A stretch of DNA of 64,000 bases from an uncultured Candidatus Saccharibacteria bacterium (GTDB lineage: Bacteria; Patescibacteriota; Minisyncoccia; Sungbacterales; HO2-52-23). How positions within the stretch are numbered: position 1 is the stretch's first letter; each line of letters opens with the position of its first letter. The translations under genes and the position numbers were made by a program. The notes under the pieces were generated by a model. It was not told where the DNA came from and made no database searches. It saw only the letters and a program-made list of their open reading frames with translations. Shown piece after piece: positions 1 through 64,000 of the stretch. The DNA lies in contig CAZPDF010000001.1 in NCBI GenBank assembly GCA_964585475.1, positions 81,337 through 145,336 on the forward strand. Reading direction: 5' to 3'.

Positions 1-110
1 GGTATTGGAGAAAGAGCCAGGAAACGCAAGCGTTATTTTAACCATAGAGGCGCTAAAAAAAGGAAGCGGTAGGTAGCACAATTGGACTGGTAGTGAGTAA
101 ACCCGCAAAC

Positions 111-241
111 GTCATTCTGAGCGTAGCGAAGAATCTGACGCGAAGCGTCATCCTGAGGCGTTAGCCGAAGGATCTCCTCCATATTTTAGGGGCCCCTTCG
201 CTTCGCTCAGGGCTCGCTCCGCTCGACTTCATTCAGGATGA
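111..241. repeat. Composite of two family-A palindromic elements upstream of the LTD-protein gene
   Basis: Two left arms (GTCATTCTGAGCGTAGCGAAGAATCT, GTCATCCTGAGGCGTTAGCCGAAGGATCT) are followed by matching right arms (CCTTCGCTTCGCTCAG, CATTCAGGATGAC). Confidence 0.55.
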
Positions 242-280
242 CAGCTAGAAACGCGCCATGTTACTCGCTACTAGTTCATT

Positions 281-1765
281 GTGTTTCAGGTTACAAAGAA
301 AGGCGCTTTTAGCGCCTTTCTTGTGTTTTTAGGAGGGTATTGCTACGAATATGGTATGTTTCGCAAGGCCGCTTTAATTTTCATATTAATCTTTGCGCCG
401 GCGCCTGCTTTGGCCTCAGGTGTTTTAATCAATGAAATCGCCTGGATGGGAACGGAAGTATCCACCGCCGACGAATGGATTGAACTGCGAAACGAGGGCA
501 CAGGTGATGTGGATTTGGCCGGGTGGCGGCTTGAATGGAGGGGTGGGGAGTACGGCATTACGTTCAGCATAGGAAACGGAACCGGAAAGTGTTCCACCAC
601 GCTGTTTCCTGCCAGCGGATACTTTTTGCTTGAGCGAACGGATGATACCACCCTCCCCAATGTTTCTGCTGATTGCCTTTATGCGGGGGCCCTTTCAAAT
701 GAGGGCGATATTGTAGTTTTGAAGGATCCATCCGGCACGGTTATAGATAGAATTGACGGTTCCAATGTCTGGAAGATCAACGGAGGAAGCGAGGTAGCAG
801 GAAATAATACTACTAAAGAAACCGCACAACGCAGTGCATCCGGTTGGATTACTGCCTCCCCCACGCCCCGTGCGCCAAATGCGGGAGTGCCTGCGTCATC
901 ATCCCCGTCGCCCCCTTCTTCATCCGGAACTTCAACGCCGGCCGCACCTGCTTCATCTTCTGCGCCGGCAATTGTTTATCCCGCGATTAAGGCCTATGCG
1001 GGGGAAGACCGCACGGCAATAGTGGGGGAGCTGGTTGAATTTGTTGGCCGGGCCGCAGGGATCGATAATAAGCCATTAGAGAACGCTCGATTTTGGTGGA
1101 ATTTCGGGGATGGTGAGGCCATCGAAGGCCGCGTCGTTTCCCATATTTTTAGGATTACCGGAACGTATACTGTGGGTCTTCACGTATCCTCTGCCGAATA
1201 CGCGGCATCGGATTATCTTAGAATAGAGGCCACTCCTAACCAAATTGTGGTAAAAAACGTTCTAATAGGAGAGGGCGGATCGCTCCGTCTTAAAAACGAA
1301 GGAAATACAGAGGTTGAGATCGGCGGATGGATTTTGGAGGATGCCGATGCAAATAGATTCCAAATTCCGCCTAAGACGCGGCTCGCAGAAGGAGCTGAAG
1401 TTTCGTTCGCCAGCTCCGTAACCGGCCTCTTTCGTTCCGGAGGGACGGCGCTTAAACTTTATTATCCGAATTCGAAGCTTGCGCTTGAATGGAAAGGAGA
1501 AAAAGCCAAAACTTCGCAGACGAGTACGTTCGTGGAGGAGAAAAAGTTGCCTGTCATGGCCGTTTCTCCGCCAGCGCCAATGCCATTCCAGAAAAATGTC
1601 GAGAGTGTTATAGTTGAAGAGACGAAGGCCGCGAGAGATAATAAAAATACAGCGCAAGTTTCAAATTTCTCCGCGTTCAATACGTCCGTCTTCTTTATTT
1701 TTGCTATAATTCTTAGCGTTGCAGCGGCGGTTGGATTCCTGGTTATTAAGAAGTTCTATTTCTAG
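281..1765 (+). CDS. Secreted or anchored surface protein with two lamin-tail (LTD) domains flanking a PKD-like domain, a Ser/Pro-rich linker and a C-terminal TM anchor
   Basis: N-terminal signal-like hydrophobic stretch. LTD-like motifs 'VLINEIAWMGT...DEWIELRN...GWRLEW' and 'IVVKNVLIGEGG...GWILED'. PKD-like 'FGDGE...GTYTVGLHVS'. PSS/PAP-rich linker. C-terminal hydrophobic tail. Confidence 0.55.
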   Translation: MFQVTKKGAFSAFLVFLGGYCYEYGMFRKAALIFILIFAPAPALASGVLINEIAWMGTEVSTADEWIELRNEGTGDVDLAGWRLEWRGGEYGITFSIGNGTGKCSTTLFPASGYFLLERTDDTTLPNVSADCLYAGALSNEGDIVVLKDPSGTVIDRIDGSNVWKINGGSEVAGNNTTKETAQRSASGWITASPTPRAPNAGVPASSSPSPPSSSGTSTPAAPASSSAPAIVYPAIKAYAGEDRTAIVGELVEFVGRAAGIDNKPLENARFWWNFGDGEAIEGRVVSHIFRITGTYTVGLHVSSAEYAASDYLRIEATPNQIVVKNVLIGEGGSLRLKNEGNTEVEIGGWILEDADANRFQIPPKTRLAEGAEVSFASSVTGLFRSGGTALKLYYPNSKLALEWKGEKAKTSQTSTFVEEKKLPVMAVSPPAPMPFQKNVESVIVEETKAARDNKNTAQVSNFSAFNTSVFFIFAIILSVAAAVGFLVIKKFYF

Positions 1766-1771
1766 CGGATA

Positions 1772-4252
1772 ATGGAAAAATCTAAAATTATCGTATTTTC
1801 CACCGCCTATCACCCATTTACAGGCGGTGCCGAGATTGCAATTCAGGAAGTATTGAGGCGGCTTCAAGACCGCTTTGACCCGCGCACAGAAAGGCCAAAT
1901 GAGCTAGGCGAGGCCAGCGGCCTTTTGTGCGGGGCTTCGCCCTCCGCACGGACCCCAAAAAGTAGTGGTAATACAAGGGAAAGTTCAAGCCCGTGCTCCG
2001 GGCTCCGTTTTTATATTGTAACTTCCCGTTTCAGGCGGGATTTACCAAAGATCGAAGAGCGACCCGAGGGAACCGTTATTCGGTTAGGGTTAGGGACACG
2101 TTTCGATAAATGGTTTCTCCCTTTTCTTGGTTTTTTTTCCGCCCGCAGAATCATTCGGTCAAATGTCAATGGTCAAACGTCAAATGTTGTCATGTGGGCC
2201 GTAGATATCGGGCAGGGGTCACTGGCAGCTGCGGTTTTCAAACTTTTTCATCCCCGCATCCCTTTAATTTTAACACTCCAATATGGATATGGAGCAGGAA
2301 GAGTTGTAGGGGGGCGACTTGGTCTTATTGGTGTGGCGTTTCGTTTCATGCTACGCCGCGCGGATTATGTCACAGCGATTTCAATATACTTATTAAATCT
2401 CGCGAAGAACCATGGATATAGAGGGTCGGGAAGCATAGTGCATAATGGAGTAGATATAGAAAAGTTCACCCCGTCATTCGACCGGGTGCCCCGTCGAATG
2501 ACGGGGCAAAATCCAAATTCTAAAACAGTAATCACTGTCTCCCGGTTGGTGCCCAAAAATGGCATAGATACGCTGATTAGCGCCATAGTCGAAGTTAAAA
2601 AATCAATCCCACAAATTCGTTGCCACATTCTTGGTGAAGGACCAGAAAAAGAAAGTTTAAAGTCACAAGTTAAAAGTTTAAAGTTGGATGAGAATGTCGA
2701 GTTTTTTGGGAATGTTCCGTATGACGAGATATCGAAATATCTTCACGAAGCCGATGTTTTTGTAAGGGCCTCGCGCTCGGAGGGCATGGGGAATGCATTT
2801 GTTGAAGCGTTGGCGGCAGGTGTCCCGATTATTGGCACGCCGGTTGAGGGAATACTTGATATTATTCAGGATGGCAAGACCGGTTTTTTTGCGCGGGTGG
2901 ACGATCCCAACGATCTTGCGCAAAAAATCGTCTATGTCCTTCAAAATGAAAAGGAGAGCGAGCAGAGCGTTACGGAAGGAAGACGAATGGTTGAAGAAAA
3001 ATTTTCCTGGAATGGGATCGCGCAAAAATACAGGTTTATTTTCGACCGCTACTATAGAGGCGAAACCTCTATAGTATCTATAGAGGTTTCGCCTCTCCGT
3101 ATAGTTATTGCCACCCCTCTTTATCCGCCACAGCTTGGGGGGCCAGCAATTTATGCAAAGAATTTAGGTGAGGAATTTTCTCGCTTAAGGCATCAAGTAT
3201 CCATTGTTTCCTTTGGTAAGTTTTTGCGTCTGCCGTCTTTGGTCAGGCATTTTCTTTATTTTTTTAAGGTTTTTCGTAGTTCCATTGGCGCGGATATTAT
3301 TTTTGCCCTGGATTATTTTAGCGTTGGGGCGCCGGCCGCCCTCGCCGCCCTGCTTTTATGTAAGCCACTCGTCATCCGCGTAGAAGGCGATTTTTTGTGG
3401 GAGAGTTATGTCGAGCGAAGAAGGAGCGATACAACTCTTTCTATGTTTTACCCCGCTAGAAGTCAGCCCCGACGTGACGTCGGGGCTGCCGTTCCGCCGG
3501 TGGCGGAACGGACTTCTAACGGGGCTTACCGGAATCTCCCGAGATTGTCGGCCAAAGAGCGAGTGATCCATTTTATAAGCCGGTGGGTACTTGGACGCTC
3601 GCGCATTCTTGTTTTTTCTTCGGAATGGCGCCGCGAGATGGTTGTCGGCTCACGCGGCCATCTCCGCAAGAAGTCGATAATTATCGGGAATGTATGGCCT
3701 CCGCTTCTCGAAAATCTTTCGGCAGTTTCTCAAGGATCTCGTGTAATTCTTTGGGCCGGCCGCATGCTTTATTTAAAAAATCTATATCGTCTGCTCCGCG
3801 CGTTTTCCCGACTAAAATCTGATTACGAACTGCATTTGGTAGGGGATGGTCCGGAAGCGGAACGGCTAAAAAACTTTGTCACGCAGGAACGGATCAAGAA
3901 AGTTTTCTTTTTTCCCAAACTCCCGCATGAGGCGCTGCTTAAGAAAATGCGTGAGGCGGCATTTTTTGTTCTGCCCTCGCTTTCCGAGGTGGGCCCGAAC
4001 GTGATTGCTGATGCGGCATCTTCAGGAACCCCTTTTATTATGACGAGAGAGTCGGGTTATGCCGAGTATGCCAAGGATTTTGGAATTTTCGTTGATCCGC
4101 TCAATGAAAATGAGCTCACGCAAAAGTTGGGGATGCTAATGGAGGAGACCGCGCGCTATAATATAAGAAAGGGAATTATTAAATTCTACAGCGCCTATAC
4201 ATGGGGCGAGGCTGCTCAAGAATGGATTCAAGTATTCTCAAAGGTTCTATGA
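1772..4252 (+). CDS. Tandem-fused GT4-family (GT-B fold) glycosyltransferase with two complete GT4 units
   Basis: Two N-terminal GT4 motifs ('FSTAYHPFTGGAEI', 'IATPLYPPQLGGPAIY'). Two Glycos_transf_1-type C-domains ('EGMGNAFVEALAAGVPIIGT', 'SEVGPNVIADAASSGTPFIMT'). Confidence 0.7.
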   Translation: MEKSKIIVFSTAYHPFTGGAEIAIQEVLRRLQDRFDPRTERPNELGEASGLLCGASPSARTPKSSGNTRESSSPCSGLRFYIVTSRFRRDLPKIEERPEGTVIRLGLGTRFDKWFLPFLGFFSARRIIRSNVNGQTSNVVMWAVDIGQGSLAAAVFKLFHPRIPLILTLQYGYGAGRVVGGRLGLIGVAFRFMLRRADYVTAISIYLLNLAKNHGYRGSGSIVHNGVDIEKFTPSFDRVPRRMTGQNPNSKTVITVSRLVPKNGIDTLISAIVEVKKSIPQIRCHILGEGPEKESLKSQVKSLKLDENVEFFGNVPYDEISKYLHEADVFVRASRSEGMGNAFVEALAAGVPIIGTPVEGILDIIQDGKTGFFARVDDPNDLAQKIVYVLQNEKESEQSVTEGRRMVEEKFSWNGIAQKYRFIFDRYYRGETSIVSIEVSPLRIVIATPLYPPQLGGPAIYAKNLGEEFSRLRHQVSIVSFGKFLRLPSLVRHFLYFFKVFRSSIGADIIFALDYFSVGAPAALAALLLCKPLVIRVEGDFLWESYVERRRSDTTLSMFYPARSQPRRDVGAAVPPVAERTSNGAYRNLPRLSAKERVIHFISRWVLGRSRILVFSSEWRREMVVGSRGHLRKKSIIIGNVWPPLLENLSAVSQGSRVILWAGRMLYLKNLYRLLRAFSRLKSDYELHLVGDGPEAERLKNFVTQERIKKVFFFPKLPHEALLKKMREAAFFVLPSLSEVGPNVIADAASSGTPFIMTRESGYAEYAKDFGIFVDPLNENELTQKLGMLMEETARYNIRKGIIKFYSAYTWGEAAQEWIQVFSKVL
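3451..3524. repeat. Family-B palindromic element (CCCCGCTAGAAGTC...GACTTCTAACGGGG) inserted in frame in the GT4 fusion gene
   Basis: 14-bp terminal inverted repeats enclose the hairpin GCCCCGACGTGACGTCGGGGC. It is about 75 bp (25 codons) with no stop and encodes PARSQ...ERTSNGA. Confidence 0.7.
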
Positions 4253-4325
4253 ATCCCGCACATAATTTGGACTACTAATTTGTAAGAGATCGGAGCGTTG
4301 TTACATATTTCATCGACCTTCAACC

Positions 4326-4399
4326 GTCATTCTGAACGCAGTGAAGAATCTCTATATATTTACTGGTGATTTGAGATCCTTCGCTTCGCTCAGGATGAC
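4326..4399. repeat. Family-A palindromic element (GTCATTCTGARCG-AGTGAAGAATCT ... GATCCTTCGCTTCGCTCAGGATGAC), intergenic
   Basis: Imperfect inverted repeat about 26 bp per arm. The same family occurs at 111-241, 11826-11939, 46158-46245 and 48679-48755. Confidence 0.7.
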
Positions 4400-4534
4400 G
4401 ATTAAATAAAGAATGTAAACAACACGATTAATTCCCACAACTAATTATCAAATAGCATATTTTATAATCATTGCTTGGCGTTCTGGGTTGTGTATAACTG
4501 CTAAGTCATCCACAGCTGCATAATTGTCTAAGTT

Positions 4535-5704
4535 ATGTGCGGGATGAAAATCCTTGTCATAGGGGGCGATCCGAGTATTTTTAATAAGGATTCGGAGAAT
4601 TTTTCCCGCATCAGCGAATATGCGGGGCTTTTTGACGAACTGCATATTGTCTCTTTTACTGCCCCCGGATTCAAAAAAGCCGAATTTAGCCCGAATCTCT
4701 TTCTTTATCCCACCAATACTTTTTTTGCGCCGTTGAGAGCATGGGATGCATACCGTATAGGGCGGAATATCGCCAAGGCCAGGCAGGTAGATATTATTGA
4801 TGCGCAGGATTCGGGGGAAGCGGGGCTTGTCGCATATCTCATTTCACGAATCACAAAAATTCCGTTTCGTATCCAAATCCACACGGATATTTTTAGCCCG
4901 TATTACCGTCGCGCATCGTGGAAAGAGCGCGTGCGTTTTATGCTGGCCAAATTTCTTATTCCGCGGGCAAATTGTATCCGGGTGGTGAGCGAGAGGATCA
5001 AAAGTTCGATAATTTCCAATTTCCCCGCCTTCGCCGAGGCTACGGCGGGCAGGCAATTTCCAATTTCCAAAATATCGGTACTCCCGATATTTACTGACAT
5101 ATCTAAATTCATTGAAGCAAAACCCGATCCGCGGATTGAGGATCGATTCCGCAATTACGATTTTAAGATGGTTGCGGTGGGGCGCCTGCTGGATAAAGAG
5201 AAAAATTTCAGCATGTTGATTGAAGTGATGCGGGATTTTATAAAGATATGCCCCAAAGCCGTCTTAGCGCTTGTGGGGAGTGGGTCTGATGAGGAAAAGT
5301 ACCGAATTCTTATCAAGCGGTATGGGCTTGAAAATCATGTTATCATAGAGCCATGGCGCGATGATTTGCCTTCGTTTCTCAAATCCTTTGACCTTTTCCT
5401 GCTTCCGTCTAACTACGAAGGGTGGGGCCGAGCGGTCACTGAAGCCATGGCCGCGGGTTTGCCGGTCGTAATGACCGACGTCGGGCTTGCCGGAGAAATA
5501 GTGAAAGAAGGGGTAAACGGTATCGTGGTTCCGGTGGGTGATAAAAAATCTTTTCTCCGCGTTCTCACCGAGCTTTATCAAAATCCGGGAAAAAGAAAAA
5601 ACCTGGCTTTGGCCGGAGAAAACTCGGTGAAGAATTTAAACCCCAAAACAAAAGAAGAGTACCTCGGCGCATATGAGAAAAGTATGCGCTCATGTCTTTT
5701 ATGA
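4535..5704 (+). CDS. GT4-family glycosyltransferase
   Basis: C-terminal motif 'LLPSNYEGWGRAVTEAMAAGLPVVMTDVGLAGEIV'. Confidence 0.75.
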   Translation: MCGMKILVIGGDPSIFNKDSENFSRISEYAGLFDELHIVSFTAPGFKKAEFSPNLFLYPTNTFFAPLRAWDAYRIGRNIAKARQVDIIDAQDSGEAGLVAYLISRITKIPFRIQIHTDIFSPYYRRASWKERVRFMLAKFLIPRANCIRVVSERIKSSIISNFPAFAEATAGRQFPISKISVLPIFTDISKFIEAKPDPRIEDRFRNYDFKMVAVGRLLDKEKNFSMLIEVMRDFIKICPKAVLALVGSGSDEEKYRILIKRYGLENHVIIEPWRDDLPSFLKSFDLFLLPSNYEGWGRAVTEAMAAGLPVVMTDVGLAGEIVKEGVNGIVVPVGDKKSFLRVLTELYQNPGKRKNLALAGENSVKNLNPKTKEEYLGAYEKSMRSCLL

Positions 5705-6768
5705 AACTTTTAATTGTAACTCAAAAAATTGATAGAAATGATGAACTGCTCGGCTCCTTCCACCGCTGGGTGCAAGAATTTGCGAAGCATGCGGAACGCG
5801 TTTCGGTCATCGCCGGTTTTGTCGGCGAGTACAACTTTCCTAAAAAAGTTGAAGTCTTCTCTCTTGGGAAGGAAGCGGGCCGCGGAAAAATAGGAAGGGT
5901 TTGGAGATTCTGGGAGTTATTTTCGAAGCAATATGCTTCTTCCGATGCTGTTTTTTTTCACATGTGTCCGGAATTTGTGCTTGCAGCTTTTCCGTTTCTG
6001 GCGTCTCTCAAGAGAACCACCGGTCTATGGTACGTTCATCGACTTGCTACGCGAAAATTAAAAATGGCTGAGAGGATGACCGATTTTATCTTCAGCGCAT
6101 CCGAGTCCACGTTTCTACTCCCTTCCAAGAAGGCGGTGATAACCGGCCACGCCATAGACACAGAATTTTTCAAGCCGGCCGAGGGCTCGCGGCTGCCAAG
6201 CGGAGGCTTGCAGCTTCTTACTGTCGGCCGGATCTCCCCTGTAAAGAATCTTGAAACCATAATTCATGCCGCCGCCATTCTTAAAAGTAAATTAGAGATT
6301 CCCTGGATCCTATCAATAGTCGGCGCTCCATTTATGCCTAGGGATCACGAATATTTTACTAAGATGCGGTCTCTTGCAAAAGAATATGGGCTTGAGGGCC
6401 GGGTGGTGTTCCAGGGCGCTCGGCCGTATGGCGAGATGCCCTCTCTTTACCGGGAGCACGATTTGCTGATTTCTCTTACCCCCACGGGGTCTTTTGACAA
6501 AGCAGCGCTTGAAGCGATGTCCTGCGGGCTTACGATCGTTACCGCGAGTGCGGGTTTTAAGGATTTCATACCTGCGCGTTACGTTTTAGAACACTCAAGC
6601 CCGGAATTTCTGGCTGAAAGGGTGTTGGCGCTCGCCAAAGAGAATAGGCCGAATGTAGTACTTCGCGAGGCGGTGCTGAAATACCATAGTCTTGAAAAAA
6701 CCGTAAAAAAGATCGTCGAGTCGCTCGCGTTATTTAATGTCCCGTATCCAAATTTGCCCTTGTCATGA
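5692..6768 (+). CDS. GT4-family glycosyltransferase
   Basis: 'GRISPVKNLETII', 'SLTPTGSFDKAALEAMSCGLTIVTA'. Confidence 0.65.
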   Translation: MSFMKLLIVTQKIDRNDELLGSFHRWVQEFAKHAERVSVIAGFVGEYNFPKKVEVFSLGKEAGRGKIGRVWRFWELFSKQYASSDAVFFHMCPEFVLAAFPFLASLKRTTGLWYVHRLATRKLKMAERMTDFIFSASESTFLLPSKKAVITGHAIDTEFFKPAEGSRLPSGGLQLLTVGRISPVKNLETIIHAAAILKSKLEIPWILSIVGAPFMPRDHEYFTKMRSLAKEYGLEGRVVFQGARPYGEMPSLYREHDLLISLTPTGSFDKAALEAMSCGLTIVTASAGFKDFIPARYVLEHSSPEFLAERVLALAKENRPNVVLREAVLKYHSLEKTVKKIVESLALFNVPYPNLPLS

Positions 6769-8138
6769 TCATGCCGCTTGAATTAAAAAGTAATTTCGGA
6801 GGAGACAGGACTATTTTTTATGACGAAAACCGCAGCTCCGATAATTTCGGCGTCTTTTTTAATTCGCATAAAGAAATTAATCAGGACTCAATATTTGATT
6901 TTTTGCTCTTTGGCACGATTTTGCCGCCATCTGCACCCCTAGAAGGGGTAAACGTACTTATGCCGGGTGAGACGAGGATAGGCGGGGAATCCATGTCCGA
7001 GTATGAGAATCTCGGGCTAAAAATCAAAAAACAGGGTATCGAAGGATTTGTAAAAGATTTTGAAGAGTTTTTGGGTGAATATTTCAAGGAGAATTCGGAG
7101 CCCAATCCCGCGGTTCTGCTTTCCGGCGGCATTGACTCGGCAATCCTCCTAAGTTTTTTAGGGGCAGGTGCCACGTGTGTTACCTGGGGCGGCTGGGGCA
7201 GGGAATCGAGCGACGTTATATACTCACGGGACACCGCCGCTAAATTTGGTGTTAAAAACCATCATTTCGTTTATGCAGATTATGACAAGGATTTGGAGAT
7301 TTATCTTGAGGCCGTGGAAGAGATAAAAATTCCCATTCTTTTTCAGAACTCGGTACCGCACCTCCGTATGGCCGAATTCGCTAGGAATTTGGGGATTAGA
7401 AATTGCTTTATGGGGCAGAACGCCGATACGGTTCTTGTATCTTATCCTGCGCCGTTTCTGGTAAATAGACTCGCACGACTTAATAGATTTTTGCCATTTA
7501 ACCCTGCTTGGTTTTTAAGATCAAGAAAGAAATATTTATTTTCCACCCCGAGTATCGTTCGTCTTTTTGCCTATTTTAAGTCGTCGGGCCTTTTCCCTGG
7601 TCCGTGGATTAGGTTACCCGAGGGTTATTTTGAAAGAAAGGAGGCGTTGCTAAATGGTTTGATCTTTCGAGGAACTTCGATGCAAAGAGTTATATTAACC
7701 GAGGAACTTTTGACCGAGGCGCGCCGCAACCAAATATGCCAGAATGAGATGCCCGCTCTTTACGGCATTCGGGTGAGATGCCCTTACTATGAAAAAAAAT
7801 TTGTGGAACTTGCCTTATCCATTCCTGGCCTGCTTCGTAAAAAAGACGGTTACGGCAAGGTGATATTCAAGGAATTGGCAAGGAAGAGGGGGGTGCCGGA
7901 GATCATAATTAATAAAGAGAAAAGGGGATTAACTTACGGCGCGCGCGAATTTATAAGTAGGAAAATGCATATTCCCGTATGGGACAAAATGGGAAAAGAC
8001 GATTTTCTCAACAAGTTTATAAATATAGCATTAGTAAGGAGAGAGAAAGAGAATAACTTTGAAACCTTTGATTGCCTGCGCAGTCTTTATTACTGGGGCG
8101 AGCTTGTTTACAAGAAGCGTAACTTAACTTTGAAATAA
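6765..8138 (+). CDS. Asparagine-synthetase-like ATP-pyrophosphatase domain protein (amidotransferase lacking the N-terminal Cys glutaminase nucleophile)
   Basis: PP-loop motif 'VLLSGGIDSAIL'. AsnB C-domain-like length. No N-terminal Cys2. Confidence 0.55.
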   Translation: MIMPLELKSNFGGDRTIFYDENRSSDNFGVFFNSHKEINQDSIFDFLLFGTILPPSAPLEGVNVLMPGETRIGGESMSEYENLGLKIKKQGIEGFVKDFEEFLGEYFKENSEPNPAVLLSGGIDSAILLSFLGAGATCVTWGGWGRESSDVIYSRDTAAKFGVKNHHFVYADYDKDLEIYLEAVEEIKIPILFQNSVPHLRMAEFARNLGIRNCFMGQNADTVLVSYPAPFLVNRLARLNRFLPFNPAWFLRSRKKYLFSTPSIVRLFAYFKSSGLFPGPWIRLPEGYFERKEALLNGLIFRGTSMQRVILTEELLTEARRNQICQNEMPALYGIRVRCPYYEKKFVELALSIPGLLRKKDGYGKVIFKELARKRGVPEIIINKEKRGLTYGAREFISRKMHIPVWDKMGKDDFLNKFINIALVRREKENNFETFDCLRSLYYWGELVYKKRNLTLK

Positions 8139-8149
8139 TTTTTGTATTT

Positions 8150-9244
8150 ATGGTGCATTCAGAGAATTTTGCCCCGGTGAAACTCTATGCTAACCGCAAG
8201 CTTGTTGGCGGGCGGAAAGATTATTCTCCGCTCCTTTTTCCGTTTTGGGGAGTTTCGGTTAGCCGAAGCGAGCCGTATCTTGAGGCGTTTTTCAAACGAC
8301 ACGGTTTTGATAAAAAATACTATACTCTGGTGCCGTCGCCGGCAGACGCAGACTTTGTATTCGTTCCCATAAATTACTGGCGTCTTAAGCAAAGCGACCC
8401 CGGCCTTCTTGATGCATTTGTGGCTGAATCCTGTCGTTTCAATAAACCCCTGCTCGTCGCCGCCTACGGCGACCCCATGGAAGATATTCTTATTGAGCGC
8501 AGTATTATTTTGCGCCTCGGCCACTATCGCTCGCGGCTTAAGGAAAGCGATGTCATAATGCCAACGTACAGCGAGGACCTTCTTGAGTCATACTGCGGAG
8601 GCGAACTTCGGCTTCTGCAAAAAAAAGAAATTCCCTCGGTTGGGTTTGCGGGCTGGGCGGATCTGCCGTTTTTAAAATATCCCAAAACTCATTTGCGGGA
8701 TTGGGGTATGCGTGCATGGAGTCTTTTAAGTCCAAAATACGAGGTGTTCCGCAAGGGCGTTTTTTGGCGTATAGAAGCGATCAAAGTTCTTGAGGAAACC
8801 TCCGGAATTAAGACAAATTTCATCAAACGAAGTTCGTTTTCCGGTCATCGCCAAACCATGGAAATAGACGCCGAAACCCTGCGCCGGGAATTCGTGCAGA
8901 ACCTGCTTTCTTCCGACTACAATCTTGATGTGCGGGGGGATGCAAATCAATCCACGCGCTTTTGCGAGATGTTGAGTTTAGGCCGCATACCGCTCTATCT
9001 TGATACGGAGCGGGTACAACCGCTGGAGCACCTCATTGACTATAAAAAAATTTGTGTATGGGTTGATTACCGTGAGATTGATCGAATCGGCGAGATTTTG
9101 CTGGATTTTCACAGAAGTGTAAGTCCGGAAGAGTTTGCGACTCGACAGAAACGCGCACGGGAAGTCTTTGAAAAGTATCTTCGCATCGATAGGTTTACCA
9201 AGTATTTGATGTCTACGTTAAAGGAGAAAGTACGCTCGTTATGA
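8150..9244 (+). CDS. Exostosin-like (GT47-like) putative glycosyltransferase
   Basis: C-terminal 'RFCEMLSLGRIPLYLDTERVQPLEHLIDYKKICVWVDYREIDRIGEIL' resembles the GT47 conserved C-terminal motif (RFxEAL..GCIPV..D...LPF...DW..FSV). Confidence 0.4.
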   Translation: MVHSENFAPVKLYANRKLVGGRKDYSPLLFPFWGVSVSRSEPYLEAFFKRHGFDKKYYTLVPSPADADFVFVPINYWRLKQSDPGLLDAFVAESCRFNKPLLVAAYGDPMEDILIERSIILRLGHYRSRLKESDVIMPTYSEDLLESYCGGELRLLQKKEIPSVGFAGWADLPFLKYPKTHLRDWGMRAWSLLSPKYEVFRKGVFWRIEAIKVLEETSGIKTNFIKRSSFSGHRQTMEIDAETLRREFVQNLLSSDYNLDVRGDANQSTRFCEMLSLGRIPLYLDTERVQPLEHLIDYKKICVWVDYREIDRIGEILLDFHRSVSPEEFATRQKRAREVFEKYLRIDRFTKYLMSTLKEKVRSL

Positions 9245-9298
9245 TATAACAGAAGGAGCGGAGTTTGTATAAGTGTAAAAATATGATTAATTTCAAAC

Positions 9299-9856
9299 AT
9301 GAACATACTTGTTTCGAGTTGGCGTAGACGTCAACTTCTTGAGGCCTATACCCTAGGAGGCGTTTTTTCCCCCGGCGTTTTGGTTTTGGACATCGGCTGC
9401 GGAAACGGAGAGATGGGGAGGGCCGTAGCCCAAGCTTTCGGGGTTCGCGTGGAAGGGGCGGACATCGTTAATCTATTGGAAGAGGACTTGTCATTCCATG
9501 CTTTGCCGGAAAGTTGGGAAAAGTGGCCAGTGCAGTATTTTGATGTGACCATGCTCAACGATGCCCTGCATCATATGAGTCCGGATACGCAAATATCTAC
9601 GCTAGGACATGCTTTGCGGGTCGGCAAAAAGGTTTTGATTTTCGAGACCCGCCCTACAATGCTCGCCAAGTTTCTTGACGTGGTCATGGGCCGCTTTGTT
9701 TACGGAGGCAGAGAGACGATAACATTGACCCATCGAGAGCCGGAGGCATGGACGCAGATATTAAAAGAGCTGGGATGGCGGACAAGATTGTATGATTTGC
9801 CAAGGCCCTTCTTTTATCCGTTACGTCATTTCGTTCTTGTGGTTGAACCTCGTTAG
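9299..9856 (+). CDS. Class I SAM-dependent methyltransferase
   Basis: Motif I 'VLDIGCGNGEMG'. Confidence 0.6.
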   Translation: MNILVSSWRRRQLLEAYTLGGVFSPGVLVLDIGCGNGEMGRAVAQAFGVRVEGADIVNLLEEDLSFHALPESWEKWPVQYFDVTMLNDALHHMSPDTQISTLGHALRVGKKVLIFETRPTMLAKFLDVVMGRFVYGGRETITLTHREPEAWTQILKELGWRTRLYDLPRPFFYPLRHFVLVVEPR

Positions 9857-9923
9857 AGAGAAACGCGGGGTGCCACTTTAAGAAACAGAGAAAATAAACA
9901 TCCGATGTTTCTCTCTAACGGGG
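9851..9923. repeat. Family-B-like palindromic element (CGTTAGAGAGAAAC...GTTTCTCTCTAACGGGG)
   Basis: Perfect 14-bp inverted repeat with a 42-bp spacer. It overlaps the stop codon of the methyltransferase gene. Confidence 0.6.
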
Positions 9924-9954
9924 CGAGCGCCAGCCTTAACGTAACTTTCTTTTT

Positions 9955-10674
9955 ATGTGGAAAAACAACAAGGTATCTGTAATTTTGACGAGTTATCGGG
10001 AGAAGAATTCAATCCGGAGTATAATTGAAGAATTTTTCGCAACCGGAGTAGTGGACGAGGTAATGGTTGTGGACAATAATGCAGAGGAGGGGAGCGTTGC
10101 GGAAGTTAAAAAAACAGGCGCCCGACTTATTTTTGAGAAAAAACAAGGGCACGGTTTTGCGCTCCGGCGGGGAATGACAGAGGCCCGGGGGGATTACGTA
10201 ATCCTTTGCGAGGCAGACGGATCTTTTGATCCAAGGGACGTCGAGAAATTCCTGGCCTATGCGCCAAGTTTTCCGGTCGTTCTGGGGACCCGCACTAATA
10301 CCAGCTTGATCCAGCCGGATTCTGCCATGTTCTTTCTACGCCGCCTGGCAGATATTTTTGAAGGCCGCCTTATTGAGCTTTTATTTATGTCCAGCACCAT
10401 TACGGATGTCGGGTGCACTTATAGATTATTTCATAGAGATATTATCCAGATGCTTTCCGGGGTTTGGCTGACCGGTGATTCGCATTTCGTTACGGAAACC
10501 ACTCTGCAAATTGCTGCGAGGAAAATTCCTTTTATTGAAATTCCCGTGGCCTTTCGAAAACGCGTGGGCGAATCCTTTATGACCGGAAATCTATTTAAAA
10601 TCGCCAAATGGGGAGTTAAACTTCTCATTTTCATAATAGTTTTCAGATTAAGATGGATTTTTAAGCGGAGTTAA
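9955..10674 (+). CDS. GT2-family polyprenyl-phosphate glycosyltransferase (DPM1/ArnC/GtrB-like)
   Basis: 'VSVILTSYREKNSI...VMVVDNNAEEGS...EADGSFDPRD'. C-terminal hydrophobic segment. Confidence 0.7.
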   Translation: MWKNNKVSVILTSYREKNSIRSIIEEFFATGVVDEVMVVDNNAEEGSVAEVKKTGARLIFEKKQGHGFALRRGMTEARGDYVILCEADGSFDPRDVEKFLAYAPSFPVVLGTRTNTSLIQPDSAMFFLRRLADIFEGRLIELLFMSSTITDVGCTYRLFHRDIIQMLSGVWLTGDSHFVTETTLQIAARKIPFIEIPVAFRKRVGESFMTGNLFKIAKWGVKLLIFIIVFRLRWIFKRS

Positions 10675-10757
10675 ACCCCGCCTTTGACCGCAGGGCATGC
10701 CAGGGCGGGGTAAGGGCGTAAAGAGTTAGCCGTAGGGTAGCGTTTTAAGAAATAAAT

Positions 10758-12401
10758 ATGCGCGAGAAAACTATTTTTTTTCTCATTATATTTTCCATCT
10801 CGTTTTTTTTCTCCACATATAAACTTACCGAGAGTCCGCCCACGTGGTATGATGAGGGTTTTTTCTTCAACGTCGCCAGAAGCTACGCAGAATTTAACGA
10901 ATATAAATTTCAGGTAGCTCCGGGTGAATTTGTGCCCATGGGAAGGTATCTTACGGTTGGGTATCCGGTTATTTTCCCGGTTAGTATCTCGATGAAATTA
11001 GCCGGAGTGGGCCTCTTTCAGGAGCGAGCAGTAATGGCGGCTTTTATTCTCCTCTTAGTATGCGCGGTCTTCTTCTTTTTCTTGAGGAGACATGCCCCTG
11101 CGGAGGCGTTTCTTTTCACCCTGTTTTTTATAAGTTTTGGGTCTCTTTATGGAAATGGGAAAAATTTACTGGGCGAGATACCGGGAATTTTCTTTCTCAC
11201 AGCATTTTTATTGTTCTTTAACCTGCTTTTGGAAAAGAATCGGGGAAAAATGTATTTTGCCCTGCTCGCCGGTACTGCCTTGGGCCTCGGCATACTCTGC
11301 AAGCCCATTTTTATACTGGTAATCCCCGCATTTATAATCACTTTTTTGATTTTACGAAAAGATATACTGTTGAAAATCACGCGTAAGCACCTGGTTTTAT
11401 TTTTAGCTGCCGTTTTGGTGCCGCTTCTGGCCGCTATTTTTATTCAGTTTAATCGCTCGGACGATTCTTTGCTGACGGCTATTTTATTTTATATGAATCC
11501 TGCCGGCTGGAGTGGTTTTTCTGAAGTGCCGTCTATAATAATGCAAAATCTCCTGCGTCTGGTAACCGGTGCCACACCCTTGCATTTTCTTCTGCTCCTC
11601 GCTATCTGGACTTGGTGGATAGTGAAAAGAGTTCGCTGCAATTCTATACATTCTTTGCCTCCTGGCGAGCTATTCACTTTTTTATTTGTTATTTTAGTGG
11701 GATTTGCTTATTTAAGGACCCTTGGATGGTATAAGTATTTCTTTCCCGCGCATATGATGGTTTTTCTCTATTTCCCCGCCGCTCTTAAGGCACTTATAGA
11801 ACTGATAACGAGCAAATCCGCAAATGTCATTCTGAGCGTAGCGAAGAATCTCCCGCTTTGGGCGCAAAAGATCCTTCACGGAGCCTACCCTGAGATTCTT
11901 CACTTCGTTCAGAATGATGATCGAAGGGTTCAGGATGACAGCGGAAAAAGTGTCTTACTCGCTACCAATTCTGAATCTTCCATACAATATCTAAGAGGAC
12001 GGTTTGGGTTTCCTAATTTATTTCAGTGGGCGTTCATCGTCATAATTGTGATACAATTTTATCACCTGGTGTTTTTATCCTGGGTTTCCGGTTACTATTC
12101 AAGTACGCAGTCCAAAGAATTATCTGATTATTTTTCCGGCATTTCGCACGAAGAGAGTGTTTTTATCCACAGCGCCCCGGAAGCGGTTCTTTTCGTCCCT
12201 TCCAGTAACTATTATTTGTATCTGGATGATGTAATGGTAAGAAATATTGGCGCAGAACAGCTCGAGAAACTCGCCAGTGGAGTTCCCGACGTCGTTATTA
12301 TTCCTACGGAGTTAATAGATAGCCAGAGACAGTACCTCGCGCATTATAGAAAAGAAAAAGAACTCGTGGGTCAGTACACTGTTTTGAGAAAAGCGCCATG
12401 A
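10758..12401 (+). CDS. GT39/ArnT-like (PMT_2-type) integral-membrane glycosyltransferase
   Basis: Multi-TM N-terminal two-thirds typical of ArnT/PMT family GT-C enzymes. Follows a GT2 gene. Carries an in-frame family-A repeat. Confidence 0.5.
   Translation: MREKTIFFLIIFSISFFFSTYKLTESPPTWYDEGFFFNVARSYAEFNEYKFQVAPGEFVPMGRYLTVGYPVIFPVSISMKLAGVGLFQERAVMAAFILLLVCAVFFFFLRRHAPAEAFLFTLFFISFGSLYGNGKNLLGEIPGIFFLTAFLLFFNLLLEKNRGKMYFALLAGTALGLGILCKPIFILVIPAFIITFLILRKDILLKITRKHLVLFLAAVLVPLLAAIFIQFNRSDDSLLTAILFYMNPAGWSGFSEVPSIIMQNLLRLVTGATPLHFLLLLAIWTWWIVKRVRCNSIHSLPPGELFTFLFVILVGFAYLRTLGWYKYFFPAHMMVFLYFPAALKALIELITSKSANVILSVAKNLPLWAQKILHGAYPEILHFVQNDDRRVQDDSGKSVLLATNSESSIQYLRGRFGFPNLFQWAFIVIIVIQFYHLVFLSWVSGYYSSTQSKELSDYFSGISHEESVFIHSAPEAVLFVPSSNYYLYLDDVMVRNIGAEQLEKLASGVPDVVIIPTELIDSQRQYLAHYRKEKELVGQYTVLRKAP
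11826..11939. repeat. Family-A palindromic element inserted in frame in the GT39-like gene
   Basis: GTCATTCTGAGCGTAGCGAAGAATCT...AGATTCTTCACTTCGTTCAGAATGAT plus a trailing GTTCAGGATGACAGC. Translates without stop as ANVILSVAKNLPLWAQKILHGAYPEILHFVQNDDRRVQDDSG. Confidence 0.65.
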
Positions 12402-13414
12402 CGGGATCTAATGCTTCAAAAATCATTTGTCCCATCTGCGGCCGGACAAGCGATATCCAAGAAAGCAGATTTGAGAATTTTCTCGTCTGCTTATTGTGTG
12501 GCGGACATTTTGCAAAAAAGACCGAAGCGCCCGCTTATCTCGAGGATTATTTTGAGGAAGAAGGCACATCCTTTATCCCCCCACCAAAAGACCACGGGTA
12601 CAGGCCCGTGGATGAATGGAATAGTAACCTGAAGGGTAAGGAAGGACACCATGGGCGTAAGCCCATGGTGGGGGGATTTATATACCTGGCAGCAAGACCC
12701 CTCGCTCGGCTTTTTCTCTGGATGCGGCTAAGAAAAATCTTTCGTCTGCCCAAAACCATCCGGATTTTGGATTATGGGGCCGGGGATGGTAAGTTAGTTG
12801 CCTATCTTCGCTCCCACGGGCTTGACGCTGTCGGCTTTGATCCGAGCCCGGCCGCAGTCAAAGTTGCTCGTAATCACGGACGGCCGGTGTACTCGCGGAT
12901 TGATGGCCCTCTTTTTGACTTAATGATGTTCTGGCATAGTTTGGAGCATGCGGAATGGCCACTCGAGGTTATTGCGGGCGCCCGAGAGCATTTGGGGACA
13001 GGAGGCCGGCTTTTGATTGCAGTGCCTAATGCCGCCAGTTGGGAGGCCAGGTTTTTTGGGTCTCTATGGTTCCATTATGATTACCCCTTTCATGTGGTCC
13101 AATTTACACCGGTCTCCCTCTCGTATATGCTGGAAAAAAACGGTTTTAAAATTACTTCATGGGATTTTTTTAGTCCGGAGTATACGTTATCAGGTCTAGT
13201 ACAGTCGTTCCTGAACCTTTTTTTCCCTAAAAACTTTCTTTATAGTTTATTTAGTCAACGCCGATTTGGAATTTCTCGAGCGTATGCGCGCCTGTATCTT
13301 GTTCCAGCCCTGCCTTTAATCGTAATTTTCTTGCCGTTTCTGGTGTTGTTTTTCTTTTTAGAACTGGTATGTAGGAGAAGTGGGGCCATGATTGTGATGG
13401 CGGAGCGCCAATAA
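12398..13414 (+). CDS. Class I SAM-dependent methyltransferase with N-terminal Zn-ribbon
   Basis: 'CPICG...CLLCGG'. Motif I 'ILDYGAGDGKL'. 'MMFWHSLEH'. Contains a family-E repeat in frame. Confidence 0.6.
   Translation: MTGSNASKIICPICGRTSDIQESRFENFLVCLLCGGHFAKKTEAPAYLEDYFEEEGTSFIPPPKDHGYRPVDEWNSNLKGKEGHHGRKPMVGGFIYLAARPLARLFLWMRLRKIFRLPKTIRILDYGAGDGKLVAYLRSHGLDAVGFDPSPAAVKVARNHGRPVYSRIDGPLFDLMMFWHSLEHAEWPLEVIAGAREHLGTGGRLLIAVPNAASWEARFFGSLWFHYDYPFHVVQFTPVSLSYMLEKNGFKITSWDFFSPEYTLSGLVQSFLNLFFPKNFLYSLFSQRRFGISRAYARLYLVPALPLIVIFLPFLVLFFFLELVCRRSGAMIVMAERQ
12575..12678. repeat. Family-E palindromic element (ATCCCCCCACCA...TGGTGGGGGGAT) in frame in the methyltransferase gene
   Basis: 12-bp perfect terminal inverted repeats. 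Encodes FIPPPKDHGYRPVDEWNSNLKGKEGHHGRKPMVGGFIY. Confidence 0.65.
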
Positions 13415-13427
13415 GAGGCTTCTAGGT

Positions 13428-14678
13428 ATGGATCCCGTTATACCTAACATGAAAGTGAATACAAATTGCCGCATGTGTAAAGGCAAATCTTTACGCATGT
13501 TTTTGGATCTCGGAAAAACGCCTCTGGCCAATGCCTTTTTGCGAGAGAAGGATCTTAACTCTCCGGAACAAACTTATCCTTTGCGGGTATTTTTTTGCGA
13601 GTCCTGCCATTTAAGCCAACTGGTTGATGTGGTTTCTCCGGAAGTTTTATTCCGGGATTATGTCTATTTCTCTTCCGGGGTTGCGAACGTGCCGGAGCAC
13701 TTCCGAAGATATGCGGAAAATGTCGTGGAGAGGTTTCTCCCCGGGCGTTCCGGATTCGTGGTTGAGATTGGCAGCAATGACGGGGTCCTGCTGGGCGTTA
13801 TTAAGAATTTGGGCATTAACGTATTAGGGGTGGATCCGGCGGAAAATATTGCCGTGGTTGCAAATTCCCGGGGAATTCCTACCCTTCCTGAATTTTTTAG
13901 CGTCCGTCTTGCCGACTCGATCGCCAGAGAACACGGCAAGGCAGATGCCATAATCGCCAATAATGTTTTTGCGCATATTGACGATCATTATGATCTTATC
14001 CGCGGAGTAAGAGCGCTTCTCAAACCCAAAGGCGCATTTATTTTTGAAGCGCCTTATATCGTTGATATGTTTGAGAACTTGGCCTTTGACACCATTTATC
14101 ACGAACATCTCTCATTTCTCTCGGTCAAGCCCCTCGTACAACTTTTTAATCAGTTTGGAATGGAAGTTTTTGACGTAGAGATTCATCCCGTTCATGGTAA
14201 TTCCATTCGAATCTTTGCGGGACATAAAGGAGCGCATCCCGTATCTTCCCGCGTTCATGATTTTCTTGAGAAAGAGCAAAGCATGGGACTTAGTTCTTTC
14301 TCCACGTATGAAGGGCTGGCCTCAGCTGTTTCTGCCCTTAAAGAAAAGCTTTTGTCGCTTTTGCAGGAACTTCATAGAGATGGGAAAAAAATTGCTGCCT
14401 ACGGCGCTCCAGCTAGAGGCAATACCATATTGAATTATTTAGGGGTTAATCGGGAATTGATATCTTTCGCAACCGAAGAACTGCCTTCCAAGATTGGTTT
14501 CTATACTCCCGGAACTCGCTTGCCGATTATTCCTATAGCAGAAGCCAGAAAGAATCCGCCGGATTATTTTCTGCTTCTGGCCTGGAGTTATAAAGACATG
14601 GTGCTTAAAAAGGAGCAGGCGTTCCGTGAACAAGGCGGCAAGTTTATTCTTCCGGTAGGAGATGTTAGCATTGTTTAA
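13428..14678 (+). CDS. Sugar C-methyltransferase (TylCIII/NovU-like: Zn-ribbon + Methyltransf_13/14-type)
   Basis: N-terminal 'CRMCKGKSL...FCESCHLSQL'. Class I methyltransferase core. C-terminal C-methyltransferase-like domain. Adjacent to rfbB. Confidence 0.55.
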   Translation: MDPVIPNMKVNTNCRMCKGKSLRMFLDLGKTPLANAFLREKDLNSPEQTYPLRVFFCESCHLSQLVDVVSPEVLFRDYVYFSSGVANVPEHFRRYAENVVERFLPGRSGFVVEIGSNDGVLLGVIKNLGINVLGVDPAENIAVVANSRGIPTLPEFFSVRLADSIAREHGKADAIIANNVFAHIDDHYDLIRGVRALLKPKGAFIFEAPYIVDMFENLAFDTIYHEHLSFLSVKPLVQLFNQFGMEVFDVEIHPVHGNSIRIFAGHKGAHPVSSRVHDFLEKEQSMGLSSFSTYEGLASAVSALKEKLLSLLQELHRDGKKIAAYGAPARGNTILNYLGVNRELISFATEELPSKIGFYTPGTRLPIIPIAEARKNPPDYFLLLAWSYKDMVLKKEQAFREQGGKFILPVGDVSIV

Positions 14679-14699
14679 TTACTTTGGGTTACGAAATAC

Positions 14700-14816
14700 A
14701 ACAATCAGCGTATGATTGGCGTGCCTATCGGCGTAAAATCAGCGTTGGCGCCGATAAAACGCCGAATTGTACGCTGAAGATGACGCTGATATACGGCATT
14801 TCGTAATTGAGGGTTA
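14700..14816 (+). promoter_or_regulatory. Leader/operator region upstream of rfbB: TCAGCG/CGCTGA dyads plus a conserved 30-nt 5' leader
   Basis: ATCAGCG x2 then CGCTGA(T) x2. The terminal 'CATTTCGTAATTGAGGGTTAACTATGGC' is near-identical to the rfbD leader. Confidence 0.45.
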
Positions 14817-14819
14817 ACT

Positions 14820-15872
14820 ATGGCATCGTTCAAAAATATTTTGATTTGTGGCGGATCGGGCTTCATGGGTTCGCATTTTGTACGCCATATGTACCAAAAA
14901 TATCCGGAATATCGGATCGTAAATTATGATTTACTGACCTACGCCGGAAATAATTTGAATCTTCAGGATATTGAGGAGGATGCGATGGGTTTTCAGGAAA
15001 GCGAGCGAAGGTATGAATTTATTAAAGGAGATATTTGTGATTATGAGTTTCTTAAAAAAGTTTTTGAGAAAAATAATTTCGCGGCGGTGGTCAATTTTGC
15101 TGCCGAATCGCACGTTGACCGATCCATTGTAGATGCGCATCAATTTGTTCGCACCAATATCCAAGGGGTGCATGTTTTGATTGAATTAGTGCGTTCTTTT
15201 CGTACTCCAAAATTTATCCAAATTTCTACGGATGAGGTCTTCGGCGACGTGCCGCAGGGCAATTCGAACGAGGAGAGTCCTTTTCAGCCATCCAGCCCTT
15301 ACTCTGCTTCCAAAGCGAGTGCCGATCTTCTGGTGCAGGCCTTTATCCGTACCCACAGGGTCCCGGCTATTATTCTCCGTAGTTCCAATAATTTCGGACC
15401 GTATCAATATCCCGAAAAGCTTATGCCTCTGGCTATTTCCTCATTCTTAGATGGCGAGAAACTACCTGTGCACGGAAGCGGGGAGCATGAAAGAAGCTGG
15501 ATTTACGTTAATGATTTTTGCCGGGCTTTGGATCTCGTTATGCACGAGGCCCGCCCCCATACCGTATACAATATTTCCGGGACACCCATGAAAAATCTTG
15601 AGGTGATTCGAGCGATTGCTTCTTTGCTCGGAAAAAATCCGCGTGATCACATTGTGCATACTAGTGATCGTCCGGGCGCGGATTTGCGCTACGCCCCCGA
15701 ATGTTCAAAAATTCAAAGAGAATTGAAATGGGCGCCCGTACACGATTTTGGCAGCGCTTTGATAAAAACCGTTGCTTGGTACGAAAATAACCGGGATTGG
15801 TGGCAGACGATAAAGCAGTCCGAAGTATTTAGAAATCATTTCGAGAAACAGTCGAAAGCGCAATACTATTAA
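14820..15872 (+). CDS. rfbB: dTDP-glucose 4,6-dehydratase
   Basis: 'ILICGGSGFMGSHFV'. 'YSASKASADLLVQAF' (YxxxK). RmlB-like length and C-terminus. Confidence 0.8.
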   Translation: MASFKNILICGGSGFMGSHFVRHMYQKYPEYRIVNYDLLTYAGNNLNLQDIEEDAMGFQESERRYEFIKGDICDYEFLKKVFEKNNFAAVVNFAAESHVDRSIVDAHQFVRTNIQGVHVLIELVRSFRTPKFIQISTDEVFGDVPQGNSNEESPFQPSSPYSASKASADLLVQAFIRTHRVPAIILRSSNNFGPYQYPEKLMPLAISSFLDGEKLPVHGSGEHERSWIYVNDFCRALDLVMHEARPHTVYNISGTPMKNLEVIRAIASLLGKNPRDHIVHTSDRPGADLRYAPECSKIQRELKWAPVHDFGSALIKTVAWYENNRDWWQTIKQSEVFRNHFEKQSKAQYY

Positions 15873-15894
15873 TCTACCTTTGATTATGAAATTA

Positions 15895-15999
15895 AATTTC
15901 AGCGTACCGTTCAGCGAAATATCAGCGGGGAGCCGCTGAAAAGACGCTGATTTAATACGCTGATCTGACGCGGATAACCCATTTCGTAATTGAAGGTAA
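15895..15999 (+). promoter_or_regulatory. Leader/operator region upstream of rfbD: 3x TCAGCG followed by 3x CGCTGA (large imperfect palindrome) plus the conserved leader
   Basis: 'TTCAGCGTACCGTTCAGCGAAATATCAGCGGGGAGCCGCTGAAAAGACGCTGATTTAATACGCTGAT'. 'CATTTCGTAATTGAAGGTAATCCATGGC'. Confidence 0.45.
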
Positions 16000-16002
16000 T
16001 CC

Positions 16003-16974
16003 ATGGCAAAGATAGCGATCATTGGCTCCACGGGACAACTTGGCTATGATCTTTTGCGTTATGCTCCCGAGTCGGACACCGTGGTGGGTTTGGGGCACGG
16101 GGATATTGAAATAACGGACGCCAAAAACGTTACCGCAGTTTTGGAAAAGATCCGACCGGATATCGTAATAAACGCGGCGGCTTTTAATGAAACAGAAGAG
16201 GGAGAAAAAAATCCGATATTGCCTTTCAGCATCAATGCGGTTGGCGCATATCATGTGGCCAAGATCGCCGCAGATATTGGCGCCGCGGTCGTTCTCTTAA
16301 GCACGGATTACGTGTTTGACGGCACTAAGCCCTCCTTTAGCGAGGAAGATATACCGAATCCCCTCAATGTTCACGGCGCGTCAAAATACGCGGGGGAAAT
16401 ATTGACGCGGATTGCCAACCCCCGCAATTTTATTATCCGCACCGGATGGCTATTTGGAAAAAACACCAGCCATAAAGGATACAATTTTGTAACCCTGATG
16501 CTTGAGAAGGCCAAAAGCGAGAAGGAAATTAAGGTAGTGAACGACCAGGCGGGCAAGCCGACTTATACCGTTGATTTGGCGATTAAGATCTATGAACTTC
16601 TTCACCCCGTTACTCCCATGAAGCTCCGGCTTTCGGGGCGGAGCGGAATGGAAGTTGAAGGCCATCTATCAGCTTCCTTGGGAGAATCCTTACCCTTTAG
16701 AGCGGGGAGTAACGGGGTTCATAAAAATCCGCCGCATGGAATTTATCATCTTACCAATGAAGGCCAGGCAAGCTGGTTTGATTTTGCAAGAGAAATTTTT
16801 GAGCTCTCGCATCTTTCGGTGAAAGTAACTCCCATCTCAACGCTTGAGAGCGGATCCAAAATCAGGAGACCTAAATTTTCTATTCTCGAGAACCGCGCCA
16901 TACAAAAAATTGGTTTAGCGCCTCTTAGGTCTTGGCAGGAAGCGCTCGCTCGCTATCTTGAAGAAATAAAATAA
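16003..16974 (+). CDS. rfbD: dTDP-4-dehydrorhamnose reductase (RmlD-like) carrying a roughly 38-aa in-frame repeat insertion
   Basis: 'KIAIIGSTGQLGYDL'. 'VLLSTDYVFDG'. 'YGASKYAGE'. 'IIRTGWLFG'. Confidence 0.75.
   Translation: MAKIAIIGSTGQLGYDLLRYAPESDTVVGLGHGDIEITDAKNVTAVLEKIRPDIVINAAAFNETEEGEKNPILPFSINAVGAYHVAKIAADIGAAVVLLSTDYVFDGTKPSFSEEDIPNPLNVHGASKYAGEILTRIANPRNFIIRTGWLFGKNTSHKGYNFVTLMLEKAKSEKEIKVVNDQAGKPTYTVDLAIKIYELLHPVTPMKLRLSGRSGMEVEGHLSASLGESLPFRAGSNGVHKNPPHGIYHLTNEGQASWFDFAREIFELSHLSVKVTPISTLESGSKIRRPKFSILENRAIQKIGLAPLRSWQEALARYLEEIK
16606..16717. repeat. Family-B-variant palindromic element (CCCCGTTACTCC...GGAGTAACGGGG) in frame in rfbD
   Basis: 12-bp perfect terminal inverted repeats. 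Encodes an extra HPVTPMKLRLSGRSGMEVEGHLSASLGESLPFRAGSNGV loop not expected in RmlD. Confidence 0.6.
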
Positions 16975-16999
16975 CTTTCCTAAAATATAATTCTTTCAT

Positions 17000-17398
17000 A
17001 TGTCATTCCATAACCATCGAATTCACGAAGACAATCGCCGCAAGGGTCATTATGACATAATCCCGGGCCTGGCCGGGGACATGAATTTCAGCGTTCAGAA
17101 TCCGAACATATATCCGGACGAATTACACATGCATAAAATTCATACGGATTATTTTACCGTGGCCAAGGGCAGGGCCGTTTTCCGCATGGTACATGAGGAC
17201 GGGAAGGAAGAGCACGCCGTATTGGAAGAAAAAGACGGGAAAACCCTGATTATTCCACCCGGCATCTGGCATAATTACGTGGCATTGGAGCCCACCATCC
17301 TTGTTTTTTACACTGATCGTAAATTCGACCCTAAGGATGAGTTCCGTAAAAAGATCGACCCCAAAGAATGGCAAAAAATAGTTAAAACAAAACCATAA
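17000..17398 (+). CDS. Cupin-fold sugar epimerase/isomerase-like protein (RmlC/WxcM-like)
   Basis: Small beta-rich protein with His-containing motifs 'HMHKIHTDYF' and 'IPPGIWHNY'. Located in the dTDP-sugar module. Confidence 0.35.
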   Translation: MSFHNHRIHEDNRRKGHYDIIPGLAGDMNFSVQNPNIYPDELHMHKIHTDYFTVAKGRAVFRMVHEDGKEEHAVLEEKDGKTLIIPPGIWHNYVALEPTILVFYTDRKFDPKDEFRKKIDPKEWQKIVKTKP

Positions 17399-17479
17399 CT
17401 TTGGTCAACTCCCGGTGTTGACCAGGGGTGTCAGCTGCCCTTGACTGATGTGGGGGTTTATTATACTCTGTGTTAAGAA

Positions 17480-18166
17480 TTGCTGCGGATAGGGGGAGTA
17501 ATGGGAAGCTCAAGCCCGTTCTTTACGAACTTGGACGATAATTTGGTGTTTATGGCGCGAGTGTTTAAGGATGCCGAGCCAGCCGGATTTATTGCAGACG
17601 TGGTGTATCTTTTCGGGCAGACCTCCGATAATGAGGATTCTCCGATTGAGGTTGGGGCAGAACTCTGGCATACGGGGCGTGCGGCTTTAGTTGGAATCGG
17701 CGATTGCGAAACCGGACATGGCTATCCGGGATTTGCCGTGTGGCACGCTAAGCTTAGGAAGCTTGGTGTTCCACCTACGAATATTGTTCCCGTCAAGATT
17801 TCTTCAGGAGTGAACGTGAATACACTTACCGAATCCATCACGCTTGTACTCGAAGCAAAAAAGCAAGGATGGAGAAAGATATTCATGAGTGCGGCTCCAG
17901 TTCATCAGCTTAGGGCATTTCTTACGGTGGTGAATCAGGCCGTCAACTTGTATCCGGAGGTTCTGATTTACAATAAGGCCGGTAGGGAGCTATGGTGGGA
18001 CGAGTATGTGAGCCATTCCCAGGGCATTACCGAGGGCAAGCGATCAGGGATTTTGTATGGAGAGTTTGACCGTATCAGGGATTATTACGTGAAGGGACAT
18101 CTTAGCTCTTTTCCCGAGACACTTTCATATATTCATAGCCGGGATCACTACGCCAAAATTTTGTAA
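17480..18166 (+). CDS. DUF218 (YdcF/ElyC/SanA-family) protein
   Basis: 'IFMSAAPVHQLRA' matches the DUF218 'vTSayHmpRA' motif. Paralog of 43402..44094. Confidence 0.45.
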   Translation: MLRIGGVMGSSSPFFTNLDDNLVFMARVFKDAEPAGFIADVVYLFGQTSDNEDSPIEVGAELWHTGRAALVGIGDCETGHGYPGFAVWHAKLRKLGVPPTNIVPVKISSGVNVNTLTESITLVLEAKKQGWRKIFMSAAPVHQLRAFLTVVNQAVNLYPEVLIYNKAGRELWWDEYVSHSQGITEGKRSGILYGEFDRIRDYYVKGHLSSFPETLSYIHSRDHYAKIL

Positions 18167-18310
18167 GCGGGCAGCAATGTCCGCTTGTTTGTTACTTGCG
18201 GCAGACCTGTTGACTCAGCTTAGCAAACCATTTATCGTATAAAAGTGGTTACATATGAATAGGAGATGATTGGGCTGTCCGAAATTAACCTTTTTGATTA
18301 TATAAGGACA

Positions 18311-18324
18311 GACTTCTAACGGGG
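18311..18324. repeat. Solo family-B half-site (GACTTCTAACGGGG) abutting the start codon of the next gene
   Basis: Identical to the right arm of family-B elements. No left arm found within 150 bp upstream. Confidence 0.4.
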
Positions 18325-18755
18325 TGGAAATAACTAAAGGCATAAAACCGGAATTTGCGGATATAAGAGGCGCCATTACCAAAATTCTGGACGATGGCAG
18401 GACGAATATAAAAAGCGTCCTTTTGATCACTTCCAAAAAAGGAGCTATCCGCGCGAATCACTATCATAAAAAAGATACGCACTACTGTTATATGCTTTCG
18501 GGAAAAATGGAGTATTTTGAAAAGCCGGTCCCTAGGTCGCTTGATGCGACCGGGATTCCGGCCGAAGGTTTAGGGATTGACGGAGGAAAGATTGAATCGG
18601 CAGTGCTTGAAGTTGGCGATATGGTTTTTACCCCATCGATGCACGTCCACGCCTTTAAATTTCTTGAAGACACCGTGTGGGTTACGCTTGCCACCGAGTC
18701 AAGGTCGCAGGCCGATTACGAGGCGGACACGGTAAGGGTTAAATTCATAGAATAA
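18324..18755 (+). CDS. WxcM/FdtA-like cupin (dTDP-4-keto-6-deoxyhexose 3,4-ketoisomerase-like)
   Basis: 'ADIRGAITKIL...VLLITSKKGAIRANHYHKK...YMLSGKMEY' resembles the FdtA/QdtA core. GTG start. Confidence 0.5.
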   Translation: MEITKGIKPEFADIRGAITKILDDGRTNIKSVLLITSKKGAIRANHYHKKDTHYCYMLSGKMEYFEKPVPRSLDATGIPAEGLGIDGGKIESAVLEVGDMVFTPSMHVHAFKFLEDTVWVTLATESRSQADYEADTVRVKFIE

Positions 18756-18783
18756 GCACAAAATTCAAAGCACAAAATCCAAA

Positions 18784-19857
18784 ATGCACCCCATCATACA
18801 AGAAGATTTAGAGAATATAGTCGTGGCCATTAAAAGCGAGGCCGGGGCTTTGGAGGGAAAAACCCTGCTTATTAGCGGCGGAGCTGGCTTTTTGGGTTCT
18901 TATTTTTTGGGCACTTTGGATTTGCTCAACCGGAGCGTTTTCAAAAAACCCTGCACGGTCGTTTCCCTGGATAATTACATAACCGCTTCAAGAAAAGGTT
19001 TTATTCAGGAAATTCAGGGTCCGAACGTGCGTCTTATTGAAGGCGACGTGACGGCGCCGATTAATATAGACGGCCCGGTGGATTATATTATCCATGCAGC
19101 CGGATTAGCTTCCCCCTTTTATTATAAAAAATATCCGCTGGAGACCATAGAAGCTGCGATTGCTGGAGCCAAGAATCTTCTTCGACTCGCGCTCGAGAAA
19201 CATGCGAAAAGTTTTCTTTTATTCAGCTCCAGTGAAATTTATGGAGACCCTGACCCCAATTTCATCCCGACTCCGGAAAGTTATAAAGGCAGTGTTTCCT
19301 GTATTGGTCCGCGGGCCTGTTACGATGAATCAAAACGTCTGGCCGAAACCATAGGCACGACTTATTTTGAAATCCACGGCGTACCTATTAAAATCGTGAG
19401 GCCCTTTAACGTTTACGGCCCAGGCATGAAGTCCGACGACTATAGGGTTATCCCCGCTTTCATCACGAAGGCCATCCGAGGTGAGTCCTTAAACGTCCAC
19501 GGGAGCGGAAATCAGACCAGGACTTTTTGCTATGTCAGTGATGCGATTACCGGGTTTTTAAAAGTTCTTTTATCTGAAAAGAACGGAGAGGCGTACAACG
19601 TTGGAACGGCGGGCCCCGAGGTAAATATGGTGACGCTGGCCAATATGATTACGGGATTTTTCGAGAATAAAATGAGAATTGAGCTTATAAGCTACCCCGA
19701 ATCTTATCCTGCCGACGAACCAAATCGCCGCTGCCCGGACCTTACCAAGATTCGATCCAGGTTGGGGTATGAACCGAAGATTGATTTGAAAACCGGACTT
19801 GAGCGAACCATCCGGTGGTTTCGCGATACGCTTCCTCCGTCAACCAATTTAGTTTAG
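18784..19857 (+). CDS. NAD-dependent epimerase/dehydratase, UDP-glucuronate decarboxylase (UXS/ArnA C-domain)-like
   Basis: 'LLISGGAGFLGSY'. 'SEIYGDP'. 'YDESKRLAE'. 'RPFNVYGPGM'. Confidence 0.7.
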   Translation: MHPIIQEDLENIVVAIKSEAGALEGKTLLISGGAGFLGSYFLGTLDLLNRSVFKKPCTVVSLDNYITASRKGFIQEIQGPNVRLIEGDVTAPINIDGPVDYIIHAAGLASPFYYKKYPLETIEAAIAGAKNLLRLALEKHAKSFLLFSSSEIYGDPDPNFIPTPESYKGSVSCIGPRACYDESKRLAETIGTTYFEIHGVPIKIVRPFNVYGPGMKSDDYRVIPAFITKAIRGESLNVHGSGNQTRTFCYVSDAITGFLKVLLSEKNGEAYNVGTAGPEVNMVTLANMITGFFENKMRIELISYPESYPADEPNRRCPDLTKIRSRLGYEPKIDLKTGLERTIRWFRDTLPPSTNLV

Positions 19858-19860
19858 CTT

Positions 19861-20856
19861 ATGCAAGCACCTTTGCGTTTTGGAATAGTCGGACTCGGTT
19901 ATTTTGGAAAAAATTACGCGCGGCTCTTGCGTAAAATGCCGGGTGTGACTTTAAAGGCGGTTTCGAGCCGGTCGCAAGCGGCGTTCCGAAAATACGCCGT
20001 TTTTCTTTCTCCTTTAGTTCGAAAGCATACATCCGCCGGTGAAATTTTTCGCGCCAAAGACATTGACTGCGTAATTATTGCTACTCCGCCCTCGACCCAT
20101 TTTGCCATGGCGCGTGAAGCCCTGAAGCACAAAAAGCACGTCCTGGTGGAGAAGCCGTTTGTCCTGCGAGTAAAAGATGCTTTGGCTCTTGGTCGTCTCG
20201 CCAAGGCCGAGAAGCGCACTATAATGATTGGTCATCAGTATTTGTATAATGACCACGTTCGCTACCTAAAGCACGAACTCGCTAAGGGTAAGTTAGGAAG
20301 AATTCGCTATGTCTTGGCCGAGCATTTTTATCCGGGACCTATTCGCTCCGATGTCGGATGTTTTTGGGAGACGGCCACGCATGAACTTGCTATCCTGGAT
20401 TATCTTTTTGGTCCGTTGAAAGTTAGTCGTGTGGCCGGCGGATCTGTCAGCTTGAGTACGAAAAGTAGAGACGATTTTTCCTCTGCGTTTGTCCGATTTA
20501 GGAAGGGGCCCGCGTTGGCGCTCGCCGTATCTTGGTTTTCTCCTGAAAAAATCCGGCGGATGATATTTGCCGGTGAAAAAGGGTGGACCGTGTTTGACGA
20601 TCGGGCGGAAGTTAAGCTTAAATTTTATCTCCATCCTTACCCGCGCATTCCTCGCCAAGCCAAATCCTCTTCATATTTTTTTGATCCAAGAAAAATAAGG
20701 TTTTTTGTTCCGCGAATCCGGGCAGGAGAGCCGCTCCGGAATGAACTGGAGCATTTCGTATCGTGTGTACGCAAAAATAGGGTCCCGCTTACTGACGCTT
20801 CGCACGGAGTCCGTATCACACGAATGCTTGAGAATATTCAGTCAAAGTTGAAGTAA
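19861..20856 (+). CDS. Gfo/Idh/MocA-family NAD(P)-dependent sugar oxidoreductase
   Basis: 'RFGIVGLGYFGKNY'. 'VIIATPPSTHF'. 'HVLVEKP'. Confidence 0.7.
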   Translation: MQAPLRFGIVGLGYFGKNYARLLRKMPGVTLKAVSSRSQAAFRKYAVFLSPLVRKHTSAGEIFRAKDIDCVIIATPPSTHFAMAREALKHKKHVLVEKPFVLRVKDALALGRLAKAEKRTIMIGHQYLYNDHVRYLKHELAKGKLGRIRYVLAEHFYPGPIRSDVGCFWETATHELAILDYLFGPLKVSRVAGGSVSLSTKSRDDFSSAFVRFRKGPALALAVSWFSPEKIRRMIFAGEKGWTVFDDRAEVKLKFYLHPYPRIPRQAKSSSYFFDPRKIRFFVPRIRAGEPLRNELEHFVSCVRKNRVPLTDASHGVRITRMLENIQSKLK

Positions 20857-20898
20857 TTTCGCAACCGTGCACCCTAAAAATACGTTAGATAAGGTAGA

Positions 20899-22083
20899 AT
20901 GGACATAAAAAACAGAAAAATCATATACGTCTCGCATTGGCGTTATCCTTCGGAGAAAGCAAGTCCCCGGATAGCTATGCAGACCTGTGAGGAACTTGGC
21001 AGGCGCGGATTTAGGGTTGAACTCTGGGCTCCGTGGCGTCAAAACCCGCAGTTCCCGAGGGCCGACCCCTTTATTCATCATCGCGTCAAGAAGAATTTTA
21101 CTCTCCGGCGCTTGCCCGCAATTGACCTTATGACGATTTTCACCGGGAAGTTTGGATTTTTTCTGATGCTTACAAGTTTTAATATTTCCGTTGCTGTTTA
21201 TGCTATTCTACGGGGCATTACCCGGAAGGCGATTTTTTACTCTCTGGATATACGGGACATAGTGCTTCTTAATATTTTGGGCCCTATAGTATTCACCGAA
21301 ACCCATGATTTCTACAAAACCCCGTTTCATTGGCTGAATCGCTGGAGTTTTAGGCGCGCGAAGGGGGTTATTCCAACCAATCGCATCAAAATGCAATCTT
21401 TGGAAAAAGAGTTTGGCATCCCGCCCGACAAAATGATACACAAGCCCTGTCCGGTTAATGCATCCGCTTTTCGTATTTCCGCGACGAGGGAGGAGGCACG
21501 GCATACCCTTCGTCTCCCTGAAGACCAGACCATCATTCTTTACTGCGGACAGGTTATACTATGGAAAGGCGTTGATACCTTGCTTGACGCGCATGCGCTT
21601 CTTAGACCAAAAGAGATGATTTATTTTATCGTCGGCGGGGATAATAAGTCTATTGAGGAGTTTAAGGAAAAAAGCCGGACCGTCGATGCAAAAAATGTGA
21701 TAGTAGTCGAAGGACAGGCCCATAAAGATATTCCCTTTTGGCTACGGGCGGCGGATGTTCTTGTCCTTCCGAATACCGCGCGAGACCATACCTCAAAATA
21801 TGACACGTCGCCGTTGAAGCTTTTGGAATATATGGCTTCCGGCAGGCCAATTGTTTCCTCCGATCTTCCTTCCATCCGCAATATTGTGGATGAGAGCATG
21901 GTCTGGTTTTTTGAACCGGATAATCCTGAATCTTTGGTAGAAGCGGTGCATACTGCGCTAAGAGATCCTCGCGCTTCAGAAGAAAAAAGCGCCCGTGCCA
22001 ATTCAGAAGTGGAGAAATACACGTGGGAGAGGAGATTTGACGATATTACCCGGTTTATGGAGGTAAGAATAGGCGGCGTATAG
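20899..22083 (+). CDS. GT4-family glycosyltransferase
   Basis: 'LYCGQVILWKGVDTLL'. 'TSPLKLLEYMASGRPIVSSDLP'. Confidence 0.7.
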   Translation: MDIKNRKIIYVSHWRYPSEKASPRIAMQTCEELGRRGFRVELWAPWRQNPQFPRADPFIHHRVKKNFTLRRLPAIDLMTIFTGKFGFFLMLTSFNISVAVYAILRGITRKAIFYSLDIRDIVLLNILGPIVFTETHDFYKTPFHWLNRWSFRRAKGVIPTNRIKMQSLEKEFGIPPDKMIHKPCPVNASAFRISATREEARHTLRLPEDQTIILYCGQVILWKGVDTLLDAHALLRPKEMIYFIVGGDNKSIEEFKEKSRTVDAKNVIVVEGQAHKDIPFWLRAADVLVLPNTARDHTSKYDTSPLKLLEYMASGRPIVSSDLPSIRNIVDESMVWFFEPDNPESLVEAVHTALRDPRASEEKSARANSEVEKYTWERRFDDITRFMEVRIGGV

Positions 22084-22098
22084 CAGCCCACGAGCAAC

Positions 22099-24648
22099 AT
22101 GCAGACATTTAGTTATTTACTTTTATCTTGGGTTAAACGATGTTGGCCCCTTCTTTTATTGGGCTTGGTGGTTTTTGCGTCTTTCGCGCCCCTCTTTTTT
22201 GGATACATGTTTTCCGATGATGAACAGATTGGGTTTTACTACCCGCAAAGTTTTTTCTATCAAAAATCTCTGCAGGAGGGCGCATCTACCCTCTGGAATA
22301 ATGCCTACTACGGCGGCGTATCCGTCAGTTTGGACCAATTCGTCAGCTCCTATTACCCCCTGCACCAGATTCTTTTCAGGATTTTTAACTTTTTTACCGC
22401 GCACCATTTAAGTATCTTGATTGCGGTGGTTCTCGGCTGTTTTTTTGCCTATTGGTTCGGGAGAGCGAATGGATTCGCGCGATCCTCTTCTTTCGTTCTT
22501 GCGGTATCGTACTTTACGGCGACAACTTTTGACTGGCTCTCCATCGGAACCCTGGCCGCGCACGCATTTATAGTCCTGCCCGCCATGCTTCTCTCGCTAC
22601 TTCGGGTGCATCAGGGGAAAAATTCTTTCGCGTTTGCGATTCTTGGGGGCGCCGCGCTTGGCGTCGGGTTTCTGGCCGGTTTCATGCAGATTATTTTCTA
22701 TATTTGCGCGGCTGTTTTTTTCTACGCCCTGTTTTTGGATTGGCAGAGAAGAAAAGAGCCAACCCTCCAAGGAGTTTCCCGTCTGGGTAAATTTTGCGGG
22801 CGTTTCCGCGTCACCCTTGTCTTAGCCGCCATGGTTCTGGTAGCCCTCCTCATCGGCGGGCGCCAAATTCTGCCTTCGATATTTTTTATTGATCTCACTA
22901 TTCGTTCCTCAACTTATGCTTTGCAGCGCCACGATTTGCCGAGTATCTCGCAAATTTTCACGGTTATCTTCCCGCCTCATGTGCGGATACCTTTTTTGGA
23001 TACTGGCTTGACCGGGGTCTACATCGGGACTTTGCCGCTTCTTGCGACAATATTAGGGATTATTTTTTCGAGGACCATATTTTCGAGGTTTTTCTTGTGT
23101 CTCTACCTGATTTTCTTGGGTCTTGCTTTTCACGCTCCGGTTATTTCTTTATTCAATGACTATATACCGCCTTATTCTCATATGGGGCATCAGGCACGCT
23201 GGCTTCTGCCGGGAGCTCTCTTTTTGGGGTTTCTTGCCGCTCAAGGATTTGAAGGGCTGATTTCCGGGAAAATTGTCTTTAAGCAGGCGCGGTCCATTTT
23301 AAAAGTTTTTGGGTGGGCCGTGCTCTTTATTTTTGCGTTCGTCGTAGCTGCCAATATTTTTTTTCAGATGTTGGATGCGCGGCCCGATACCCAACAGAAA
23401 ATTATTGAATGGCATTTTGGGGAAAGAACTAAAATATATTCTAACGAGCATTATTTAAATGTACTGGGTCTTGCTATAAAAAACGGGGCAGCGGCCATAT
23501 CTTTGCTGAATTGGAGATTTACACTTCCGCTTTTCTTGATTCCTCTTTCTTATTTTCTTATCCGGTACTTTTTGGAAAATAAAATCTCTTTGAAAATATT
23601 CCAGTTTCTTTCGATCGCCATGATTTCCTTAAGCGCATTTATCTCATATGCGGGGAATTTTTATAAATTTGTTCCTCAGGGCGTGGTGGTAAGGGAGCCG
23701 CAGGTCGTCCAGGAAATCAAAAAGCGGGAGCAAAACCCATCTGAGTTTCGGATTATAGGATTTTTGATTGCGGACTCGCTTTTTTGGAAGTTATCAAGTA
23801 AAACTTCGTTAAGCCCGGCGGAATTGGCCCCGATCCTAAAGGAGGTTCTGGCCGGCAACAGCAACGTCTTCTACGGCCTTGAGAGAATTGACGGTTTTGA
23901 GCCTTATCGTACACTCCGTCACAACGGCCTTTTGGATACGGTGCTTCTTCCCGGGCGTCCCCAGATTTTGGATACCAACTCTGTCGCTTTTCGCGAGGGC
24001 ACTTTTGGCAAGTTTCTTAATAAGGATGTCTGGAAAAATGCGACGCTGGAGGAGAAAATCGGCGATTTCACGTCGCGTATCCCTTTGCTCTCCATGCTCA
24101 ATGTAAAGTATATTTACTCTTTGGTTCCTTTGGCGGATCCGCGTCTCGAAGAGATCGGATTGTCGTCCAATGCCTATGTTCCGGTTCCGCTGTATTTATA
24201 CCGAAATAAAGAAGTTATGCAGCGAATTTATTTTTCTCGAGACGTCCGATTTTTTTCCGGGAGGGATTCTGATCTCCTGCGGGAGATTGAAAAAACCAAA
24301 GATTTCAGAGCTAAGACCTGGATCGAGTGTCCCGACTGCATTTTGGCTGGTGCCGCAACCCCAGGCGATTCTGTGGTGATAGAGCATTACGAAAGCGGGC
24401 GGGTTTTGGTGCGCGCGAGGACCGAAAAAGGTCAGTGGCTTGTTTTTAGCGAATCTGCCATGCCCGGTTGGATTGCAGAAATTGACGGGGCCGATACTCC
24501 CATCTATAATGCTAATTATATTTGGCAATCGGTGTATGTCCCGCCGGGGGAGCACAGAATAGAATTTAAATATTATGACATTACTATCCTCAAATGGAAG
24601 GAACTGCAGGAGAAAATAAAAGAAAAAATTTCAACCCCTTTAAATTAA
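22099..24648 (+). CDS. YfhO-like large polytopic membrane protein (glycan/teichoic-acid glycosylation GT-C-like)
   Basis: About 850 aa. More than 12 TM segments. C-terminal soluble domain ending '...MPGWIAEIDGADTPIYNANYIWQSVYVPPGEHRIEFKY', typical of YfhO. Confidence 0.5.
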   Translation: MQTFSYLLLSWVKRCWPLLLLGLVVFASFAPLFFGYMFSDDEQIGFYYPQSFFYQKSLQEGASTLWNNAYYGGVSVSLDQFVSSYYPLHQILFRIFNFFTAHHLSILIAVVLGCFFAYWFGRANGFARSSSFVLAVSYFTATTFDWLSIGTLAAHAFIVLPAMLLSLLRVHQGKNSFAFAILGGAALGVGFLAGFMQIIFYICAAVFFYALFLDWQRRKEPTLQGVSRLGKFCGRFRVTLVLAAMVLVALLIGGRQILPSIFFIDLTIRSSTYALQRHDLPSISQIFTVIFPPHVRIPFLDTGLTGVYIGTLPLLATILGIIFSRTIFSRFFLCLYLIFLGLAFHAPVISLFNDYIPPYSHMGHQARWLLPGALFLGFLAAQGFEGLISGKIVFKQARSILKVFGWAVLFIFAFVVAANIFFQMLDARPDTQQKIIEWHFGERTKIYSNEHYLNVLGLAIKNGAAAISLLNWRFTLPLFLIPLSYFLIRYFLENKISLKIFQFLSIAMISLSAFISYAGNFYKFVPQGVVVREPQVVQEIKKREQNPSEFRIIGFLIADSLFWKLSSKTSLSPAELAPILKEVLAGNSNVFYGLERIDGFEPYRTLRHNGLLDTVLLPGRPQILDTNSVAFREGTFGKFLNKDVWKNATLEEKIGDFTSRIPLLSMLNVKYIYSLVPLADPRLEEIGLSSNAYVPVPLYLYRNKEVMQRIYFSRDVRFFSGRDSDLLREIEKTKDFRAKTWIECPDCILAGAATPGDSVVIEHYESGRVLVRARTEKGQWLVFSESAMPGWIAEIDGADTPIYNANYIWQSVYVPPGEHRIEFKYYDITILKWKELQEKIKEKISTPLN

Positions 24649-25499
24649 AGGAGACGCTGGCTTGTCCTATTTGTCGGGGCGCGCTTAATCAAAAGGGCGA
24701 GGAGATGATTTGTGTGGACGCACAGCACGGCCCATTTTTGATTGACGGGGCGCATAGACTCCACTTGATGGCTGGTGGCGACGAGGATAAGTATTCAAAA
24801 GCGCATCAGGGGGGGATTAATTGGCTGAAGTCGTTTCTCAAGCAATATCCCAAGCTATATTATTTTACCTGGAACTTATTTTGTCCGGTGCTTTTGAGTG
24901 GAAAGGGGCCGCGTGCAGTACTGGCACTCCTTACCGGTCATGCGCCCATAATATTGAATCTCGGCTCGGGCCCCAGGCGCTTGGGAGAGGAATTTATTAA
25001 TATTGATGTATTTCCTTTTCCGGAGGTGGATATAGTTGCCGATGCCGCGCATCTTCCGTTTGTAGATAATTCGGTTGACGCGGTTGTCAGCGAATCCCTG
25101 CTGGAGCATGTCCCGGATCCTCACGCTGTGGTGCGCGAGATGACAAGGGTTCTGAAGCCGGGCGGTATTCTTTATACGAATACTCCGTTTCTTACGCCCT
25201 ATCACGCATCCCCCGATGATTTCAGCCGTTGGACGCAAAGCGGACTGCGTTCTCTTTTCTCCGAATTCGCCGTAATTGAGGAAGGGGTAAGCGCCGGCCC
25301 TTGGAGCGCGTTACTCGTATTTCTTGCTTATTGGCTGGGAGTTCTTTTCTCTTTTGGCTCGCGCCGGCTTGCCCCTGTTTTGGGAGTACTTTTTATGATT
25401 CCGCTCGGCCCGTTAAAATTTCTTGATTTTCTTTTTGCCCGTATTCCCGGAAGCGAAGCGGTGGCGGCGCAACTTTATTTTATCGGTAAAAAAAAATAA
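24594..25499 (+). CDS. Trm112-like Zn-ribbon fused to a class I SAM methyltransferase with a C-terminal membrane segment. The start is uncertain and overlaps the upstream gene by 55 nt.
   Basis: 'LACPICRGAL'. Motif I 'ILNLGSGPRRLG'. 'LLEHVPDP'. 'LKPGGIL'. Hydrophobic C-terminus. Confidence 0.5.
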   Translation: MEGTAGENKRKNFNPFKLKETLACPICRGALNQKGEEMICVDAQHGPFLIDGAHRLHLMAGGDEDKYSKAHQGGINWLKSFLKQYPKLYYFTWNLFCPVLLSGKGPRAVLALLTGHAPIILNLGSGPRRLGEEFINIDVFPFPEVDIVADAAHLPFVDNSVDAVVSESLLEHVPDPHAVVREMTRVLKPGGILYTNTPFLTPYHASPDDFSRWTQSGLRSLFSEFAVIEEGVSAGPWSALLVFLAYWLGVLFSFGSRRLAPVLGVLFMIPLGPLKFLDFLFARIPGSEAVAAQLYFIGKKK

Positions 25500-25502
25500 T
25501 TT

Positions 25503-25575
25503 ATGCTTTTGTCAGTCGTCATCCCGGCATATAACGAGTGGAAAACCATTCGTGCGATTGGAGCTAGTGACCCCG
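25503..25575 (+). pseudogene. Orphan 5' fragment of a GT2 glycosyltransferase gene (MLLSVVIPAYNEWKTIRAIG...) truncated by a palindromic element
   Basis: Near-identical to the N-terminus of the intact GT2 at 26299 ([19 protein letters not shown]). The frame runs into repeat 25571..25764. Confidence 0.5.
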
Positions 25576-25764
25576 TTAGAAATCCAGCCATGGCTATATT
25601 ATTAAGAAGGTAGAAAGGCGAAGCCCCGTTTGAAAGCTCGCATTGCAAGCATCTCGAAGTAAAAAATTGCCTGCGGTTTGACAAACAACTTTCTGACGAG
25701 GCGAAGCCGACTTACGTCTATCCGCTTCTTTAAACGAAGTACCTTTTTAAGATTTCTAACTGGG
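25571..25764. repeat. Family-B palindromic element (CCCCGTTAGAAATC...GATTTCTAACTGGG), 194 bp
   Basis: 14-bp terminal inverted repeats. Lies between the GT2 fragment and the TA cassette. Confidence 0.55.
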
Positions 25765-25771
25765 TTGACGT

Positions 25772-26038
25772 ATGGCCAAGGTAGAGTATGCTGATAACAT
25801 GAATACTTCTGCAATTATTGCAGTTCGTCTTCCAAGGGAAGAAAAGAAGCGGTTGGGCCGTTTGGCTTTGCGCTACGGTCTTTCTCTCCCGGAATTTTCC
25901 CGCCGCGTGCTGACTGAACTTGCGGCAGAGATTCCCGAAGAATCCCTCAAGGATTATGAGAATCCAAGGAAACTTAGCGCCTCGTATCAACGCGCGCTCC
26001 GTGATTGGAAAACTGGCCGTGTGCGCACCCGAATATGA
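25772..26038 (+). CDS. Ribbon-helix-helix (CopG/RHH-like) antitoxin
   Basis: 'IIAVRLPREEKKRLGRLALRYGLSLPEF'. ATGA overlap with the downstream RelE-like gene. Confidence 0.55.
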   Translation: MAKVEYADNMNTSAIIAVRLPREEKKRLGRLALRYGLSLPEFSRRVLTELAAEIPEESLKDYENPRKLSASYQRALRDWKTGRVRTRI

Positions 26039-26292
26039 ATATTGTCTACGCAGAGGAGTTTGTGAAGCGATTGGACAAACTTTCTTCAGAAATTCAGCGG
26101 CTTTACCGCAGACAGGAAGCCCGATTTCGAAATAATTGGCGCGATCCGCGTCTGCATATTAAGAAGTTGAAAGATCATCCGTTTCCCTTCTCATTCCGCA
26201 TCACCCGTAGATACCGGGTGCTTTTTACGTTTGTAGCAGTCGATACTGTTCTTTTTGCAACCATCGGCCATAGACGCGGTAGTTACCGCTAA
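26035..26292 (+). CDS. RelE/ParE-family type II toxin
   Basis: 'FSFRITRRYRVLFTFVAVDTVLFATIGHRRGSY' matches the RelE/ParE C-terminal signature. Confidence 0.7.
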   Translation: MNIVYAEEFVKRLDKLSSEIQRLYRRQEARFRNNWRDPRLHIKKLKDHPFPFSFRITRRYRVLFTFVAVDTVLFATIGHRRGSYR

Positions 26293-26298
26293 CCTCAC

Positions 26299-27027
26299 AT
26301 GTTTATCTCCGTCATAATCCCAACCTACAATGAGGAAAAAACTATTCGCGAGATCGTTGCGCGGGTTAAAAAGGTTTCCATTCCAAAAGAGATTGTTATT
26401 GTGAATGACGGCTCGACAGATGCCACCCCGAAGATTTTGGAAGAATTGAAGGCGACCGCAAAAACGGATCAGAATTTTCTAGGGATTGTCGTTATAAATA
26501 AAAAAAACAACGGCAAGGGTTCGGCACTCAAGAAGGGGATTGAAGCTGCTCGCGGCGACATTATTATTTTTCAGGACGCCGATCTTGAATATGACCCCGA
26601 AGATTACCACAATCTTATCCGTCCGATTCTTGAGGGGCATGCGCGCGTGACAATGGGTTCTCGAATGTTGATCAAGCAAAACATATGGACGGCTGGCAGG
26701 CACTACCTTGTTTATCTTCGAAATCATATAGGGGTTCGCACCATGACGTTTCTGACCAATTTTTTATATCGGCAAAACGCTACCGATTATTGGGGATGCT
26801 ACAAGGCGTTTCGCGCAGATATTTTAAAAAGCATTCCGATCGAAGCCGACGGTTTTGCGTTTGATAATGAACTTGTCTGTAAGATTCTTCGTAGAGGTCA
26901 TACCATCCATGAGGTCTCTATTCGGTATCGACCCCGAAGCTATGAAGAGGGGAAAAAAGTAAAGATGCGGGATGGCCTGAAGAGCTTGTGGACAATTTTA
27001 AAATGGCGCTTTGTGCCATTTAAGTGA
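26299..27027 (+). CDS. GT2-family polyprenyl-phosphate glycosyltransferase (DPM1-like)
   Basis: '[14 protein letters not shown]'. '[10 protein letters not shown]'. '[11 protein letters not shown]'. Confidence 0.8.
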
Positions 27028-27050
27028 AAACTTTATTTCTCTGGCAGAAA

Positions 27051-27085
27051 ACCCCGCCCCTTGGGGCGGGGAAGCGGTTATTTTT
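27051..27085 (+). terminator. Rho-independent terminator-like hairpin (CCCCGCCCC-TTG-GGGCGGGG + T-run)
   Basis: Perfect 9-bp GC stem followed by 'TTATTTTTG'. Confidence 0.5.
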
Positions 27086-27148
27086 GTTAACCGGCGCTCG
27101 CACGTTTTCGCAAAAGTTGGGTAAACCCCGCCCTTTGACCGTGGGGCA

Positions 27149-28774
27149 TTACACCTCGCGGCAAAGTAGCGCCGAAGAAATCTTGCGCCAAGAGCGTAGG
27201 GTATTCCCAAAGAGCGGGGTAAAACCGTAACTGGCGAGGATAAATATGAAGGCGTTTACGGGGTAGCGGAAGCGGCCCTGGTCGCTGAAGCCGGCCACCG
27301 TACTCGTCAGAGCATAAGTGAAGATTATGGCGCTCATGATAAGCGCTATTTTTCTTTCCTGCCCGCCGCGTTTTATGGCGTAAGCCGCGCCCAAGACCCA
27401 TAAGACATTAAAAACGATCCATAGAGCCCGTCCGGCAACTGGAATGGGGGCGAACCATCCGATTCGTTCCCAGACAAGTTTTGCGAGTTTCATCGGCCCT
27501 TCCTGAAATAGGGTCACCGATGGGGAAAAATCAATCTGGAAACGGGGTACTGCGTGAAAATGTTGTAGATAAGTGAGATAGAGGTCTTGGGCAAAGAAAG
27601 TGGACATGCTGATTAAGACGACCTGTGCAGTCTCTTTTGGATAAGTAATGATGGTTTGCAGGCCCTCTTTTGCAAGCGCGGTGCCTATGCTCGGATTTTC
27701 TCCTATATCGCGGATTTCCAGGCCATGTCTTGCGGAAAAATCGCGGTTAAGCTCATTTTTTACTTCTCCGATGGGTCTTCCGGTGTTGAGAGAAAGAATT
27801 GAAGATCCGATGGAGGAGTAGACATTGCGGAGGCCGGTGGTGGCGATATTGAGGGTATTGAATTGATAGTAATTGCGGATGAGCCAGGGAGAAAGCACGA
27901 CGAAGAAAGCAAGGGTAAAAGCCAGCAATATGCGACTTCCTCGGTATTTTGCTTCTCCGGCACGCTCATCCGCTCCAGCGGCGGATTCGCTAAGGGTCGG
28001 TCGAGCCGCCCCGCCTTCGGCGGGTACCGAGCCGGCTCTACCTCCCATTACCGGCGAAGCAAAATACCTCGGCAGTATTTTAGATCGCCGCCACCTTAGG
28101 AGAAGGATGGAGAGAAGAAAGAAGAAGCCGAGTATAAAAAGAAATTGCGCGTGAGGGCGCGTTAGGGTGGAGAGCGCGAGGAAGATTCCGGCGAGAGCCG
28201 CATAGCGCATTCCCCAATCATCAACCCCGTTAGAAGTCTGTTCCGCCGAAGGCGGAACAGCAGATGCCTGTGGCATCTGACTTCTAACGGGGTCAAGGGT
28301 TTTTAAAAAAAAGTATGTCGCAAGAAGTAGAAAAAAAACCGCAACCGTTTCGGTAAGAACAAGAATGCTCCATACAGCACCCATCGGCTCAAACGCCATG
28401 AGTCCTGCGGCCAAAAGCGGTACCCCCCCCGACTTAGCAAGAAATTTAGCGATCGCGTATACCAGAATCGGCATAAGCGAAGAAAGAATTATTTGTAGTA
28501 TAAGTAGGGGCAGCATTGATCCGGAAAGTTTGAGGGAGCCCGCCATGAGCAAGGGAAAGATCGGAGGAAAATGGGCGCTTGGCTGGAAAGGTAGCGCTTC
28601 GCTTCCACTGAATCCGTTTCCGGCGACGATGTTCTTTGCCGTTAGAAGAAATCCGTAGGAATCGGATGTAAAAGTTTTTTCTTCGCCAAGCGTGTGGATA
28701 ATAGTAAAAAGCAGTGCAGCCCTTAAGACAAAAGTTGCGACAACGATAATGAGAAGTGTTCGCGGCAAATTCAT
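27149..28774 (-). CDS. GT39/ArnT-like integral-membrane glycosyltransferase with an in-frame family-B repeat and a C8/G8 homopolymer
   Basis: Multi-TM. 'LTAKNIVAGNGFSGS' ArnT/PMT-like N-region. Convergent with the GT2 at 26299. Confidence 0.5.
   Translation of the reverse strand: MNLPRTLLIIVVATFVLRAALLFTIIHTLGEEKTFTSDSYGFLLTAKNIVAGNGFSGSEALPFQPSAHFPPIFPLLMAGSLKLSGSMLPLLILQIILSSLMPILVYAIAKFLAKSGGVPLLAAGLMAFEPMGAVWSILVLTETVAVFFLLLATYFFLKTLDPVRSQMPQASAVPPSAEQTSNGVDDWGMRYAALAGIFLALSTLTRPHAQFLFILGFFFLLSILLLRWRRSKILPRYFASPVMGGRAGSVPAEGGAARPTLSESAAGADERAGEAKYRGSRILLAFTLAFFVVLSPWLIRNYYQFNTLNIATTGLRNVYSSIGSSILSLNTGRPIGEVKNELNRDFSARHGLEIRDIGENPSIGTALAKEGLQTIITYPKETAQVVLISMSTFFAQDLYLTYLQHFHAVPRFQIDFSPSVTLFQEGPMKLAKLVWERIGWFAPIPVAGRALWIVFNVLWVLGAAYAIKRGGQERKIALIMSAIIFTYALTSTVAGFSDQGRFRYPVNAFIFILASYGFTPLFGNTLRSWRKISSALLCREV
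28225..28292. repeat. Family-B palindromic element in frame in the GT39-like gene
   Basis: CCCCGTTAGAAGTC...GACTTCTAACGGGG. Encodes DPVRSQMPQASAVPPSAEQTSNGVDD on the minus strand. Confidence 0.7.
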
Positions 28775-28914
28775 GATTTAACAGTAGTAAAATTTCTGTT
28801 ATTATTCAAAGGTATGTCCTCGACAGGCTCGGACAATGGCATTTATTCCCTGAGCTTGTCGAAGGGTATACCTTATTGTGCGCCTTCGACAAGCTTAGGC
28901 AATGATGTATACGT

Positions 28915-29646
28915 ATGCTTCGTAAAATTATAACCTTTTTTCTTATACGTCCGTTTCATTTCTTCTTATCCCGGCCGTGGGTGAGATATTCGTTGGTTGG
29001 CGCCCTATATCATAACTCTTTGAGTCCGCGAGACAAGATGCTTTATATTGCCATGCACTACGCTTGGGCATCTAAATTGACGGGAGATTATTTTGAGTTT
29101 GGAGTGTATAAAGGTTCAAACATGATAGCGGCTTTCCACATTTCTAAACGCTACTTGCCAAACCTTAATTTTTACGCTTTTGATTCGTTTGAGGGCTTGC
29201 CGGAGCCGAAGGAAGATAAAGATGGGTTTCGTCCCTTTGAGAAAGGGCAATTTTCCTGCAGCAAGGAGCATTTTCTTGCTAACTTAAAGAGAAAGGAAGT
29301 GGACATGTCGCGCGTGCATACGATCGCCGGGTGGTACAAAGATACCCTGAATGAACAAACTCGCGCTTCGCTTCCTGCAAAGTCGGCCGCGATTGTATAT
29401 ATAGACTGCGATTTATACGAATCGGCGCTAAGTGTCCTTGATTTTATTGTTCCTTACCTTGAGGACGGTTCGCTCATTCTTTTTGACGAGTGGTTCGCGT
29501 ATCGTGGTGATCCTGCTAAAGGGGAGCAGAAAGCGTTTCGCGAATGGCTAGGGGGGGGGCGCAACCCGCAGATTTCGGCAACCGAATACCAAAAATTCGG
29601 CTGGAGCGGAAATTCGTTTATTATTCACGTTAGGAATAAGTCATGA
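28915..29646 (+). CDS. TylF/MycF-family SAM-dependent sugar O-methyltransferase
   Basis: 'EFGVYKGSN'. 'DSFEGLPEP'. 'IDCDLYESALSVLDFIVPYLEDGSLILFDEW'. Confidence 0.6.
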   Translation: MLRKIITFFLIRPFHFFLSRPWVRYSLVGALYHNSLSPRDKMLYIAMHYAWASKLTGDYFEFGVYKGSNMIAAFHISKRYLPNLNFYAFDSFEGLPEPKEDKDGFRPFEKGQFSCSKEHFLANLKRKEVDMSRVHTIAGWYKDTLNEQTRASLPAKSAAIVYIDCDLYESALSVLDFIVPYLEDGSLILFDEWFAYRGDPAKGEQKAFREWLGGGRNPQISATEYQKFGWSGNSFIIHVRNKS

Positions 29647-29647
29647 T

Positions 29648-30433
29648 ATGACTTTAGACTTTTATAGAAAAATTAGACATGTTCCAGCCGGTATTCTTGC
29701 AAAATTCTTTGAAAGACAGGCGGAAATGACGCTCCGAAAAAATCGTCCTTTGTGGGGTTTACTGCAGGATTATCTTAAAAATTCGCCCTCAACCGGATGC
29801 GCCTATTCTGATTATCTTCTTCTCTATAATTACATCAGAAACAGAAAGCCCAAGGAAGTTCTTGAGTGCGGTACGGGGGTTTCCACAGTTGTTATTGCGT
29901 ATGCGCTGAAAGAGAACGAACGGGATTATGGGATTAAGGGCAGGGTTACTTCAATGGAAGAATCGCCTAATTATTACAATGTAGCGCTAAAGCTGTTTCC
30001 AGAGAGAGAGAGCCTTAAAAGCTATGCAGAGATAGTATTGAGTCCGGTGATGGAAGATACTTATCATTTCTTTCGCGGCATACGTTATAAAGATGTTCCT
30101 TTGCGGCCATATGATTTTGTATTTGTGGATGGCCCTGATTATTTGTGCGATCCAAAAGGCGAGATAATTTTATTCAATTTTGATTTTGTGGATATAGTTA
30201 GAAAATCAGAAAAACCCGTAGGGGCCCTGATAGATACCAGAACCACCACCTGTTTTGTGTACTCACTGCTTTTTGGAGATGAGTTTAGATATGACTATGT
30301 GCGAAAAGTGGGAATCGTGGAGCCGGTTACGAAAAACGATCTCGCGCCGGTCCAAAAAATTGTCGCAAGGTCAATGAGGGCGCATTCATTCAAAAGGCCG
30401 CCTTTCCTGAATTTCATACGAGGAACTTATTGA
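29648..30433 (+). CDS. Class I SAM methyltransferase (Methyltransf_24/CmcI-like)
   Basis: 'VLECGTGVSTVVIAYAL'. 'DFVFVDGPD'. Confidence 0.45.
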   Translation: MTLDFYRKIRHVPAGILAKFFERQAEMTLRKNRPLWGLLQDYLKNSPSTGCAYSDYLLLYNYIRNRKPKEVLECGTGVSTVVIAYALKENERDYGIKGRVTSMEESPNYYNVALKLFPERESLKSYAEIVLSPVMEDTYHFFRGIRYKDVPLRPYDFVFVDGPDYLCDPKGEIILFNFDFVDIVRKSEKPVGALIDTRTTTCFVYSLLFGDEFRYDYVRKVGIVEPVTKNDLAPVQKIVARSMRAHSFKRPPFLNFIRGTY

Positions 30434-31905
30434 ATACAGGTATGAAAACAATTTTTATTACTATTGATGATCCGGCGGCACTAAAGAACATTTTCGGCAC
30501 CAAAGCATGGCCCGAGGTTTTGCGATCTTCCGCGGATGCCAAACTCGTGCTTTTGACGAGGCCTAGCAAAAAGGAAGCACACGAGAAGTTCTTTGTTGCG
30601 CCGAACATCGTGGTTGAAGCGCTTGATCCTGCGTTTGATTCTCTTATGTCGGGCGTAATTGCGTCTCTGGCCCGCAGCGGGATTAGAACCCATACCAATC
30701 TTTGGTCTAAAATGCGCTCTTACGAACGGGGTGATTCTGGGTTTTTGGTGACAATGTTCAAGCGGGCATATACTTTTCTTTTGGGCGGATCGTCTCTCAA
30801 TAAGAGGTTTTTGCGTCGTATCTTTCTGGGGCTTGCGCCGGCCAAAGCGACGGCCGCACTCTTTGAAAAATATCAGCCCTCGCTTCTTTTTGCGACCTCG
30901 CTCACCAACATTGATTTTGACGTGCCTATCGCGGTTGAGGCGAAAAGGCGCGGCATACGGATCGTCGGCATGGTGCGAAGCTGGGATAATTTTTCGAGCC
31001 ACGGGCTCACTCGTGTAATCCCGGATCGGTTGATCTTGCAAAATAAGTTTTTAAAAGATATGGCCGAGCGGCACCAGGCTATCACCGAAAAAGACGTGCC
31101 GATCGATATCGTTGGTTTGCCGCACTATGACATGTATGTCGGTTTTGAAAAAATGCTTGAAAGCAGAGAATCATTTTTCCAAAGGATGGGGCTCGACCCT
31201 TCAAAAAAACTGATTCTTTACGGGGCAATGGGGGATTTTCTTTTTCCGAATGAGGGGGGAATGGCCGACGTGCTTGAGGAACTGATTGACCCCGTTAGAA
31301 GTCAGACGCCAAAGGCATCTGCTTATTCCCAAGGGAATCAGACTTCTAACGGGGTTGAATCGCGGGCTATTCAAGAGCCAGCCCAAGTTCTTTTCCGCGC
31401 CCACCCAAAATTCAATAGTCCCCTTGAAAGGATGAAAGGAATGAAACATGTTAAGCCGGACAAAGACGTGTCCAATAGTACGGGCGATTTCATGAAGCAT
31501 CTTATAAATTCCATTTACCATAGTGATATTGTTGTTGCTGGCGCATCTACGATCGTGATTGATTCTATAATGTTGGCAAAACCCGTGATTTGCGTTGGTT
31601 TCGATGGCCTTGAAAAAAAGGTTCCCTATTGGACTTCGGTAAAGCGTTTTTATGACTGCTACACGCATTTTGAAGCGTTAATGGAAACAGGCAATATACC
31701 GCTTGCGAATACCAAAGCAGAATTGGCGCGTTTAATAGATGAGGCCCTCCGGCAGAAATCCTACGACCAAGAGCCGCGCCAAAAAGTGATTGATCTTTTC
31801 GTGGCGCCATTTGATGGACATTCAAGCGAGCGGCTCGCCCAAATCTTAGTCAAAGAATTTACTAGTATACGAGATGGACAGCGGATTCAACCAAAAATTC
31901 ATTGA
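30430..31905 (+). CDS. GT-B-fold polysaccharide biosynthesis protein (CDP-glycerol glycerophosphotransferase TagB/F-like or capsule-synthesis KpsS-like) with an in-frame family-B repeat
   Basis: Two Rossmann-like halves. 'FRAHPKF...IVVAGASTIVIDSIMLAKPVICV'. The family assignment is uncertain. Confidence 0.35.
   Translation: MNTGMKTIFITIDDPAALKNIFGTKAWPEVLRSSADAKLVLLTRPSKKEAHEKFFVAPNIVVEALDPAFDSLMSGVIASLARSGIRTHTNLWSKMRSYERGDSGFLVTMFKRAYTFLLGGSSLNKRFLRRIFLGLAPAKATAALFEKYQPSLLFATSLTNIDFDVPIAVEAKRRGIRIVGMVRSWDNFSSHGLTRVIPDRLILQNKFLKDMAERHQAITEKDVPIDIVGLPHYDMYVGFEKMLESRESFFQRMGLDPSKKLILYGAMGDFLFPNEGGMADVLEELIDPVRSQTPKASAYSQGNQTSNGVESRAIQEPAQVLFRAHPKFNSPLERMKGMKHVKPDKDVSNSTGDFMKHLINSIYHSDIVVAGASTIVIDSIMLAKPVICVGFDGLEKKVPYWTSVKRFYDCYTHFEALMETGNIPLANTKAELARLIDEALRQKSYDQEPRQKVIDLFVAPFDGHSSERLAQILVKEFTSIRDGQRIQPKIH
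31290..31354. repeat. Family-B palindromic element in frame in the TagF-like gene
   Basis: CCCCGTTAGAAGTCAG...GACTTCTAACGGGG. Encodes DPVRSQTPKASAYSQGNQTSNGVE. Confidence 0.7.
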
Positions 31906-33238
31906 AGGCGGCGTATGGCTTACGTTAAGCTCTTTTTTGATACGAGCAGTCGGCTTCTTTTCCGTATTCATTGTGTTGTCCAATACCGAGGTAAAAGATT
32001 ACGGACTCTACAAGCTTGTTCTTGCCGCTTTTGCTTTTCTTACCGGATTTTTTTTCAGCGGATTTGATAATCTTGTCATCAGTGATCTTGCGCGCGAGCG
32101 GGGTGAGGGAAGAATGGATCGGGTAAAGCGGCTGTTCCTCGAATACAGCGGAGTTAAGCTCCTGATCGGCGCGATCCTTTTTCTTGCGGCTTTTTTTGGA
32201 GCTCCACTGCTCGGACGCTTCGTGGATCCGGAGGTCATGCAATTTCTGCCCCTTGTATCAATTCTTTTTATTTTTTATGCCCTGGAGCGGCCGCTCAATT
32301 ATCTCTTTAATACGTATCTTAAATTCAAATACCTTGCGTTATACACTCTTGTCGAAGAGATAGGAAAGTTAGGTCTTATTCTCATATTCGTATTTTTTTT
32401 GGAGATGGGGGCCAAGGGGATTATCATTGCCGACGTATTTTCATCCGGCATTGCTTTTGTGGCGCTTCTTCCGGTGGGCGTGATCTTATTAAAAGACCTC
32501 CTGCGTTATGAAATAAGCGTCGAGAAAATGCTTTTGCCCATTATCCGGCTTCACGGAAAATGGGGAATTGCCACGCGTTATCTCGACGAAATTAAAAAAT
32601 CTATCCGGCCGTGGCTGATTAAATATTTTGTCGGAATAGAGGCCGTCGGCTTATATTCCATGGCCGAGGGCATCTATGGCCAGATAACGAATCTTTTCCC
32701 GCTGTCCAATATTCTCCTGCCCCTTCTCCCGGGCGAGATTGGTAATCATAAGAAAATTCGCGAAATACTGGTATTGGGGCTTAAATTCGGCACCCCGTTT
32801 TTTATTCTGCTGGGGGCGTCCGCGAGCGTAGCCGTAACTATACTCGTGCATCTCTTGTTTCCGAATTATATCCCGGCTTTGACCATTTTTTATATCATGC
32901 TGGGACACCTTCTCATAGCCGCGTTTGCCAATGTTCTTACCGCAATTCTTTATGCGGAGCGGCAACAGCGCGCGCAATTTGCAATAACTGCGGTTACGAT
33001 CGCTTTTATGGCAGCTACCGGAGCGTTGATGCTTTATTCTTTCGGGATTATAGGAATTGCCTTTGAATTCCTTCTGACCGCCTTTTTCTATACAGCTCTT
33101 CGAGCACGGTTTATTTTCCGCATGCGCCCGGAATTCCGCTTCTCATTGGTTGAAACTATTTTTTGGAGAAAGGCGGACCTTGATATTATCCGTCGGAGTG
33201 TTAAAATTGCTTTATACAATTTTACTAAAATCATATAG
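31874..33238 (+). CDS. Wzx-type oligosaccharide flippase (MOP superfamily)
   Basis: About 12 predicted TM helices. 'GVWLTLSSFLIRAVGFFSVFIVLS' N-terminal motif. Confidence 0.65.
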   Translation: MDSGFNQKFIEGGVWLTLSSFLIRAVGFFSVFIVLSNTEVKDYGLYKLVLAAFAFLTGFFFSGFDNLVISDLARERGEGRMDRVKRLFLEYSGVKLLIGAILFLAAFFGAPLLGRFVDPEVMQFLPLVSILFIFYALERPLNYLFNTYLKFKYLALYTLVEEIGKLGLILIFVFFLEMGAKGIIIADVFSSGIAFVALLPVGVILLKDLLRYEISVEKMLLPIIRLHGKWGIATRYLDEIKKSIRPWLIKYFVGIEAVGLYSMAEGIYGQITNLFPLSNILLPLLPGEIGNHKKIREILVLGLKFGTPFFILLGASASVAVTILVHLLFPNYIPALTIFYIMLGHLLIAAFANVLTAILYAERQQRAQFAITAVTIAFMAATGALMLYSFGIIGIAFEFLLTAFFYTALRARFIFRMRPEFRFSLVETIFWRKADLDIIRRSVKIALYNFTKII

Positions 33239-33241
33239 ATT

Positions 33242-33643
33242 ATGTATAAGGTAACAGTTGAGCAAGCGATTGTAGAAGCGTTTCGTTCCGTACCTACCGG
33301 GAATAAAAAATCGGTGATTCTTTCCGGGTCCAAGGAGGGTCCATATTCGGTCATGGCCGTAGTGGTGGACAATGTTTTATCAAAGGCAGAAGTGCATGAT
33401 GAATCCGCGGATATATGGCACGTGGTAAACGGAGAGGCGATTTTTATGATCGGGGGAGAAGTGGAAAATCCAACTCTTCATAAATCCAAAGAATGGGTGG
33501 CCGATTCAATTCGCGGCGGAATTGAATACCCGGTTAAGCCCGGCGATGTGATTGATATTCCTCCTGGCACTCCGCACCAGATTGATGCGCGCGGCAGAAG
33601 GGCAGAATTTATAATTGTTAAAGTCGATAATATTAAGTCATAG
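33242..33643 (+). CDS. Cupin-domain protein
   Basis: 'WHVVNGEAIFMIGGE...VKPGDVIDIPPGTPHQIDARG'. Confidence 0.5.
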   Translation: MYKVTVEQAIVEAFRSVPTGNKKSVILSGSKEGPYSVMAVVVDNVLSKAEVHDESADIWHVVNGEAIFMIGGEVENPTLHKSKEWVADSIRGGIEYPVKPGDVIDIPPGTPHQIDARGRRAEFIIVKVDNIKS

Positions 33644-33645
33644 TC

Positions 33646-34368
33646 ATGATTCAAAACTATAACGTATTCGCATTGATTCTTGCACGGGGTGGATCAAAGC
33701 GCGTACCGCGTAAAAACATAAAAGAGCTTGCGGGTAAGCCCTTGATTGCATATTCTATCGAGCAGGCCAAGGCCTCGCGTTACCCTGATCGTTTCATAGT
33801 ATCAACCGACGATGAGGAGATTGCGAAAGTGGCGCGAGAGTATGGCGCGGAAGTCCCTTTTATGCGGCCGGCAGAACTGGCCGGAGATGCGGTGACGGAT
33901 TTTCCGGTATTTGTGCATGCGCTTGAATGGCTCCGTGATAATGAAGGGTACCGGCCGGATATTGTCGTGCAGCTCCGGCCAACTCATCCCTTGCGAAAGC
34001 CTGAAGACATTGATCGCGCCATTGAACTTCTGGCTTCACATCCCGAAGCGGATTCGGTGCGTACCGTGAAAGAACCGGACCAGACGCCATATAAAATGTA
34101 TAAAATTGATAAACAAGGATTTCTTGAGCCGTTACTTCCAATTAAGGGCATACCGGAATCGTTTAACCTTCCGCGCCAGAAACTTCCTAAAGCGTACGAG
34201 CATGTCGGGGTAGCGGATGTTATGTGGTACAAGACCCTAATGGAGAAAAATCAGATGACCGGATCAAAAATAATCCCACTTGTGCTTGAGAATTATCCCT
34301 ATAGCGGAATCAATACTCTTGAAGATTGGGAACGTTATGAATATTGGCTAGGGAAGCACGCGATATGA
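33646..34368 (+). CDS. CMP-nonulosonic acid cytidylyltransferase (NeuA/PseF/KdsB-like)
   Basis: 'ALILARGGSKRVPRKNIKELAGKPLIAYSI...FIVSTDDEEIA'. Confidence 0.7.
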   Translation: MIQNYNVFALILARGGSKRVPRKNIKELAGKPLIAYSIEQAKASRYPDRFIVSTDDEEIAKVAREYGAEVPFMRPAELAGDAVTDFPVFVHALEWLRDNEGYRPDIVVQLRPTHPLRKPEDIDRAIELLASHPEADSVRTVKEPDQTPYKMYKIDKQGFLEPLLPIKGIPESFNLPRQKLPKAYEHVGVADVMWYKTLMEKNQMTGSKIIPLVLENYPYSGINTLEDWERYEYWLGKHAI

Positions 34369-34979
34369 TAATTTATCTTGTTCGTCACGCCGAATACGTG
34401 CCGGTCCAGGGAGGAAGTCATTTGGATAATGAAAAAGCTCCGCTGTCTTCTTTGGGGAAGAAACAGGCGTTTGCGCTCGGACGGAAGCTTAAGCGGTACA
34501 AAATCGACAAAATTTATTCAAGCGTTCTTGCCCGCGCCAAGGAAACGGCATCTTTTATCGTATCTTCCACCGGCGTGCCGGTTGTTTATGATGAGCGCCT
34601 GAATGAGCAGATAATCTCCCTTCATTCAACCGATCGGTCCGCCATAAAAAAAATGAAGCGAAGGGTGAGGGAGGATCATGCGTTCGCTCCACCCGATGGG
34701 GAATCATTAAATCAGGCGGCAGATCGATTTATCCGTGTTCTTCACGAAGTTGTTCGATCGGGCTTATCGCAGGTGGTTTTTGTGTCTCACTGCAATGTAA
34801 TTCAAAGCGCTCTTATCACGCTTTTTTCGCTAAATGAGATTCCAAAGATTGATGAGGCCTCCGTCACCGCGTTTTCTTACGAGAGCGGGAAATTTTCTAC
34901 TCTCTTCGTCAATAAAAAGACATTTTCCTTACCCGTTATTTTTAGGAAAATAAGGCGGAAATTAGGGCTTCGGGAGTAA
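34365..34979 (+). CDS. Histidine-phosphatase (phosphoglycerate-mutase-like) family protein
   Basis: 'MIIYLVRHAEY' RHA motif. 'VSHCNVI'. ATGA overlap with the upstream gene. Confidence 0.5.
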   Translation: MIIYLVRHAEYVPVQGGSHLDNEKAPLSSLGKKQAFALGRKLKRYKIDKIYSSVLARAKETASFIVSSTGVPVVYDERLNEQIISLHSTDRSAIKKMKRRVREDHAFAPPDGESLNQAADRFIRVLHEVVRSGLSQVVFVSHCNVIQSALITLFSLNEIPKIDEASVTAFSYESGKFSTLFVNKKTFSLPVIFRKIRRKLGLRE

Positions 34980-35017
34980 AACTTTTTTCTCTTCAAACCA
35001 GTTTTAAATAGTGTAAC

Positions 35018-36109
35018 ATGCATATAAAAGAAAAGCTTAAAAGGATTCTTAACGGCTTGCCCTCAAGAGTTAAGATCGGAAAGCGCTTTGTCGGGCCGCA
35101 CGAGCCCATATTTGTGATTGCGGAAGTTGGCATAAACCATAATGGCGATGTTGCCACCGCAAAAAAACTTATTGACGCGGCTAAAGAAGCTGGCGCCGAT
35201 GCGGTTAAGTTCCAGAAGCGGACCACCGAGGAAATTCTTACTAAAGAGGGTCTGGAAAAACCGTATACTTCTCCGCATGCGTTTGCTCCGACTTACGGAG
35301 AGCATAGAAAGAAGCTGGAATTTTCGGAAGATCAGTATCAGGAACTGACAGCTTACGCAGAGTCGCGTAGCATCCAGTTTTTTGCAAGCGTGTGGGACCA
35401 GAAAAGCGCGGATTTTATGGGTGCGCTCAATGTGGATGCATATAAAATTCCGTCCGCGGATGTAATCAATACGCCGCTGCTTGAGTACGTCGCAAAAAAG
35501 CAAAGGCCGGTTCTTCTTTCGACCGGCATGTCCACTTTTGATGAGATTGAGGAAGCGGTGGACGCGGTCCTAAAACATAACGAGCGCCTGATTATTTTCC
35601 ATTGCCTTTCGCTTTATCCTTCGCCGGAGGATAAAATAAATCTTGATTTCATGGACGTGCTTCGCGAAAGATTTAAACCTCTGCCCGTGGGTTACTCTGG
35701 GCATGAGACGGATCTTTTACCCACGATTGCCGCTGTCTCTCGCGGCGCATGTATTGTCGAGAGGCATCTTACTCTTGATAAAAAAATGAAGGGATCGGAC
35801 CATGCGGCATCCCTTGAGCCGCAGGAGCTGAAGGAACTTGTTACCTCTGTAAGGCGGATTGAGAAAATCCGGGGGATGCCGGAGAAGATAATGTATAGCG
35901 AACTGATTCCGCTTCGCGAGAAACTTGCTAAAAGCGTTGTGGCAAAAACCCTGATCCCGGCGGGGATGGTCATAACTTACGAGATGCTTGCTGTAAAAGG
36001 CCCCGGGAGCGGCATTAAGCCGAGTTTGATGCAAAATCTCGTCGGGCGAGCGGCAAAACGCGATATCGCCGCGGATACGCATCTTCCGCAGGATGCCCTC
36101 AATTGGTGA
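35018..36109 (+). CDS. neuB: N-acetylneuraminate (nonulosonic acid) synthase, NeuB/PseI/LegI family with SAF domain
   Basis: 'FVIAEVGINHNGDVATAKKLIDAAKEAGADAVKFQ'. C-terminal SAF 'AKTLIPAGMVITYEMLAVKGPGSGIKP'. Confidence 0.8.
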   Translation: MHIKEKLKRILNGLPSRVKIGKRFVGPHEPIFVIAEVGINHNGDVATAKKLIDAAKEAGADAVKFQKRTTEEILTKEGLEKPYTSPHAFAPTYGEHRKKLEFSEDQYQELTAYAESRSIQFFASVWDQKSADFMGALNVDAYKIPSADVINTPLLEYVAKKQRPVLLSTGMSTFDEIEEAVDAVLKHNERLIIFHCLSLYPSPEDKINLDFMDVLRERFKPLPVGYSGHETDLLPTIAAVSRGACIVERHLTLDKKMKGSDHAASLEPQELKELVTSVRRIEKIRGMPEKIMYSELIPLREKLAKSVVAKTLIPAGMVITYEMLAVKGPGSGIKPSLMQNLVGRAAKRDIAADTHLPQDALNW

Positions 36110-36120
36110 AGTCCCCCAAA

Positions 36121-36290
36121 GACGAAATTTAATAAAAGGGGGCGATGCCCCTTTTGTGATTCGTCTATTTTGACTTGTCCCATTAGAAACGGAGTTTCTA
36201 ATGGGATTGCCAGCGATGCCCCACGCTTTCTTCAAGACGTTTGGTGACGTGTGCGGCGGCTTGATCGCTACCGCCAAATTGTTTGATTTT
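36121..36290. repeat. Left copy of a roughly 100-bp direct duplication (terminator hairpin + 3' end of the radical-SAM gene) flanking the DUF5678/protease cassette
   Basis: Matches 37255..37420 at about 85% (AAAAGGGGC-ATCGCCCCTTTTGTGATTC...ATTGCCAGCG.TG.CCCACGCTTTCTTC.AGACGTTT..TGACGTGT). Carries the frame of pseudo-ORF 36198..36440(-), which ends '...HVTKRLEESVGHRWQSH' versus the intact '...HVRKRLEESTGHRWQSK'. Confidence 0.55.
36124..36145 (+). terminator. Rho-independent terminator hairpin after neuB
   Basis: GGGGGC-GAT-GCCCC followed by TTTT. Confidence 0.55.
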
Positions 36291-36311
36291 GTTTCTTAGT
36301 TCTGGTAATAT
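36283..36311 (+). promoter_or_regulatory. Sigma70-like promoter (TTGATT-17-TAATAT) for the DUF5678-like gene
   Basis: Located 7 nt upstream of the ATG at 36318. Confidence 0.4.
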
Positions 36312-36317
36312 CATAAT

Positions 36318-36515
36318 ATGGCGATTGATTGGACCAAAATTTACGAAAAATATAAGGGTCTCTGGGTTGCGCTTCTTGATGATGAAAAGACGGTCGTAGG
36401 AAGCGGCAGGACGGCCAAAGTAGCATGGGAAGAGGCCCAAAAAAAAGGGTACAAAAAGCCCATCCTTACTCGTATGCCAGAAAGGTTGGTCACGTACGTA
36501 GGTTTTGGATTATGA
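36318..36515 (+). CDS. Small DUF5678-like protein (65 aa)
   Basis: 'MAIDWTKIYEKYKGLWVALLDDEKTVVGSGRTAKVAWEEAQKKGYKKPILTRMPE' resembles DUF5678 family members from memory. ATGA overlap with the downstream protease gene. Confidence 0.4.
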   Translation: MAIDWTKIYEKYKGLWVALLDDEKTVVGSGRTAKVAWEEAQKKGYKKPILTRMPERLVTYVGFGL

Positions 36516-36907
36516 GATTTCAATACAAGAAATACGGCCCGGGCGTTTTACGTCCGGTGATACCTGTTGAAATATCATATAAAGGCCGCTCCGTTCCCTA
36601 CGAGGTGCTTGTAGATTCCGGAGCGGATTTTTGTATTTTTGATGCAGAGATAGGCGAGCTTCTTGGTATCAATATTGCAGACGGTGAACCGCAAACAGTT
36701 GGCGGGATCACCGGGGCCCTAGAAACTTATTATGTACACATGGTTACTTTGAAGGTCGGCGGATGGCCGCATCCTGTAAAAGTTGGTTTTCTTCCAAATA
36801 TTGCCCGTCTCGGTTATGGCGTAGTGGGACAAAGGGGCTTTTTTGATATTTTTGTCGTGAAGTTTGATCTGCTCAAAGAGGAGATTGAGCTTAAAGAGAG
36901 AAAGTAA
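36512..36907 (+). CDS. Retropepsin-like (clan AA) aspartyl protease
   Basis: Active-site motif 'VLVDSGADFCIF' (D-S/T-G-A). About 130 aa single-domain. 'GINIADG...GGITG' flap-like segment. Confidence 0.6.
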   Translation: MRFQYKKYGPGVLRPVIPVEISYKGRSVPYEVLVDSGADFCIFDAEIGELLGINIADGEPQTVGGITGALETYYVHMVTLKVGGWPHPVKVGFLPNIARLGYGVVGQRGFFDIFVVKFDLLKEEIELKERK

Positions 36908-36923
36908 GAATAACCTGAATACC

Positions 36924-37136
36924 ATGAGAGATAAAACAACTCTTCAGCTTGTTAAACAGTTTAAAATTGATATTCAGAAAGGATTTGGAAAAAGGGTTTG
37001 TAAAGAGCTTCACCTTGAATGTGCAAATTGTAAAGCACAGGTTTTGATAGGGCATCTAAACTGGTATATTGATCTTCTGGACTGGAGCATTACTCAAGAG
37101 AAAAAGAAGAGGCAGCCCCAAAAGAAGAGAAGTTAA
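36924..37136 (+). CDS. Hypothetical small basic protein (70 aa) in the cassette
   Basis: ORF with ATG at 36924. Lys-rich C-terminus. No recognised motif. Confidence 0.25.
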   Translation: MRDKTTLQLVKQFKIDIQKGFGKRVCKELHLECANCKAQVLIGHLNWYIDLLDWSITQEKKKRQPQKKRS

Positions 37137-37257
37137 ATAGGTCCCTCTACCAAGGTCTTTCATTATGGACATGGGATGGGCACCTGAAATCTCTTGCTTT
37201 CTTGGCTTTTTACTAACTGATACCCAGGAGACCAACTTCTCGGCTATTGGAGAATTT

Positions 37258-37282
37258 AAAAAAGGGGCATCGCCCCTTTTGT
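37258..37282. terminator. Bidirectional terminator hairpin (GGGGC-ATC-GCCCC flanked by A/T runs)
   Basis: AAAAAAGGGGCATCGCCCCTTTT sits between the cassette and the 3' end of the minus-strand radical-SAM gene. Confidence 0.55.
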
Positions 37283-37297
37283 GATTCTTAATGGAAT

Positions 37298-38842
37298 TTA
37301 TTTGGATTGCCAGCGGTGACCCGTGCTTTCTTCCAGACGTTTCCTGACGTGTTCCGGTGGATTAACCGTCTCCCAAAACCAGTCGCGGATTTCCACAATC
37401 ATTTCTTTCGGCACGGTGGTATTTATCATAACTCCGTTTTTCCAGTTCATGATATCGGGGTCGAAATCAGACGGTAAATGTTTTCCTTTACAATCTGGGC
37501 AATCGAGCGCCATGTCATGTAGCTGACTTCCGGGAAAAGGAATGGGTATGAAAGGTGTGACGTACGCTGCACCCGCATCAATCAGTTTTCGTGCGAGTTC
37601 AACCGACATCATAATTTCCTTGAAGCTTTCATGTGGGAATCCGATCATCATATTGACCGGGCAGATGATGCCGATTTCTTTGGCGATGCGGGTGAGTTTC
37701 AACACGTCATGCTTCTCGAGCGTGAGTTTAGCGGTCGCGTATTTATCAAGAATCCTCTGTGATCCGGATTCTACCGGAAAGACAATCTGTCGAAACTTAG
37801 AATCATAGAAAAGCTGCAAATACTCGCGGTCCGGCTCAAGCGTTCCCGCTTTGGTCTTCTGGAATATGTGGACTAGATTCACGCCATTTACATCCGCAAT
37901 AGTAAAGTCAAAATCTCGCACCAGGGTGAAGATTTCTTTAGTCCGTGGTTTCTTGGCAAGCAAACTGTCGTCTTCGACAAGGACCATTTTTACGCCTAGT
38001 CTGCGAAGTTCTTCGAATTCAGCGATTACTCGGGAAACTGATTTCAAGCGAAGTTCGCCAATATCACCCGAAAGCTCACCCCTGCCGAAACGCTCTTTTG
38101 AAATGTGGCAGTAGGTGCATTGGAAAGGGCATCCGCGCGAGGTCATTATAGGCGCATAGCGGTATTGATTCCCTGTGAGGTTCACGCCGTGCGGGGAGGC
38201 AATGCGTTCGTACTTATCAAAAGGAAGTTTGTCCCAGGCAGGCATCGGCAAATCATCAAGGTTGGTGTAGGTGGTATCCGGTTTGGCCCGCGAGATTAGC
38301 GGTTTACCCGCGCGGAAATAAATGGTTCCGTCGATGTTCTCATAGGATGACCCTTGCATGAAGCGCCTGGCGATTTCTTGCATCGGTTTCTCGCCTTCGG
38401 TAGTGCAGACAAGATCGAAAGACCCGTTCTTCATGAAGCGCGGCCAGAGATTTCTCGCGTTTACTCCGCCGGTCACGACCAAAGTTTCCGGATTCACGCG
38501 CTTGGCGATCTCCGCCACCCTGAATGCCATATTGGTCTGCGGCGTGAAATTGGAGTTGATGCCCACGATATCGTAATTTTTCTTCGCCAGAAATTCTTCA
38601 ATTCGTTCCCACGACATTCCGATTCTCGTAAGACCATTTGGCTGCATAACCGAATTGTAGAATGTATTCTCAAGCGTATCCTCGGGCGTACCAACCGTTG
38701 CGTCCACTATATCCGAGTCAATTCCTATTTGGCGCAAGGCCCCGGCAAGATAGAGCGGCCCGAGCGAGCCGTCAGGGCGAGGCGTCTCAATAGGCATTAA
38801 CTGATTTGGAGGGTAGATGAAAAGAACCTTCGGCTCGCGCAT
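37298..38842 (-). CDS. B12-binding radical SAM enzyme (class B radical-SAM methyltransferase-like)
   Basis: N-terminal B12-binding 'NYDIVGINSNFTPQ...LVVTGGV'. CxxxCxxC 'SRGCPFQCTYCH'. Confidence 0.75.
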   Translation of the reverse strand: MREPKVLFIYPPNQLMPIETPRPDGSLGPLYLAGALRQIGIDSDIVDATVGTPEDTLENTFYNSVMQPNGLTRIGMSWERIEEFLAKKNYDIVGINSNFTPQTNMAFRVAEIAKRVNPETLVVTGGVNARNLWPRFMKNGSFDLVCTTEGEKPMQEIARRFMQGSSYENIDGTIYFRAGKPLISRAKPDTTYTNLDDLPMPAWDKLPFDKYERIASPHGVNLTGNQYRYAPIMTSRGCPFQCTYCHISKERFGRGELSGDIGELRLKSVSRVIAEFEELRRLGVKMVLVEDDSLLAKKPRTKEIFTLVRDFDFTIADVNGVNLVHIFQKTKAGTLEPDREYLQLFYDSKFRQIVFPVESGSQRILDKYATAKLTLEKHDVLKLTRIAKEIGIICPVNMMIGFPHESFKEIMMSVELARKLIDAGAAYVTPFIPIPFPGSQLHDMALDCPDCKGKHLPSDFDPDIMNWKNGVMINTTVPKEMIVEIRDWFWETVNPPEHVRKRLEESTGHRWQSK

Positions 38843-38997
38843 GTGTCACCTCCTATCAAGTCAAGGTACTTGGCAAAAATGTACTATAAATAGAACGTTT
38901 TGTAAAGAAATTAAGTTGCCAAAAATTTTTATGCCCAGTAATACGACTTTCAGCGGTTATTTGTAATTTTCATTCCATTTGTGGTAGTATTGGAGAG

Positions 38998-39216
38998 ATG
39001 AATACCATAACAATTCCTAAAAAAATAGCATCCCGAGATGATCTTATAGTTATTCCACGCAGGGAGTACGAGGCGCTTTTGGAATCGAGAAAGTTTAAAG
39101 AGTTTTCGCCAACTGGGGTACAAAAAAAAGCATTGGCAAGGGCAGAACAGAATTTTCGTAAAGGAAAAACCCTCTCGTATTATGGACTTGTCAAAAAGTT
39201 GGGGTTTGCAGATTGA
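38998..39216 (+). CDS. AbrB/MazE/SpoVT-type antitoxin
   Basis: 'TITIPKKIASRDDLIVIPRREYEALLE' swapped-hairpin-like. Precedes and overlaps the RelE-like gene. Confidence 0.45.
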   Translation: MNTITIPKKIASRDDLIVIPRREYEALLESRKFKEFSPTGVQKKALARAEQNFRKGKTLSYYGLVKKLGFAD

Positions 39217-39451
39217 CCCAGGTGTTTTTAAAACTTTCAAGCGGACACCTCGGCATGACGCCGAGGTTCTTCTTGAAGTAATGCGGCTTCTGCCAGTCAA
39301 TCCTTACTTCGGTGATATTCAGAAGATGAAAGGCGAAGATAACGCGTGGCGCCGCCGCATAGGTTCATATAGGATTTTCTATCGAATCAAAATCACCGAA
39401 AAAGTAATCCTGGTATTTCACCTCGAACGGAGAACTTCAAAAACGTATTGA
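39182..39451 (+). CDS. RelE/ParE-family type II toxin
   Basis: 'NAWRRRIGSYRIFYRIKITEKVILVFHLERRTSKTY' is a classic RelE C-terminus. The true start may be internal. Confidence 0.7.
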   Translation: MDLSKSWGLQIDPGVFKTFKRTPRHDAEVLLEVMRLLPVNPYFGDIQKMKGEDNAWRRRIGSYRIFYRIKITEKVILVFHLERRTSKTY

Positions 39452-39461
39452 GTGAGTTCCT

Positions 39462-40610
39462 ATGGGAAATAAAAAAGGACACATTTTGATTACCGGAGGG
39501 GCTGGGTTTATCGGCTTTTATCTTGCCGAATTATTTCGAGAATCCGGATTTTCAGTAAGAATCCTGGACGTTGCTTCGCGTCCTGATGGTTTAGCGAAAG
39601 ACATTGAATACTTCCAGGGTGATGTAACAAGCAAAGGATCATGGAGCCGCGCACTTCAGGGAATAAGCCACGTGTTCCATCTTGCGGCCTATGGCGATAA
39701 CCGTCCGGACTTTCACAAGTGTTTTACCGTAAATGCCGCGGCGTCCGCGCTTCTTTATGAAGTTATAAGAGATGAAAAGTTGCCGGTTAAGCAGATAATT
39801 GTCGCGTCTTCCCAGTCGGTGTACGGAGAAGGGAAATATCTTTGTAAAACTCACGGGGTATTTTATCCCGTCTCAAGAGTAAAGAAAGATTTAGAATCAG
39901 GACTGTGGGATATTCATTGTCCGGAAGACGGCTTGCTGGCAGAAGTTCTGCCGTCCGCAGAAGAAGATAAGCTCTGTCCAGTTTCCCCTTACGGCATATC
40001 GAAGATGGCGGTTGACCACATTGCGCTTACCCTGGGCAGGGAGTTAAACATTCCTTCTGTGGCCCTGCGTTATTCCATGGCAAGCGGAGCGTATCCTTCC
40101 ATGCGCGCAATTTATCCCAATGCCATTAAATATTTCACGGAGCAGGCATTGAAAAATGAATCGATTTCTCTGCATGAAGACGGAAATCAGTCGCGCGATT
40201 TTATAGATATCCGCGACCTTGGAAAAGCCCACCTTGCGGTTTTGGATAATCCGGCTGTATATTTTCAGGCCTTCAATATAGGAAGCGGCAAGTCAATTAA
40301 AATTCGCGATCTTGCAGAGATGGTGTATAAAATTGTCGGAGTCGAATTTACCCCCCCACCAGAAAGACGCACCCAGAAAGACGAAAGCGATTGGCAAAAA
40401 AAGGCGAAGCGTAGAATAGGGGTGCATAGGTATAAACTTATGGTGGGGGGGTTTAAGCCGGTTTTCCGAAATGAGTTCCGTCCCTTTACTCCGCGTCATA
40501 TGGTAATGTCTATTAAAAAAATTAAAGATGTCCTCGGCTGGCGCCCCGTACATACTTTGGAAGAAAGTATCACAGAATATATAACGGCGGTCAAAAATAA
40601 AAGCGCATAA
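39462..40610 (+). CDS. NAD-dependent nucleotide-sugar epimerase/dehydratase (extended SDR), with an in-frame family-E repeat
   Basis: 'ILITGGAGFIGFYL'. 'YGISKMAVDH' (YxxxK). Paralog of 44969..46090(-). Confidence 0.7.
   Translation: MGNKKGHILITGGAGFIGFYLAELFRESGFSVRILDVASRPDGLAKDIEYFQGDVTSKGSWSRALQGISHVFHLAAYGDNRPDFHKCFTVNAAASALLYEVIRDEKLPVKQIIVASSQSVYGEGKYLCKTHGVFYPVSRVKKDLESGLWDIHCPEDGLLAEVLPSAEEDKLCPVSPYGISKMAVDHIALTLGRELNIPSVALRYSMASGAYPSMRAIYPNAIKYFTEQALKNESISLHEDGNQSRDFIDIRDLGKAHLAVLDNPAVYFQAFNIGSGKSIKIRDLAEMVYKIVGVEFTPPPERRTQKDESDWQKKAKRRIGVHRYKLMVGGFKPVFRNEFRPFTPRHMVMSIKKIKDVLGWRPVHTLEESITEYITAVKNKSA
40350..40452. repeat. Family-E palindromic element (ACCCCCCCACCA...TGGTGGGGGGGT) in frame in the epimerase gene
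   Basis: 12-bp perfect terminal inverted repeats. Encodes FTPPPERRTQKDESDWQKKAKRRIGVHRYKLMVGGFKP, absent from the paralog at 44969. Confidence 0.65.
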
Positions 40611-40632
40611 AAAGCCTGCATAAAGTTTGTTT

Positions 40633-40667
40633 TAACATTATTGATGCGGTCGCATCATCGATGTTAA
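40633..40667. promoter_or_regulatory. Palindromic operator TTAACAT-N3-TGATGCGGTCGCATCA-N3-ATGTTAA upstream of the wHTH regulator gene
   Basis: Nested dyad symmetry. A second copy lies at 41234..41269. Confidence 0.5.
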
Positions 40668-40682
40668 AATAAATTTATCCCC

Positions 40683-41210
40683 ATGGCAAAGTCATTAGTC
40701 CGGGAAATACTGGAACATTTAGCTATCTGTGCCCCCCGCCTGATGGTGGACTCGCTTTTTATTCCTTATGGCCAAAGTTTAGGACGGACTTTGCGGCAGA
40801 TTGAAAAGTTGGCGGCCCTCTGTCCCCACGATTTTTCAGGTCATTCCAGGGGCACCGTCTCGGTCACGCTCCATAGAATGAAAAAGAACAAGTTGGTATC
40901 CATAAGCGGCCCCAAGAAAAAAGCGATATGGCGTATTACGCAGAAAGGAAAAAGCCATTTCAAAAATATAGAAAAGGGAATTAGTCTTCCGCCCGAGGAC
41001 GGAAAGACGCGGGTGATAATGTTCGACATACCCGAAGACAGGCGAGTAGAAAGAAACTGGTTACGCGGGGAATTGTCGGCTTGTGATTATACTCCCCTTC
41101 AAAAGAGTGTTTTTATGGGCACAAGACCGTTGCCGACAAGATTGTTGGAAGAACTCGAGAGTCGGGGGTTGCTTTCTCATATACACGTGGTCGGACTGGA
41201 GAGCGATTAG
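40683..41210 (+). CDS. Winged-HTH transcriptional regulator with a PaaX-middle/Cas2-like C-terminal domain (mini PaaX-like repressor)
   Basis: wHTH 'GTVSVTLHRMKKNKLVSISGPKKKAIWRITQKG'. C-terminal 'RVIMFDIPEDRRVERNWLRGELSACDYTPLQKSVFMG' resembles the PaaX_M/Cas2-like fold. Confidence 0.35.
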   Translation: MAKSLVREILEHLAICAPRLMVDSLFIPYGQSLGRTLRQIEKLAALCPHDFSGHSRGTVSVTLHRMKKNKLVSISGPKKKAIWRITQKGKSHFKNIEKGISLPPEDGKTRVIMFDIPEDRRVERNWLRGELSACDYTPLQKSVFMGTRPLPTRLLEELESRGLLSHIHVVGLESD

Positions 41211-41233
41211 AGTCCAAGATTTTATTTTAAATT

Positions 41234-41269
41234 TTAACATCAAATATGCGGTCGCATGATAGATGTTAA
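41234..41269. promoter_or_regulatory. Second copy of the palindromic operator (TTAACATC-N4-ATGCGGTCGCAT-N4-GATGTTAA) upstream of the PP2C gene
   Basis: Near-identical to 40633..40667. Confidence 0.5.
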
Positions 41270-41343
41270 AATAAAGTGGTTTCTCTCAAAAGCTTGTAGC
41301 CAGGGTATCTTGTTTACATTGACAGAGGCGGTTCTTAGCGTTA

Positions 41344-42198
41344 ATGTCGATAAGGTCCTTAACGGCGAGATTAGACATGCACAATTTCAGATATATCGAA
41401 TCTTTATGCGATCTTACGCCCAAAAAAGAAGATGCCCTGCTTCTGGGCGAAGATTTATTTGGGGTTTTTGATGGAGCCGGAAGTTTGGTAAAGTTCGTTG
41501 ACCCCAAAAGAGGAACGGGCGGAAGAATCGCATCCACCATAGCTCGCGACACTTTCTCTCTCCAAGAAGGACCTCTTCGAGATCTTGCTGCGGCGGCTAA
41601 TCGGGAGATCGGGACGCAGATGGTCGCAGCCGGAATTGATATAAGCAAAAAAGTCAATTTGTGGTGCACCACCGCTGCGGTGATAAGGATGCAGGAGGAT
41701 TCGTTCGAGTGGCTGGAGATCGGCGATTCGGCCGTACTTTTGATCAAGGGTGACAGACAGTTTGAACTGCTGGTTGACTATCAAGATCATGACCAGGAAC
41801 TTCTGGCGATTTGCAAAGAACTTGCAGAGAAAGGGGAGAAAGATCCTCATTCTGTAATTGTTGCCAATGGCCAAGCCCAAGCGCTAAAAGAAGATATTAA
41901 CGTAACATACGGTTGCCTGACAGGTGAGGACGAAGCCATGCGATGGGTTAAGTCCGGCACGAGATCTCTTGAGGGGATTGACCACATTCTAATGTTTACC
42001 GATGGCCTGCTGATTCCCAAGGAAGACCCCAAGGCACCGAACGATTGGGAAACGCTTGTACGGCTTTTTCTGGACGGTGGTCTGCGGAACACTGTAAATT
42101 ATGTGAGGGACTTGCAGAACAAAGACCCCTTCTGTTCTAAATATATCCGGTATCATCCGTATGACGACATTGCCGCGATTGCTCTTTCAAGAAAGTAA
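41344..42198 (+). CDS. PP2C-family (PPM) Ser/Thr protein phosphatase
   Basis: 'LLGEDLFGVFDGAGS' (PP2C motif aVfDGhGG). 'ILMFTDGLL' (DG metal-binding motif). Confidence 0.55.
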   Translation: MSIRSLTARLDMHNFRYIESLCDLTPKKEDALLLGEDLFGVFDGAGSLVKFVDPKRGTGGRIASTIARDTFSLQEGPLRDLAAAANREIGTQMVAAGIDISKKVNLWCTTAAVIRMQEDSFEWLEIGDSAVLLIKGDRQFELLVDYQDHDQELLAICKELAEKGEKDPHSVIVANGQAQALKEDINVTYGCLTGEDEAMRWVKSGTRSLEGIDHILMFTDGLLIPKEDPKAPNDWETLVRLFLDGGLRNTVNYVRDLQNKDPFCSKYIRYHPYDDIAAIALSRK

Positions 42199-42253
42199 TC
42201 GCCATTTTCAGCCAGCGCCGTTTAAAAGCGGCGACTTTTCACAAAGAGACGCT

Positions 42254-42790
42254 ATGCAAGGACGAGGATACTCACTTTGGTTAATACCTAACGATAGGAA
42301 CCGTGATATTTTCTCGGAAATAATAAAAAAGATTGCCGAGAAAGCCCGCACCCCTTCATTTGCTCCACACATAACGCTTCTGGGTGGAGTTTTGGGCTCC
42401 GAAGATGAGTTGAGAAAGAAAACTAGGTTCTTGATCAAAGAACAATCCGAGTTCCAGATTTCTTTTTCAGGAATTGATTACGAAGATTATTACTTCCGAG
42501 CTTTATTTGTGAGAGCAGAATTAAACGAGTCCCTACGTTTGTTAAATATCCGCGCCAAAGAGATTTTCGGTATGAAAGACGCTCCTTCTTTTTATACGCC
42601 GCACCTGAGTTTGCTATATGGGGACTTCCCTTTAAACTTCAAAAAAGAACTTACCCGTTTTGCTGGAGGAATACCTGCCAGTCTTATCGTGCAAAGAGTA
42701 GATTTGTACAGAACAGAAGGGGAAGTAATCGGATGGCAAAAAGTAGAGGAGTTTCCTTTTCACTTTCAAAACACGACCCAAAATTCTTAA
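42254..42790 (+). CDS. 2H phosphoesterase superfamily (LigT/CPDase-like) protein
   Basis: Two H-x-T/S-x motifs 'PHITLLG' and 'PHLSLLYG' about 80 aa apart. ATG at 42254 within the track ORF 42161..42790. Confidence 0.55.
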   Translation: MQGRGYSLWLIPNDRNRDIFSEIIKKIAEKARTPSFAPHITLLGGVLGSEDELRKKTRFLIKEQSEFQISFSGIDYEDYYFRALFVRAELNESLRLLNIRAKEIFGMKDAPSFYTPHLSLLYGDFPLNFKKELTRFAGGIPASLIVQRVDLYRTEGEVIGWQKVEEFPFHFQNTTQNS

Positions 42791-42919
42791 AGGATTAAAC
42801 TTGATCTAATCTAAAGTGTGTAGGATTATAAAATATGTGTGCACATTACCCGGAGCTCTTGACAAGATGATGGTAGGTGATGTAATCTTGGTTCGGTGCG
42901 CAGAAGGAGACATGCGGCG

Positions 42920-43315
42920 ATGAAATTCCGCGATACGAGCAGATTTGAGCTGAGAATGTGGGGACAGTTGGTTGACGCTCTTTGTCCCATGCGGTTTGAA
43001 AGGGATGCGAACGACAAGGGTCTTTATCATTTTTATAATCAGGATGGTTCATTGTTTGTATCGATCAGACTGACCCGGCAGATGTTTGATGGCGATACCG
43101 GTGGCGAGGTATTTACCGACATGATAGTTGAGGTGATCTCGCCCGACGGGACTTCTATACGTGAGTCCTTTGTGGATGTTCGACGATTCCAAGATGATCC
43201 GCAGCATCCCCTCTGTGATCTTTTTGACTTGGTGCTGTGGCCAAACGATGTAGTTACGCCCAAAGCTCTTTCCCTGCATGCGTTTTTGGGATCGCTAAAT
43301 TTGACGGCGCGATAA
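42920..43315 (+). CDS. Hypothetical protein (131 aa)
   Basis: ORF with SD AAGGAGA 9 nt upstream of the ATG at 42920. No recognised motif. Confidence 0.3.
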   Translation: MKFRDTSRFELRMWGQLVDALCPMRFERDANDKGLYHFYNQDGSLFVSIRLTRQMFDGDTGGEVFTDMIVEVISPDGTSIRESFVDVRRFQDDPQHPLCDLFDLVLWPNDVVTPKALSLHAFLGSLNLTAR

Positions 43316-43401
43316 CATCAAGCCGTTTTTATTTTGCCAAAAATTGACAAAGCCGGTACTATTGTGTTACTTTAGTTCAAGGTCATTGGCAGGGGGTTTT
43401 A

Positions 43402-44094
43402 ATGCTAGAATGGCAGCCGACTCCGCTTGAGATGATGTCTGCAATGATGTTTGTTCTTTCCGAAGAACCGGTACCTTCAGACGCTCTATACGTGTTCGGT
43501 TCTATGGCGGATAGAGATCTTGATGCGAGAGAACTTAAAGCCGCGAGCGATCTTTACCAATCGGGGTTCGCTTCAAAGATAGTTGTGCATGGTGCTACCA
43601 TTGCAGAGGTAAGCGAATTATTTGATCTTGAGGGCTACGGATACGAATTCCTGAAAGCTGAACTTGTTAAGCTGGGAGTTCCTGAAGGCGACATTTTGTC
43701 TAATCCTCGTTCTTCTCATACTGCTGGCGAAGCAAGAAACTTCCTGCTTTTGGCTAAAGAGCAGGGATGGGAAAAGGTGACCATTATGGCGTATCCCTTC
43801 CATCAGTTGCGCTGCTTTTTACAGATGATCACGCTTATGGAAGAAACCGGGATACGGCTGAAAGTGTATAACAGAAGTTTTACCCTTCGCGGAGTTGATT
43901 GGCAAAGATCAATTAAGAGAGCCATACGGAAGGGCGCAAATCTTTTGGGTATGATGGACATAAATGAGCCGATGGAAATCCATGCAGCCGCGGATTACGA
44001 GCGCATAGTCAAGTACGCTCAAGATCCGGCCTTAACCGGCGAGCATTATACGCGTCATGCCACGATTCCTGAAATGTTTCGTTACGTTGCATAA
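43402..44094 (+). CDS. DUF218 (YdcF/ElyC/SanA-family) protein
   Basis: 'IMAYPFHQLRCFL' DUF218 motif. Paralog of 17480..18166. Confidence 0.45.
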   Translation: MLEWQPTPLEMMSAMMFVLSEEPVPSDALYVFGSMADRDLDARELKAASDLYQSGFASKIVVHGATIAEVSELFDLEGYGYEFLKAELVKLGVPEGDILSNPRSSHTAGEARNFLLLAKEQGWEKVTIMAYPFHQLRCFLQMITLMEETGIRLKVYNRSFTLRGVDWQRSIKRAIRKGANLLGMMDINEPMEIHAAADYERIVKYAQDPALTGEHYTRHATIPEMFRYVA

Positions 44095-44235
44095 CGCGAC
44101 GCCATCAAGAGTTAGATCAAGACCAAGATACTCCATCTCAGATGGAGTTTTTTTAGTCCCTGGTTAAAATTTAGCCGAGCCGTTTCAAAAATTTAAAAAG
44201 CCGCTCCTTCGGAGCGACCGTGCGTTTTCTGGATC

Positions 44236-44919
44236 CTAGTATCTTCCAGCAAGAAGGCAGTTGATGCCGTTAATCTCGCGGCTGAAGTTTCGCATGAAAG
44301 CATCGGATCTATGCATCGCAACAATTCGCGGTCTATATGCTTTGGGGTCGGCTTTGAGCACGACGTCTTCGCTGGCAAAGAACTGCAGTTCAAGGTGAGA
44401 AAACTCCGGCTTCACGAGGTGGCGCTGTGCCATGAGAAGGGCGCGTGCGTAGTGGACTGCAACCGTTACTACCCCAACTTTGGTAAAACCGCGTTCCACT
44501 GCTAATTCAAGTATATTCTGGAGCTCGCGGTTGGTATTTGATGGACCATCTACCACCCTATCACGAAGCCACACCAGGATTTCCGGTTTATCTTTGCCGA
44601 TGAGCTGGATGGTAAGCCATTCGCTCATCACTTCACTTTCGCTAGGTGCGTTAATAGATTGAAGATACGGGGAGCGCTGGCCGTAGGCGCAAACCACAAC
44701 CTGAAGTTTTTTTCGGTAATCTTTGCAAAGCTCGAGGCCCGCCAGAAGATTAAGTTCTCCGCCGCCGATCAGGCAGCGTGGATTGCTGTCATCAGCAGGT
44801 GCGCGTACCGGAAGGTGTGCTCCTTTCTCGTCGCAAACCTCCAAATTTTCGGTTAAAACCCATGGTCCATTCGGAGTTAATCTTTGAATGCCTCGTCCAA
44901 GAATGCCAAGTAGCTCCAC
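44236..44919 (-). CDS. DUF218 (YdcF-family)-like protein
   Basis: 'CLIGGGELN'. 'VGVVTVAVHYARAL' DUF218 motif. Confidence 0.4.
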   Translation of the reverse strand: MELLGILGRGIQRLTPNGPWVLTENLEVCDEKGAHLPVRAPADDSNPRCLIGGGELNLLAGLELCKDYRKKLQVVVCAYGQRSPYLQSINAPSESEVMSEWLTIQLIGKDKPEILVWLRDRVVDGPSNTNRELQNILELAVERGFTKVGVVTVAVHYARALLMAQRHLVKPEFSHLELQFFASEDVVLKADPKAYRPRIVAMHRSDAFMRNFSREINGINCLLAGRY

Positions 44920-44968
44920 CCACGATCTCCTCTGCCTTTAGAGCTTGAAATACTCTATCATGGCTCTA

Positions 44969-46090
44969 TCAAAAAAGCAACCCCTTCTTTTTCATGTCCT
45001 TATCGGTCTTTTCAAGAAATTTTTTTGCTTCGGGATAGTTTTTAACCCACTCAACGTATTCGCGCACGCTCTCTTCCACGTTTCGCTTTGGCCTCCAGCC
45101 AAGTTTCTTTAATTTGGATATGTCCATGATGGAGTGGCGCGTGGTTGCCCAGCGGAAATGCCCTCCGGCATAGATTTTTTTGCGCGGCACGCCCAATGCC
45201 TTTCCTATGGTACGTGCAAGCTCAATCACCGGTATTGATTTTCCGGAACCCACATTAAACGCCTGATAATTTGCGCGGGAATCGCGAAGGACTGTTAGGT
45301 GCGCATCCACGACGTCGTGTACGTTTACGAAGTCGCGAAGCTGTCCTCCGTCCTCATGTGTTATTATGGCTTGGCCCGAAAGACCCATTACAATATAGGC
45401 GCGAATTGCTCCTGAATAAAAATGTCTGAAGGATTGATGAGCCCCCTGCACAATTGAGTAGCGGAGTGCTACCGACGGGATTTTATATAATTTGCCAAGG
45501 GCAAATAGCGCATGCTCGAGTGCCGCTTTCGATGCTCCATAGGCGTGGATTGGTTTTAAGACGTCGTCTTCCTTTTCCGGTAGGGGAGTTACTCGGTGGT
45601 TATCGTAGGGACAAAGAATTTCCCACTGCTTATTTTTAAGAGTTTTTATGGATCGGAAATCTGGATAGATAACCCCGTGTTTTTTGCAACTGTATTTTCC
45701 TTCGCCGTAAACCGATTGGGACGAGGCGGCCACGATTTTTTTAACCGGAAATTTGCTCTTCATGATCGTTTCGTACATCAAGGCGGTTCCCGCGGCGTTC
45801 GTCTCAAAATAAGTGCTGAAGTCGGAAAAAATATCCGTATAGGCCGCAAGGTGAAAAATATAATCAACGCCCTTTAACGCTTTTTCCCAGTCCTTGCGAT
45901 TGCGGACATCCCCATGCAGGAATTCCGCATGCGCATTAAACCACGGAGGCAATTTGCCGTTATGGGCTGGGGGCAAGAGGTTGTCTAAGACGCGGACGCG
46001 GTAGCCGTCTTTAATTAACCTATCGACAAGATGCGAGCCGATGAATCCCGCTCCTCCGGTAACCAAAATTGTTTCTTTCCTTTTGGCCAT
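44969..46090 (-). CDS. NAD-dependent nucleotide-sugar epimerase/dehydratase (extended SDR)
   Basis: 'ILVTGGAGFIGSHLVDRL'. 'YGASKAALEH'. Confidence 0.75.
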   Translation of the reverse strand: MAKRKETILVTGGAGFIGSHLVDRLIKDGYRVRVLDNLLPPAHNGKLPPWFNAHAEFLHGDVRNRKDWEKALKGVDYIFHLAAYTDIFSDFSTYFETNAAGTALMYETIMKSKFPVKKIVAASSQSVYGEGKYSCKKHGVIYPDFRSIKTLKNKQWEILCPYDNHRVTPLPEKEDDVLKPIHAYGASKAALEHALFALGKLYKIPSVALRYSIVQGAHQSFRHFYSGAIRAYIVMGLSGQAIITHEDGGQLRDFVNVHDVVDAHLTVLRDSRANYQAFNVGSGKSIPVIELARTIGKALGVPRKKIYAGGHFRWATTRHSIMDISKLKKLGWRPKRNVEESVREYVEWVKNYPEAKKFLEKTDKDMKKKGLLF

Positions 46091-46157
46091 TTTTGAACCT
46101 TATCAGGAAATTATTGAAAAGGCAAATAATTTAGGACTTACGCGTTTGGCCAATTTC

Positions 46158-46245
46158 GTCATTCTGAACGAAGTGAAGAATCTCGTTAACCAGACTTTTC
46201 TCGTTATACTGCCATCCGAGATCCTTCGCTAGCGCTCAGGATGAC
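46158..46245. repeat. Family-A palindromic element, intergenic
   Basis: GTCATTCTGAACGAAGTGAAGAATCTC...GAGATCCTTCGCTAGCGCTCAGGATGAC. Confidence 0.65.
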
Positions 46246-46326
46246 TAAACGCGTAAGTTCTATAACTGTTATGGTGGATCGTCTTTTTCGGTTGTTTTTT
46301 AGCCCCAAAATGCTATATTAAATGCT

Positions 46327-47634
46327 ATGTTTAAGGCGCAAAAGATAGCCGTTATTGGATTGTGGCATTTGGGGGAGACGTTTTCCGTGGGTCTTGCTGA
46401 ATTGGGACACAACGTAACGGGTTTCGATCCGAACCGCGAGGTTGTTGAGAATCTGGAGAAAGGTGTATTGCCGCTCGAGGAGCCCGGGCTTTCTGATCTG
46501 CTTAAGAAAAATCTTAAGGCAGGGCGTTTAAAATTCAGTACTGATTTTAGCGAGGTGGACAGTTGCAATGTTGTCTGGATCACTTTTGATACGCCGGTTA
46601 ATGACGAGGACGAGGCAGATATATCTGTGATATTAAAAACGGTTGAGGACATCCTGTCGTTCCTGCCCGACGGCGTCTTGATCATTTTGTCCAGTCAGTT
46701 GTCGGTCGGAACCTCGGGGCATATAAAAGAGATGATTAAAAAAGGCCGACCGTCTCTTAATTTTGACCTGGCTTACGTTCCGGAAAATCTGCAACTGGGT
46801 CGCGCATTGCAAAGTTTCTTTGAGCCGGAGCGAATTGTAATCGGGGCAGAAAATGAAAAAGTATTTTCTAATATTGAAAGCATCCTCGCGCTTCCCAACA
46901 CTATATTTTTGAGAATGAATTTGGCTTCGGCCGAAGTCGCTAAACACGCCCTGAATGCATTTTTAGCTACCTCGCTCACATTTATTTATGACATTGCTGA
47001 TCTTTGCGAGAAAGTGGGGGCAGATGTTGTGGAAGTTGCCCGCGCTCTTCGTTTGGATCCGCGCATCGGGCCCAGCGCTTACTTGGACGCCTCTATCGGC
47101 TTCTCAGGGGGAACGCTCGGCCGGGATCTTCAAGCCCTTTTGAAAAGAGCTAAGGAAGAGAGCGTTGAATTGCCTGTCATTGCGAGCGTTCTTGCCAAAA
47201 ACAAGTCGCGGCGCGATCTGGTTATAAAAGTGTTGGAGAGGGGTCTGGGGGATTTAGAAGGCAAGACCGTGGGGATCCTCGGCCTTACCTATAAAGCAGG
47301 AACCCCAACTTTAAGGAGGTCTTTGGCTCTTGAGATAGCCGGCAAGCTTAAGGAGGCGGGGGTTATCGTCCGCGCCTCCGATCCACAGGCACGGCGTGAG
47401 GAAGTAAGGAATAAAGGCATCGTTTTTTTCGCCGACCCCTACGAGATGGCGCGAGGCTGCGAAGCCCTGATTTTGGTAACCGCCTGGCCGCAGTTTGGGG
47501 AGATAGACCCGGCAAAACTCCGGGAATTATTGGAAGATCCCAAAATATTTTTTGACACCCGTAATTTTTTAAAAGGAAAAGAAAAAGAGTTTAAAGATGC
47601 CGGGATAAAGTATATTGGTATTGGCCGAGGTTAG
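46327..47634 (+). CDS. ugd: UDP-glucose/GDP-mannose 6-dehydrogenase family nucleotide-sugar dehydrogenase
   Basis: 'IAVIGLWHLGE' NAD-binding. 'GFSGGTLGRD' catalytic-region-like. C-terminal UDP-binding domain. Confidence 0.75.
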   Translation: MFKAQKIAVIGLWHLGETFSVGLAELGHNVTGFDPNREVVENLEKGVLPLEEPGLSDLLKKNLKAGRLKFSTDFSEVDSCNVVWITFDTPVNDEDEADISVILKTVEDILSFLPDGVLIILSSQLSVGTSGHIKEMIKKGRPSLNFDLAYVPENLQLGRALQSFFEPERIVIGAENEKVFSNIESILALPNTIFLRMNLASAEVAKHALNAFLATSLTFIYDIADLCEKVGADVVEVARALRLDPRIGPSAYLDASIGFSGGTLGRDLQALLKRAKEESVELPVIASVLAKNKSRRDLVIKVLERGLGDLEGKTVGILGLTYKAGTPTLRRSLALEIAGKLKEAGVIVRASDPQARREEVRNKGIVFFADPYEMARGCEALILVTAWPQFGEIDPAKLRELLEDPKIFFDTRNFLKGKEKEFKDAGIKYIGIGRG

Positions 47635-47642
47635 ATTTAAGG

Positions 47643-47780
47643 GCGTCGTTTACACTTTTTCGACACGTCTCGCGGATTCCAGCGATCCGCTCGCTAAGGG
47701 TCGGCAACGGTTTCGTCCCGACTAGTCGGGACGAACCAAGCAACCGTCGTCTCCCATTGTCGAAAAAGTGTAAGCAACGC
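47643..47780. repeat. Family-C MITE-like element with roughly 22-bp terminal inverted repeats (GCGTCGTTTACACTTTTTCGACA...TGTCGAAAAAGTGTAAGCAACGC)
   Basis: GC-rich interior with the perfect hairpin GTCCCGACTAGTCGGGAC. The terminal inverted repeats are related to the element at 57845..58265. Confidence 0.6.
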
Positions 47781-47793
47781 TCGCTGTTCTTAG

Positions 47794-48645
47794 ATGATGC
47801 TAAAGAATAAAAAAGCGATTATAACCGGAGGAGGTCGGGGAATTGGCAAGGCGGTGGCTGAAGCATTCGCTAAAGAAGGAGCGGATATTTTGTTGATTTC
47901 CCGTACCCGACAGGAGCTGGAGGCGACTAGTCGCGAATTGAGTCGTCAGGACCAGAGCGTAATAGTCGAGTCAGCCGATGTATCTAAAGTGGAGGACGTA
48001 GAAAACATCCGTAGAATTGTGCAAGAATCCTGGGGCCGAGTTGATATTTTAGTGAATGCGGCCGGCATATACGGACCCATAGGTTGCCTGGAGGATCTTG
48101 ATCTAGAGAATTGGATGCAAACTTTTTCGGTAAATATTTTCGGCACCGTACTTATGTGCCGTATGGCGCTGCCATTTATGAAAAAGCAAAAATGGGGGAG
48201 GATTATTAATTTTTCCGGAGGAGGTGAAGGCCCTCTGCCTAGATTCACCGCTTACTCTTCGTCCAAGGGAGCGGTGGTAAGGTTCACGGAGTCCTTGAAT
48301 GAGGAGGTCAAGGGGGACAATATTTGTGTAAACGCCATAACTCCCGGGCCCGTAAATACTGCCTTTTTGGAGGAGGTGCTCAAGGCCGGTTCGGAGCATG
48401 CAGGGGAAGATTTTTATCGCCAGGCCTTGGAGCAAAAAAAAGAGGGCGGGATTCCTCCGGAAAAAGCTGCGCGGCTTTGCTTATTTTTAGCAGGCGAGGA
48501 GGCCCACGGAATTGGCGGCAAAGTTTTGAGTGCCGTCTGGGATAATTGGCAGGATATTCCTAAGCATTTGAAGGAAATCATGGGATCGGATATATATAAT
48601 TTTAGAAGGATTAAACCAAGTGATCGCGGATATACCGGGTGGTGA
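47794..48645 (+). CDS. SDR-family oxidoreductase
   Basis: 'ITGGGRGIGKAVAEAF'. 'YSSSKGAV' YxxxK. Confidence 0.7.
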   Translation: MMLKNKKAIITGGGRGIGKAVAEAFAKEGADILLISRTRQELEATSRELSRQDQSVIVESADVSKVEDVENIRRIVQESWGRVDILVNAAGIYGPIGCLEDLDLENWMQTFSVNIFGTVLMCRMALPFMKKQKWGRIINFSGGGEGPLPRFTAYSSSKGAVVRFTESLNEEVKGDNICVNAITPGPVNTAFLEEVLKAGSEHAGEDFYRQALEQKKEGGIPPEKAARLCLFLAGEEAHGIGGKVLSAVWDNWQDIPKHLKEIMGSDIYNFRRIKPSDRGYTGW

Positions 48646-48646
48646 A

Positions 48647-48825
48647 CCCCGTTAGAAGTCTCAGCCCGTCCGAAAACTGTCATCCTGAGTGCTAACGAAG
48701 GATCTCTACCGTAGAAAATGGCTTAAATATTAGATTCTTCGCTTCGCTCAGAATGACAAAAATGTATTTTTAGGAGTTTTCGGACGGGCTGAGCAGATGC
48801 CTGCGGCATCTGACTTCTAACGGGG
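48647..48825. repeat. Composite nested palindromic element: family-B outer arms, a second inner inverted repeat (TCAGCCCGTCCGAAAAC/GTTTTCGGACGGGCTGA) and a family-A element at the core (48679..48755)
   Basis: Outer arms CCCCGTTAGAAGTC / GACTTCTAACGGGG. Inner family-A arms GTCATCCTGAGTGCTAACGAAGGATCTC / AGATTCTTCGCTTCGCTCAGAATGAC. Confidence 0.65.
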
Positions 48826-48833
48826 TGAAAATT

Positions 48834-49847
48834 ATGGCTGGTCATAAAAATAGAATAAATGTGGTGTTGGTTGGTGCGGGCGGTATGGGCCGGCGGTGGG
48901 CCGGTGTTGTGGCGAATCATAGTGCCGCGCGACTCGGCGCAGTAATTGATATTGATCTCAAAAAAGCGGAGGATCTTGCTAAAAATTTTGGCGCGAAGTC
49001 CTATAGTTCCCTGGAGGATTTAAAAAATATGCCGGATATAGATGCGGCGGTTATCGCTCTTCCCAATAAGTTCCTCGCCGAAGCAAGCAAATTTGCTCTT
49101 CTATCCGGCAAGCATGTTTTGGTGGAAAAGCCCGGGGCGACGTCCGTTCGGGAATTGCAGGAAGTGCTTGATCTTGCCTTGTCTCGAGACCTACGGATAG
49201 CCGTCAGTTACAATCACCGCTTTCATCCAGGGCCCAGGGAGGCAAGAAAATTGCTGGACAGCGGGTTTCTGGGGGAGCTTATGTTTATCCGGGCCCTTTA
49301 CGGTTTTGGCGGGCGCCCGGGATATGAGAAAGAGTGGCGTCACTCCCGGGAAATTTCTGGCGGGGGGGAGCTGATTGATCAGGGTGTGCATTTGATTGAT
49401 TTAGCCCGCTGGTTTCTGGGGGACGTGGCAGACGCCAAGGGTTTTATTGAAAGTGCTTTTTGGAAGTCCGAAGTTGAAGACAACGCTTTCCTGTTACTTA
49501 AAAATAAGGAAGGCAAGATTGCTTCTCTGCATGCTTCTTGGTCGCAGTGGAAGCCGACTCATACCCTCGAGATATACGGAACCGAGGGTTACGCTATAGT
49601 TGAGGGTCTTGGAAAAAAATATGGCGGACAAGAACGGGTTTTTTATGCGAAGCGCAAGGCGGATTTTTCTTTGCCCGAGGAAAACGTCATTGAATGCGAC
49701 AATGATGCGGATAAATCTCTATCGCGAGTCCTTGATGAATTTATCTCCTCTATTCAAGAGAAAAGAGAACCAAGCCCCGGCTCAAAAGACGCGCTTGAGG
49801 TTTTGAAGATCGTAGAAAAAGTTTACAATGACGTAGGGTCGCGCTAA
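48834..49847 (+). CDS. Gfo/Idh/MocA-family oxidoreductase (WbpB-like sugar dehydrogenase)
   Basis: 'INVVLVGAGGMGRRW'. 'HVLVEKP'. ATG at 48834 (the track starts at the GTG at 48825 inside the repeat). Confidence 0.7.
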   Translation: MAGHKNRINVVLVGAGGMGRRWAGVVANHSAARLGAVIDIDLKKAEDLAKNFGAKSYSSLEDLKNMPDIDAAVIALPNKFLAEASKFALLSGKHVLVEKPGATSVRELQEVLDLALSRDLRIAVSYNHRFHPGPREARKLLDSGFLGELMFIRALYGFGGRPGYEKEWRHSREISGGGELIDQGVHLIDLARWFLGDVADAKGFIESAFWKSEVEDNAFLLLKNKEGKIASLHASWSQWKPTHTLEIYGTEGYAIVEGLGKKYGGQERVFYAKRKADFSLPEENVIECDNDADKSLSRVLDEFISSIQEKREPSPGSKDALEVLKIVEKVYNDVGSR

Positions 49848-49874
49848 TAGATTAATTTGTCTGACAACCTTGTT

Positions 49875-50810
49875 ATGATTTCCATTGTATTTCCAGCCTA
49901 TAATGAGGAGGATAACGTTGCGGAACTGCATCGGCAGATTGTGGCGTCCATGCGACTTCAGAAGGACTCCTACGAGATTATAGCCATTGATAACGGTTCA
50001 ACGGACAAGACGTTAGCGCGCCTTAAGGGGCTTTCTCCCATAAAAATTATTGTATTTCCCAGAAACTTCGGGCAGACCTCGGCCTTGGATGCGGGAATTC
50101 ATTCGGCGCGGGGAGACATAATAGTGACTCTGGATGCTGATTTGCAAAATGACCCTGCAGACATTCCCCGCCTTATCGAGAAACTTGACGAGGGGTATGA
50201 CTGCGTGGTCGGTTGGAGAAAGAGTCGGCATGATTCTTTGGGAAGAGTGATACTTTCTCGCGCGGCCAATTGGCTTACCCGGCGGGTGAGCGGGCTCGAC
50301 CTCCACGATTTTGCCTGCGCTCTTAAAGCATTCAAAAAAGAATACATGAAAGATGTTCATTTATACGGCGAGATGCATGTTTTTCTGCCGGCGATTTTAT
50401 TTGCCCGCGGAGCGAAGATTGCCGAGATTCCCGTGCGGCATAGCGAGAGGAAGCATGGCGTCTCAAAGCACTATTTTTTTAAGGCCGTAAAAGACATTGC
50501 CGACCTTTTCACAGTTAAGTTCCTTTTTAGCTACACGGCGCGTCCCCTTATATTTTTTGGCGGGCCGGGGATCTTGAGCGTGTTGCTCGCCTTTGCATTT
50601 GCCGCATTGGCGGTTATATCAACTTTTATGGAAGGAATTCATATTATAGAATCTCCCTATACCTATTTAGCCATGACTTTTTTTCTGGCCGGTTTCATTC
50701 TGCTCATGATGGGATTTATGGTGGAGATGCTGGTACGCGTGTATTATGAGGGGCGCTATATGCTGCCTTATGTGGTAAGCGATATAGTAGAGAATAAACC
50801 CCGCCCTTGA
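49875..50810 (+). CDS. GT2-family polyprenyl-phosphate glycosyltransferase with C-terminal TM helices (GtrB/ArnC-like)
   Basis: 'ISIVFPAYNEEDNV'. 'IIAIDNGSTDKT'. 'LDADLQNDP'. Two C-terminal TMs. Confidence 0.75.
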   Translation: MISIVFPAYNEEDNVAELHRQIVASMRLQKDSYEIIAIDNGSTDKTLARLKGLSPIKIIVFPRNFGQTSALDAGIHSARGDIIVTLDADLQNDPADIPRLIEKLDEGYDCVVGWRKSRHDSLGRVILSRAANWLTRRVSGLDLHDFACALKAFKKEYMKDVHLYGEMHVFLPAILFARGAKIAEIPVRHSERKHGVSKHYFFKAVKDIADLFTVKFLFSYTARPLIFFGGPGILSVLLAFAFAALAVISTFMEGIHIIESPYTYLAMTFFLAGFILLMMGFMVEMLVRVYYEGRYMLPYVVSDIVENKPRP

Positions 50811-50886
50811 TTGTGGAGCATTAAGCCCTGCTGTAAGGACTACTATCAACGCTTCGGTAATCCTGCGTCACGACCGCGAGACATTC

Positions 50887-50913
50887 ACCCCGCCCTTTTC
50901 CGAAAGGGCGGGG
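50887..50913 (+). terminator. Terminator-like hairpin (CCCCGCCCTTTTCCGAAAGGGCGGGG) inside the family-D GC-rich motif
   Basis: Perfect 10-bp stem. There is no strong T-run, so confidence is low. Confidence 0.35.
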
Positions 50914-50964
50914 TTCAAGAGCGGGGTAAAGAAAAAGTTTAAGACAACAATTTTTTACCGGAAA

Positions 50965-51708
50965 ATGGAAGAATATGAATATAGTAATTTGGCGCGTAGA
51001 GAATCTTTCTATTTTTGGAATATAGGCAGGAGAGAGATTCTGCGGGATGCGTTGCGGAGGCACCTTTCCCCTTCTTTGACGCGCGAGATCTTGGACATAG
51101 GATGCGGCCCCGGCGGAAACATTTTGATTTTGCAGGAATTCGGACGGGTGACCGGCCTCGATATATCGGAATCGGCTCTTTCTTTTGCCAAAAACCGGGG
51201 CTTTGCCCGGTTGATTAGCGCTTCGGCCGAGAATATTCCTTTTCCGGATGCATCTTTTGATATGGTGAGCGCCTTAGATATGTTGGAACATGTTGAAGAA
51301 CAAGAAAAAGTTCTGGCGGGTGCGTTCAGGATTTTAAAGACCGGCGGGATCTTTTTGGTAACTGTTCCCGCGCATCCTTGGCTTTGGAGCGCTCATGATG
51401 AGGCCCTGCACCATCTTAGGAGATATGCGCAAAAAGACATAATTCTCAAATTGGAGAAGGCGGGTTTTCGGGTGCTCGAAAAAAGCCATTTTGTAACCGT
51501 GGCTGTTCTGGTGAATTATTTGCGGTTGTTTCGTGATAAGATTTTTTCCGGCGCTCAAAAAAAGGATAAAGCTAAGACCTATGACGTCGAATTTCCGGTT
51601 CTTCTTAATTCCCTGCTTTTATTTATCTTGCGCTGTGAGAAAGTATTTATCAGATTTTTCTCGATCCCACTGGGAAGTTCTCTTATGTTGGTCGTCCAAA
51701 AACCATGA
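50965..51708 (+). CDS. Class I SAM-dependent methyltransferase
   Basis: 'ILDIGCGPGGN'. 'LKTGGIFLVTVP'. Confidence 0.6.
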   Translation: MEEYEYSNLARRESFYFWNIGRREILRDALRRHLSPSLTREILDIGCGPGGNILILQEFGRVTGLDISESALSFAKNRGFARLISASAENIPFPDASFDMVSALDMLEHVEEQEKVLAGAFRILKTGGIFLVTVPAHPWLWSAHDEALHHLRRYAQKDIILKLEKAGFRVLEKSHFVTVAVLVNYLRLFRDKIFSGAQKKDKAKTYDVEFPVLLNSLLLFILRCEKVFIRFFSIPLGSSLMLVVQKP

Positions 51709-51710
51709 GT

Positions 51711-51826
51711 CCCGTTAGAAGCCGCGATCGCATATCAAAAATAACAAATATCTATAATGTACAACACTTTAGTTATAAATAACCCACGTGGATCGGATCA
51801 CTTGATCGCGATCTGCTTCTAACGGG
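51711..51826. repeat. Family-B-variant palindromic element (CCCGTTAGAAGC...GCTTCTAACGGG) with nested inner inverted repeat (CGCGATCG) and an AT-rich core containing TATAAT
   Basis: 12-bp terminal inverted repeats. Fills the intergenic gap exactly between the methyltransferase stop and the GT39 start. Confidence 0.6.
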
Positions 51827-53344
51827 ATGAGATTAGAAAAAAAAGAGGCGTTCCTCATCATTTTTACGATCGTTTCCGTGTCAGCTCTATTTTTGCTGAT
51901 TTATTTTTATTTCGGTCCGGAAAATTATTACTGGGGCGGATTTGACTTCATAGAGTACGACATCCTAGGAAAGAATCTCGCTGAAGGCAACGGTTTTTCT
52001 TTGCGGGAGGCGCCTCCTTATTTGCCGAGCGCCACCCGTCTGCCCGGCTACCCGCTGCTGCTCGCTTTATCCAAAATACTAATTGGCAGCAACGTTTTGG
52101 TTTTGGCGCTGCAGATCATTTTTCTTGGCTTGATTGCTCTCCTAACTTATAGAATTTCGTTTTACCTTTTTTCCAGTGTAACTCTTTCGATGCTAGCGGC
52201 TTTGTTTATGGTTTTTGACCCGGACCATCTTCTTAATACTTTAATGCTTATGAGCGATTTGATTGCCGCTGGATTTTTACTGCTCTCTTTATATTTTTTG
52301 CTTAAATTTGCGGAGCGTAATCCGCCGAGCGAAGGAGAGGCGGGGTTTAAATATTTCTATTTAGCCGTAGCAAGTTTGGTTCTTTCGTCTTTCATAAGAC
52401 CCACGCCGCTATTGCTGATTTTCTTGTACGGCTCTATGTTTTTATGGGTTAGTTTCCGAATCAAAGTTCCAATGCGAAAAATCATTTATGGCGGGTGCTT
52501 AGTGTTTTTGATCGTAGCGCTCCCTTTTGGTTTCTGGCTTGGACGCAATTATAAAGCTTTTGGCATATTGTCTCTGACCTCTTCCGGCGGAATAGCACAG
52601 TTTCTCTCCATCTCCCCTGCGGTAAGAGCCCTTGGAGAGGGCATATCTCAAGGGGAAGCAAGGAAGAGGTCCTTTGCGGAATTTCGCAGAGAAATGAATT
52701 TGGAGCCGTTTCCCGACTTTCCCAATGTTTTTTATAGGCAGGACCTTGACTCGCTGACCTGGTTTATGATCACGGAGAATTTTTCCTACGGTGATTGGGC
52801 CTTGAAACATGCGCGTGCCATTTTCCGCAAATACCCCGGAGAGTATTTAAGGGTTTCTGCCGTATCGGGCCTTGACTTTCTTACCGAGGCCAACTGGTCT
52901 AATTTATTGGAGCAGTACGGCCTGCTTCGTTTTTACGATCGGCCCTCGCAGCCCTTGCGCGAGATTTTAGCCATGGCCAATTGGGGGGAGTTGGGATCGG
53001 CCCTGAAGGAAAGATTTTTTTGCAGTTTTAGATGCGTAACGGCTTTTATTCTGACAACCATAGGCAGAGTTTATTGGATAGCGATGACTATCGGCGCGGT
53101 TTTTGGCTTTTATTATTTTTTCCGCGACCGGAAATTAATTAATAAAAGATTGCCTGCACTGATTATTTTATTCTGCATTCTTTATACGGTGGCAGTACAC
53201 GTTTATTTAATTGGACCGTCTACCCAGCCGCGCTATCGTCTGCCTATAGCGCCCTTCCTCGTCATGTTCGGCTTGTACGGAGTGTGGTTTATGAAGAAGC
53301 GGATTTTTACAAAACGCGCGCTTGACGAATTTCAAATAGTGTGA
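51827..53344 (+). CDS. GT39/ArnT-like integral-membrane glycosyltransferase
   Basis: Multi-TM. 'LGKNLAEGNGFSL' N-region similar to 27149(-) 'LTAKNIVAGNGFSGS'. Confidence 0.5.
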   Translation: MRLEKKEAFLIIFTIVSVSALFLLIYFYFGPENYYWGGFDFIEYDILGKNLAEGNGFSLREAPPYLPSATRLPGYPLLLALSKILIGSNVLVLALQIIFLGLIALLTYRISFYLFSSVTLSMLAALFMVFDPDHLLNTLMLMSDLIAAGFLLLSLYFLLKFAERNPPSEGEAGFKYFYLAVASLVLSSFIRPTPLLLIFLYGSMFLWVSFRIKVPMRKIIYGGCLVFLIVALPFGFWLGRNYKAFGILSLTSSGGIAQFLSISPAVRALGEGISQGEARKRSFAEFRREMNLEPFPDFPNVFYRQDLDSLTWFMITENFSYGDWALKHARAIFRKYPGEYLRVSAVSGLDFLTEANWSNLLEQYGLLRFYDRPSQPLREILAMANWGELGSALKERFFCSFRCVTAFILTTIGRVYWIAMTIGAVFGFYYFFRDRKLINKRLPALIILFCILYTVAVHVYLIGPSTQPRYRLPIAPFLVMFGLYGVWFMKKRIFTKRALDEFQIV

Positions 53345-53377
53345 TAGCGTCACCCCAGTACACTAGAGGATTGATAT

Positions 53378-53782
53378 ATGGATCAGCTTCTAATTGCGGT
53401 AGTTGCATGGGCACTCAGCAATTTCTTTATGAAGCTCTCATTGTTTTATCTCAACGGAATCTCTGCAGTGAGCTGGCAGGTTTTGGGAATTATAGTAATG
53501 ATGAGTTTCATCCTTGGGTGGGAAGGTTTTAGCATCGAGCGAAATGTTCGTGGAGCGTCTTGGGCTTTTGCCTCTGGATTACTCACTATATTTGCTGCAT
53601 ACATTTTCTGGCAAGCTCTTCGATCAATAAAACTATCCGTTGCGATGCCCTTTGTAACATTAAACTACGGATTGACTGCGCTTTTGGGCATCGCTATTCT
53701 TCGCGAAGCCCTCATGCCTATACAGTTGGCTGGGGGTGCACTTATGCTGATTGGCGCAGTACTATTAAGTATGCAAAAATAA
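53378..53782 (+). CDS. Small 4-TM EamA/SMR-like transporter (ArnE/ArnF-like lipid-linked sugar flippase subunit)
   Basis: 134 aa with four hydrophobic helices. Immediately downstream of the ArnT-like gene. Confidence 0.45.
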   Translation: MDQLLIAVVAWALSNFFMKLSLFYLNGISAVSWQVLGIIVMMSFILGWEGFSIERNVRGASWAFASGLLTIFAAYIFWQALRSIKLSVAMPFVTLNYGLTALLGIAILREALMPIQLAGGALMLIGAVLLSMQK

Positions 53783-53870
53783 AAAATACGGGCTCTGCCC
53801 GTTTTTGTTTTTTACCCCGTTTCGTTCTATACTGAAATATACTCAGCAAATTATTTTGATAGAATGCAAA

Positions 53871-53926
53871 CCCCGTTACTTGACCGCAGTCGAGTCAGAC
53901 TCGACCACAGGGCATTCAAGTAACGG
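53871..53926. repeat. Family-B-variant palindromic element (CCCCGTTACTTGA...TCAAGTAACGG) with inner hairpin GTCGAGTCAGACTCGAC
   Basis: Lies in the 5' leader of the IMPase-family gene. Confidence 0.55.
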
Positions 53927-53957
53927 AGTAAATAACTGCATTCTCAATAATTTCTTT

Positions 53958-54743
53958 ATGGACTACAAAAAGTTTATTCTGGGTCTTGCCAAAGAGGCAG
54001 GAACGGTTATTAAAAAAAACTTTACGCGCGGCATGAAAAAAGAATGGAAAGATGGCGTTTCGGTGGTTACCGAGACTGATCGCATCATAAATCAGATGGT
54101 TATTGACAGCGTGAAAAAAACCTTCCCAGGGCATAGTATTCTTGCCGAGGAGAACAGTGATTTATCCGGTGATAATGAATTTATTTGGGTATGCGATCCA
54201 GTAGACGGGACAAAACCATTTGCACATGCCATACCCACTTGTGTATTTTCACTGGCTCTTACGCGACGAGGACAGAGTATCGCGGGAGCCGTCTACGATC
54301 CATTCATGGAAAGAATGTTTTTTGCGGAAAAAAATAAAGGAGCCTCTTTGAACGAAGAAAAGATAAAAGTTTCTTCGCAAAATACAATTAAAAATTCCTT
54401 GTTTGGAGTCTGCTATGGATGGAGAGATGAACCATTTGATTTTTCCGCACTGGGCCAAGCGCTGAAAACCGAATCTGGAGAGATCATAGACGTAGGTTCA
54501 ATAACCTATATGGGCGTTTTGGTGGCAGCGGGTGAATTAGCGGGTACGATGTTTCAAGGCACTAAACCATACGACACCGCAGCGCTAAAAGTGATCGTGG
54601 AAGAAGCTGGCGGGAAAGTTACTGATCTTTTCGGCAATGACCAACGTTATGATAGAGACATTCGCGGGCACCTCATTTCAAACGGATTACTGCACGATCG
54701 ACTACTTGAGATGCTGCGTACAACAGTCAGAGAAATTGAATAA
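53958..54743 (+). CDS. Inositol-monophosphatase/CysQ-family phosphatase
   Basis: 'WVCDPVDGTKPF' (DPxDGT). 'ILAEENSD'. 'VTETDRIINQ'. Confidence 0.6.
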   Translation: MDYKKFILGLAKEAGTVIKKNFTRGMKKEWKDGVSVVTETDRIINQMVIDSVKKTFPGHSILAEENSDLSGDNEFIWVCDPVDGTKPFAHAIPTCVFSLALTRRGQSIAGAVYDPFMERMFFAEKNKGASLNEEKIKVSSQNTIKNSLFGVCYGWRDEPFDFSALGQALKTESGEIIDVGSITYMGVLVAAGELAGTMFQGTKPYDTAALKVIVEEAGGKVTDLFGNDQRYDRDIRGHLISNGLLHDRLLEMLRTTVREIE

Positions 54744-54850
54744 TAATACATATCTAAGTTTATCTGCTCGGGATAAATTCTCTTTACAGTTCTGGATAAC
54801 GAATCCTTGACTTTTTATCATAAAATCAGTACACTGCACACAGTTCTTCA

Positions 54851-55648
54851 TTGGGGCATGCCATGGAGCGAATGACTGCAATCGATAGAGAGATCCATAT
54901 GCTAACTGGCCATGTAAACGCCGGTAAATCTACTTATTTTGGGTTCTTGAGCAAATTGCCAGAATACCAAGGATCAGATGTCTTTAAGACTTCGACAGAC
55001 ACGGTTCGCGTGCGTCACTACGCCAACCGCGTCTCGCCTCCGGCAGAAGACAACACCCTTGGTCATCTTGCTCTTTATAATTTGCTTACCAACTGGGAAA
55101 CGTGCGTTTACAATGACGAGCTTTTGTACGTTGACACGGAACGGGCCGTCCTAGTAGATCAGGTGAACAAAGTATTGCTAGATACAGTGGTACGAAGCAG
55201 GAAACTGCATCAAAGAAAACTGGCAGACATGGTTAAAAGAGTCGAATATGGATTACGCCGGATTGAGAAAGAACTAGCGGCAAAACGCGGAGTATTACCG
55301 CCTGACCCGCCCTCAAAGGTGAATTTGCGCGTAGTGCTGCTCTTCTGTGACTTTGAGACTGCCAGACGTAGAATGCTAGCACGATTCGAGCACGCCGTGG
55401 AGAAGGAGCAGGCACTCGTTGCTCTTGCAGAAAGCATAATACCTTACGAGGTGCCTACTGCTTATCCGTTTCTTGCGATCGACACTTCGGACGAAAGTTC
55501 TTCTGCTTCCGAGAAAAGGAAGCTGGAAATACTGGACTTTTTTGCAGGTCATGCGCCCGACCTATCGCTAATGGCCGCGCGCGCAAAAGAAGCAAAACAA
55601 TGTATCGCTGCCGCTAAAATAACAGCTAGAAAATGGTTTAAGAAATAG
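54851..55648 (+). CDS. P-loop NTPase/kinase-like hypothetical protein
   Basis: Walker A 'GHVNAGKST' near the N-terminus. No further family assignment possible by eye. Confidence 0.3.
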   Translation: MGHAMERMTAIDREIHMLTGHVNAGKSTYFGFLSKLPEYQGSDVFKTSTDTVRVRHYANRVSPPAEDNTLGHLALYNLLTNWETCVYNDELLYVDTERAVLVDQVNKVLLDTVVRSRKLHQRKLADMVKRVEYGLRRIEKELAAKRGVLPPDPPSKVNLRVVLLFCDFETARRRMLARFEHAVEKEQALVALAESIIPYEVPTAYPFLAIDTSDESSSASEKRKLEILDFFAGHAPDLSLMAARAKEAKQCIAAAKITARKWFKK

Positions 55649-55751
55649 ATATCCCTTGAAGGAAAAACCTGCCTGTATTACCGGGCAGGATTTTTGTTAC
55701 TTAAAATATATGTGCTGTGTTGAGATATCTAAACGTATCCAGTAGGTGAGC

Positions 55752-55780
55752 TTGACAAGATGGCCGCTTTTTAGTATTAT
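55752..55780 (+). promoter_or_regulatory. Sigma70-like promoter TTGACA-17-TATTAT upstream of the second IMPase-family gene
   Basis: 'GAGCTTGACAAGATG' resembles the sequence at 42855 upstream of the hypothetical gene 42920. Confidence 0.4.
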
Positions 55781-55810
55781 CCGTAGAGTTCCACGTAGAG
55801 GTAAATATTC

Positions 55811-56752
55811 ATGCAGGTACGGTTGGGTCTTTTTTCTCCTCTTGTGCAGAATGCCGCAAACGCAGTTATACTGGCCGGAATTACGGCTTCTCGCATCGGA
55901 TTTTCCAAAAAGCCGCTCAAGTCAGAAAAAAAATTCGATGCGGGATATGGCCACGTTGCGACAACTACGGCGGCGGATCACATTGCACAAAGAATGATTC
56001 TGCGGTTTCTAAGCCGTAGATCTCATCAAGCCAGGTTTCTTACGGAAGAGAAGGCGGAGAAGATGGATGCCAAGATCGTTCAAGGAGTTATTACTGCAAA
56101 AGATTTTCATACCATCGCCCAAGGTGTTGTCTACGGCATTGATCCTATTGACGGAACGAGCATGTTCAAGAATCGTCTTTGGGAGTGGAGCAGTTCGGTC
56201 GGGGTCATGGTGGATGGGCAGCACATCGGAGGCGCAATATTTGCCCCGATGCTTCGTGGAGGAATTCTCTTGGTGGGTGAGAGAGGAAAAGGAGTTATGA
56301 TGTTTGAAAATAGCGGCAAGGTGAAAAGCAGGCCCGTGGTACCCTTTAATCAAAAGCCAAAGGACAGCGTTGTTTATATCGGGCCGGACATTTTCTTTCT
56401 GAATAAATTTGCCCCGTTTATGTCCGAGATTGGGCCGCAGTTGAGAACCATGAATTGTACTGGTTCCTGCGCCGTTGGCTTGGCGTATGTTGCAGCCGGA
56501 AGGATTGATGCTCTTATCCAACCCGCTCAGAAGGCCTGGGATTGGTTTGCCGGGTATCCCTTGGTTGAAGGAGTAGGGGGCAAGATGCAATGTTACCATT
56601 ATAGAGACGGAGCCATTGTGCCGCTTAATGCCCCGGATATTGCAAGTTACGACCCTAGTTGTCCCAACATGGCTTTTATTGCCGGAGTTCCTTCATTGGT
56701 GGATTTTCTTTTTGAAACTCTTAAGAAGACGTATCAAGTCTCAGCCGCTTAA
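55811..56752 (+). CDS. Inositol-monophosphatase-family phosphatase (paralog)
   Basis: 'GIDPIDGTSMF'. 'FLTEEKAE'. 'ATTTAADHIAQ'. Confidence 0.5.
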   Translation: MQVRLGLFSPLVQNAANAVILAGITASRIGFSKKPLKSEKKFDAGYGHVATTTAADHIAQRMILRFLSRRSHQARFLTEEKAEKMDAKIVQGVITAKDFHTIAQGVVYGIDPIDGTSMFKNRLWEWSSSVGVMVDGQHIGGAIFAPMLRGGILLVGERGKGVMMFENSGKVKSRPVVPFNQKPKDSVVYIGPDIFFLNKFAPFMSEIGPQLRTMNCTGSCAVGLAYVAAGRIDALIQPAQKAWDWFAGYPLVEGVGGKMQCYHYRDGAIVPLNAPDIASYDPSCPNMAFIAGVPSLVDFLFETLKKTYQVSAA

Positions 56753-56812
56753 CCAGCGGCTTTTTTACTGTAAAACAAAATGGTATGGTAGTTTCGTTAT
56801 ATTATAAAATCT

Positions 56813-57820
56813 ATGAGGGCATTTAAAAAATCAATTGCGGTTTCAAAAACTCCGTATAGGATTAATCTTGCCGGCGCGACAGATCTTATTCCGTATGTCA
56901 AGCGGTTTGGAGGAGACGCTCTTTCGGGAGCCATTGATAAATATGTGACGATTGTGGCTCAGCGTAGGGGCGACAGAAAAATTGTATTCCATAATGCTTT
57001 GAAGACGGAGGAGGCGCTGGAGGCGCGCCGGATTAACCAGCCGCACGTGCGCTCTGTCTTGGAGCACGTCGGAATAAATTCGGGAGTGGATATTGCGTCT
57101 TTCACCGATGCGCCTTTGGCTTCCGGTCTCGGATCCTCCGGGTCTTTTGTGGTAGGGCTTCTTAATGCCCTCTGGACGCTTCAGGGGCGGAAAAAAGACC
57201 CGCGCGACCTCGCGGAAGAAGCTGCGCATATCGAGATTAAGAAACTAAATTCTCCCATAGGAAAGCACGATCAGTATCTCGCGGCCTACGGCGGGATTTG
57301 TAAACTCTCGTTCCTTCGGAACGGGAGCGTTGAGGTTAAGAAGGTTGTTTTTAAGAAAAATGAGAAAGAAGTTTTCGAAAAAATGGTTCTCCTTGTATAC
57401 AGCGGAGTATCGAGGCCGGCCAACCAAATGCTAAGTCCGGTCGAGCGTAAGCTCCAAGAACTAAATCCTAAAATTGTCACTGCTATGCATTCTTTCCGTG
57501 AGATTAGCAGTCAAACCGCCGGACTCCTGGTGCAAAGAGATTTTTCGTCATTCGGGGCGAGTTTAAACGATCTTTGGGAGGTTGAGAAAAAAACTTTTTC
57601 CAACAGCAACGAGCGGCTGGACGAGCTTATCAATGCCGGAAAGAAGCAGGGCGCCATAGGCGGGCTTGTGGTGGGTGCCGGAGGAGGCGGCTTTTTGTAT
57701 CTGGTCTGCCCGGACCAGAGGACCAGATTACAGGTTTCGCGGACACTTGAGCGCATGGGTGCGACCGAATATCCTTTTTCTTTTGCGGAAGAGGGAAGCA
57801 AAATAATTTTTTCCCAATAG
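56813..57820 (+). CDS. GHMP-family sugar kinase (D-glycero-D-manno-heptose 7-phosphate kinase HddA-like)
   Basis: 'PLASGLGSSGSFVVGLLNAL' GHMP motif 2. 'GGLVVGAGGGGF' motif 3. Confidence 0.65.
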   Translation: MRAFKKSIAVSKTPYRINLAGATDLIPYVKRFGGDALSGAIDKYVTIVAQRRGDRKIVFHNALKTEEALEARRINQPHVRSVLEHVGINSGVDIASFTDAPLASGLGSSGSFVVGLLNALWTLQGRKKDPRDLAEEAAHIEIKKLNSPIGKHDQYLAAYGGICKLSFLRNGSVEVKKVVFKKNEKEVFEKMVLLVYSGVSRPANQMLSPVERKLQELNPKIVTAMHSFREISSQTAGLLVQRDFSSFGASLNDLWEVEKKTFSNSNERLDELINAGKKQGAIGGLVVGAGGGGFLYLVCPDQRTRLQVSRTLERMGATEYPFSFAEEGSKIIFSQ

Positions 57821-57844
57821 ATTCTTTTATAATAAGAAATAGCT

Positions 57845-58265
57845 GCGTTGTTTACACTTCCTATTTCCACCACCGCGCGGGAATCCCTCGGCGTATACCT
57901 TCTCTCGGTACGGCTATCGCCCCGACCAGCGTCGGGGCTCACCTCCCGTGCGCTTCCTCGCTCTCCCGCTTAGAGCGGGAACCATGCCCGCTCGGTCGCG
58001 CAAGGCCCTCGATAAGGCATACGCCTCGGCCCGCGCGGGAGAGAATGTAGATAGAGGATTTTCTCATCGCGGTCGAGCTCCGCTCTTGAGAAAAAGAATC
58101 AGAAGGGACGCTGAAGTGAGGGGCCGGTGATAAGATATTGTCCTGTTGCGGCCCGGATGCTTAGCGAGGCGGAGATTAAAAAAGTTTAAACTTGCCCAAA
58201 GCCCGCCGAGCGTCTTTTTCTCAAGGGCGGGGCGAGGGGGCCGCGATGAGAAGTGTAAACAACGC
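57845..58265. repeat. Family-C MITE-like GC-rich structured element (421 bp) with 16-bp perfect terminal inverted repeats GCGTTGTTTACACTTC / GAAGTGTAAACAACGC
   Basis: The interior is clearly GC-rich, with hairpins GCCCCGACCAGCGTCGGGGC, CCCGCTTAGAGCGGG and CGCGCGGG/CCCGCGCG. Sits between the kinase and nucleotidyltransferase genes. Confidence 0.55.
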
Positions 58266-58283
58266 AACCATTTTTATAATGAT

Positions 58284-58961
58284 ATGAAAGCAGTTATTCT
58301 TGCGGCAGGGGAGGGAAGAAAAATGCGGCCTCTTACGCTCACGGCCCCAAAACCACTGCTTGAGGTGCAGGGTAAAAAACTGATCGATTATGTATTTGAC
58401 GCCCTGCCCCCAGAAATAGACGAGGTGATTGTCTCGGTTAAATATCTTGCGGATAAAATCAAATCGTATCTTGGCGATTCGCATAAAGGGAGGAAAATTC
58501 ATTACGTTGAAGGTTCGGAGAAGGGGAACGCGGTTGGACTTCTGAATGCGCGGGAATTTTTTAAAGAAGGGGAGAGGTTTTTCATTTTTTATGGAGATGA
58601 GCCCCAGCGGCGGGAAGAAATCGAGGAATGTCTCGCTCATAAGTTTGCGTGGGTATGCTCACGGGTTTCTGATCCCCGTACGAGCGGCGTTGCGATAACC
58701 GATGTCCAAAGAAGGATCCTTGAAGTTATTGAAAAACCGGAGCTTCCGAAGTCAAACTGGTCAGCTATGGGGACGATCCTGGTTAACACGGACATTTTTT
58801 CCTACCAGCCGGAGTTGCATTCAAGCGGCGAGTATCATCTGTCCTCAATGCTCAATCGTTTTATAAAGGACCATTCGGTCTTTATGGTGTTCGGAAAACC
58901 GAGGCCCCCGTTTCGTTCCCCGGGCGATATCAACTGGAACATGGAGGATTTTTTAACATGA
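58284..58961 (+). CDS. Sugar-1-phosphate nucleotidyltransferase (HddC/RmlA-like)
   Basis: 'MKAVILAAGEGRKMRPLTLTAPKPLLEV'. Confidence 0.7.
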   Translation: MKAVILAAGEGRKMRPLTLTAPKPLLEVQGKKLIDYVFDALPPEIDEVIVSVKYLADKIKSYLGDSHKGRKIHYVEGSEKGNAVGLLNAREFFKEGERFFIFYGDEPQRREEIEECLAHKFAWVCSRVSDPRTSGVAITDVQRRILEVIEKPELPKSNWSAMGTILVNTDIFSYQPELHSSGEYHLSSMLNRFIKDHSVFMVFGKPRPPFRSPGDINWNMEDFLT

Positions 58962-59036
58962 AACTTGTGCCTTTCGCCGTTATGTTATAGAAATAGGAAA
59001 GCAACTCGTTCTTTTGAGGGAAAAGTAATGGCGGAA

Positions 59037-59729
59037 ATTCATCCTAAAGTGAGAGCAGTCGCATTTGACCTCGAAGGACCGCTCATTGATCTCGAGCATC
59101 TTCATCATGGAGGCCACGTTCTGGCGTCAGAAGATGTGGGTCTGGATCTTACGATTGAAGAGTGTTTGGTTAGAATCCCGCACTTTATCGGTGGACCCGA
59201 CGAGAAGATTGCCGAAGAGATGGCTAAACTTGTCGGAGCTGACCCTGGATTTATTCTCAAGCGTAGCCGGTTTCATTATCAGCGCCTTTTAGATGGGGCC
59301 GAGATAGTTTTGCGTCCGGGAGCGGATAATTTTATCTTGTGGCTTCTCGAGCGGGGATATAAAATTTCCATAGGTTCTGCAGTCGATCCGGAAAAGGGAA
59401 AGATGCTTGTTTCTCGATCCGGTCTTTCGCGGTTTTTTCCGACGGACTTGATTATTTTCGCCGGTGACGTAGTTAATACGAAGCCCGCTCCGGATGTGTA
59501 TCTGGAGACGGCGCGGCGTATGGGAGTTGACCCGAGCGAACAGCTTGTATTTGAAGATTCTCCTCGCGGAGTCAAAGCTGGCGTTGCGGCCGGATCGCCC
59601 GTTATCGGTATGCCGATCTACTGGAAGCCGCATACCGTTGCCGAGCTCATTGAGGCCGGTGCTCGACGTATTTTCAGAGATTGGCGGGAGATCAATAGGG
59701 AAGAGGTCATATCTGCCAGGAATTTATGA
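59037..59729 (+). CDS. HAD-superfamily hydrolase (beta-phosphoglucomutase/phosphatase-like)
   Basis: Motif I 'VAFDLEGPLID'. Motif III/IV 'VFEDSPRGVKAGVAAGSPVIG'. Confidence 0.55.
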   Translation: MHPKVRAVAFDLEGPLIDLEHLHHGGHVLASEDVGLDLTIEECLVRIPHFIGGPDEKIAEEMAKLVGADPGFILKRSRFHYQRLLDGAEIVLRPGADNFILWLLERGYKISIGSAVDPEKGKMLVSRSGLSRFFPTDLIIFAGDVVNTKPAPDVYLETARRMGVDPSEQLVFEDSPRGVKAGVAAGSPVIGMPIYWKPHTVAELIEAGARRIFRDWREINREEVISARNL

Positions 59730-59835
59730 CAAGAGCGTAGAGCCGCGTGAAAAACGCGGCCCTTTTTTTGATACCTTTACAGAGTGTGGTTAGTTTTATA
59801 TAAGAGAAAACAGCACCTTGATAGCGGAGGGATAA

Positions 59836-60495
59836 ATGTTCAATTCGCAGCGGTATATAGATCAGTATCTAGCATATGCGGAAGGGATTACGCGTTACTT
59901 CAGGTTCAAAAGCGAAGAGAAAAAGATTAATACAGTTGTAGATATATTGTTCACCGCCTGGCTTTCCAATACTCCGGTGTTTCCGTTGGGTAATGGCGGA
60001 TCCGAATCAACAGCCAAGCACTTTGCGGCAGATCTTGCCAAGACAGTAAACGATAAGCCGGGTCACCGGGGTCTGCGGGCCTATACGCCTTGGGATAATG
60101 ACCCCCTCATTAGCGCCATAGTTAACGATCGCCCGAAAGAGGACATTTTTACTGCATGGCTTGATACTTATTACCAGCGCGGCGGCATAGGGATTGGCAT
60201 CAGTGTTCATGGCGGTTCGGGTTCCGATGTCGGAGGAAAATGGTCGCAGAATCTTCTAAAGGGTCTTCAATACATCAAGGATCGCGGCGGAAAGACGATC
60301 GGTTTCTCTGGTTTTGACGGAGGACCCATGAAGGATCTGGTTGACGTCTGCCTTGTTGTTCCGGTTGCGGATCCAGAATTTGGCACGCCGCTGGTAGAGT
60401 CCTTCCACGTGGTATTGCATCATCTTGTTGTTTTCACTCTTAAGGGATTAATCGCGGAAGAGGAAGAAAAGTCCTTCGACAACGGGGTGCACTAA
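59836..60495 (+). CDS. gmhA: SIS-domain sedoheptulose-7-phosphate isomerase
   Basis: 'VFPLGNGGSESTAKHFAADL'. 'GISVHGGSG'. Confidence 0.65.
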   Translation: MFNSQRYIDQYLAYAEGITRYFRFKSEEKKINTVVDILFTAWLSNTPVFPLGNGGSESTAKHFAADLAKTVNDKPGHRGLRAYTPWDNDPLISAIVNDRPKEDIFTAWLDTYYQRGGIGIGISVHGGSGSDVGGKWSQNLLKGLQYIKDRGGKTIGFSGFDGGPMKDLVDVCLVVPVADPEFGTPLVESFHVVLHHLVVFTLKGLIAEEEEKSFDNGVH

Positions 60496-61031
60496 TGAGT
60501 AGGCGGGCGGTTTTTATCGACCGCGACGGCGTCATCGTGCGGCCTGTTTTGCGAGATGGAATTCCCAAGGCCCCTTTCAAGCGTGAAGAATTTGCGTTCT
60601 ACCCCGATGTTGCGCGGGCCCTTGCGATTTTAAGGATTCTGGGATTCTTACGGATTCTGGTTACGAACCAACCCGATGTTGCCCATGGATACCTTGCGGA
60701 GGAAGAGTGGAGATGGATGCAGGCGAGCGTCGAGGAACTTGATTTTGATGACGTTTATATCTGTCGCCATATCCGGGAAGATGGCTGCGAATGCAAAAAG
60801 CCAAAGCCCGGAATGCTTTTTGCCGCGGCAAAGAAATGGGGTATTGATATTCGCGCCTCATACATGATCGGCGATACGGTGAGCGATACCGGTGCGGCAC
60901 AAGCCGCGGGCTGCAAAAGCATTCTTATCCGGGCCTCGTACAATGAAAGCGTCAGGAGCGATTATGTTGCGTCAAGTTTGTATGATGCGGTACTGTTAAT
61001 AAAACGTCTTGAAGGGGGGAGGATACGATGA
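60495..61031 (+). CDS. gmhB: D,D-heptose 1,7-bisphosphate phosphatase (HAD-IIIA)
   Basis: 'RAVFIDRDGVI'. 'CRHIREDGCECKKPKPGML' Zn-binding motif. 'MIGDTVSD'. Confidence 0.7.
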   Translation: MSRRAVFIDRDGVIVRPVLRDGIPKAPFKREEFAFYPDVARALAILRILGFLRILVTNQPDVAHGYLAEEEWRWMQASVEELDFDDVYICRHIREDGCECKKPKPGMLFAAAKKWGIDIRASYMIGDTVSDTGAAQAAGCKSILIRASYNESVRSDYVASSLYDAVLLIKRLEGGRIR

Positions 61032-61771
61032 AGATATTCGTTGACACTGCGAATTTGCAGGATATTGAGGAGGCACTCAAGCGCGGCTTCATTCGGGGCA
61101 TTACTACTAACCCCTCGCTTCTTTCCAAAGAACCCAAGACCGAATTTAAGGCGCACATTGGACGGATCATTGAGCTTATCCGAAGACATAAGGTTTCACT
61201 TATGGGGAAACCGCATCTTTCGGTCGAGGTATTCTCACGAAATCCAGACGAGATCTTACGCCAGGCAATGGATTTCCGCGAAACCTTTCAATACGATGCA
61301 CTTTCAGTGAAGGTACAGATTGGATGGGATGAACTCGAAGTCATCCGTCAATTAAATGAACGCGGCTTTTCTGTAAACTGTACATGTTGCATGAGTGTGA
61401 ATCAGGCGATGCTTGCCGCGGCTGCCGGTGCGCGTTACGTCTCGCTTTTTTGGGGTAGAATCCGTGATGGCGCAAACGACAAGAGTATTAATGATCGTGC
61501 CAAAGCAATAGAGAATGGTGTTCTTGATGAGAGTGACTTCGATCCGGCCCAAGTAGTTAGTAGGACTCGAAAACTCCTGCATGTATCGTATCCCAGGGTG
61601 GAGATTATTGCGGGAAGCATACGCACGGCAACTGATATTCGGGATGCGGCGCTTGCCGGTGCTCATATCGTTACCGTCCCGCCCAAGTTCTTTCCACAGA
61701 TGGTCTCGCATTTCAAAACCGATGAGGTAGTAAATCAGTTCCTCACCGATTTTGAGAGATGGCTAAGTTAA
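61028..61771 (+). CDS. Transaldolase/fructose-6-phosphate aldolase family (type 3B)
   Basis: 'MKIFVDTANLQDIEEALKRGFIRGITTNPSLL'. Confidence 0.7.
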   Translation: MKIFVDTANLQDIEEALKRGFIRGITTNPSLLSKEPKTEFKAHIGRIIELIRRHKVSLMGKPHLSVEVFSRNPDEILRQAMDFRETFQYDALSVKVQIGWDELEVIRQLNERGFSVNCTCCMSVNQAMLAAAAGARYVSLFWGRIRDGANDKSINDRAKAIENGVLDESDFDPAQVVSRTRKLLHVSYPRVEIIAGSIRTATDIRDAALAGAHIVTVPPKFFPQMVSHFKTDEVVNQFLTDFERWLS

Positions 61772-61830
61772 CGGGGCTTCGAAACCTCGTTATTTATTTA
61801 GCAGAAATAATGCTTTTTAGGGGGCAACGG

Positions 61831-62454
61831 TTACCCTCGTTCGAAAATCACAATATTCCAAAAAGTTGAGGTCTTAGCAGTTATTATCCGGCCGTAGCCG
61901 CTAAGAAGCCGGATAAGCTCCGGTTTGGTCCAATGGTTGATGTGCCCGGGAGTATTGCCTAAATTCTTAATATATTTCCCGCGCAGAAAATTCGCTATGC
62001 GAAACCACGGTTCATTGGGAACAGAAATTAGGACTAGGCGTTTGGACAGGCGGCAAAATAGTTCGAGGGCCGAGCGGACATCCGGCAGATGTTCCAAAAG
62101 TTCATTGGCCATTACGCAAGCATACTGGGGACTCGTCGTATTGGGCATGGCAAAAAGATCCTCCATTTGATAGGTGATATTGGGACGCGCGGAGTATTTT
62201 CTGGCATATTCTATGAATTCTTTTTCTATATCTACACCAACGATTTGGGAATCCGACAGGGAGGAGGCAATCTCTCTCGTAGTAAATCCTTCTCCGCACC
62301 CTACGTCCAGAAGGGTTTTGGGGTTCTGGGATTTTAGCAAGTTTACCACATCCCGGTTGAACTTCCGCAATAAAAATTTAAGCAAGGGGTTCTTGCTCAA
62401 ATGTTTTTTTTTATTCCCCTCCCAAATTTCATTGGCGCTCTCCTTTTTAACCAT
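61831..62454 (-). CDS. Class I SAM-dependent methyltransferase
   Basis: 'LLDVGCGEGFTTREIA'. 'LISVPNE'. Confidence 0.6.
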   Translation of the reverse strand: MVKKESANEIWEGNKKKHLSKNPLLKFLLRKFNRDVVNLLKSQNPKTLLDVGCGEGFTTREIASSLSDSQIVGVDIEKEFIEYARKYSARPNITYQMEDLFAMPNTTSPQYACVMANELLEHLPDVRSALELFCRLSKRLVLISVPNEPWFRIANFLRGKYIKNLGNTPGHINHWTKPELIRLLSGYGRIITAKTSTFWNIVIFERG

Positions 62455-63394
62455 GGTGTTCTTCCAGAATTTCGTAAAGTTTTTTCTCGCCGTAGGATAC
62501 GCGGATAATCATCTCGGCAACTATGCCAAGAAGAATCAAGAGAATCCCCACCACAGTAAAAATTGCAATTAAAACCGGAAGAGGAGTCCTAGAAAAATGG
62601 GTGCTATCCACGACTCTTAGATAAATTGCCCAGAGGGAGGAGGCCAGCGCGAGAAAGATGCTGATAAAACCGGTGTATCCAAAAAAATGCATGGGTCTTG
62701 AAGCGTACTTCATGAAGAAGCGGAATGCGATTATGTCCAGTATAACGCCGAAAGTGCGGGAAAACCCGAATTTCGATTTGCCGTATTTGCGGGGCTCGAA
62801 AGAAATGGGAATTTCTGCAATTTTTGCTCCGTGGAGTACGGCAGAAGCCGCAAGAAATCTATGCATATCGCCCAAAAACACTACGGGCCTCAAACTTTCT
62901 TTACGAAAAAGTTTAAACATACATCCGTGGTCGTGTAGAGAAACGCCCGTGATTTTGGAGATAAGGAAATTGGCCGCCGCAGACGGAAGACGGCGGGTTA
63001 GCCATTGATTGGTCCAGCGATTTTTTCGCCAGCCGGAAACTACATCATATCCTTCTCCAAACTTTTTTATAAAAAACGGAATATCCTCCGGCTTATTTTC
63101 CAAATCTCCGTCCATAGTGATTATGACGTCCCCGGAAGAATTTTGAATACCGCAGGCCAGAGCCGCGGTTTTTCCGTAGTTACGCAGGAAACGGTATGCT
63201 TTGACCGAGGGAAGGGAGCGCAAAATATCGAAAGTTCCGTCAGTCGATCCGTCGTCAACAATTATGATTTCATAAGGCACGCGTATCTCGGTGAGCACGC
63301 CTAGCAATCTTCGATGAAGTTCGGGAAGCGATTCTCGTTCATTCAATACCGGTATTACCACCGATAGCTTCTCCACCTTATTTGCTTGAGACAT
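62447..63394 (-). CDS. GT2-family polyprenyl-phosphate glycosyltransferase with C-terminal TMs (GtrB-like)
   Basis: 'LSVVIPVLNERESL'. 'IIIVDDGSTDGT'. 'MDGDLENKPED'. Confidence 0.75.
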   Translation of the reverse strand: MSQANKVEKLSVVIPVLNERESLPELHRRLLGVLTEIRVPYEIIIVDDGSTDGTFDILRSLPSVKAYRFLRNYGKTAALACGIQNSSGDVIITMDGDLENKPEDIPFFIKKFGEGYDVVSGWRKNRWTNQWLTRRLPSAAANFLISKITGVSLHDHGCMFKLFRKESLRPVVFLGDMHRFLAASAVLHGAKIAEIPISFEPRKYGKSKFGFSRTFGVILDIIAFRFFMKYASRPMHFFGYTGFISIFLALASSLWAIYLRVVDSTHFSRTPLPVLIAIFTVVGILLILLGIVAEMIIRVSYGEKKLYEILEEHHG

Positions 63395-63645
63395 AGTTAA
63401 AGTATACGATAAATTCAGCCATAATCCAAATAACGCTCCGCGCTGCAGAGCAGCACGGTATCAAAGGAGACTCCTCGACTCGCTTCGCTCGCTCGGAGAA
63501 TATTGTTCGAGCTTGTCGAGAACCTTCCTAAGGTAACCGCGCAGCAGAGCTGATGCGGAATTAGCCAGTTCACCCTCATCATTAAAACCAGCTTTTTACT
63601 AAAATCGTTACATAGTTTGTATTTGAAGGATACGATATAAGTGTT

Positions 63646-63900
63646 ATGGAGAATCCTCCGCGCAACACGTTTTCGGAAACTGCATCCTGGGCGAAAAAGA
63701 TTCCATTTTTGGGATATTTTTTCGAAAAAAGCTTTTTCCATTATCTTTGGGTGAGCGGCATTTTTTCGGCCGCCAACATTTTTTTGCTCTGGTTTTTTAT
63801 TGATGTTCTGGAAATCCCAACCTTGGTTGCGAGTACCGGGGTTATCGGGGGAACATTTTTGTTGCGTTACGTACTTTTCCGTTTGACAAAGGTTATTTAA
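63646..63900 (+). CDS. GtrA-like small membrane protein (possibly partial), divergent from the GT2 gene
   Basis: Hydrophobic helices. 'IGGTFLLRYVLFR' resembles the GtrA C-terminal motif. Confidence 0.3.
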   Translation: MENPPRNTFSETASWAKKIPFLGYFFEKSFFHYLWVSGIFSAANIFLLWFFIDVLEIPTLVASTGVIGGTFLLRYVLFRLTKVI

Positions 63901-64000
63901 GTCACCTTGCAATTATTGACAGCTTCGCATAGTATAGTTCTTATGCGTCTTTCCGTTGCAGAGAATATAATGCTCTGGATTGTGAAGATTGGGCTCTGGA

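Follow-up and report, generated by a model that had tools for sequence, protein, structure and literature searches.

A short PaaX-like protein gene set between two nested palindromes: a candidate twin-site autorepressor of ultrasmall bacteria

The window analysed here, a stretch of 64,000 nucleotides in all, carries a gene for a 175-residue protein with a nested palindrome on either side, followed by predicted genes for a PP2C-type phosphatase and a 2H phosphoesterase (Table 1), and the question that this locus raises is what the small protein is, what the two palindromes do, and which gene they serve. An earlier note on this DNA had taken the protein for a regulator of itself and of the two enzymes, and had described the module as embedded in the island without an obvious link to glycan synthesis. 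The surroundings are those of a sugar-nucleotide/nonulosonate island, with NeuB, a cytidylyltransferase, epimerases and a UDP-glucose dehydrogenase, and the regulator's neighbours are glycan-synthesis genes, the PP2C and 2H genes and a DUF218 gene. In the reading that we prefer, to which we assign a probability of about 0.6, the protein would be a twin-site autorepressor that binds both palindromes (site U upstream, site D downstream), represses its own gene and gates the PP2C and 2H genes.

Table 1. Positions of the features around the regulator gene, numbered within the window
Feature	Position	Strand	Design or basis
Site U (upstream nested palindrome)	40630..40673	.	TTTTAACAT-N5-ATGCGGTCGCAT-N5-ATGTTAAAATAAA; TTAACAT 40632-40638, N5, core ATGCGGTCGCAT 40644-40655, N5, ATGTTAA 40661-40667
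Regulator gene, 175 aa	40683..41210	+	Pfam, NCBIfam, AlphaFold, Foldseek against PDB, family alignments
Site D (downstream nested palindrome)	41232..41275	.	86% identical to site U; TTAACAT 41234-41240, core 41246-41257, ATGTTAA 41263-41269
Candidate separate PP2C promoter	41319..41347	+	TTGACA 41319-41324, 17-nt spacer, TAATGT 41342-41347
PP2C-type phosphatase gene (predicted)	41377..42198	+	Pfam PP2C_2, 5.8e-9; 273 aa
CPDase-type 2H phosphoesterase gene (predicted)	42254..42790	+	Pfam CPDase and 2_5_RNA_ligase2; 178 aa

Both sites share one design, in which a 5+2+5 palindromic core (ATGCG GT CGCAT) is set between outer arms by N5 spacers that are neither symmetric nor complementary, and the direct repeat between them extends to 44 nt each at an offset of 602 nt. 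A 36-nt pattern of this design, with up to 3 mismatches allowed, occurs at two places in the 64 kb, which are sites U and D only, while the number expected by chance from 100 shuffles is 0.00; the near-identical palindromes that had been reported ahead of the regulator and PP2C genes are verified in position and, in the 64 kb, confined to this locus. The dyad of site U falls between 40649 and 40650, and its right arm holds an extended -10-like sequence, TGtTAAAAT (40662-40670), 13 nt ahead of the regulator's ATG. Site D begins 22 nt past the regulator's stop codon and carries TGtTAAAAT as well (41264-41272), its dyad lying 92 or 125 nt ahead of the two candidate start codons of the PP2C gene. 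A third operator was considered at 42835-42846 (ATGTGTGCACAT), where the core design is alike, but this sequence has no arms and is therefore treated as chance. DnaA boxes near the window's regulator were limited to unconvincing matches with one mismatch, and Rfam found no known RNA family in the window, a CRISPR repeat family included.

The regulator consists of an N-terminal winged helix at about residues 33-97 and a Cas2-like PaaX_M domain at about residues 105-172, much as had been proposed from the letters alone. The Pfam PaaX_M model (PF20803) matches residues 105-170 above threshold (40.3 bits against a cutoff of 24, E 3.4e-10), whereas the Cas2 models stay below theirs (CRISPR_Cas2 18.0 bits against 23.8, TIGR01573 16.8 against 24.5), and the sequence signal of the winged helix is limited to weak, sub-threshold MarR_2/PadR matches. 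Searching PDB sequences with family profiles likewise returned weak PadR/MarR, Cas2 and PaaX matches and nothing stronger. The AlphaFold model (pLDDT 87.9), with helices at 33-45 and 56-68 and a two-strand wing at 72-85, found Escherichia coli PaaX (8a39) as its top Foldseek match in the PDB (E 1.4e-4, probability 1.00), over 187 columns that take in the winged-helix domain; next came the PaaX-family structures 3kfw and 3l09, and then Cas2 proteins, which cover the C-terminal ~70 residues with a probability of about 1.0. Pfam gave no match to the PaaX_C effector domain, and the protein stops right after the Cas2-like domain. The model thus describes a short PaaX homologue with a winged helix, a Cas2-like dimerisation domain and no third domain.

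The regulator belongs to a family of about 4,200 clusters at 50% identity, with members from uncultured ultrasmall bacteria, nearly all of them 150-220 aa long, and PF20803 was present in every homologue of the homologue listing. In about 40 related loci, with protein identities from 94% to about 32%, a palindrome lies both upstream and downstream of the gene, the downstream copy being found in nearly all homologous loci. The centre of these palindromes, CG-RY-CG, is near-universal, while the arms differ by locus and vary together within it: the best 30-mer common to both flanks scored 25.4/30 within a locus versus 19.0/30 between loci (41 loci with both flanks available; Mann-Whitney p = 4.6e-26). 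In 340 kb of loci, palindromes with a CG-RY-CG centre and at least 9/13 arm matches adjoin family genes in all cases but one. The site-gene-site layout is a family trait, whatever gene adjoins, and this is the new point of the present analysis. Across subfamilies the arm sequences also shift together with the sequence of the recognition helix, although sites and protein are physically linked and share their ancestry, which confounds this co-variation. Palindromic and AT-rich as the sites are, their -10-like hexamers show no clear direction in the family as a whole.

The internal pattern of the sites bears on the question of whether they act as duplex DNA or as folded nucleic acid. Locus-specific identity and dyad symmetry are highest at ±12.5 to 16.5 and ±3.5 to 5.5 from the dyad and low at ±6.5 to 8.5, where symmetry drops to 0.44-0.49 versus 0.90-0.94 in the outer patch. 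The conserved patches therefore recur roughly every 10 bp, about once per helical turn, a spacing that fits contacts of a protein along a single face of the duplex and does not fit a hairpin. The alternative, that the palindromes are RNA or single-stranded DNA hairpins at transcript ends, where they would serve termination, stability or processing and might be recognised by the Cas2-like domain, can draw on predicted RNA folds of -21.2 and -15.1 kcal/mol (z = -6.6 and -5.3), on the position of each element in the window ~20 nt past the stop codon of a co-directional gene, on the presence of RNases among the relatives of Cas2, and on an excess of G/T over A/C (64 vs 39) among the non-complementary symmetric positions, a weak hint of pairing on the plus strand. 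However, the would-be loop, CG-RY-CG, is the best-conserved portion of the site, the N5 spacers in the window could not pair, and the protein has a winged helix like that of PaaX, which binds duplex DNA; continuous selection for a hairpin is ruled out by the dip in symmetry at mid-stem. Ordinary terminators are ruled out as well, since neither stem is followed by a U-tract and site U occurs in divergent intergenic regions, with promoters of divergent genes, where the upstream gene points away (L011, L071) and the site therefore cannot be its terminator; moreover, position and design are conserved round the homologues. The two outcomes that would have refuted the earlier note, a protein unlike PaaX in structure and palindromes that are ordinary, unconserved terminators, are therefore not what is seen. 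We consider the hairpin reading very improbable.

For the twin-site autorepressor, the following mechanism can be envisioned. The regulator would most likely bind both nested palindromes round its own gene in dimeric form, or as a dimer of dimers. Since site U overlaps the extended -10 sequence just ahead of the start codon, its occupancy would stop transcription of the regulator gene. Occupancy of site D would gate transcription into the next gene, either by repressing a promoter embedded in site D or by stopping transcription that reads through from the regulator gene, the latter being possible because no terminator lies between the two. In the window the next genes are those for PP2C and then 2H, which are probably co-transcribed. 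We infer all three of the steps that matter here, namely binding of the regulator to the sites, repression by binding, and control of PP2C and 2H.

Both predicted enzymes score above the thresholds of their families. The PP2C reading frame scores 36.2 bits against a cutoff of 24 with PP2C_2 and stays far below the Stp1 equivalog cutoff (14.9 bits against 230); an alternative ATG at 41344 would extend it to 284 aa, and both start variants are found on record. The 2H frame, with an alternative ATG at 42161 (209 aa), matches CPDase at 50 bits against a cutoff of 21 (E 3.8e-13), 2_5_RNA_ligase2 at 2.4e-9 and the Arabidopsis cyclic phosphodiesterase 1FSI at 4.9e-8, its HITL and HLSL motifs aligning with both H-x-T/S motifs of the latter, so that the assignment to the LigT/CPDase type holds. 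A candidate promoter of the PP2C gene, separate from site D and 64 nt downstream of its dyad, was missed by the promoter scan because its -10 is weak, and is conserved in the 91%-identical relative (L069).

That relative is the only one in which a PP2C gene is kept downstream. In a relative of 94% identity (L015) PP2C is deleted and 2H absent while both sites are retained, and elsewhere the genes downstream include LigT, SecA, NUDIX, class II aminoacyl-tRNA synthetases, tRNA-Ser, RtcB and a type IV pilus ATPase. A conserved PP2C and 2H pairing is ruled out by L015, L011 and the contexts of other relatives, and the link to PP2C and 2H is thus no property of the system, contrary to what the earlier note had suggested. 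Its claim that the regulator controls itself together with PP2C and 2H fared better in the first half, since the sites recur with the family, than in the second, since the neighbours vary. As the downstream gene varies and L015 keeps the sites in the absence of PP2C, the autoregulated-repressor reading, drawn from sequence, is well supported, whereas specific control of PP2C and 2H is only plausible.

The same variation raises the possibility that both sites serve the regulator gene alone, setting its level through a loop of ~600 bp, a roadblock or an insulator, with PP2C and 2H as mere neighbours. The unit of site, gene and site persists irrespective of the gene that follows it, and in L015 and L071 alike it has stayed intact, regulator and both sites, through the decay of the downstream target, which suggests that site D may serve the regulator and not the neighbour. 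In 13 of the 25 loci with enough sequence, a co-directional reading frame begins within 220 nt of site D, at a typical distance of 70-125 nt in the close subfamily, and these loci speak for gating of the next gene. The other side of this count is that about half of the loci have no co-directional gene after site D, which in one case lies between convergent genes (L050) and in another is followed by a convergent small reading frame plus its terminator (L004). The possible separate PP2C promoter points in the same direction. Against this stands the fact that ortholog groups keep the same downstream gene over long divergence, as would be expected of a dedicated target (class II aminoacyl-tRNA synthetases with a ProRS-like start in 7 loci, NUDIX in at least 3, SecA in 2), and that the dyad-to-dyad distances vary, from about 593 to 761 nt, with no obvious helical phasing. 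We regard sites that serve the regulator alone as possible but doubtful.

A role of the module in cyclic-nucleotide signalling or defence had also been raised, and nothing points there. PADLOC returned sub-threshold Cas2 matches only for the regulator and none for PP2C, 2H or the reading frame at 42896-43315, so that a defence system finds no support from it, and no relatives were found in the viral, phage or plasmid collections, so that a phage or plasmid origin finds no support there either. For this window, the upshot is that the suggestion of a PP2C/2H defence or second-messenger module is removed. In a related reading the unit would be selfish or addictive: the protein would act as a nuclease directed to its sites, or as a VapD-like toxin joined to a DNA-binding antitoxin domain of its own, and the palindromes would be sites of cleavage or homing or the boundaries of a cassette. 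This reading could account for the residues that are invariant or nearly so in the family (D115, the Asp at the Cas2 catalytic position, within FDIPE, and E118, R124, R128 and S142), for regulator paralogues in several MAGs, for contigs that frequently end beside family genes, and for units that outlive their neighbours (L015, L071). Those residues, however, are common to the Cas2/PaaX_M fold in general and to the dimer interface of that fold, the synteny is stable in ortholog groups (HtpX-regulator-NUDIX; regulator followed by a class II aminoacyl-tRNA synthetase gene), and the sites, two in 64 kb, are not dispersed; together with the PADLOC result and the lack of relatives among the viral contigs, phage and plasmid records searched, this leaves the selfish element extremely unlikely.

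If the twin-site autorepressor is the right reading, what is gained is a testable rule, a 175-aa protein with a 46-bp site of fixed centre and variable arms in two copies per gene, which appears to cover thousands of proteins next to genes that include aminoacyl-tRNA synthetases, SecA and RNA-repair enzymes, and the analysis shows what a PaaX-type scaffold does without an effector domain. The family is very large and unstudied, with no description in the literature searched: queries on PaaX with Cas2, on PaaX-like proteins in the candidate phyla radiation and on CGATCG palindromes turned up no relevant work apart from that on the cyanobacterial HIP1. To our knowledge, few transcription factors can be recognised in ultrasmall episymbiotic bacteria, and regulation of their core genes is almost undocumented. 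It can be speculated, tentatively and against the odds as we see them, that these short winged-helix/Cas2-like proteins make up a major and so far undescribed system of gene control in ultrasmall bacteria (candidate phyla radiation-type), with the invariant Cas2-like domain as a common sensor. The paralogues, each beside one housekeeping gene, with private arms and the shared centre, may then all report on one signal. The neighbours are very often genes concerned with tRNA or RNA ends (class II aminoacyl-tRNA synthetases, ProRS-like and ThrRS; tRNA-Ser, RtcB/archease, LigT, and the CPDase here), and the domain may sense, for example, a nucleotide, a tRNA or another RNA. If true, many single-gene operators would be tied to one signal, in a protein counterpart of T-box or RtcR-type control. 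A distant subgroup, where sites form arrays and flanking DnaA boxes occur, prompts a more radical version, in which the role of the bracketed unit may lie in DNA transactions and not in transcription.

Several known systems resemble this arrangement in part. RAYT genes are bracketed by REP palindromes that are thought to be recognised by their product, and the regulator gene may be analogous in being flanked by copies of a palindrome that its product presumably recognises; REPs, however, are dispersed in tens to hundreds of copies, while there are two flanking copies only in the 64 kb here, and the regulator is no HUH transposase. Like PadR and MarR, to which it has weak sequence matches, the regulator would be a small winged-helix dimer whose palindromic operator overlaps the promoter of its own gene, but it is predicted to dimerise via the Cas2-like domain, whereas PadR and MarR do so via helices, and its site is far longer (36-46 bp, two patches per half-site) and duplicated after the gene. 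With Cas2 and VapD it shares, in the model, the ferredoxin-like fold of its C-terminal ~70 residues, and it keeps the Asp at the end of beta1 and the Q-K-S-V-F/W motif; the differences are that the Cas2 models stay under threshold, that the domain is fused to a winged helix, and that no cas genes, cas1 included, were found among the annotated neighbours, nor a CRISPR repeat family in the window by Rfam. The closest counterpart is PaaX, the best structural match, with its winged helix followed by a Cas2-like middle domain. In E. coli, the operator TGATTC-N27-GAATCA is bound by PaaX, which represses Px, its own promoter, by keeping RNA polymerase away (PMC9493321). By analogy, the operator here would be TTAACA-N24-TGTTAA, overlapping TGtTAAAAT, so that in both cases 6-bp inverted repeats would lie about 2.5-3 helical turns apart. 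The regulator differs in being half the size (175 versus about 305-316 residues), in having no C-terminal helical domain, which binds phenylacetyl-CoA in PaaX, in scoring far under the PaaX equivalog cutoff (TIGR02277, 19.3 bits against 264.55), and in its setting, with no paa (phenylacetate) catabolic genes among the window neighbours and housekeeping genes at the related loci. To the PaaX plan its loci add the central CG-RY-CG and a second site after the gene.

The gene for the 175-aa regulator lies between two nested palindromes, site U upstream and site D downstream, whose cores, read from the sequence, follow a single pattern (see the table). Taken as direct repeats, the sites are 44 nt long, 86% identical and 602 nt apart, and the 36-nt pattern, with up to 3 mismatches allowed, occurs only twice in the 64-kb window, where 100 shuffles gave an expectation of none. 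The inner 12-mer is a palindrome of 5+2+5 design, flanked by 7-mers that form perfect inverted repeats; the N5 spacers of both sites are asymmetric. The end of site U is 10 nt from the ATG, and the stop codon precedes the start of site D by 22 nt; an extended -10-like element, TGtTAAAAT, forms the right arm of both, and a promoter scan returned a match at site U. Thus far the sequence confirms the earlier note, which had placed two matching nested palindromes upstream of the regulator and upstream of a PP2C phosphatase gene. Further along, ATGTGTGCACAT has the 5+2+5 design of the operator core without the TTAACAT arms, and lies upstream of a 139-aa ORF that has no Pfam, NCBIfam or PADLOC match.

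Coordinates of the features discussed (in the window, unless a related locus is named)
Feature	Coordinates	Strand	Remarks
Small ORF overlapping ParE-toxin-family ORF	38998-39451		Pfam 1e-6; just upstream of epimerase
Epimerase gene	39462-40610
In-frame insertion, 35 aa	40350-40452		TPPPERRTQKDESDWQKKAKRRIGVHRYKLMVGG
Site U, repeat	40630-40673
Site U, core	40632-40667		TTAACAT-N5-ATGCGGTCGCAT-N5-ATGTTAA
Promoter match at site U	40641-40670		TTGATG-18-TAAAAT with TG
Regulator gene	40683-41210	+	PaaX_M (Pfam)
Site D, repeat	41232-41275
Site D, core	41234-41269		TTAACAT-N5-ATGCGGTCGCAT-N5-ATGTTAA
Candidate promoter	41319-41347		TTGACA-17-TAATGT; conserved in L069
PP2C gene	41377-42198 (or from 41344)	+	PP2C_2 5.8e-9
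2H phosphoesterase gene, CPDase-type	42254-42790 (or from 42161)	+	HITL and HLSL motifs
ATGTGTGCACAT	42835-42846
139-aa ORF	42896-43315
DUF218-family gene	43402-44094	+
DUF218-family gene	44236-44919	-
Epimerase paralogue	44969-46090	-
L006, gene for P0015	4001-4528		centre CTATAG
L015, PP2C remnant	790-910
L071, RtcB stump	2903-3031
L049, palindrome arrays, DnaA boxes and AT tract	2490-2640, 2793-2801, 3614-3622, 3750-3790, 3800-3900

That the regulator is a PaaX-like winged-helix protein, as had been proposed, is supported by its match to PaaX_M, the Cas2-like central domain of PaaX (3.4e-10), and by structure prediction. The Cas2 and MarR/PadR matches in Pfam were sub-threshold, and NCBIfam gave weak matches only, to PaaX and Cas2. 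An AlphaFold model built on 31 close homologues was of middling quality (pLDDT 69); with 70 diverse members of the family the pLDDT rose to 87.9, and this second model has three helices and a two-strand wing followed by a beta-alpha-beta-beta-alpha-beta domain. In Foldseek against the PDB the top match was E. coli PaaX 8a39 (E 1.4e-4, probability 1.00, 187 columns), followed by the PaaX-family structures 3kfw and 3l09 and then by numerous Cas2 proteins aligned to the final ~70 residues; a repeat search gave matches of the same order of magnitude. Domain orientation accounts for the high rmsd over full length. The protein ends where the effector-binding C-terminal domain of PaaX would start. 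All family-wide invariants (F114, D115, P117, E118, R124, W126, R128, L131, Q140, S142, V143, G146) are in the Cas2-like domain; the winged helix is conserved in its scaffold only (L63, W83, T86, G89), and a Cys/His set (C16, C47, H49, H92) in the close subfamily only.

A word-indexed search found 31 homologues, all of 150-189 aa with PF20803 as the sole domain, and an exhaustive search with a profile yielded 4,174 cluster representatives at E <= 1e-3 (1,284 at <= 1e-10), mostly of 130-224 aa among the 150 matches listed. Close relatives come from genome records that are MAGs under the label "uncultured Candidatus Saccharibacteria", and the metagenome matches include groundwater samples. Among the 72 related loci fetched (L001-L072), every close relative examined has one palindrome at 30-70 nt upstream of the start codon and a second at 12-70 nt beyond the stop, and the layout recurs in most of the distant relatives, down to ~32% identity. 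The centre is almost always ACGATCGT (CG-RY-CG), of which the window's GCGGTCGC is a one-transition variant, found likewise in L001, L010, L013 and L053. The arms vary between loci and match between the two copies of one locus (e.g. TCTAACATTAGCTATCCGGTCGGATAGCTAATGTTAGA in L013, CACAACATTCACCACGATCGTGGTGAATGTTGTG in L034 and TACACTTTGCTGACGATCGTCAGCAAAGTGTA in L061), and the best 30-mer that the upstream and downstream flanks have in common scores 25.4 on average within loci vs 19.0 between them (p = 4.6e-26). In the 340 kb of fetched DNA, CG-RY-CG palindromes with at least 9/13 arm matches adjoin family genes in all cases but one. The main value of the window is that it exposes this family-level rule, a gene bracketed by two palindrome copies.

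Three variations deserve mention. L006 is the only locus with the centre CTATAG, and in the close alignment its protein P0015 alone has FDISE in place of the near-invariant FDIPE, which makes this the single possible protein-site co-variation involving the Cas2-like domain. At least two close paralogues occur in single genomes (L005/L009 in one MAG; L012/L013 in GCA_964467395.1, both with a contig break just after the gene); they have TAACAT outer arms in common but different inner patches (e.g. AAACGATCGTTT vs ATCCGGTCGGAT), and therefore paralogue specificity seems, on these sequences, to lie just beside the centre. A distant subgroup of 210 aa (L035-L037, L040, L049, L063) has arrays of the CGATCG palindrome on both sides of the gene: three copies upstream, spaced 56 and 68 nt apart, and one to three inverted copies downstream. 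Perfect DnaA boxes (TTATCCACA), inverted relative to each other, flank the gene as well; there are also matching hairpins and a long AT-rich tract, and the whole resembles an iteron or replication origin.

When 34 non-redundant site pairs were aligned on the dyad, agreement between the two copies of a locus was highest at ±12.5 to 16.5 (0.82-0.97) and ±3.5 to 5.5 (0.79-0.97), with a low of 0.50-0.65 at ±6.5 to 8.5. Dyad symmetry rose and fell in parallel, from 0.90-0.94 in the outer patch to 0.44-0.49 in the dip. A protein that contacts duplex DNA from one face would leave such a pattern: in each half-site two specific patches separated by one helical turn, around an invariant centre. If the palindromes instead acted as RNA hairpins, their fold energies (-21.2 and -15.1 kcal/mol), their position after stop codons and a weak excess of G/T over A/C (64 vs 39) would be accounted for, but no U-tracts follow the stems, the would-be loop is conserved and sites also occur in divergent promoter regions. 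The two-patch pattern with its dip is not that of a continuous stem, and we regard a hairpin role as very unlikely. A scan of the window reported no terminator-like site at either palindrome. Across subfamilies the arms vary with the sequence of the recognition helix (TVSVTLxRMKK with TTAACAT, SIDNTLHRLKEKG with TCTTTTTT, NLSSTLQRLKQQ with CAATGTTC), a co-variation confounded by shared descent.

Whether site D also controls what follows it is less uniform. In favor of control, the -10-like element recurs in site D, the scan found no terminator between the regulator and PP2C, L069 (91% identical) shares the gene order epimerase-regulator-PP2C, 13 of the 25 loci with enough sequence have a co-directional ORF that begins no more than 220 nt from site D, and ortholog groups retain one neighbour over long divergence. 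Recurrent neighbours are class II aminoacyl-tRNA synthetases with a ProRS-like start (7 loci), ThrRS (2) and archease-RtcB (2), besides NUDIX, SecA, tRNA-Ser, a pilus ATPase and a LigT-type 2H enzyme (L011, 74% identity). Against it, L015, with a 94% identical regulator, retains just the final ~110 nt of PP2C and lacks a following 2H gene, with both sites intact; in L071, RtcB after site D is a 42-codon N-terminal stump (the archease gene is upstream) beside an intact regulator and twin sites; site D lies between convergent genes in L050 and L004; and in the window a candidate promoter lies downstream of site D. The neighbour varies or decays while both sites stay, and thus the conserved entity is the site-gene-site unit. 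Judged from gene order, the neighbour is likely under site D control in many loci, while specific control of PP2C and 2H, as the earlier note had it, is not supported, given the loss of PP2C in L015 and its own promoter candidate. Genes after the downstream site often have to do with tRNA or RNA ends (L004, L009, L010, L011, L014, L020, L022, L023, L027, L033, L034, L064, L071, L072 and the window, with its CPDase-type 2H enzyme); the tRNA-Ser was confirmed by ARAGORN in L014 and read by eye in L072. The window's 2H protein matches the Arabidopsis cyclic phosphodiesterase 1FSI (4.9e-8).

The unit survives the loss of its neighbours and has an invariant Cas2-type Asp, as a selfish nuclease or toxin-antitoxin-like element might, but its synteny is stable, there are no dispersed sites and no relatives in viral contigs, phage or plasmid records, and PADLOC gave nothing above threshold; we consider such an element very improbable. 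Of the original interpretation, the regulator and operator parts are supported, and those specific to PP2C/2H and to defence or signalling are not. Genes for the synthesis of sugar nucleotides and nonulosonic acids lie all round, and therefore the module sits, as first described, within a glycan island. Two convergent DUF218-family paralogues directly follow it, and the overlapping ORFs upstream of the epimerase, also within the island, are a probable toxin-antitoxin pair. The epimerase insertion, missing in the L069 orthologue and in the paralogue, is bounded by a 15-nt inverted repeat (ACCCCCCCACCAGAA / TTATGGTGGGGGGGT) with a CCAGAAAGACG direct repeat inside, and resembles a small palindromic element that has entered the gene in frame.

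A literature search of incomplete coverage found no account of short PaaX_M-only proteins or of twin flanking palindromes, nor any CGATCG-centred operators apart from HIP1 of cyanobacteria. The operator bound by E. coli PaaX is TGATTC-N27-GAATCA, and the protein represses its own promoter through exclusion of RNA polymerase (PMC9493321); the outer arms in the window, TTAACA-N24-TGTTAA, are of the same design. By analogy, the regulator is predicted to work as PaaX and the PadR/MarR autorepressors do; it differs from PaaX in effector domain, equivalog score and gene context, and shares a fold with Cas2, yet is not a Cas2. The fold and the logic of autorepression are familiar; unfamiliar are an architecture that lacks the effector domain, a bipartite site of 36-46 bp whose centre is universal, and a gene that two copies of the site bracket throughout the family.

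Follow-up and report, generated by a model that had tools for sequence, protein, structure and literature searches.

Two small repeats of family C, c1 and c2, lie at gene junctions of sugar-nucleotide operons within the 64-kb stretch of DNA analysed here (the window, part of a 150.6-kb contig of a Patescibacteria-like genome), and we consider it very probable that both are MITEs, that is, non-autonomous elements that derive from a compact insertion sequence (IS) of the IS481 family and have had their interior replaced. A preliminary description of the window had already favoured a MITE-like non-autonomous element. This reading is now supported by copies elsewhere, a cognate IS, 7-bp target duplications, empty sites and a conserved interior structure. 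MITEs in operons are an ordinary, known kind of element; the present IS481-type family appears to be undescribed.

With up to two mismatches, the 15-base sequence GCGTYGYTTACACTT matches the window four times (47643+, 47766-, 57845+ and 58251-), against 0.32 matches expected, and none of 100 shuffles gave four matches. The four sites form two inverted pairs, both recovered by a repeat search of the window (I22 and I6), as anticipated by the description of two copies with common terminal inverted repeats. The coordinates first assigned to them were correct from core to core, but GCGTYGYTTACACTT makes up the inner core of a terminal inverted repeat of 29 nt in all, which runs 14 nt further out at each end according to the comparison with about 70 related elements (Table 1). 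In c1, the outer 14 nt are GGTTAGATTTAAGG and, as reverse complement, TCTAAGAACAGCGA. Each shares 10 of its 14 positions with the outer repeats of L126; the fit to the family consensus covers positions 4-8 and is lost at the TGT terminus. For c2, the outer repeat AATAAGAAATAGCT has 10 of 14 positions in common with the end of the IS in L104, and the right outer part is AACCATTTTTATA.

Table 1. Positions of the two family-C elements, their parts and the neighbouring genes in the window. The outer limits of c1 and c2 are approximate and come from the comparison with about 70 related elements.
Feature	Position	Strand	Remark
UDP-glucose/GDP-mannose dehydrogenase gene, upstream of c1	46327..47634	+	last codon and stop (47629-47634) within c1 outer repeat
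c1, small family-C MITE, full with outer repeats	47629..47794	.	166 bp
c1 left core GCGTCGTTTACACTT	47643..47657	+	1 mismatch to family core
c1 interior: branched, GC-rich, palindromic module	47658..47765	.	hairpins 47672-47690 and 47711-47735 (CCCGAC-TA-GTCGGG)
c1 right core GCGTTGCTTACACTT	47766..47780	-	1 mismatch
Short-chain dehydrogenase gene, downstream of c1	47794..48645	+	A of ATG is the final c1 base
GHMP (heptose-7-phosphate-type) kinase gene	56813..57820	+	ends 10 nt upstream of c2
c2, large family-C MITE, full	57831..58278	.	448 bp; both cores exact
c2 left core GCGTTGTTTACACTT	57845..57859	+	exact
c2 left GC-rich domain, closed by CCGCGCGGG...CCCGCGCGG	57873..58039	.	from the fold; architecture common with left half of L196 element
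c2 left-domain hairpins	57919-57938 and 57964-57980		the first is GCCCCGAC-CAGC-GTCGGGGC
c2 right GC-rich domain, closed by CATCGCGG...CCGCGATG	58065..58248	.	184 nt; 69% identity to L196
c2 right core	58251..58265	-	exact
NTP-transferase gene	58284..58961	+	starts 5 nt past c2

Some 70 further small elements from public genomes and metagenomes (Neisseriaceae, Patescibacteria/Peregrinibacteria and others) end in the same inverted repeat, with the 29-nt consensus TGTARGAAW-n5-GCGTTGTTTACACTT. Copies beyond the window, which the preliminary description proposed to look for elsewhere in the genome, exist in many genomes. Over 144 ends, T1 is found in 142, G2 in 143 and T3 in all 144, and each core position is kept in at least 138. 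Paired cores occur at 25 loci of GTDB genomes, including Kingella, Eikenella, Neisseria mucosa, a Peregrinibacteria MAG, Competibacter and a zetaproteobacterium, at no fewer than 120 metagenome loci and in one IMG/VR contig. A perfect 7/7 target duplication flanks 21 of 72 unique complete elements and a 6/7 duplication flanks 6 further ones, compared with 1/71 in the shifted control for the 7-bp duplication. The family includes a 205-bp sub-family, abundant among Neisseriaceae genomes, and 89-bp mini forms (L138, L175, L185 and L186).

A cognate transposase, also proposed as a check, was found in other public loci within an element that has the same ends. There, at about 20 loci, cores some 860 bp apart flank one ORF (for example L178 4410-5296). 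This autonomous IS of about 887 bp has an identical core and outer repeat, occurs in L178, L127, L129, L141, L104 and others, and encodes a single 268-aa DDE (rve) transposase. The protein contains an N-terminal helix-turn-helix region followed by the rve catalytic domain, matches both rve and rve_3 of Pfam past their cut-offs, and keeps D104, D168 and E208 invariant in 12 sequences. Among NCBIfam models, that of the IS481 transposase (NF033577) gave the best score, 183.9 bits for a cut-off of 224, followed by IS3 (74) and IS21 (33), and its alignment covers model positions 104-283 of 284, the C-terminal two-thirds. A score below the IS481 cut-off and an alignment limited to this part indicate a divergent or compact subgroup. 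There are 1701 homologues in the protein database, most of them on 0.9-1.3-kb contigs, and its sources label the transposase just 'InsO family'. In most of 11 ISs aligned, the 5' core pairs with an inverted copy (GTGTAAACAA) immediately upstream of the ATG, and the 3' core includes the transposase stop codon. We infer that these overlapping roles of the core help to explain why 15 bases are identical across phyla. In the 64-kb window, tblastn with the cognate transposase gave a best E of 0.28. As the window lacks such a transposase, c1 and c2 are non-autonomous.

If the transposase works as IS3/IS481-type DDE enzymes do, it would be supplied in trans, bind the core of each inverted repeat and cut at the terminal CA-3'. 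The element ends would then be joined to an AT-rich nnTWAnn target site opened by a 7-bp staggered cut, giving the 7-bp duplication. In the window, c1 inserted at the UDP-sugar dehydrogenase/SDR junction, while c2 entered the junction of the heptose-type kinase and nucleotidyltransferase genes.

Both copies are intergenic and lie within co-directional operons, the downstream start codon being 0-5 nt from the element end. The large copy does separate the GHMP kinase and nucleotidyltransferase genes, as first noted. HAD, SIS and transaldolase genes also belong to the surrounding cluster, described earlier as the heptose operon, and JGI homologues of the kinase are named D-glycero-alpha-D-manno-heptose-7-phosphate kinase. 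The spacer between the kinase and NTP-transferase genes measures 463 bp in the window, 29 bp in L211 (67% amino-acid identity to the window for the kinase and 65% for the NTP-transferase) and 8 bp in L218. Since this junction spans no more than 8 and 29 bp in the two related genomes, the 448-bp c2 is an insertion; this empty-site comparison covers the c2 junction only.

The terminal trinucleotides of the four window termini are GGT, TCT, AAT and TAT, where the family has TGT. The flanks TGGCCGA/TGATGCT and CTTTTAT/ATGATAT show no clean 7-bp duplication. Short direct repeats near the window copies (TTAGAT and TTTTATAAT) overlap the degenerate repeat ends. The membership of c1 and c2 in the family rests on the core, on outer-repeat positions 4-8 and on homologous copies elsewhere, and not on intact hallmarks in the window. 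Having lost the TGT/ACA ends and being without a clean duplication, the two copies are probably immobile relics. They are most likely fixed and transcribed within the operon mRNA. Changes affect 2 of 60 core positions and 5 of 12 terminal positions (Fisher p = 0.001), and this better preservation of the core than of the termini is a pattern that simple neutral decay does not predict.

The large copy had been described as GC-rich and highly structured, and both statements hold: the c2 interior has 60.4% GC compared with 46.6% for the window, and the 421-nt core-to-core sequence folds at -204.5 kcal/mol (z = -6.2), that of the 138-nt copy at -69 kcal/mol (z = -8.3). One diverged homologue of each interior was found elsewhere. 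The c2 right domain is 69% identical over 186 nt to positions 1926-2104 of L196, which carries a homologous element of 472 bp. This domain shares long identical blocks with L196, such as GCTTAGCGAGGCGGAGAT and CCGCCGAGCGTCTTT, alongside compensatory stem changes. Between c2 and the L196 element, 20 of 99 pairs are changed on both sides. For the c1 interior, the homologue is the interior of the L193 MITE, and both partners differ in 7 of 42 pairs. Further copies and conservation of structure, whose joint absence would have spoken against the first reading, are thus both present. It could be proposed that c1 and c2, or their interiors, are functional structured RNAs or cis-regulatory structures in the operon transcripts, domesticated from a MITE and keeping the core as closing stem, possibly as a processing or stabilising hairpin, an insulator or an attenuator. 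The very stable folds (z of -6 to -8), the architecture and compensatory changes kept in L196 and L193, the single-stranded look of the identical blocks, the core retained while the transposition termini were destroyed, and the position of both copies just before a start codon in co-directional operons would all agree with it. However, the minus strands fold as well as the plus strands (-202 vs -204.5 kcal/mol for c2, -68.6 vs -69.0 for c1, with z-scores for c1 of about -7 and -8), which is the behaviour of a DNA palindrome and not of a strand-specific RNA. The Rfam check suggested earlier gave no match: no family of Rfam 15 reached its gathering threshold in the whole window, and at E up to 10 the region 57600-58500 returned only noise of at most 17 bits. 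No promoter-like or terminator-like consensus is present inside c1 or c2, orthologous operons work with 8-29-bp spacers, and, measured against the nearest gene, the L196 copy apparently faces the other way from c2. A covariance model of the c2 right domain found no other copy in 0.53 Mb, and none away from a MITE context. Moreover, the TGT...ACA ends of the L196 element are intact and a 6/7 target duplication flanks it, which indicates that the long GC-rich form moves as a unit with its interior as transposon cargo. We therefore think that a structured RNA is very unlikely, and the alternatives first offered, a structured ncRNA or a transcriptional insulator, find no support.

The GC-rich branched interiors are, rather, cargo of a MITE sub-lineage and not transposase remnants; tblastx of c2 against L196 gave no consistent reading frame. 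A related proposal is that the interiors, two-domain in c2 and L196 and one-domain in c1 and L193, are a selected structured RNA or DNA module riding on IS481-type Patescibacteria MITEs and domesticated in the window operons, with the core stem retained and the transposition termini disabled. We regard this as improbable; if true, the module might be an mRNA processing, stability or decoupling element between neighbouring sugar-nucleotide genes.

Other GC-rich palindromes occur in the same DNA. The CCCGAC-loop-GTCGGG hairpin noticed earlier is present in c2 (57921-57936) and in a family-B copy (3468-3484), two matches against 0.02 expected, and as CCCGAC-TA-GTCGGG within 47711-47735 of c1. This hairpin looks like one of several interchangeable GC-rich modules and not like the sign of one family. 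A family-A copy is nested in family B at 48645-48830, and another family-C MITE, that of L092, includes a family-A-like unit. Inside a coding gene, GC-rich palindromes are found in frame at 3449-3529 (family B) and at about 1881-1945. Several palindrome families sit exactly at gene junctions, and some in frame in genes, which is odder than family C itself.

These palindromes bear on two further readings. According to the first, c1 and c2 would be REP/BIME-like or other palindromic repeats spread by a RAYT/HUH enzyme or by recombination, their likeness to IS ends being coincidental. Families A and B, with their interchangeable hairpins, and the hairpin type common to B and C would fit, but the 15-nt core and outer repeat pattern are identical to the ends of a transposase-bearing IS, the 7-bp duplications and TGT...ACA ends of the family are typical of DDE transposition and not of REPs, and a chance match of four 15-mers is excluded. 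With a DDE parent, 29-nt terminal repeats and 7-bp duplications at hand, this reading is largely refuted, and we give it hardly any credence. The second would refine the MITE explanation: the 421-nt copy could be a composite, a short family-C MITE later entered by one or two unrelated small palindromes. This is possible though rather unlikely. The c2 interior consists of two independently closed domains, the nesting described above is known in this genome and in L092, 89-bp mini MITEs exist, and the left half of the L196 element includes a module similar to part of the c1 interior. Against it, no inner element could be delimited by inverted repeats or duplications of its own, neither c2 domain was found alone anywhere searched, and c2 and L196 inherited the two-domain layout from their common ancestor.

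With c1 and c2 identified as MITEs, a repeat at which assemblies break has a name and a mechanism: the identical Logan contig L001 ends within the c2 left repeat. The family-C repeat also enlarges the intergenic spacers of small Patescibacteria genomes. Its parent, a very compact IS481-type IS hitherto without a name, is abundant in environmental metagenomes, and the MITEs of this IS range from Patescibacteria to human-associated Neisseriaceae with the 15-bp core unchanged. The consensus together with the 7-bp duplication can be used directly for the annotation of such elements. The wider biological interest is modest, as operon MITEs are well known and no host function is indicated here.

Among known systems, the Correia/NEMIS elements of Neisseria are likewise small, bounded by inverted repeats, located in intergenic regions and operons and co-transcribed with their neighbours; they have the repeat TATAGTGGATTAA... 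and a TA duplication, and no parent transposase is known for them. Family C resembles them in size, boundaries and location, and in the abundance of its 205-bp sub-family in Neisseriaceae. It differs in its unrelated repeat, TGTAGGAAATCGTC-GCGTTGTTTACACTT, in its 7-bp duplication and in its identified parent IS. By its repeat and its duplication, family C does not fit the Correia/NEMIS type. REP/BIME and ERIC-type palindromes are also stable hairpin repeats between co-transcribed genes, and such repeats can affect mRNA. Yet REPs are 20-40-nt units spread by RAYTs without long terminal repeats or target duplications, whereas family C has DDE-type ends and duplications. The in-frame GC-rich palindromes of the window genome recall the Rickettsia palindromic elements inserted in coding genes; this kind of insertion concerns families other than C, both copies of which are intergenic. 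Members of the IS481 family in ISfinder usually measure about 950-1300 bp, so the parent IS, with 887 bp and 268 aa, is unusually small, and the Patescibacteria-type MITEs carry a branched GC-rich cargo that does not come from the IS. The parent IS nevertheless shares with this family a single-ORF DDE (rve) transposase, whose best profile is IS481. IS481 elements have TGT...ACA ends, inverted repeats below 50 bp and target duplications of 2-15 bp, mostly 6 bp (PMC10045372), and family C has the same ends, repeats of less than 50 bp and a 7-bp duplication that falls inside this range although most members show 6 bp.

The 15-nt core GCGTYGYTTACACTT, the inner part of the 29-nt terminal inverted repeat of family C, has exactly four matches in the 64-kb window (≤2 mismatches; 0.32 expected), a number reached by none of 100 shuffled sequences. 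They pair up in inverted orientation (47643/47766 and 57845/58251), and a repeat search recovered these pairs independently (I22 and I6). The paired repeats of the preliminary description are thus confirmed, at a small element (c1, 138 nt core to core, 47643-47780) and a large one (c2, 421 nt, 57845-58265). As the 14 nt outside the cores are homologous to the ends of the family, the full elements extend further, as listed in the table. The other properties first described were also found: the c2 interior contains 60.4% GC vs 46.6% for the window, both elements are highly structured (z = -6.2 for c2 and -8.3 for c1, folding against shuffled controls), and a CCCGAC...GTCGGG hairpin is common to c1, c2 and a family-B element (3468-3484). 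As previously stated, c2 separates the genes for a GHMP kinase and an NTP-transferase, in a cluster that also codes for HAD phosphatases, a SIS-domain protein and a transaldolase; homologues of the kinase carry the JGI name heptose-7-phosphate kinase. By the names of the nearest named homologues of this kinase, the host is Patescibacteria-like. c1 lies between the genes for a UDP-sugar dehydrogenase and a short-chain dehydrogenase (SDR). Its left end contains the last codon and the stop codon of the former, and its last base, an A, also opens the start codon of the SDR gene.

Palindromic elements of the window and the genes next to c2
Feature	Positions	Remarks
c1, full extent	47629-47794	core + 14-nt outer repeats
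c2, full extent	57831-58278	core + 14-nt outer repeats
GHMP kinase gene	56813-57820	stops 10 nt short of c2
NTP-transferase gene	58284-58961	begins 5 nt past c2
Family B (ACCCCGTTAGAAGTC...GACTTCTAACGGGGT)	28221-28297, 31286-31360, 48645-48830, 25569-25769, 51708-51829; solo end 18311	MITE-like
Family A (GTCATTCTGAGCGNAGCGAAGAATCTC + inverse)	101-211, 4316-4399, 11816-11927, 46148-46245, 48679-48758	palindromes

The gap between the kinase and NTP-transferase genes is 463 bp in the window, whereas the two genes are 29 bp apart in one relative, L211 (67% identity for the kinase, 65% for the NTP-transferase), and 8 bp apart in another relative, L218. This comparison of sequences is evidence that c2 is an insertion. 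More distant kinase homologues (L212, L219) are not syntenic and were left out. At the same junction, L213 (kinase 66% identity) holds a different palindromic element at 3443-3556, with family-B-like ends CCCGTTAGAGAC...GTCTCTAACGGG. Small palindromic elements seem to land repeatedly in this short spacer. The exact kinase protein has a sole match, an identical Logan contig (L001) that breaks off within the left repeat of c2, after 22 nt, and an exact-protein look-up of four flanking genes found none on record.

The preliminary description had suggested a non-autonomous transposable element, with further copies and a cognate transposase to be sought in the rest of the genome; both were found in other genomes and metagenomes. 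The exact 15-mer occurs at 64 loci in IMG/VR, most of which look like chance, with the motif in identical flanks of related contigs; L038 holds two inverted copies 177 nt apart and L016 a truncated copy. An inverted pair in L045 (2157 bp, 3 mismatches) was attributed to chance. In GTDB genomes, cores paired across a gap of 101-161 nt were found at 25 loci, mostly of Neisseriaceae (Kingella, Eikenella, Neisseria mucosa; 176-177 nt core to core), the remaining ones belonging to Peregrinibacteria, Competibacter, Cardiobacteriaceae and Hydromonas MAGs and a zetaproteobacterium. When their flanks are aligned, the inverted repeat extends 14 nt beyond the core and begins with TGT, and the pattern core-N11-ACA gave at least 120 loci in metagenomes. 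The consensus of 72 unique complete elements (144 ends) is TGTARGAAW-n5-GCGTTGTTTACACTT-TT, with almost no variation in the terminal TGT or in the core. A 7-bp direct repeat right outside the ends is perfect in 21 of the 72 elements and matches at 6/7 positions in 6 more, against 1/71 in a shifted control. The duplicated target sites fit nnTWAnn.

Several variants of these miniature elements (MITEs) were observed. A 205-bp foldback sub-family is multi-copy in Neisseriaceae genomes (L068-L090: Kingella, Eikenella, Neisseria), and we found no published description of it. One 205-bp copy lies in a phage-like contig (L038, 11730-11934), flanked by a perfect CATTAAC duplication; the gene on one side is of the Com zinc-ribbon type, and the one on the other side matches D12 adenine methyltransferases weakly, below the threshold. 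BLAST of the 205-bp Neisseria-type MITE against PLSDB plasmids and GenBank phages matched nothing and therefore gave no annotated IS name. A full-text literature search for the repeat sequence returned only an unrelated cassava primer, and the MITE term is absent from the 15 best-ranked papers of a search that joined it with names for Patescibacteria/CPR/Parcubacteria. Mini forms of 89 bp (L138, L175, L185, L186) are barely more than two inverted repeats, while L149 (8609-8855) holds a Neisseriaceae-type copy with an expanded (CAAAAA)n microsatellite. A short interior is nearly the same in a Peregrinibacteria MAG (L066, 2349-2513) and in a MAG of Competibacter, a gammaproteobacterium (L080, 3522-3681), a similarity that implies horizontal spread or, alternatively, misbinning.

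In about 20 metagenome loci the cores lie ~860 bp apart around one ORF. The autonomous parent IS in L178 (about 4410-5296, 887 bp) codes for a 268-aa protein matching Pfam rve and rve_3. Among the NCBIfam models, the IS481 transposase scores best (183.9 bits, vs 74 for IS3 and 33 for IS21); the score stays under the model's cut-off (224), as the alignment covers only positions 104-283 of the model. Residues D104, D168 and E208 are invariant in 12 aligned sequences (58-89% identity to the L178 protein). A large protein database holds 1701 homologues, named only 'transposase InsO family protein' and 'transposase-like protein'; the best 120 of them are 71-90% identical and mostly on contigs of 0.9-1.3 kb, the pattern expected where a repeat interrupts assembly. 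In most of 11 aligned ISs, an inverted copy of the core (GTGTAAACAA) follows ~20 nt after the 5' core and abuts the ATG, and the transposase stop codon lies within the 3' core (AAC TGT AAA... read as ..CTG TAA). The core has therefore several overlapping roles, which could plausibly account for its invariance across phyla. TGT...ACA ends and duplications of 2-15 bp are traits of the IS481 family (PMC10045372); the 7-bp duplication of the parent IS falls inside this range, though it is not the commonest length (PMC10045372). The parent IS represents a compact and apparently unnamed subgroup, characterised by 887 bp, 268 aa, a 7-bp duplication and a sub-cut-off NCBIfam score. In L133 (29-2026), a copy of this IS481-type IS has its transposase gene broken by a different rve-type transposase gene (336 aa), which looks like a nested IS insertion.

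c1 and c2 are MITEs of this IS481-type IS, and work like them, in agreement with the transposable element first suggested. They are non-autonomous, since the 268-aa transposase has no match in the 64-kb window (tblastn, best E = 0.28). Their ends have diverged. The left outer repeat of c2, AATAAGAAATAGCT, matches TGTAAGAAATAGTC of L104 at 10/14 positions, and those of c1, GGTTAGATTTAAGG and (reverse complement) TCTAAGAACAGCGA, match TGTAAGATTTAATA and TGTAAGAATCGCCA of L126 at 10/14 each. The terminal trinucleotide is changed at all four window ends (GGT, TCT, AAT, TAT); in the GTDB genome-scan set, whose pattern made no demand on the termini, it is TGT at all ends but one. Changes at the window ends affect 5/12 terminal positions vs 2/60 core positions (Fisher p = 0.001). 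Neither c1 nor c2 has a clean 7-bp duplication. TTAGAT (c1) and TTTTATAAT (c2), first taken as target duplications, are direct repeats overlapping the degenerate repeat ends and were dropped once the 14-nt outer repeat of the family became known. We infer that both elements are old and have lost the capacity to be mobilised.

The GC-rich interiors are not transposase remnants, as they show no similarity to the 268-aa transposase by tblastn and have 60% GC vs 39% in the parent IS. c2 has a homologue in a 472-bp element of L196, whose TGT...ACA ends are intact and flanked by a 6/7 duplication; the two share a two-domain layout in alignment and 69% identity over 186 nt of the right domain, and 20 of 99 predicted pairs are changed on both sides and still paired. 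Likewise, c1 is homologous to an element of L193 (7/42 pairs changed on both sides, still paired). Structure is thus conserved in related elements, as the preliminary description had asked, and the long GC-rich form is mobile as a whole. As for the structured ncRNA also considered there, several results argue against a strand-specific function of the interiors, and a role at the RNA level is improbable, with nothing in its support. Both strands fold alike (-204.5 vs -202 kcal/mol for c2, -69.0 vs -68.6 for c1), no Rfam family matched, at the gathering threshold or by E-value, and neither element holds a promoter or terminator consensus. A coding interior was rejected as well, because tblastx matches change frames. 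With a covariance model of the c2 right domain, 0.53 Mb yielded no copy besides the two sequences used to train it, BLAST against all fetched loci returned the c2 cargo in L196 alone, and IMG/VR motif scans gave chance matches in coding DNA only. Moreover, the L196 copy is apparently in the opposite orientation relative to its nearest gene. These features fit a palindromic cargo at the level of DNA; domestication of this conserved GC-rich cargo into a structured element within the operon is, in our view, improbable.

Other palindromes were observed in the window. Family B is a second MITE-like family, with an interior made of interchangeable hairpin modules; copies lie directly 3' of stop codons, three with apparent 2-bp flanking repeats (CA, TG, GA). 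One family-A copy is nested within the family-B copy 48645-48830, and in the metagenome locus L092 a family-A-like unit is nested within a family-C MITE. A 45-nt palindrome (TTTTAACAT...GCGGTCGC...ATGTTAAAA) has two copies 602 bp apart (40626-40673, 41231-41275), and two more repeats of 29-54 nt lie ~1.1 kb apart (36134-36252, 37259-37352). A family-B element with two GC-rich hairpins (3449-3529, CCCCGCTAGAAGTC...GACTTCTAACGGGG) is in frame within ORF 1772-4252 (+ strand; 826 aa, two fused GT4 glycosyltransferase units), to which it adds ~27 residues and no stop. A second GC-rich palindrome (about 1881-1945, CGCACAGAAAGGCC...GGCCTTTTGTGCG) is read in frame near the N-terminus of this ORF, as a low-complexity stretch ahead of the start of the Pfam GT4 match.

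This in-frame family-B element resembles the Rickettsia palindromic elements. Family C, in contrast, differs from these, from the Correia elements of Neisseria and from REP/BIME units in repeat sequence, duplication and mechanism.
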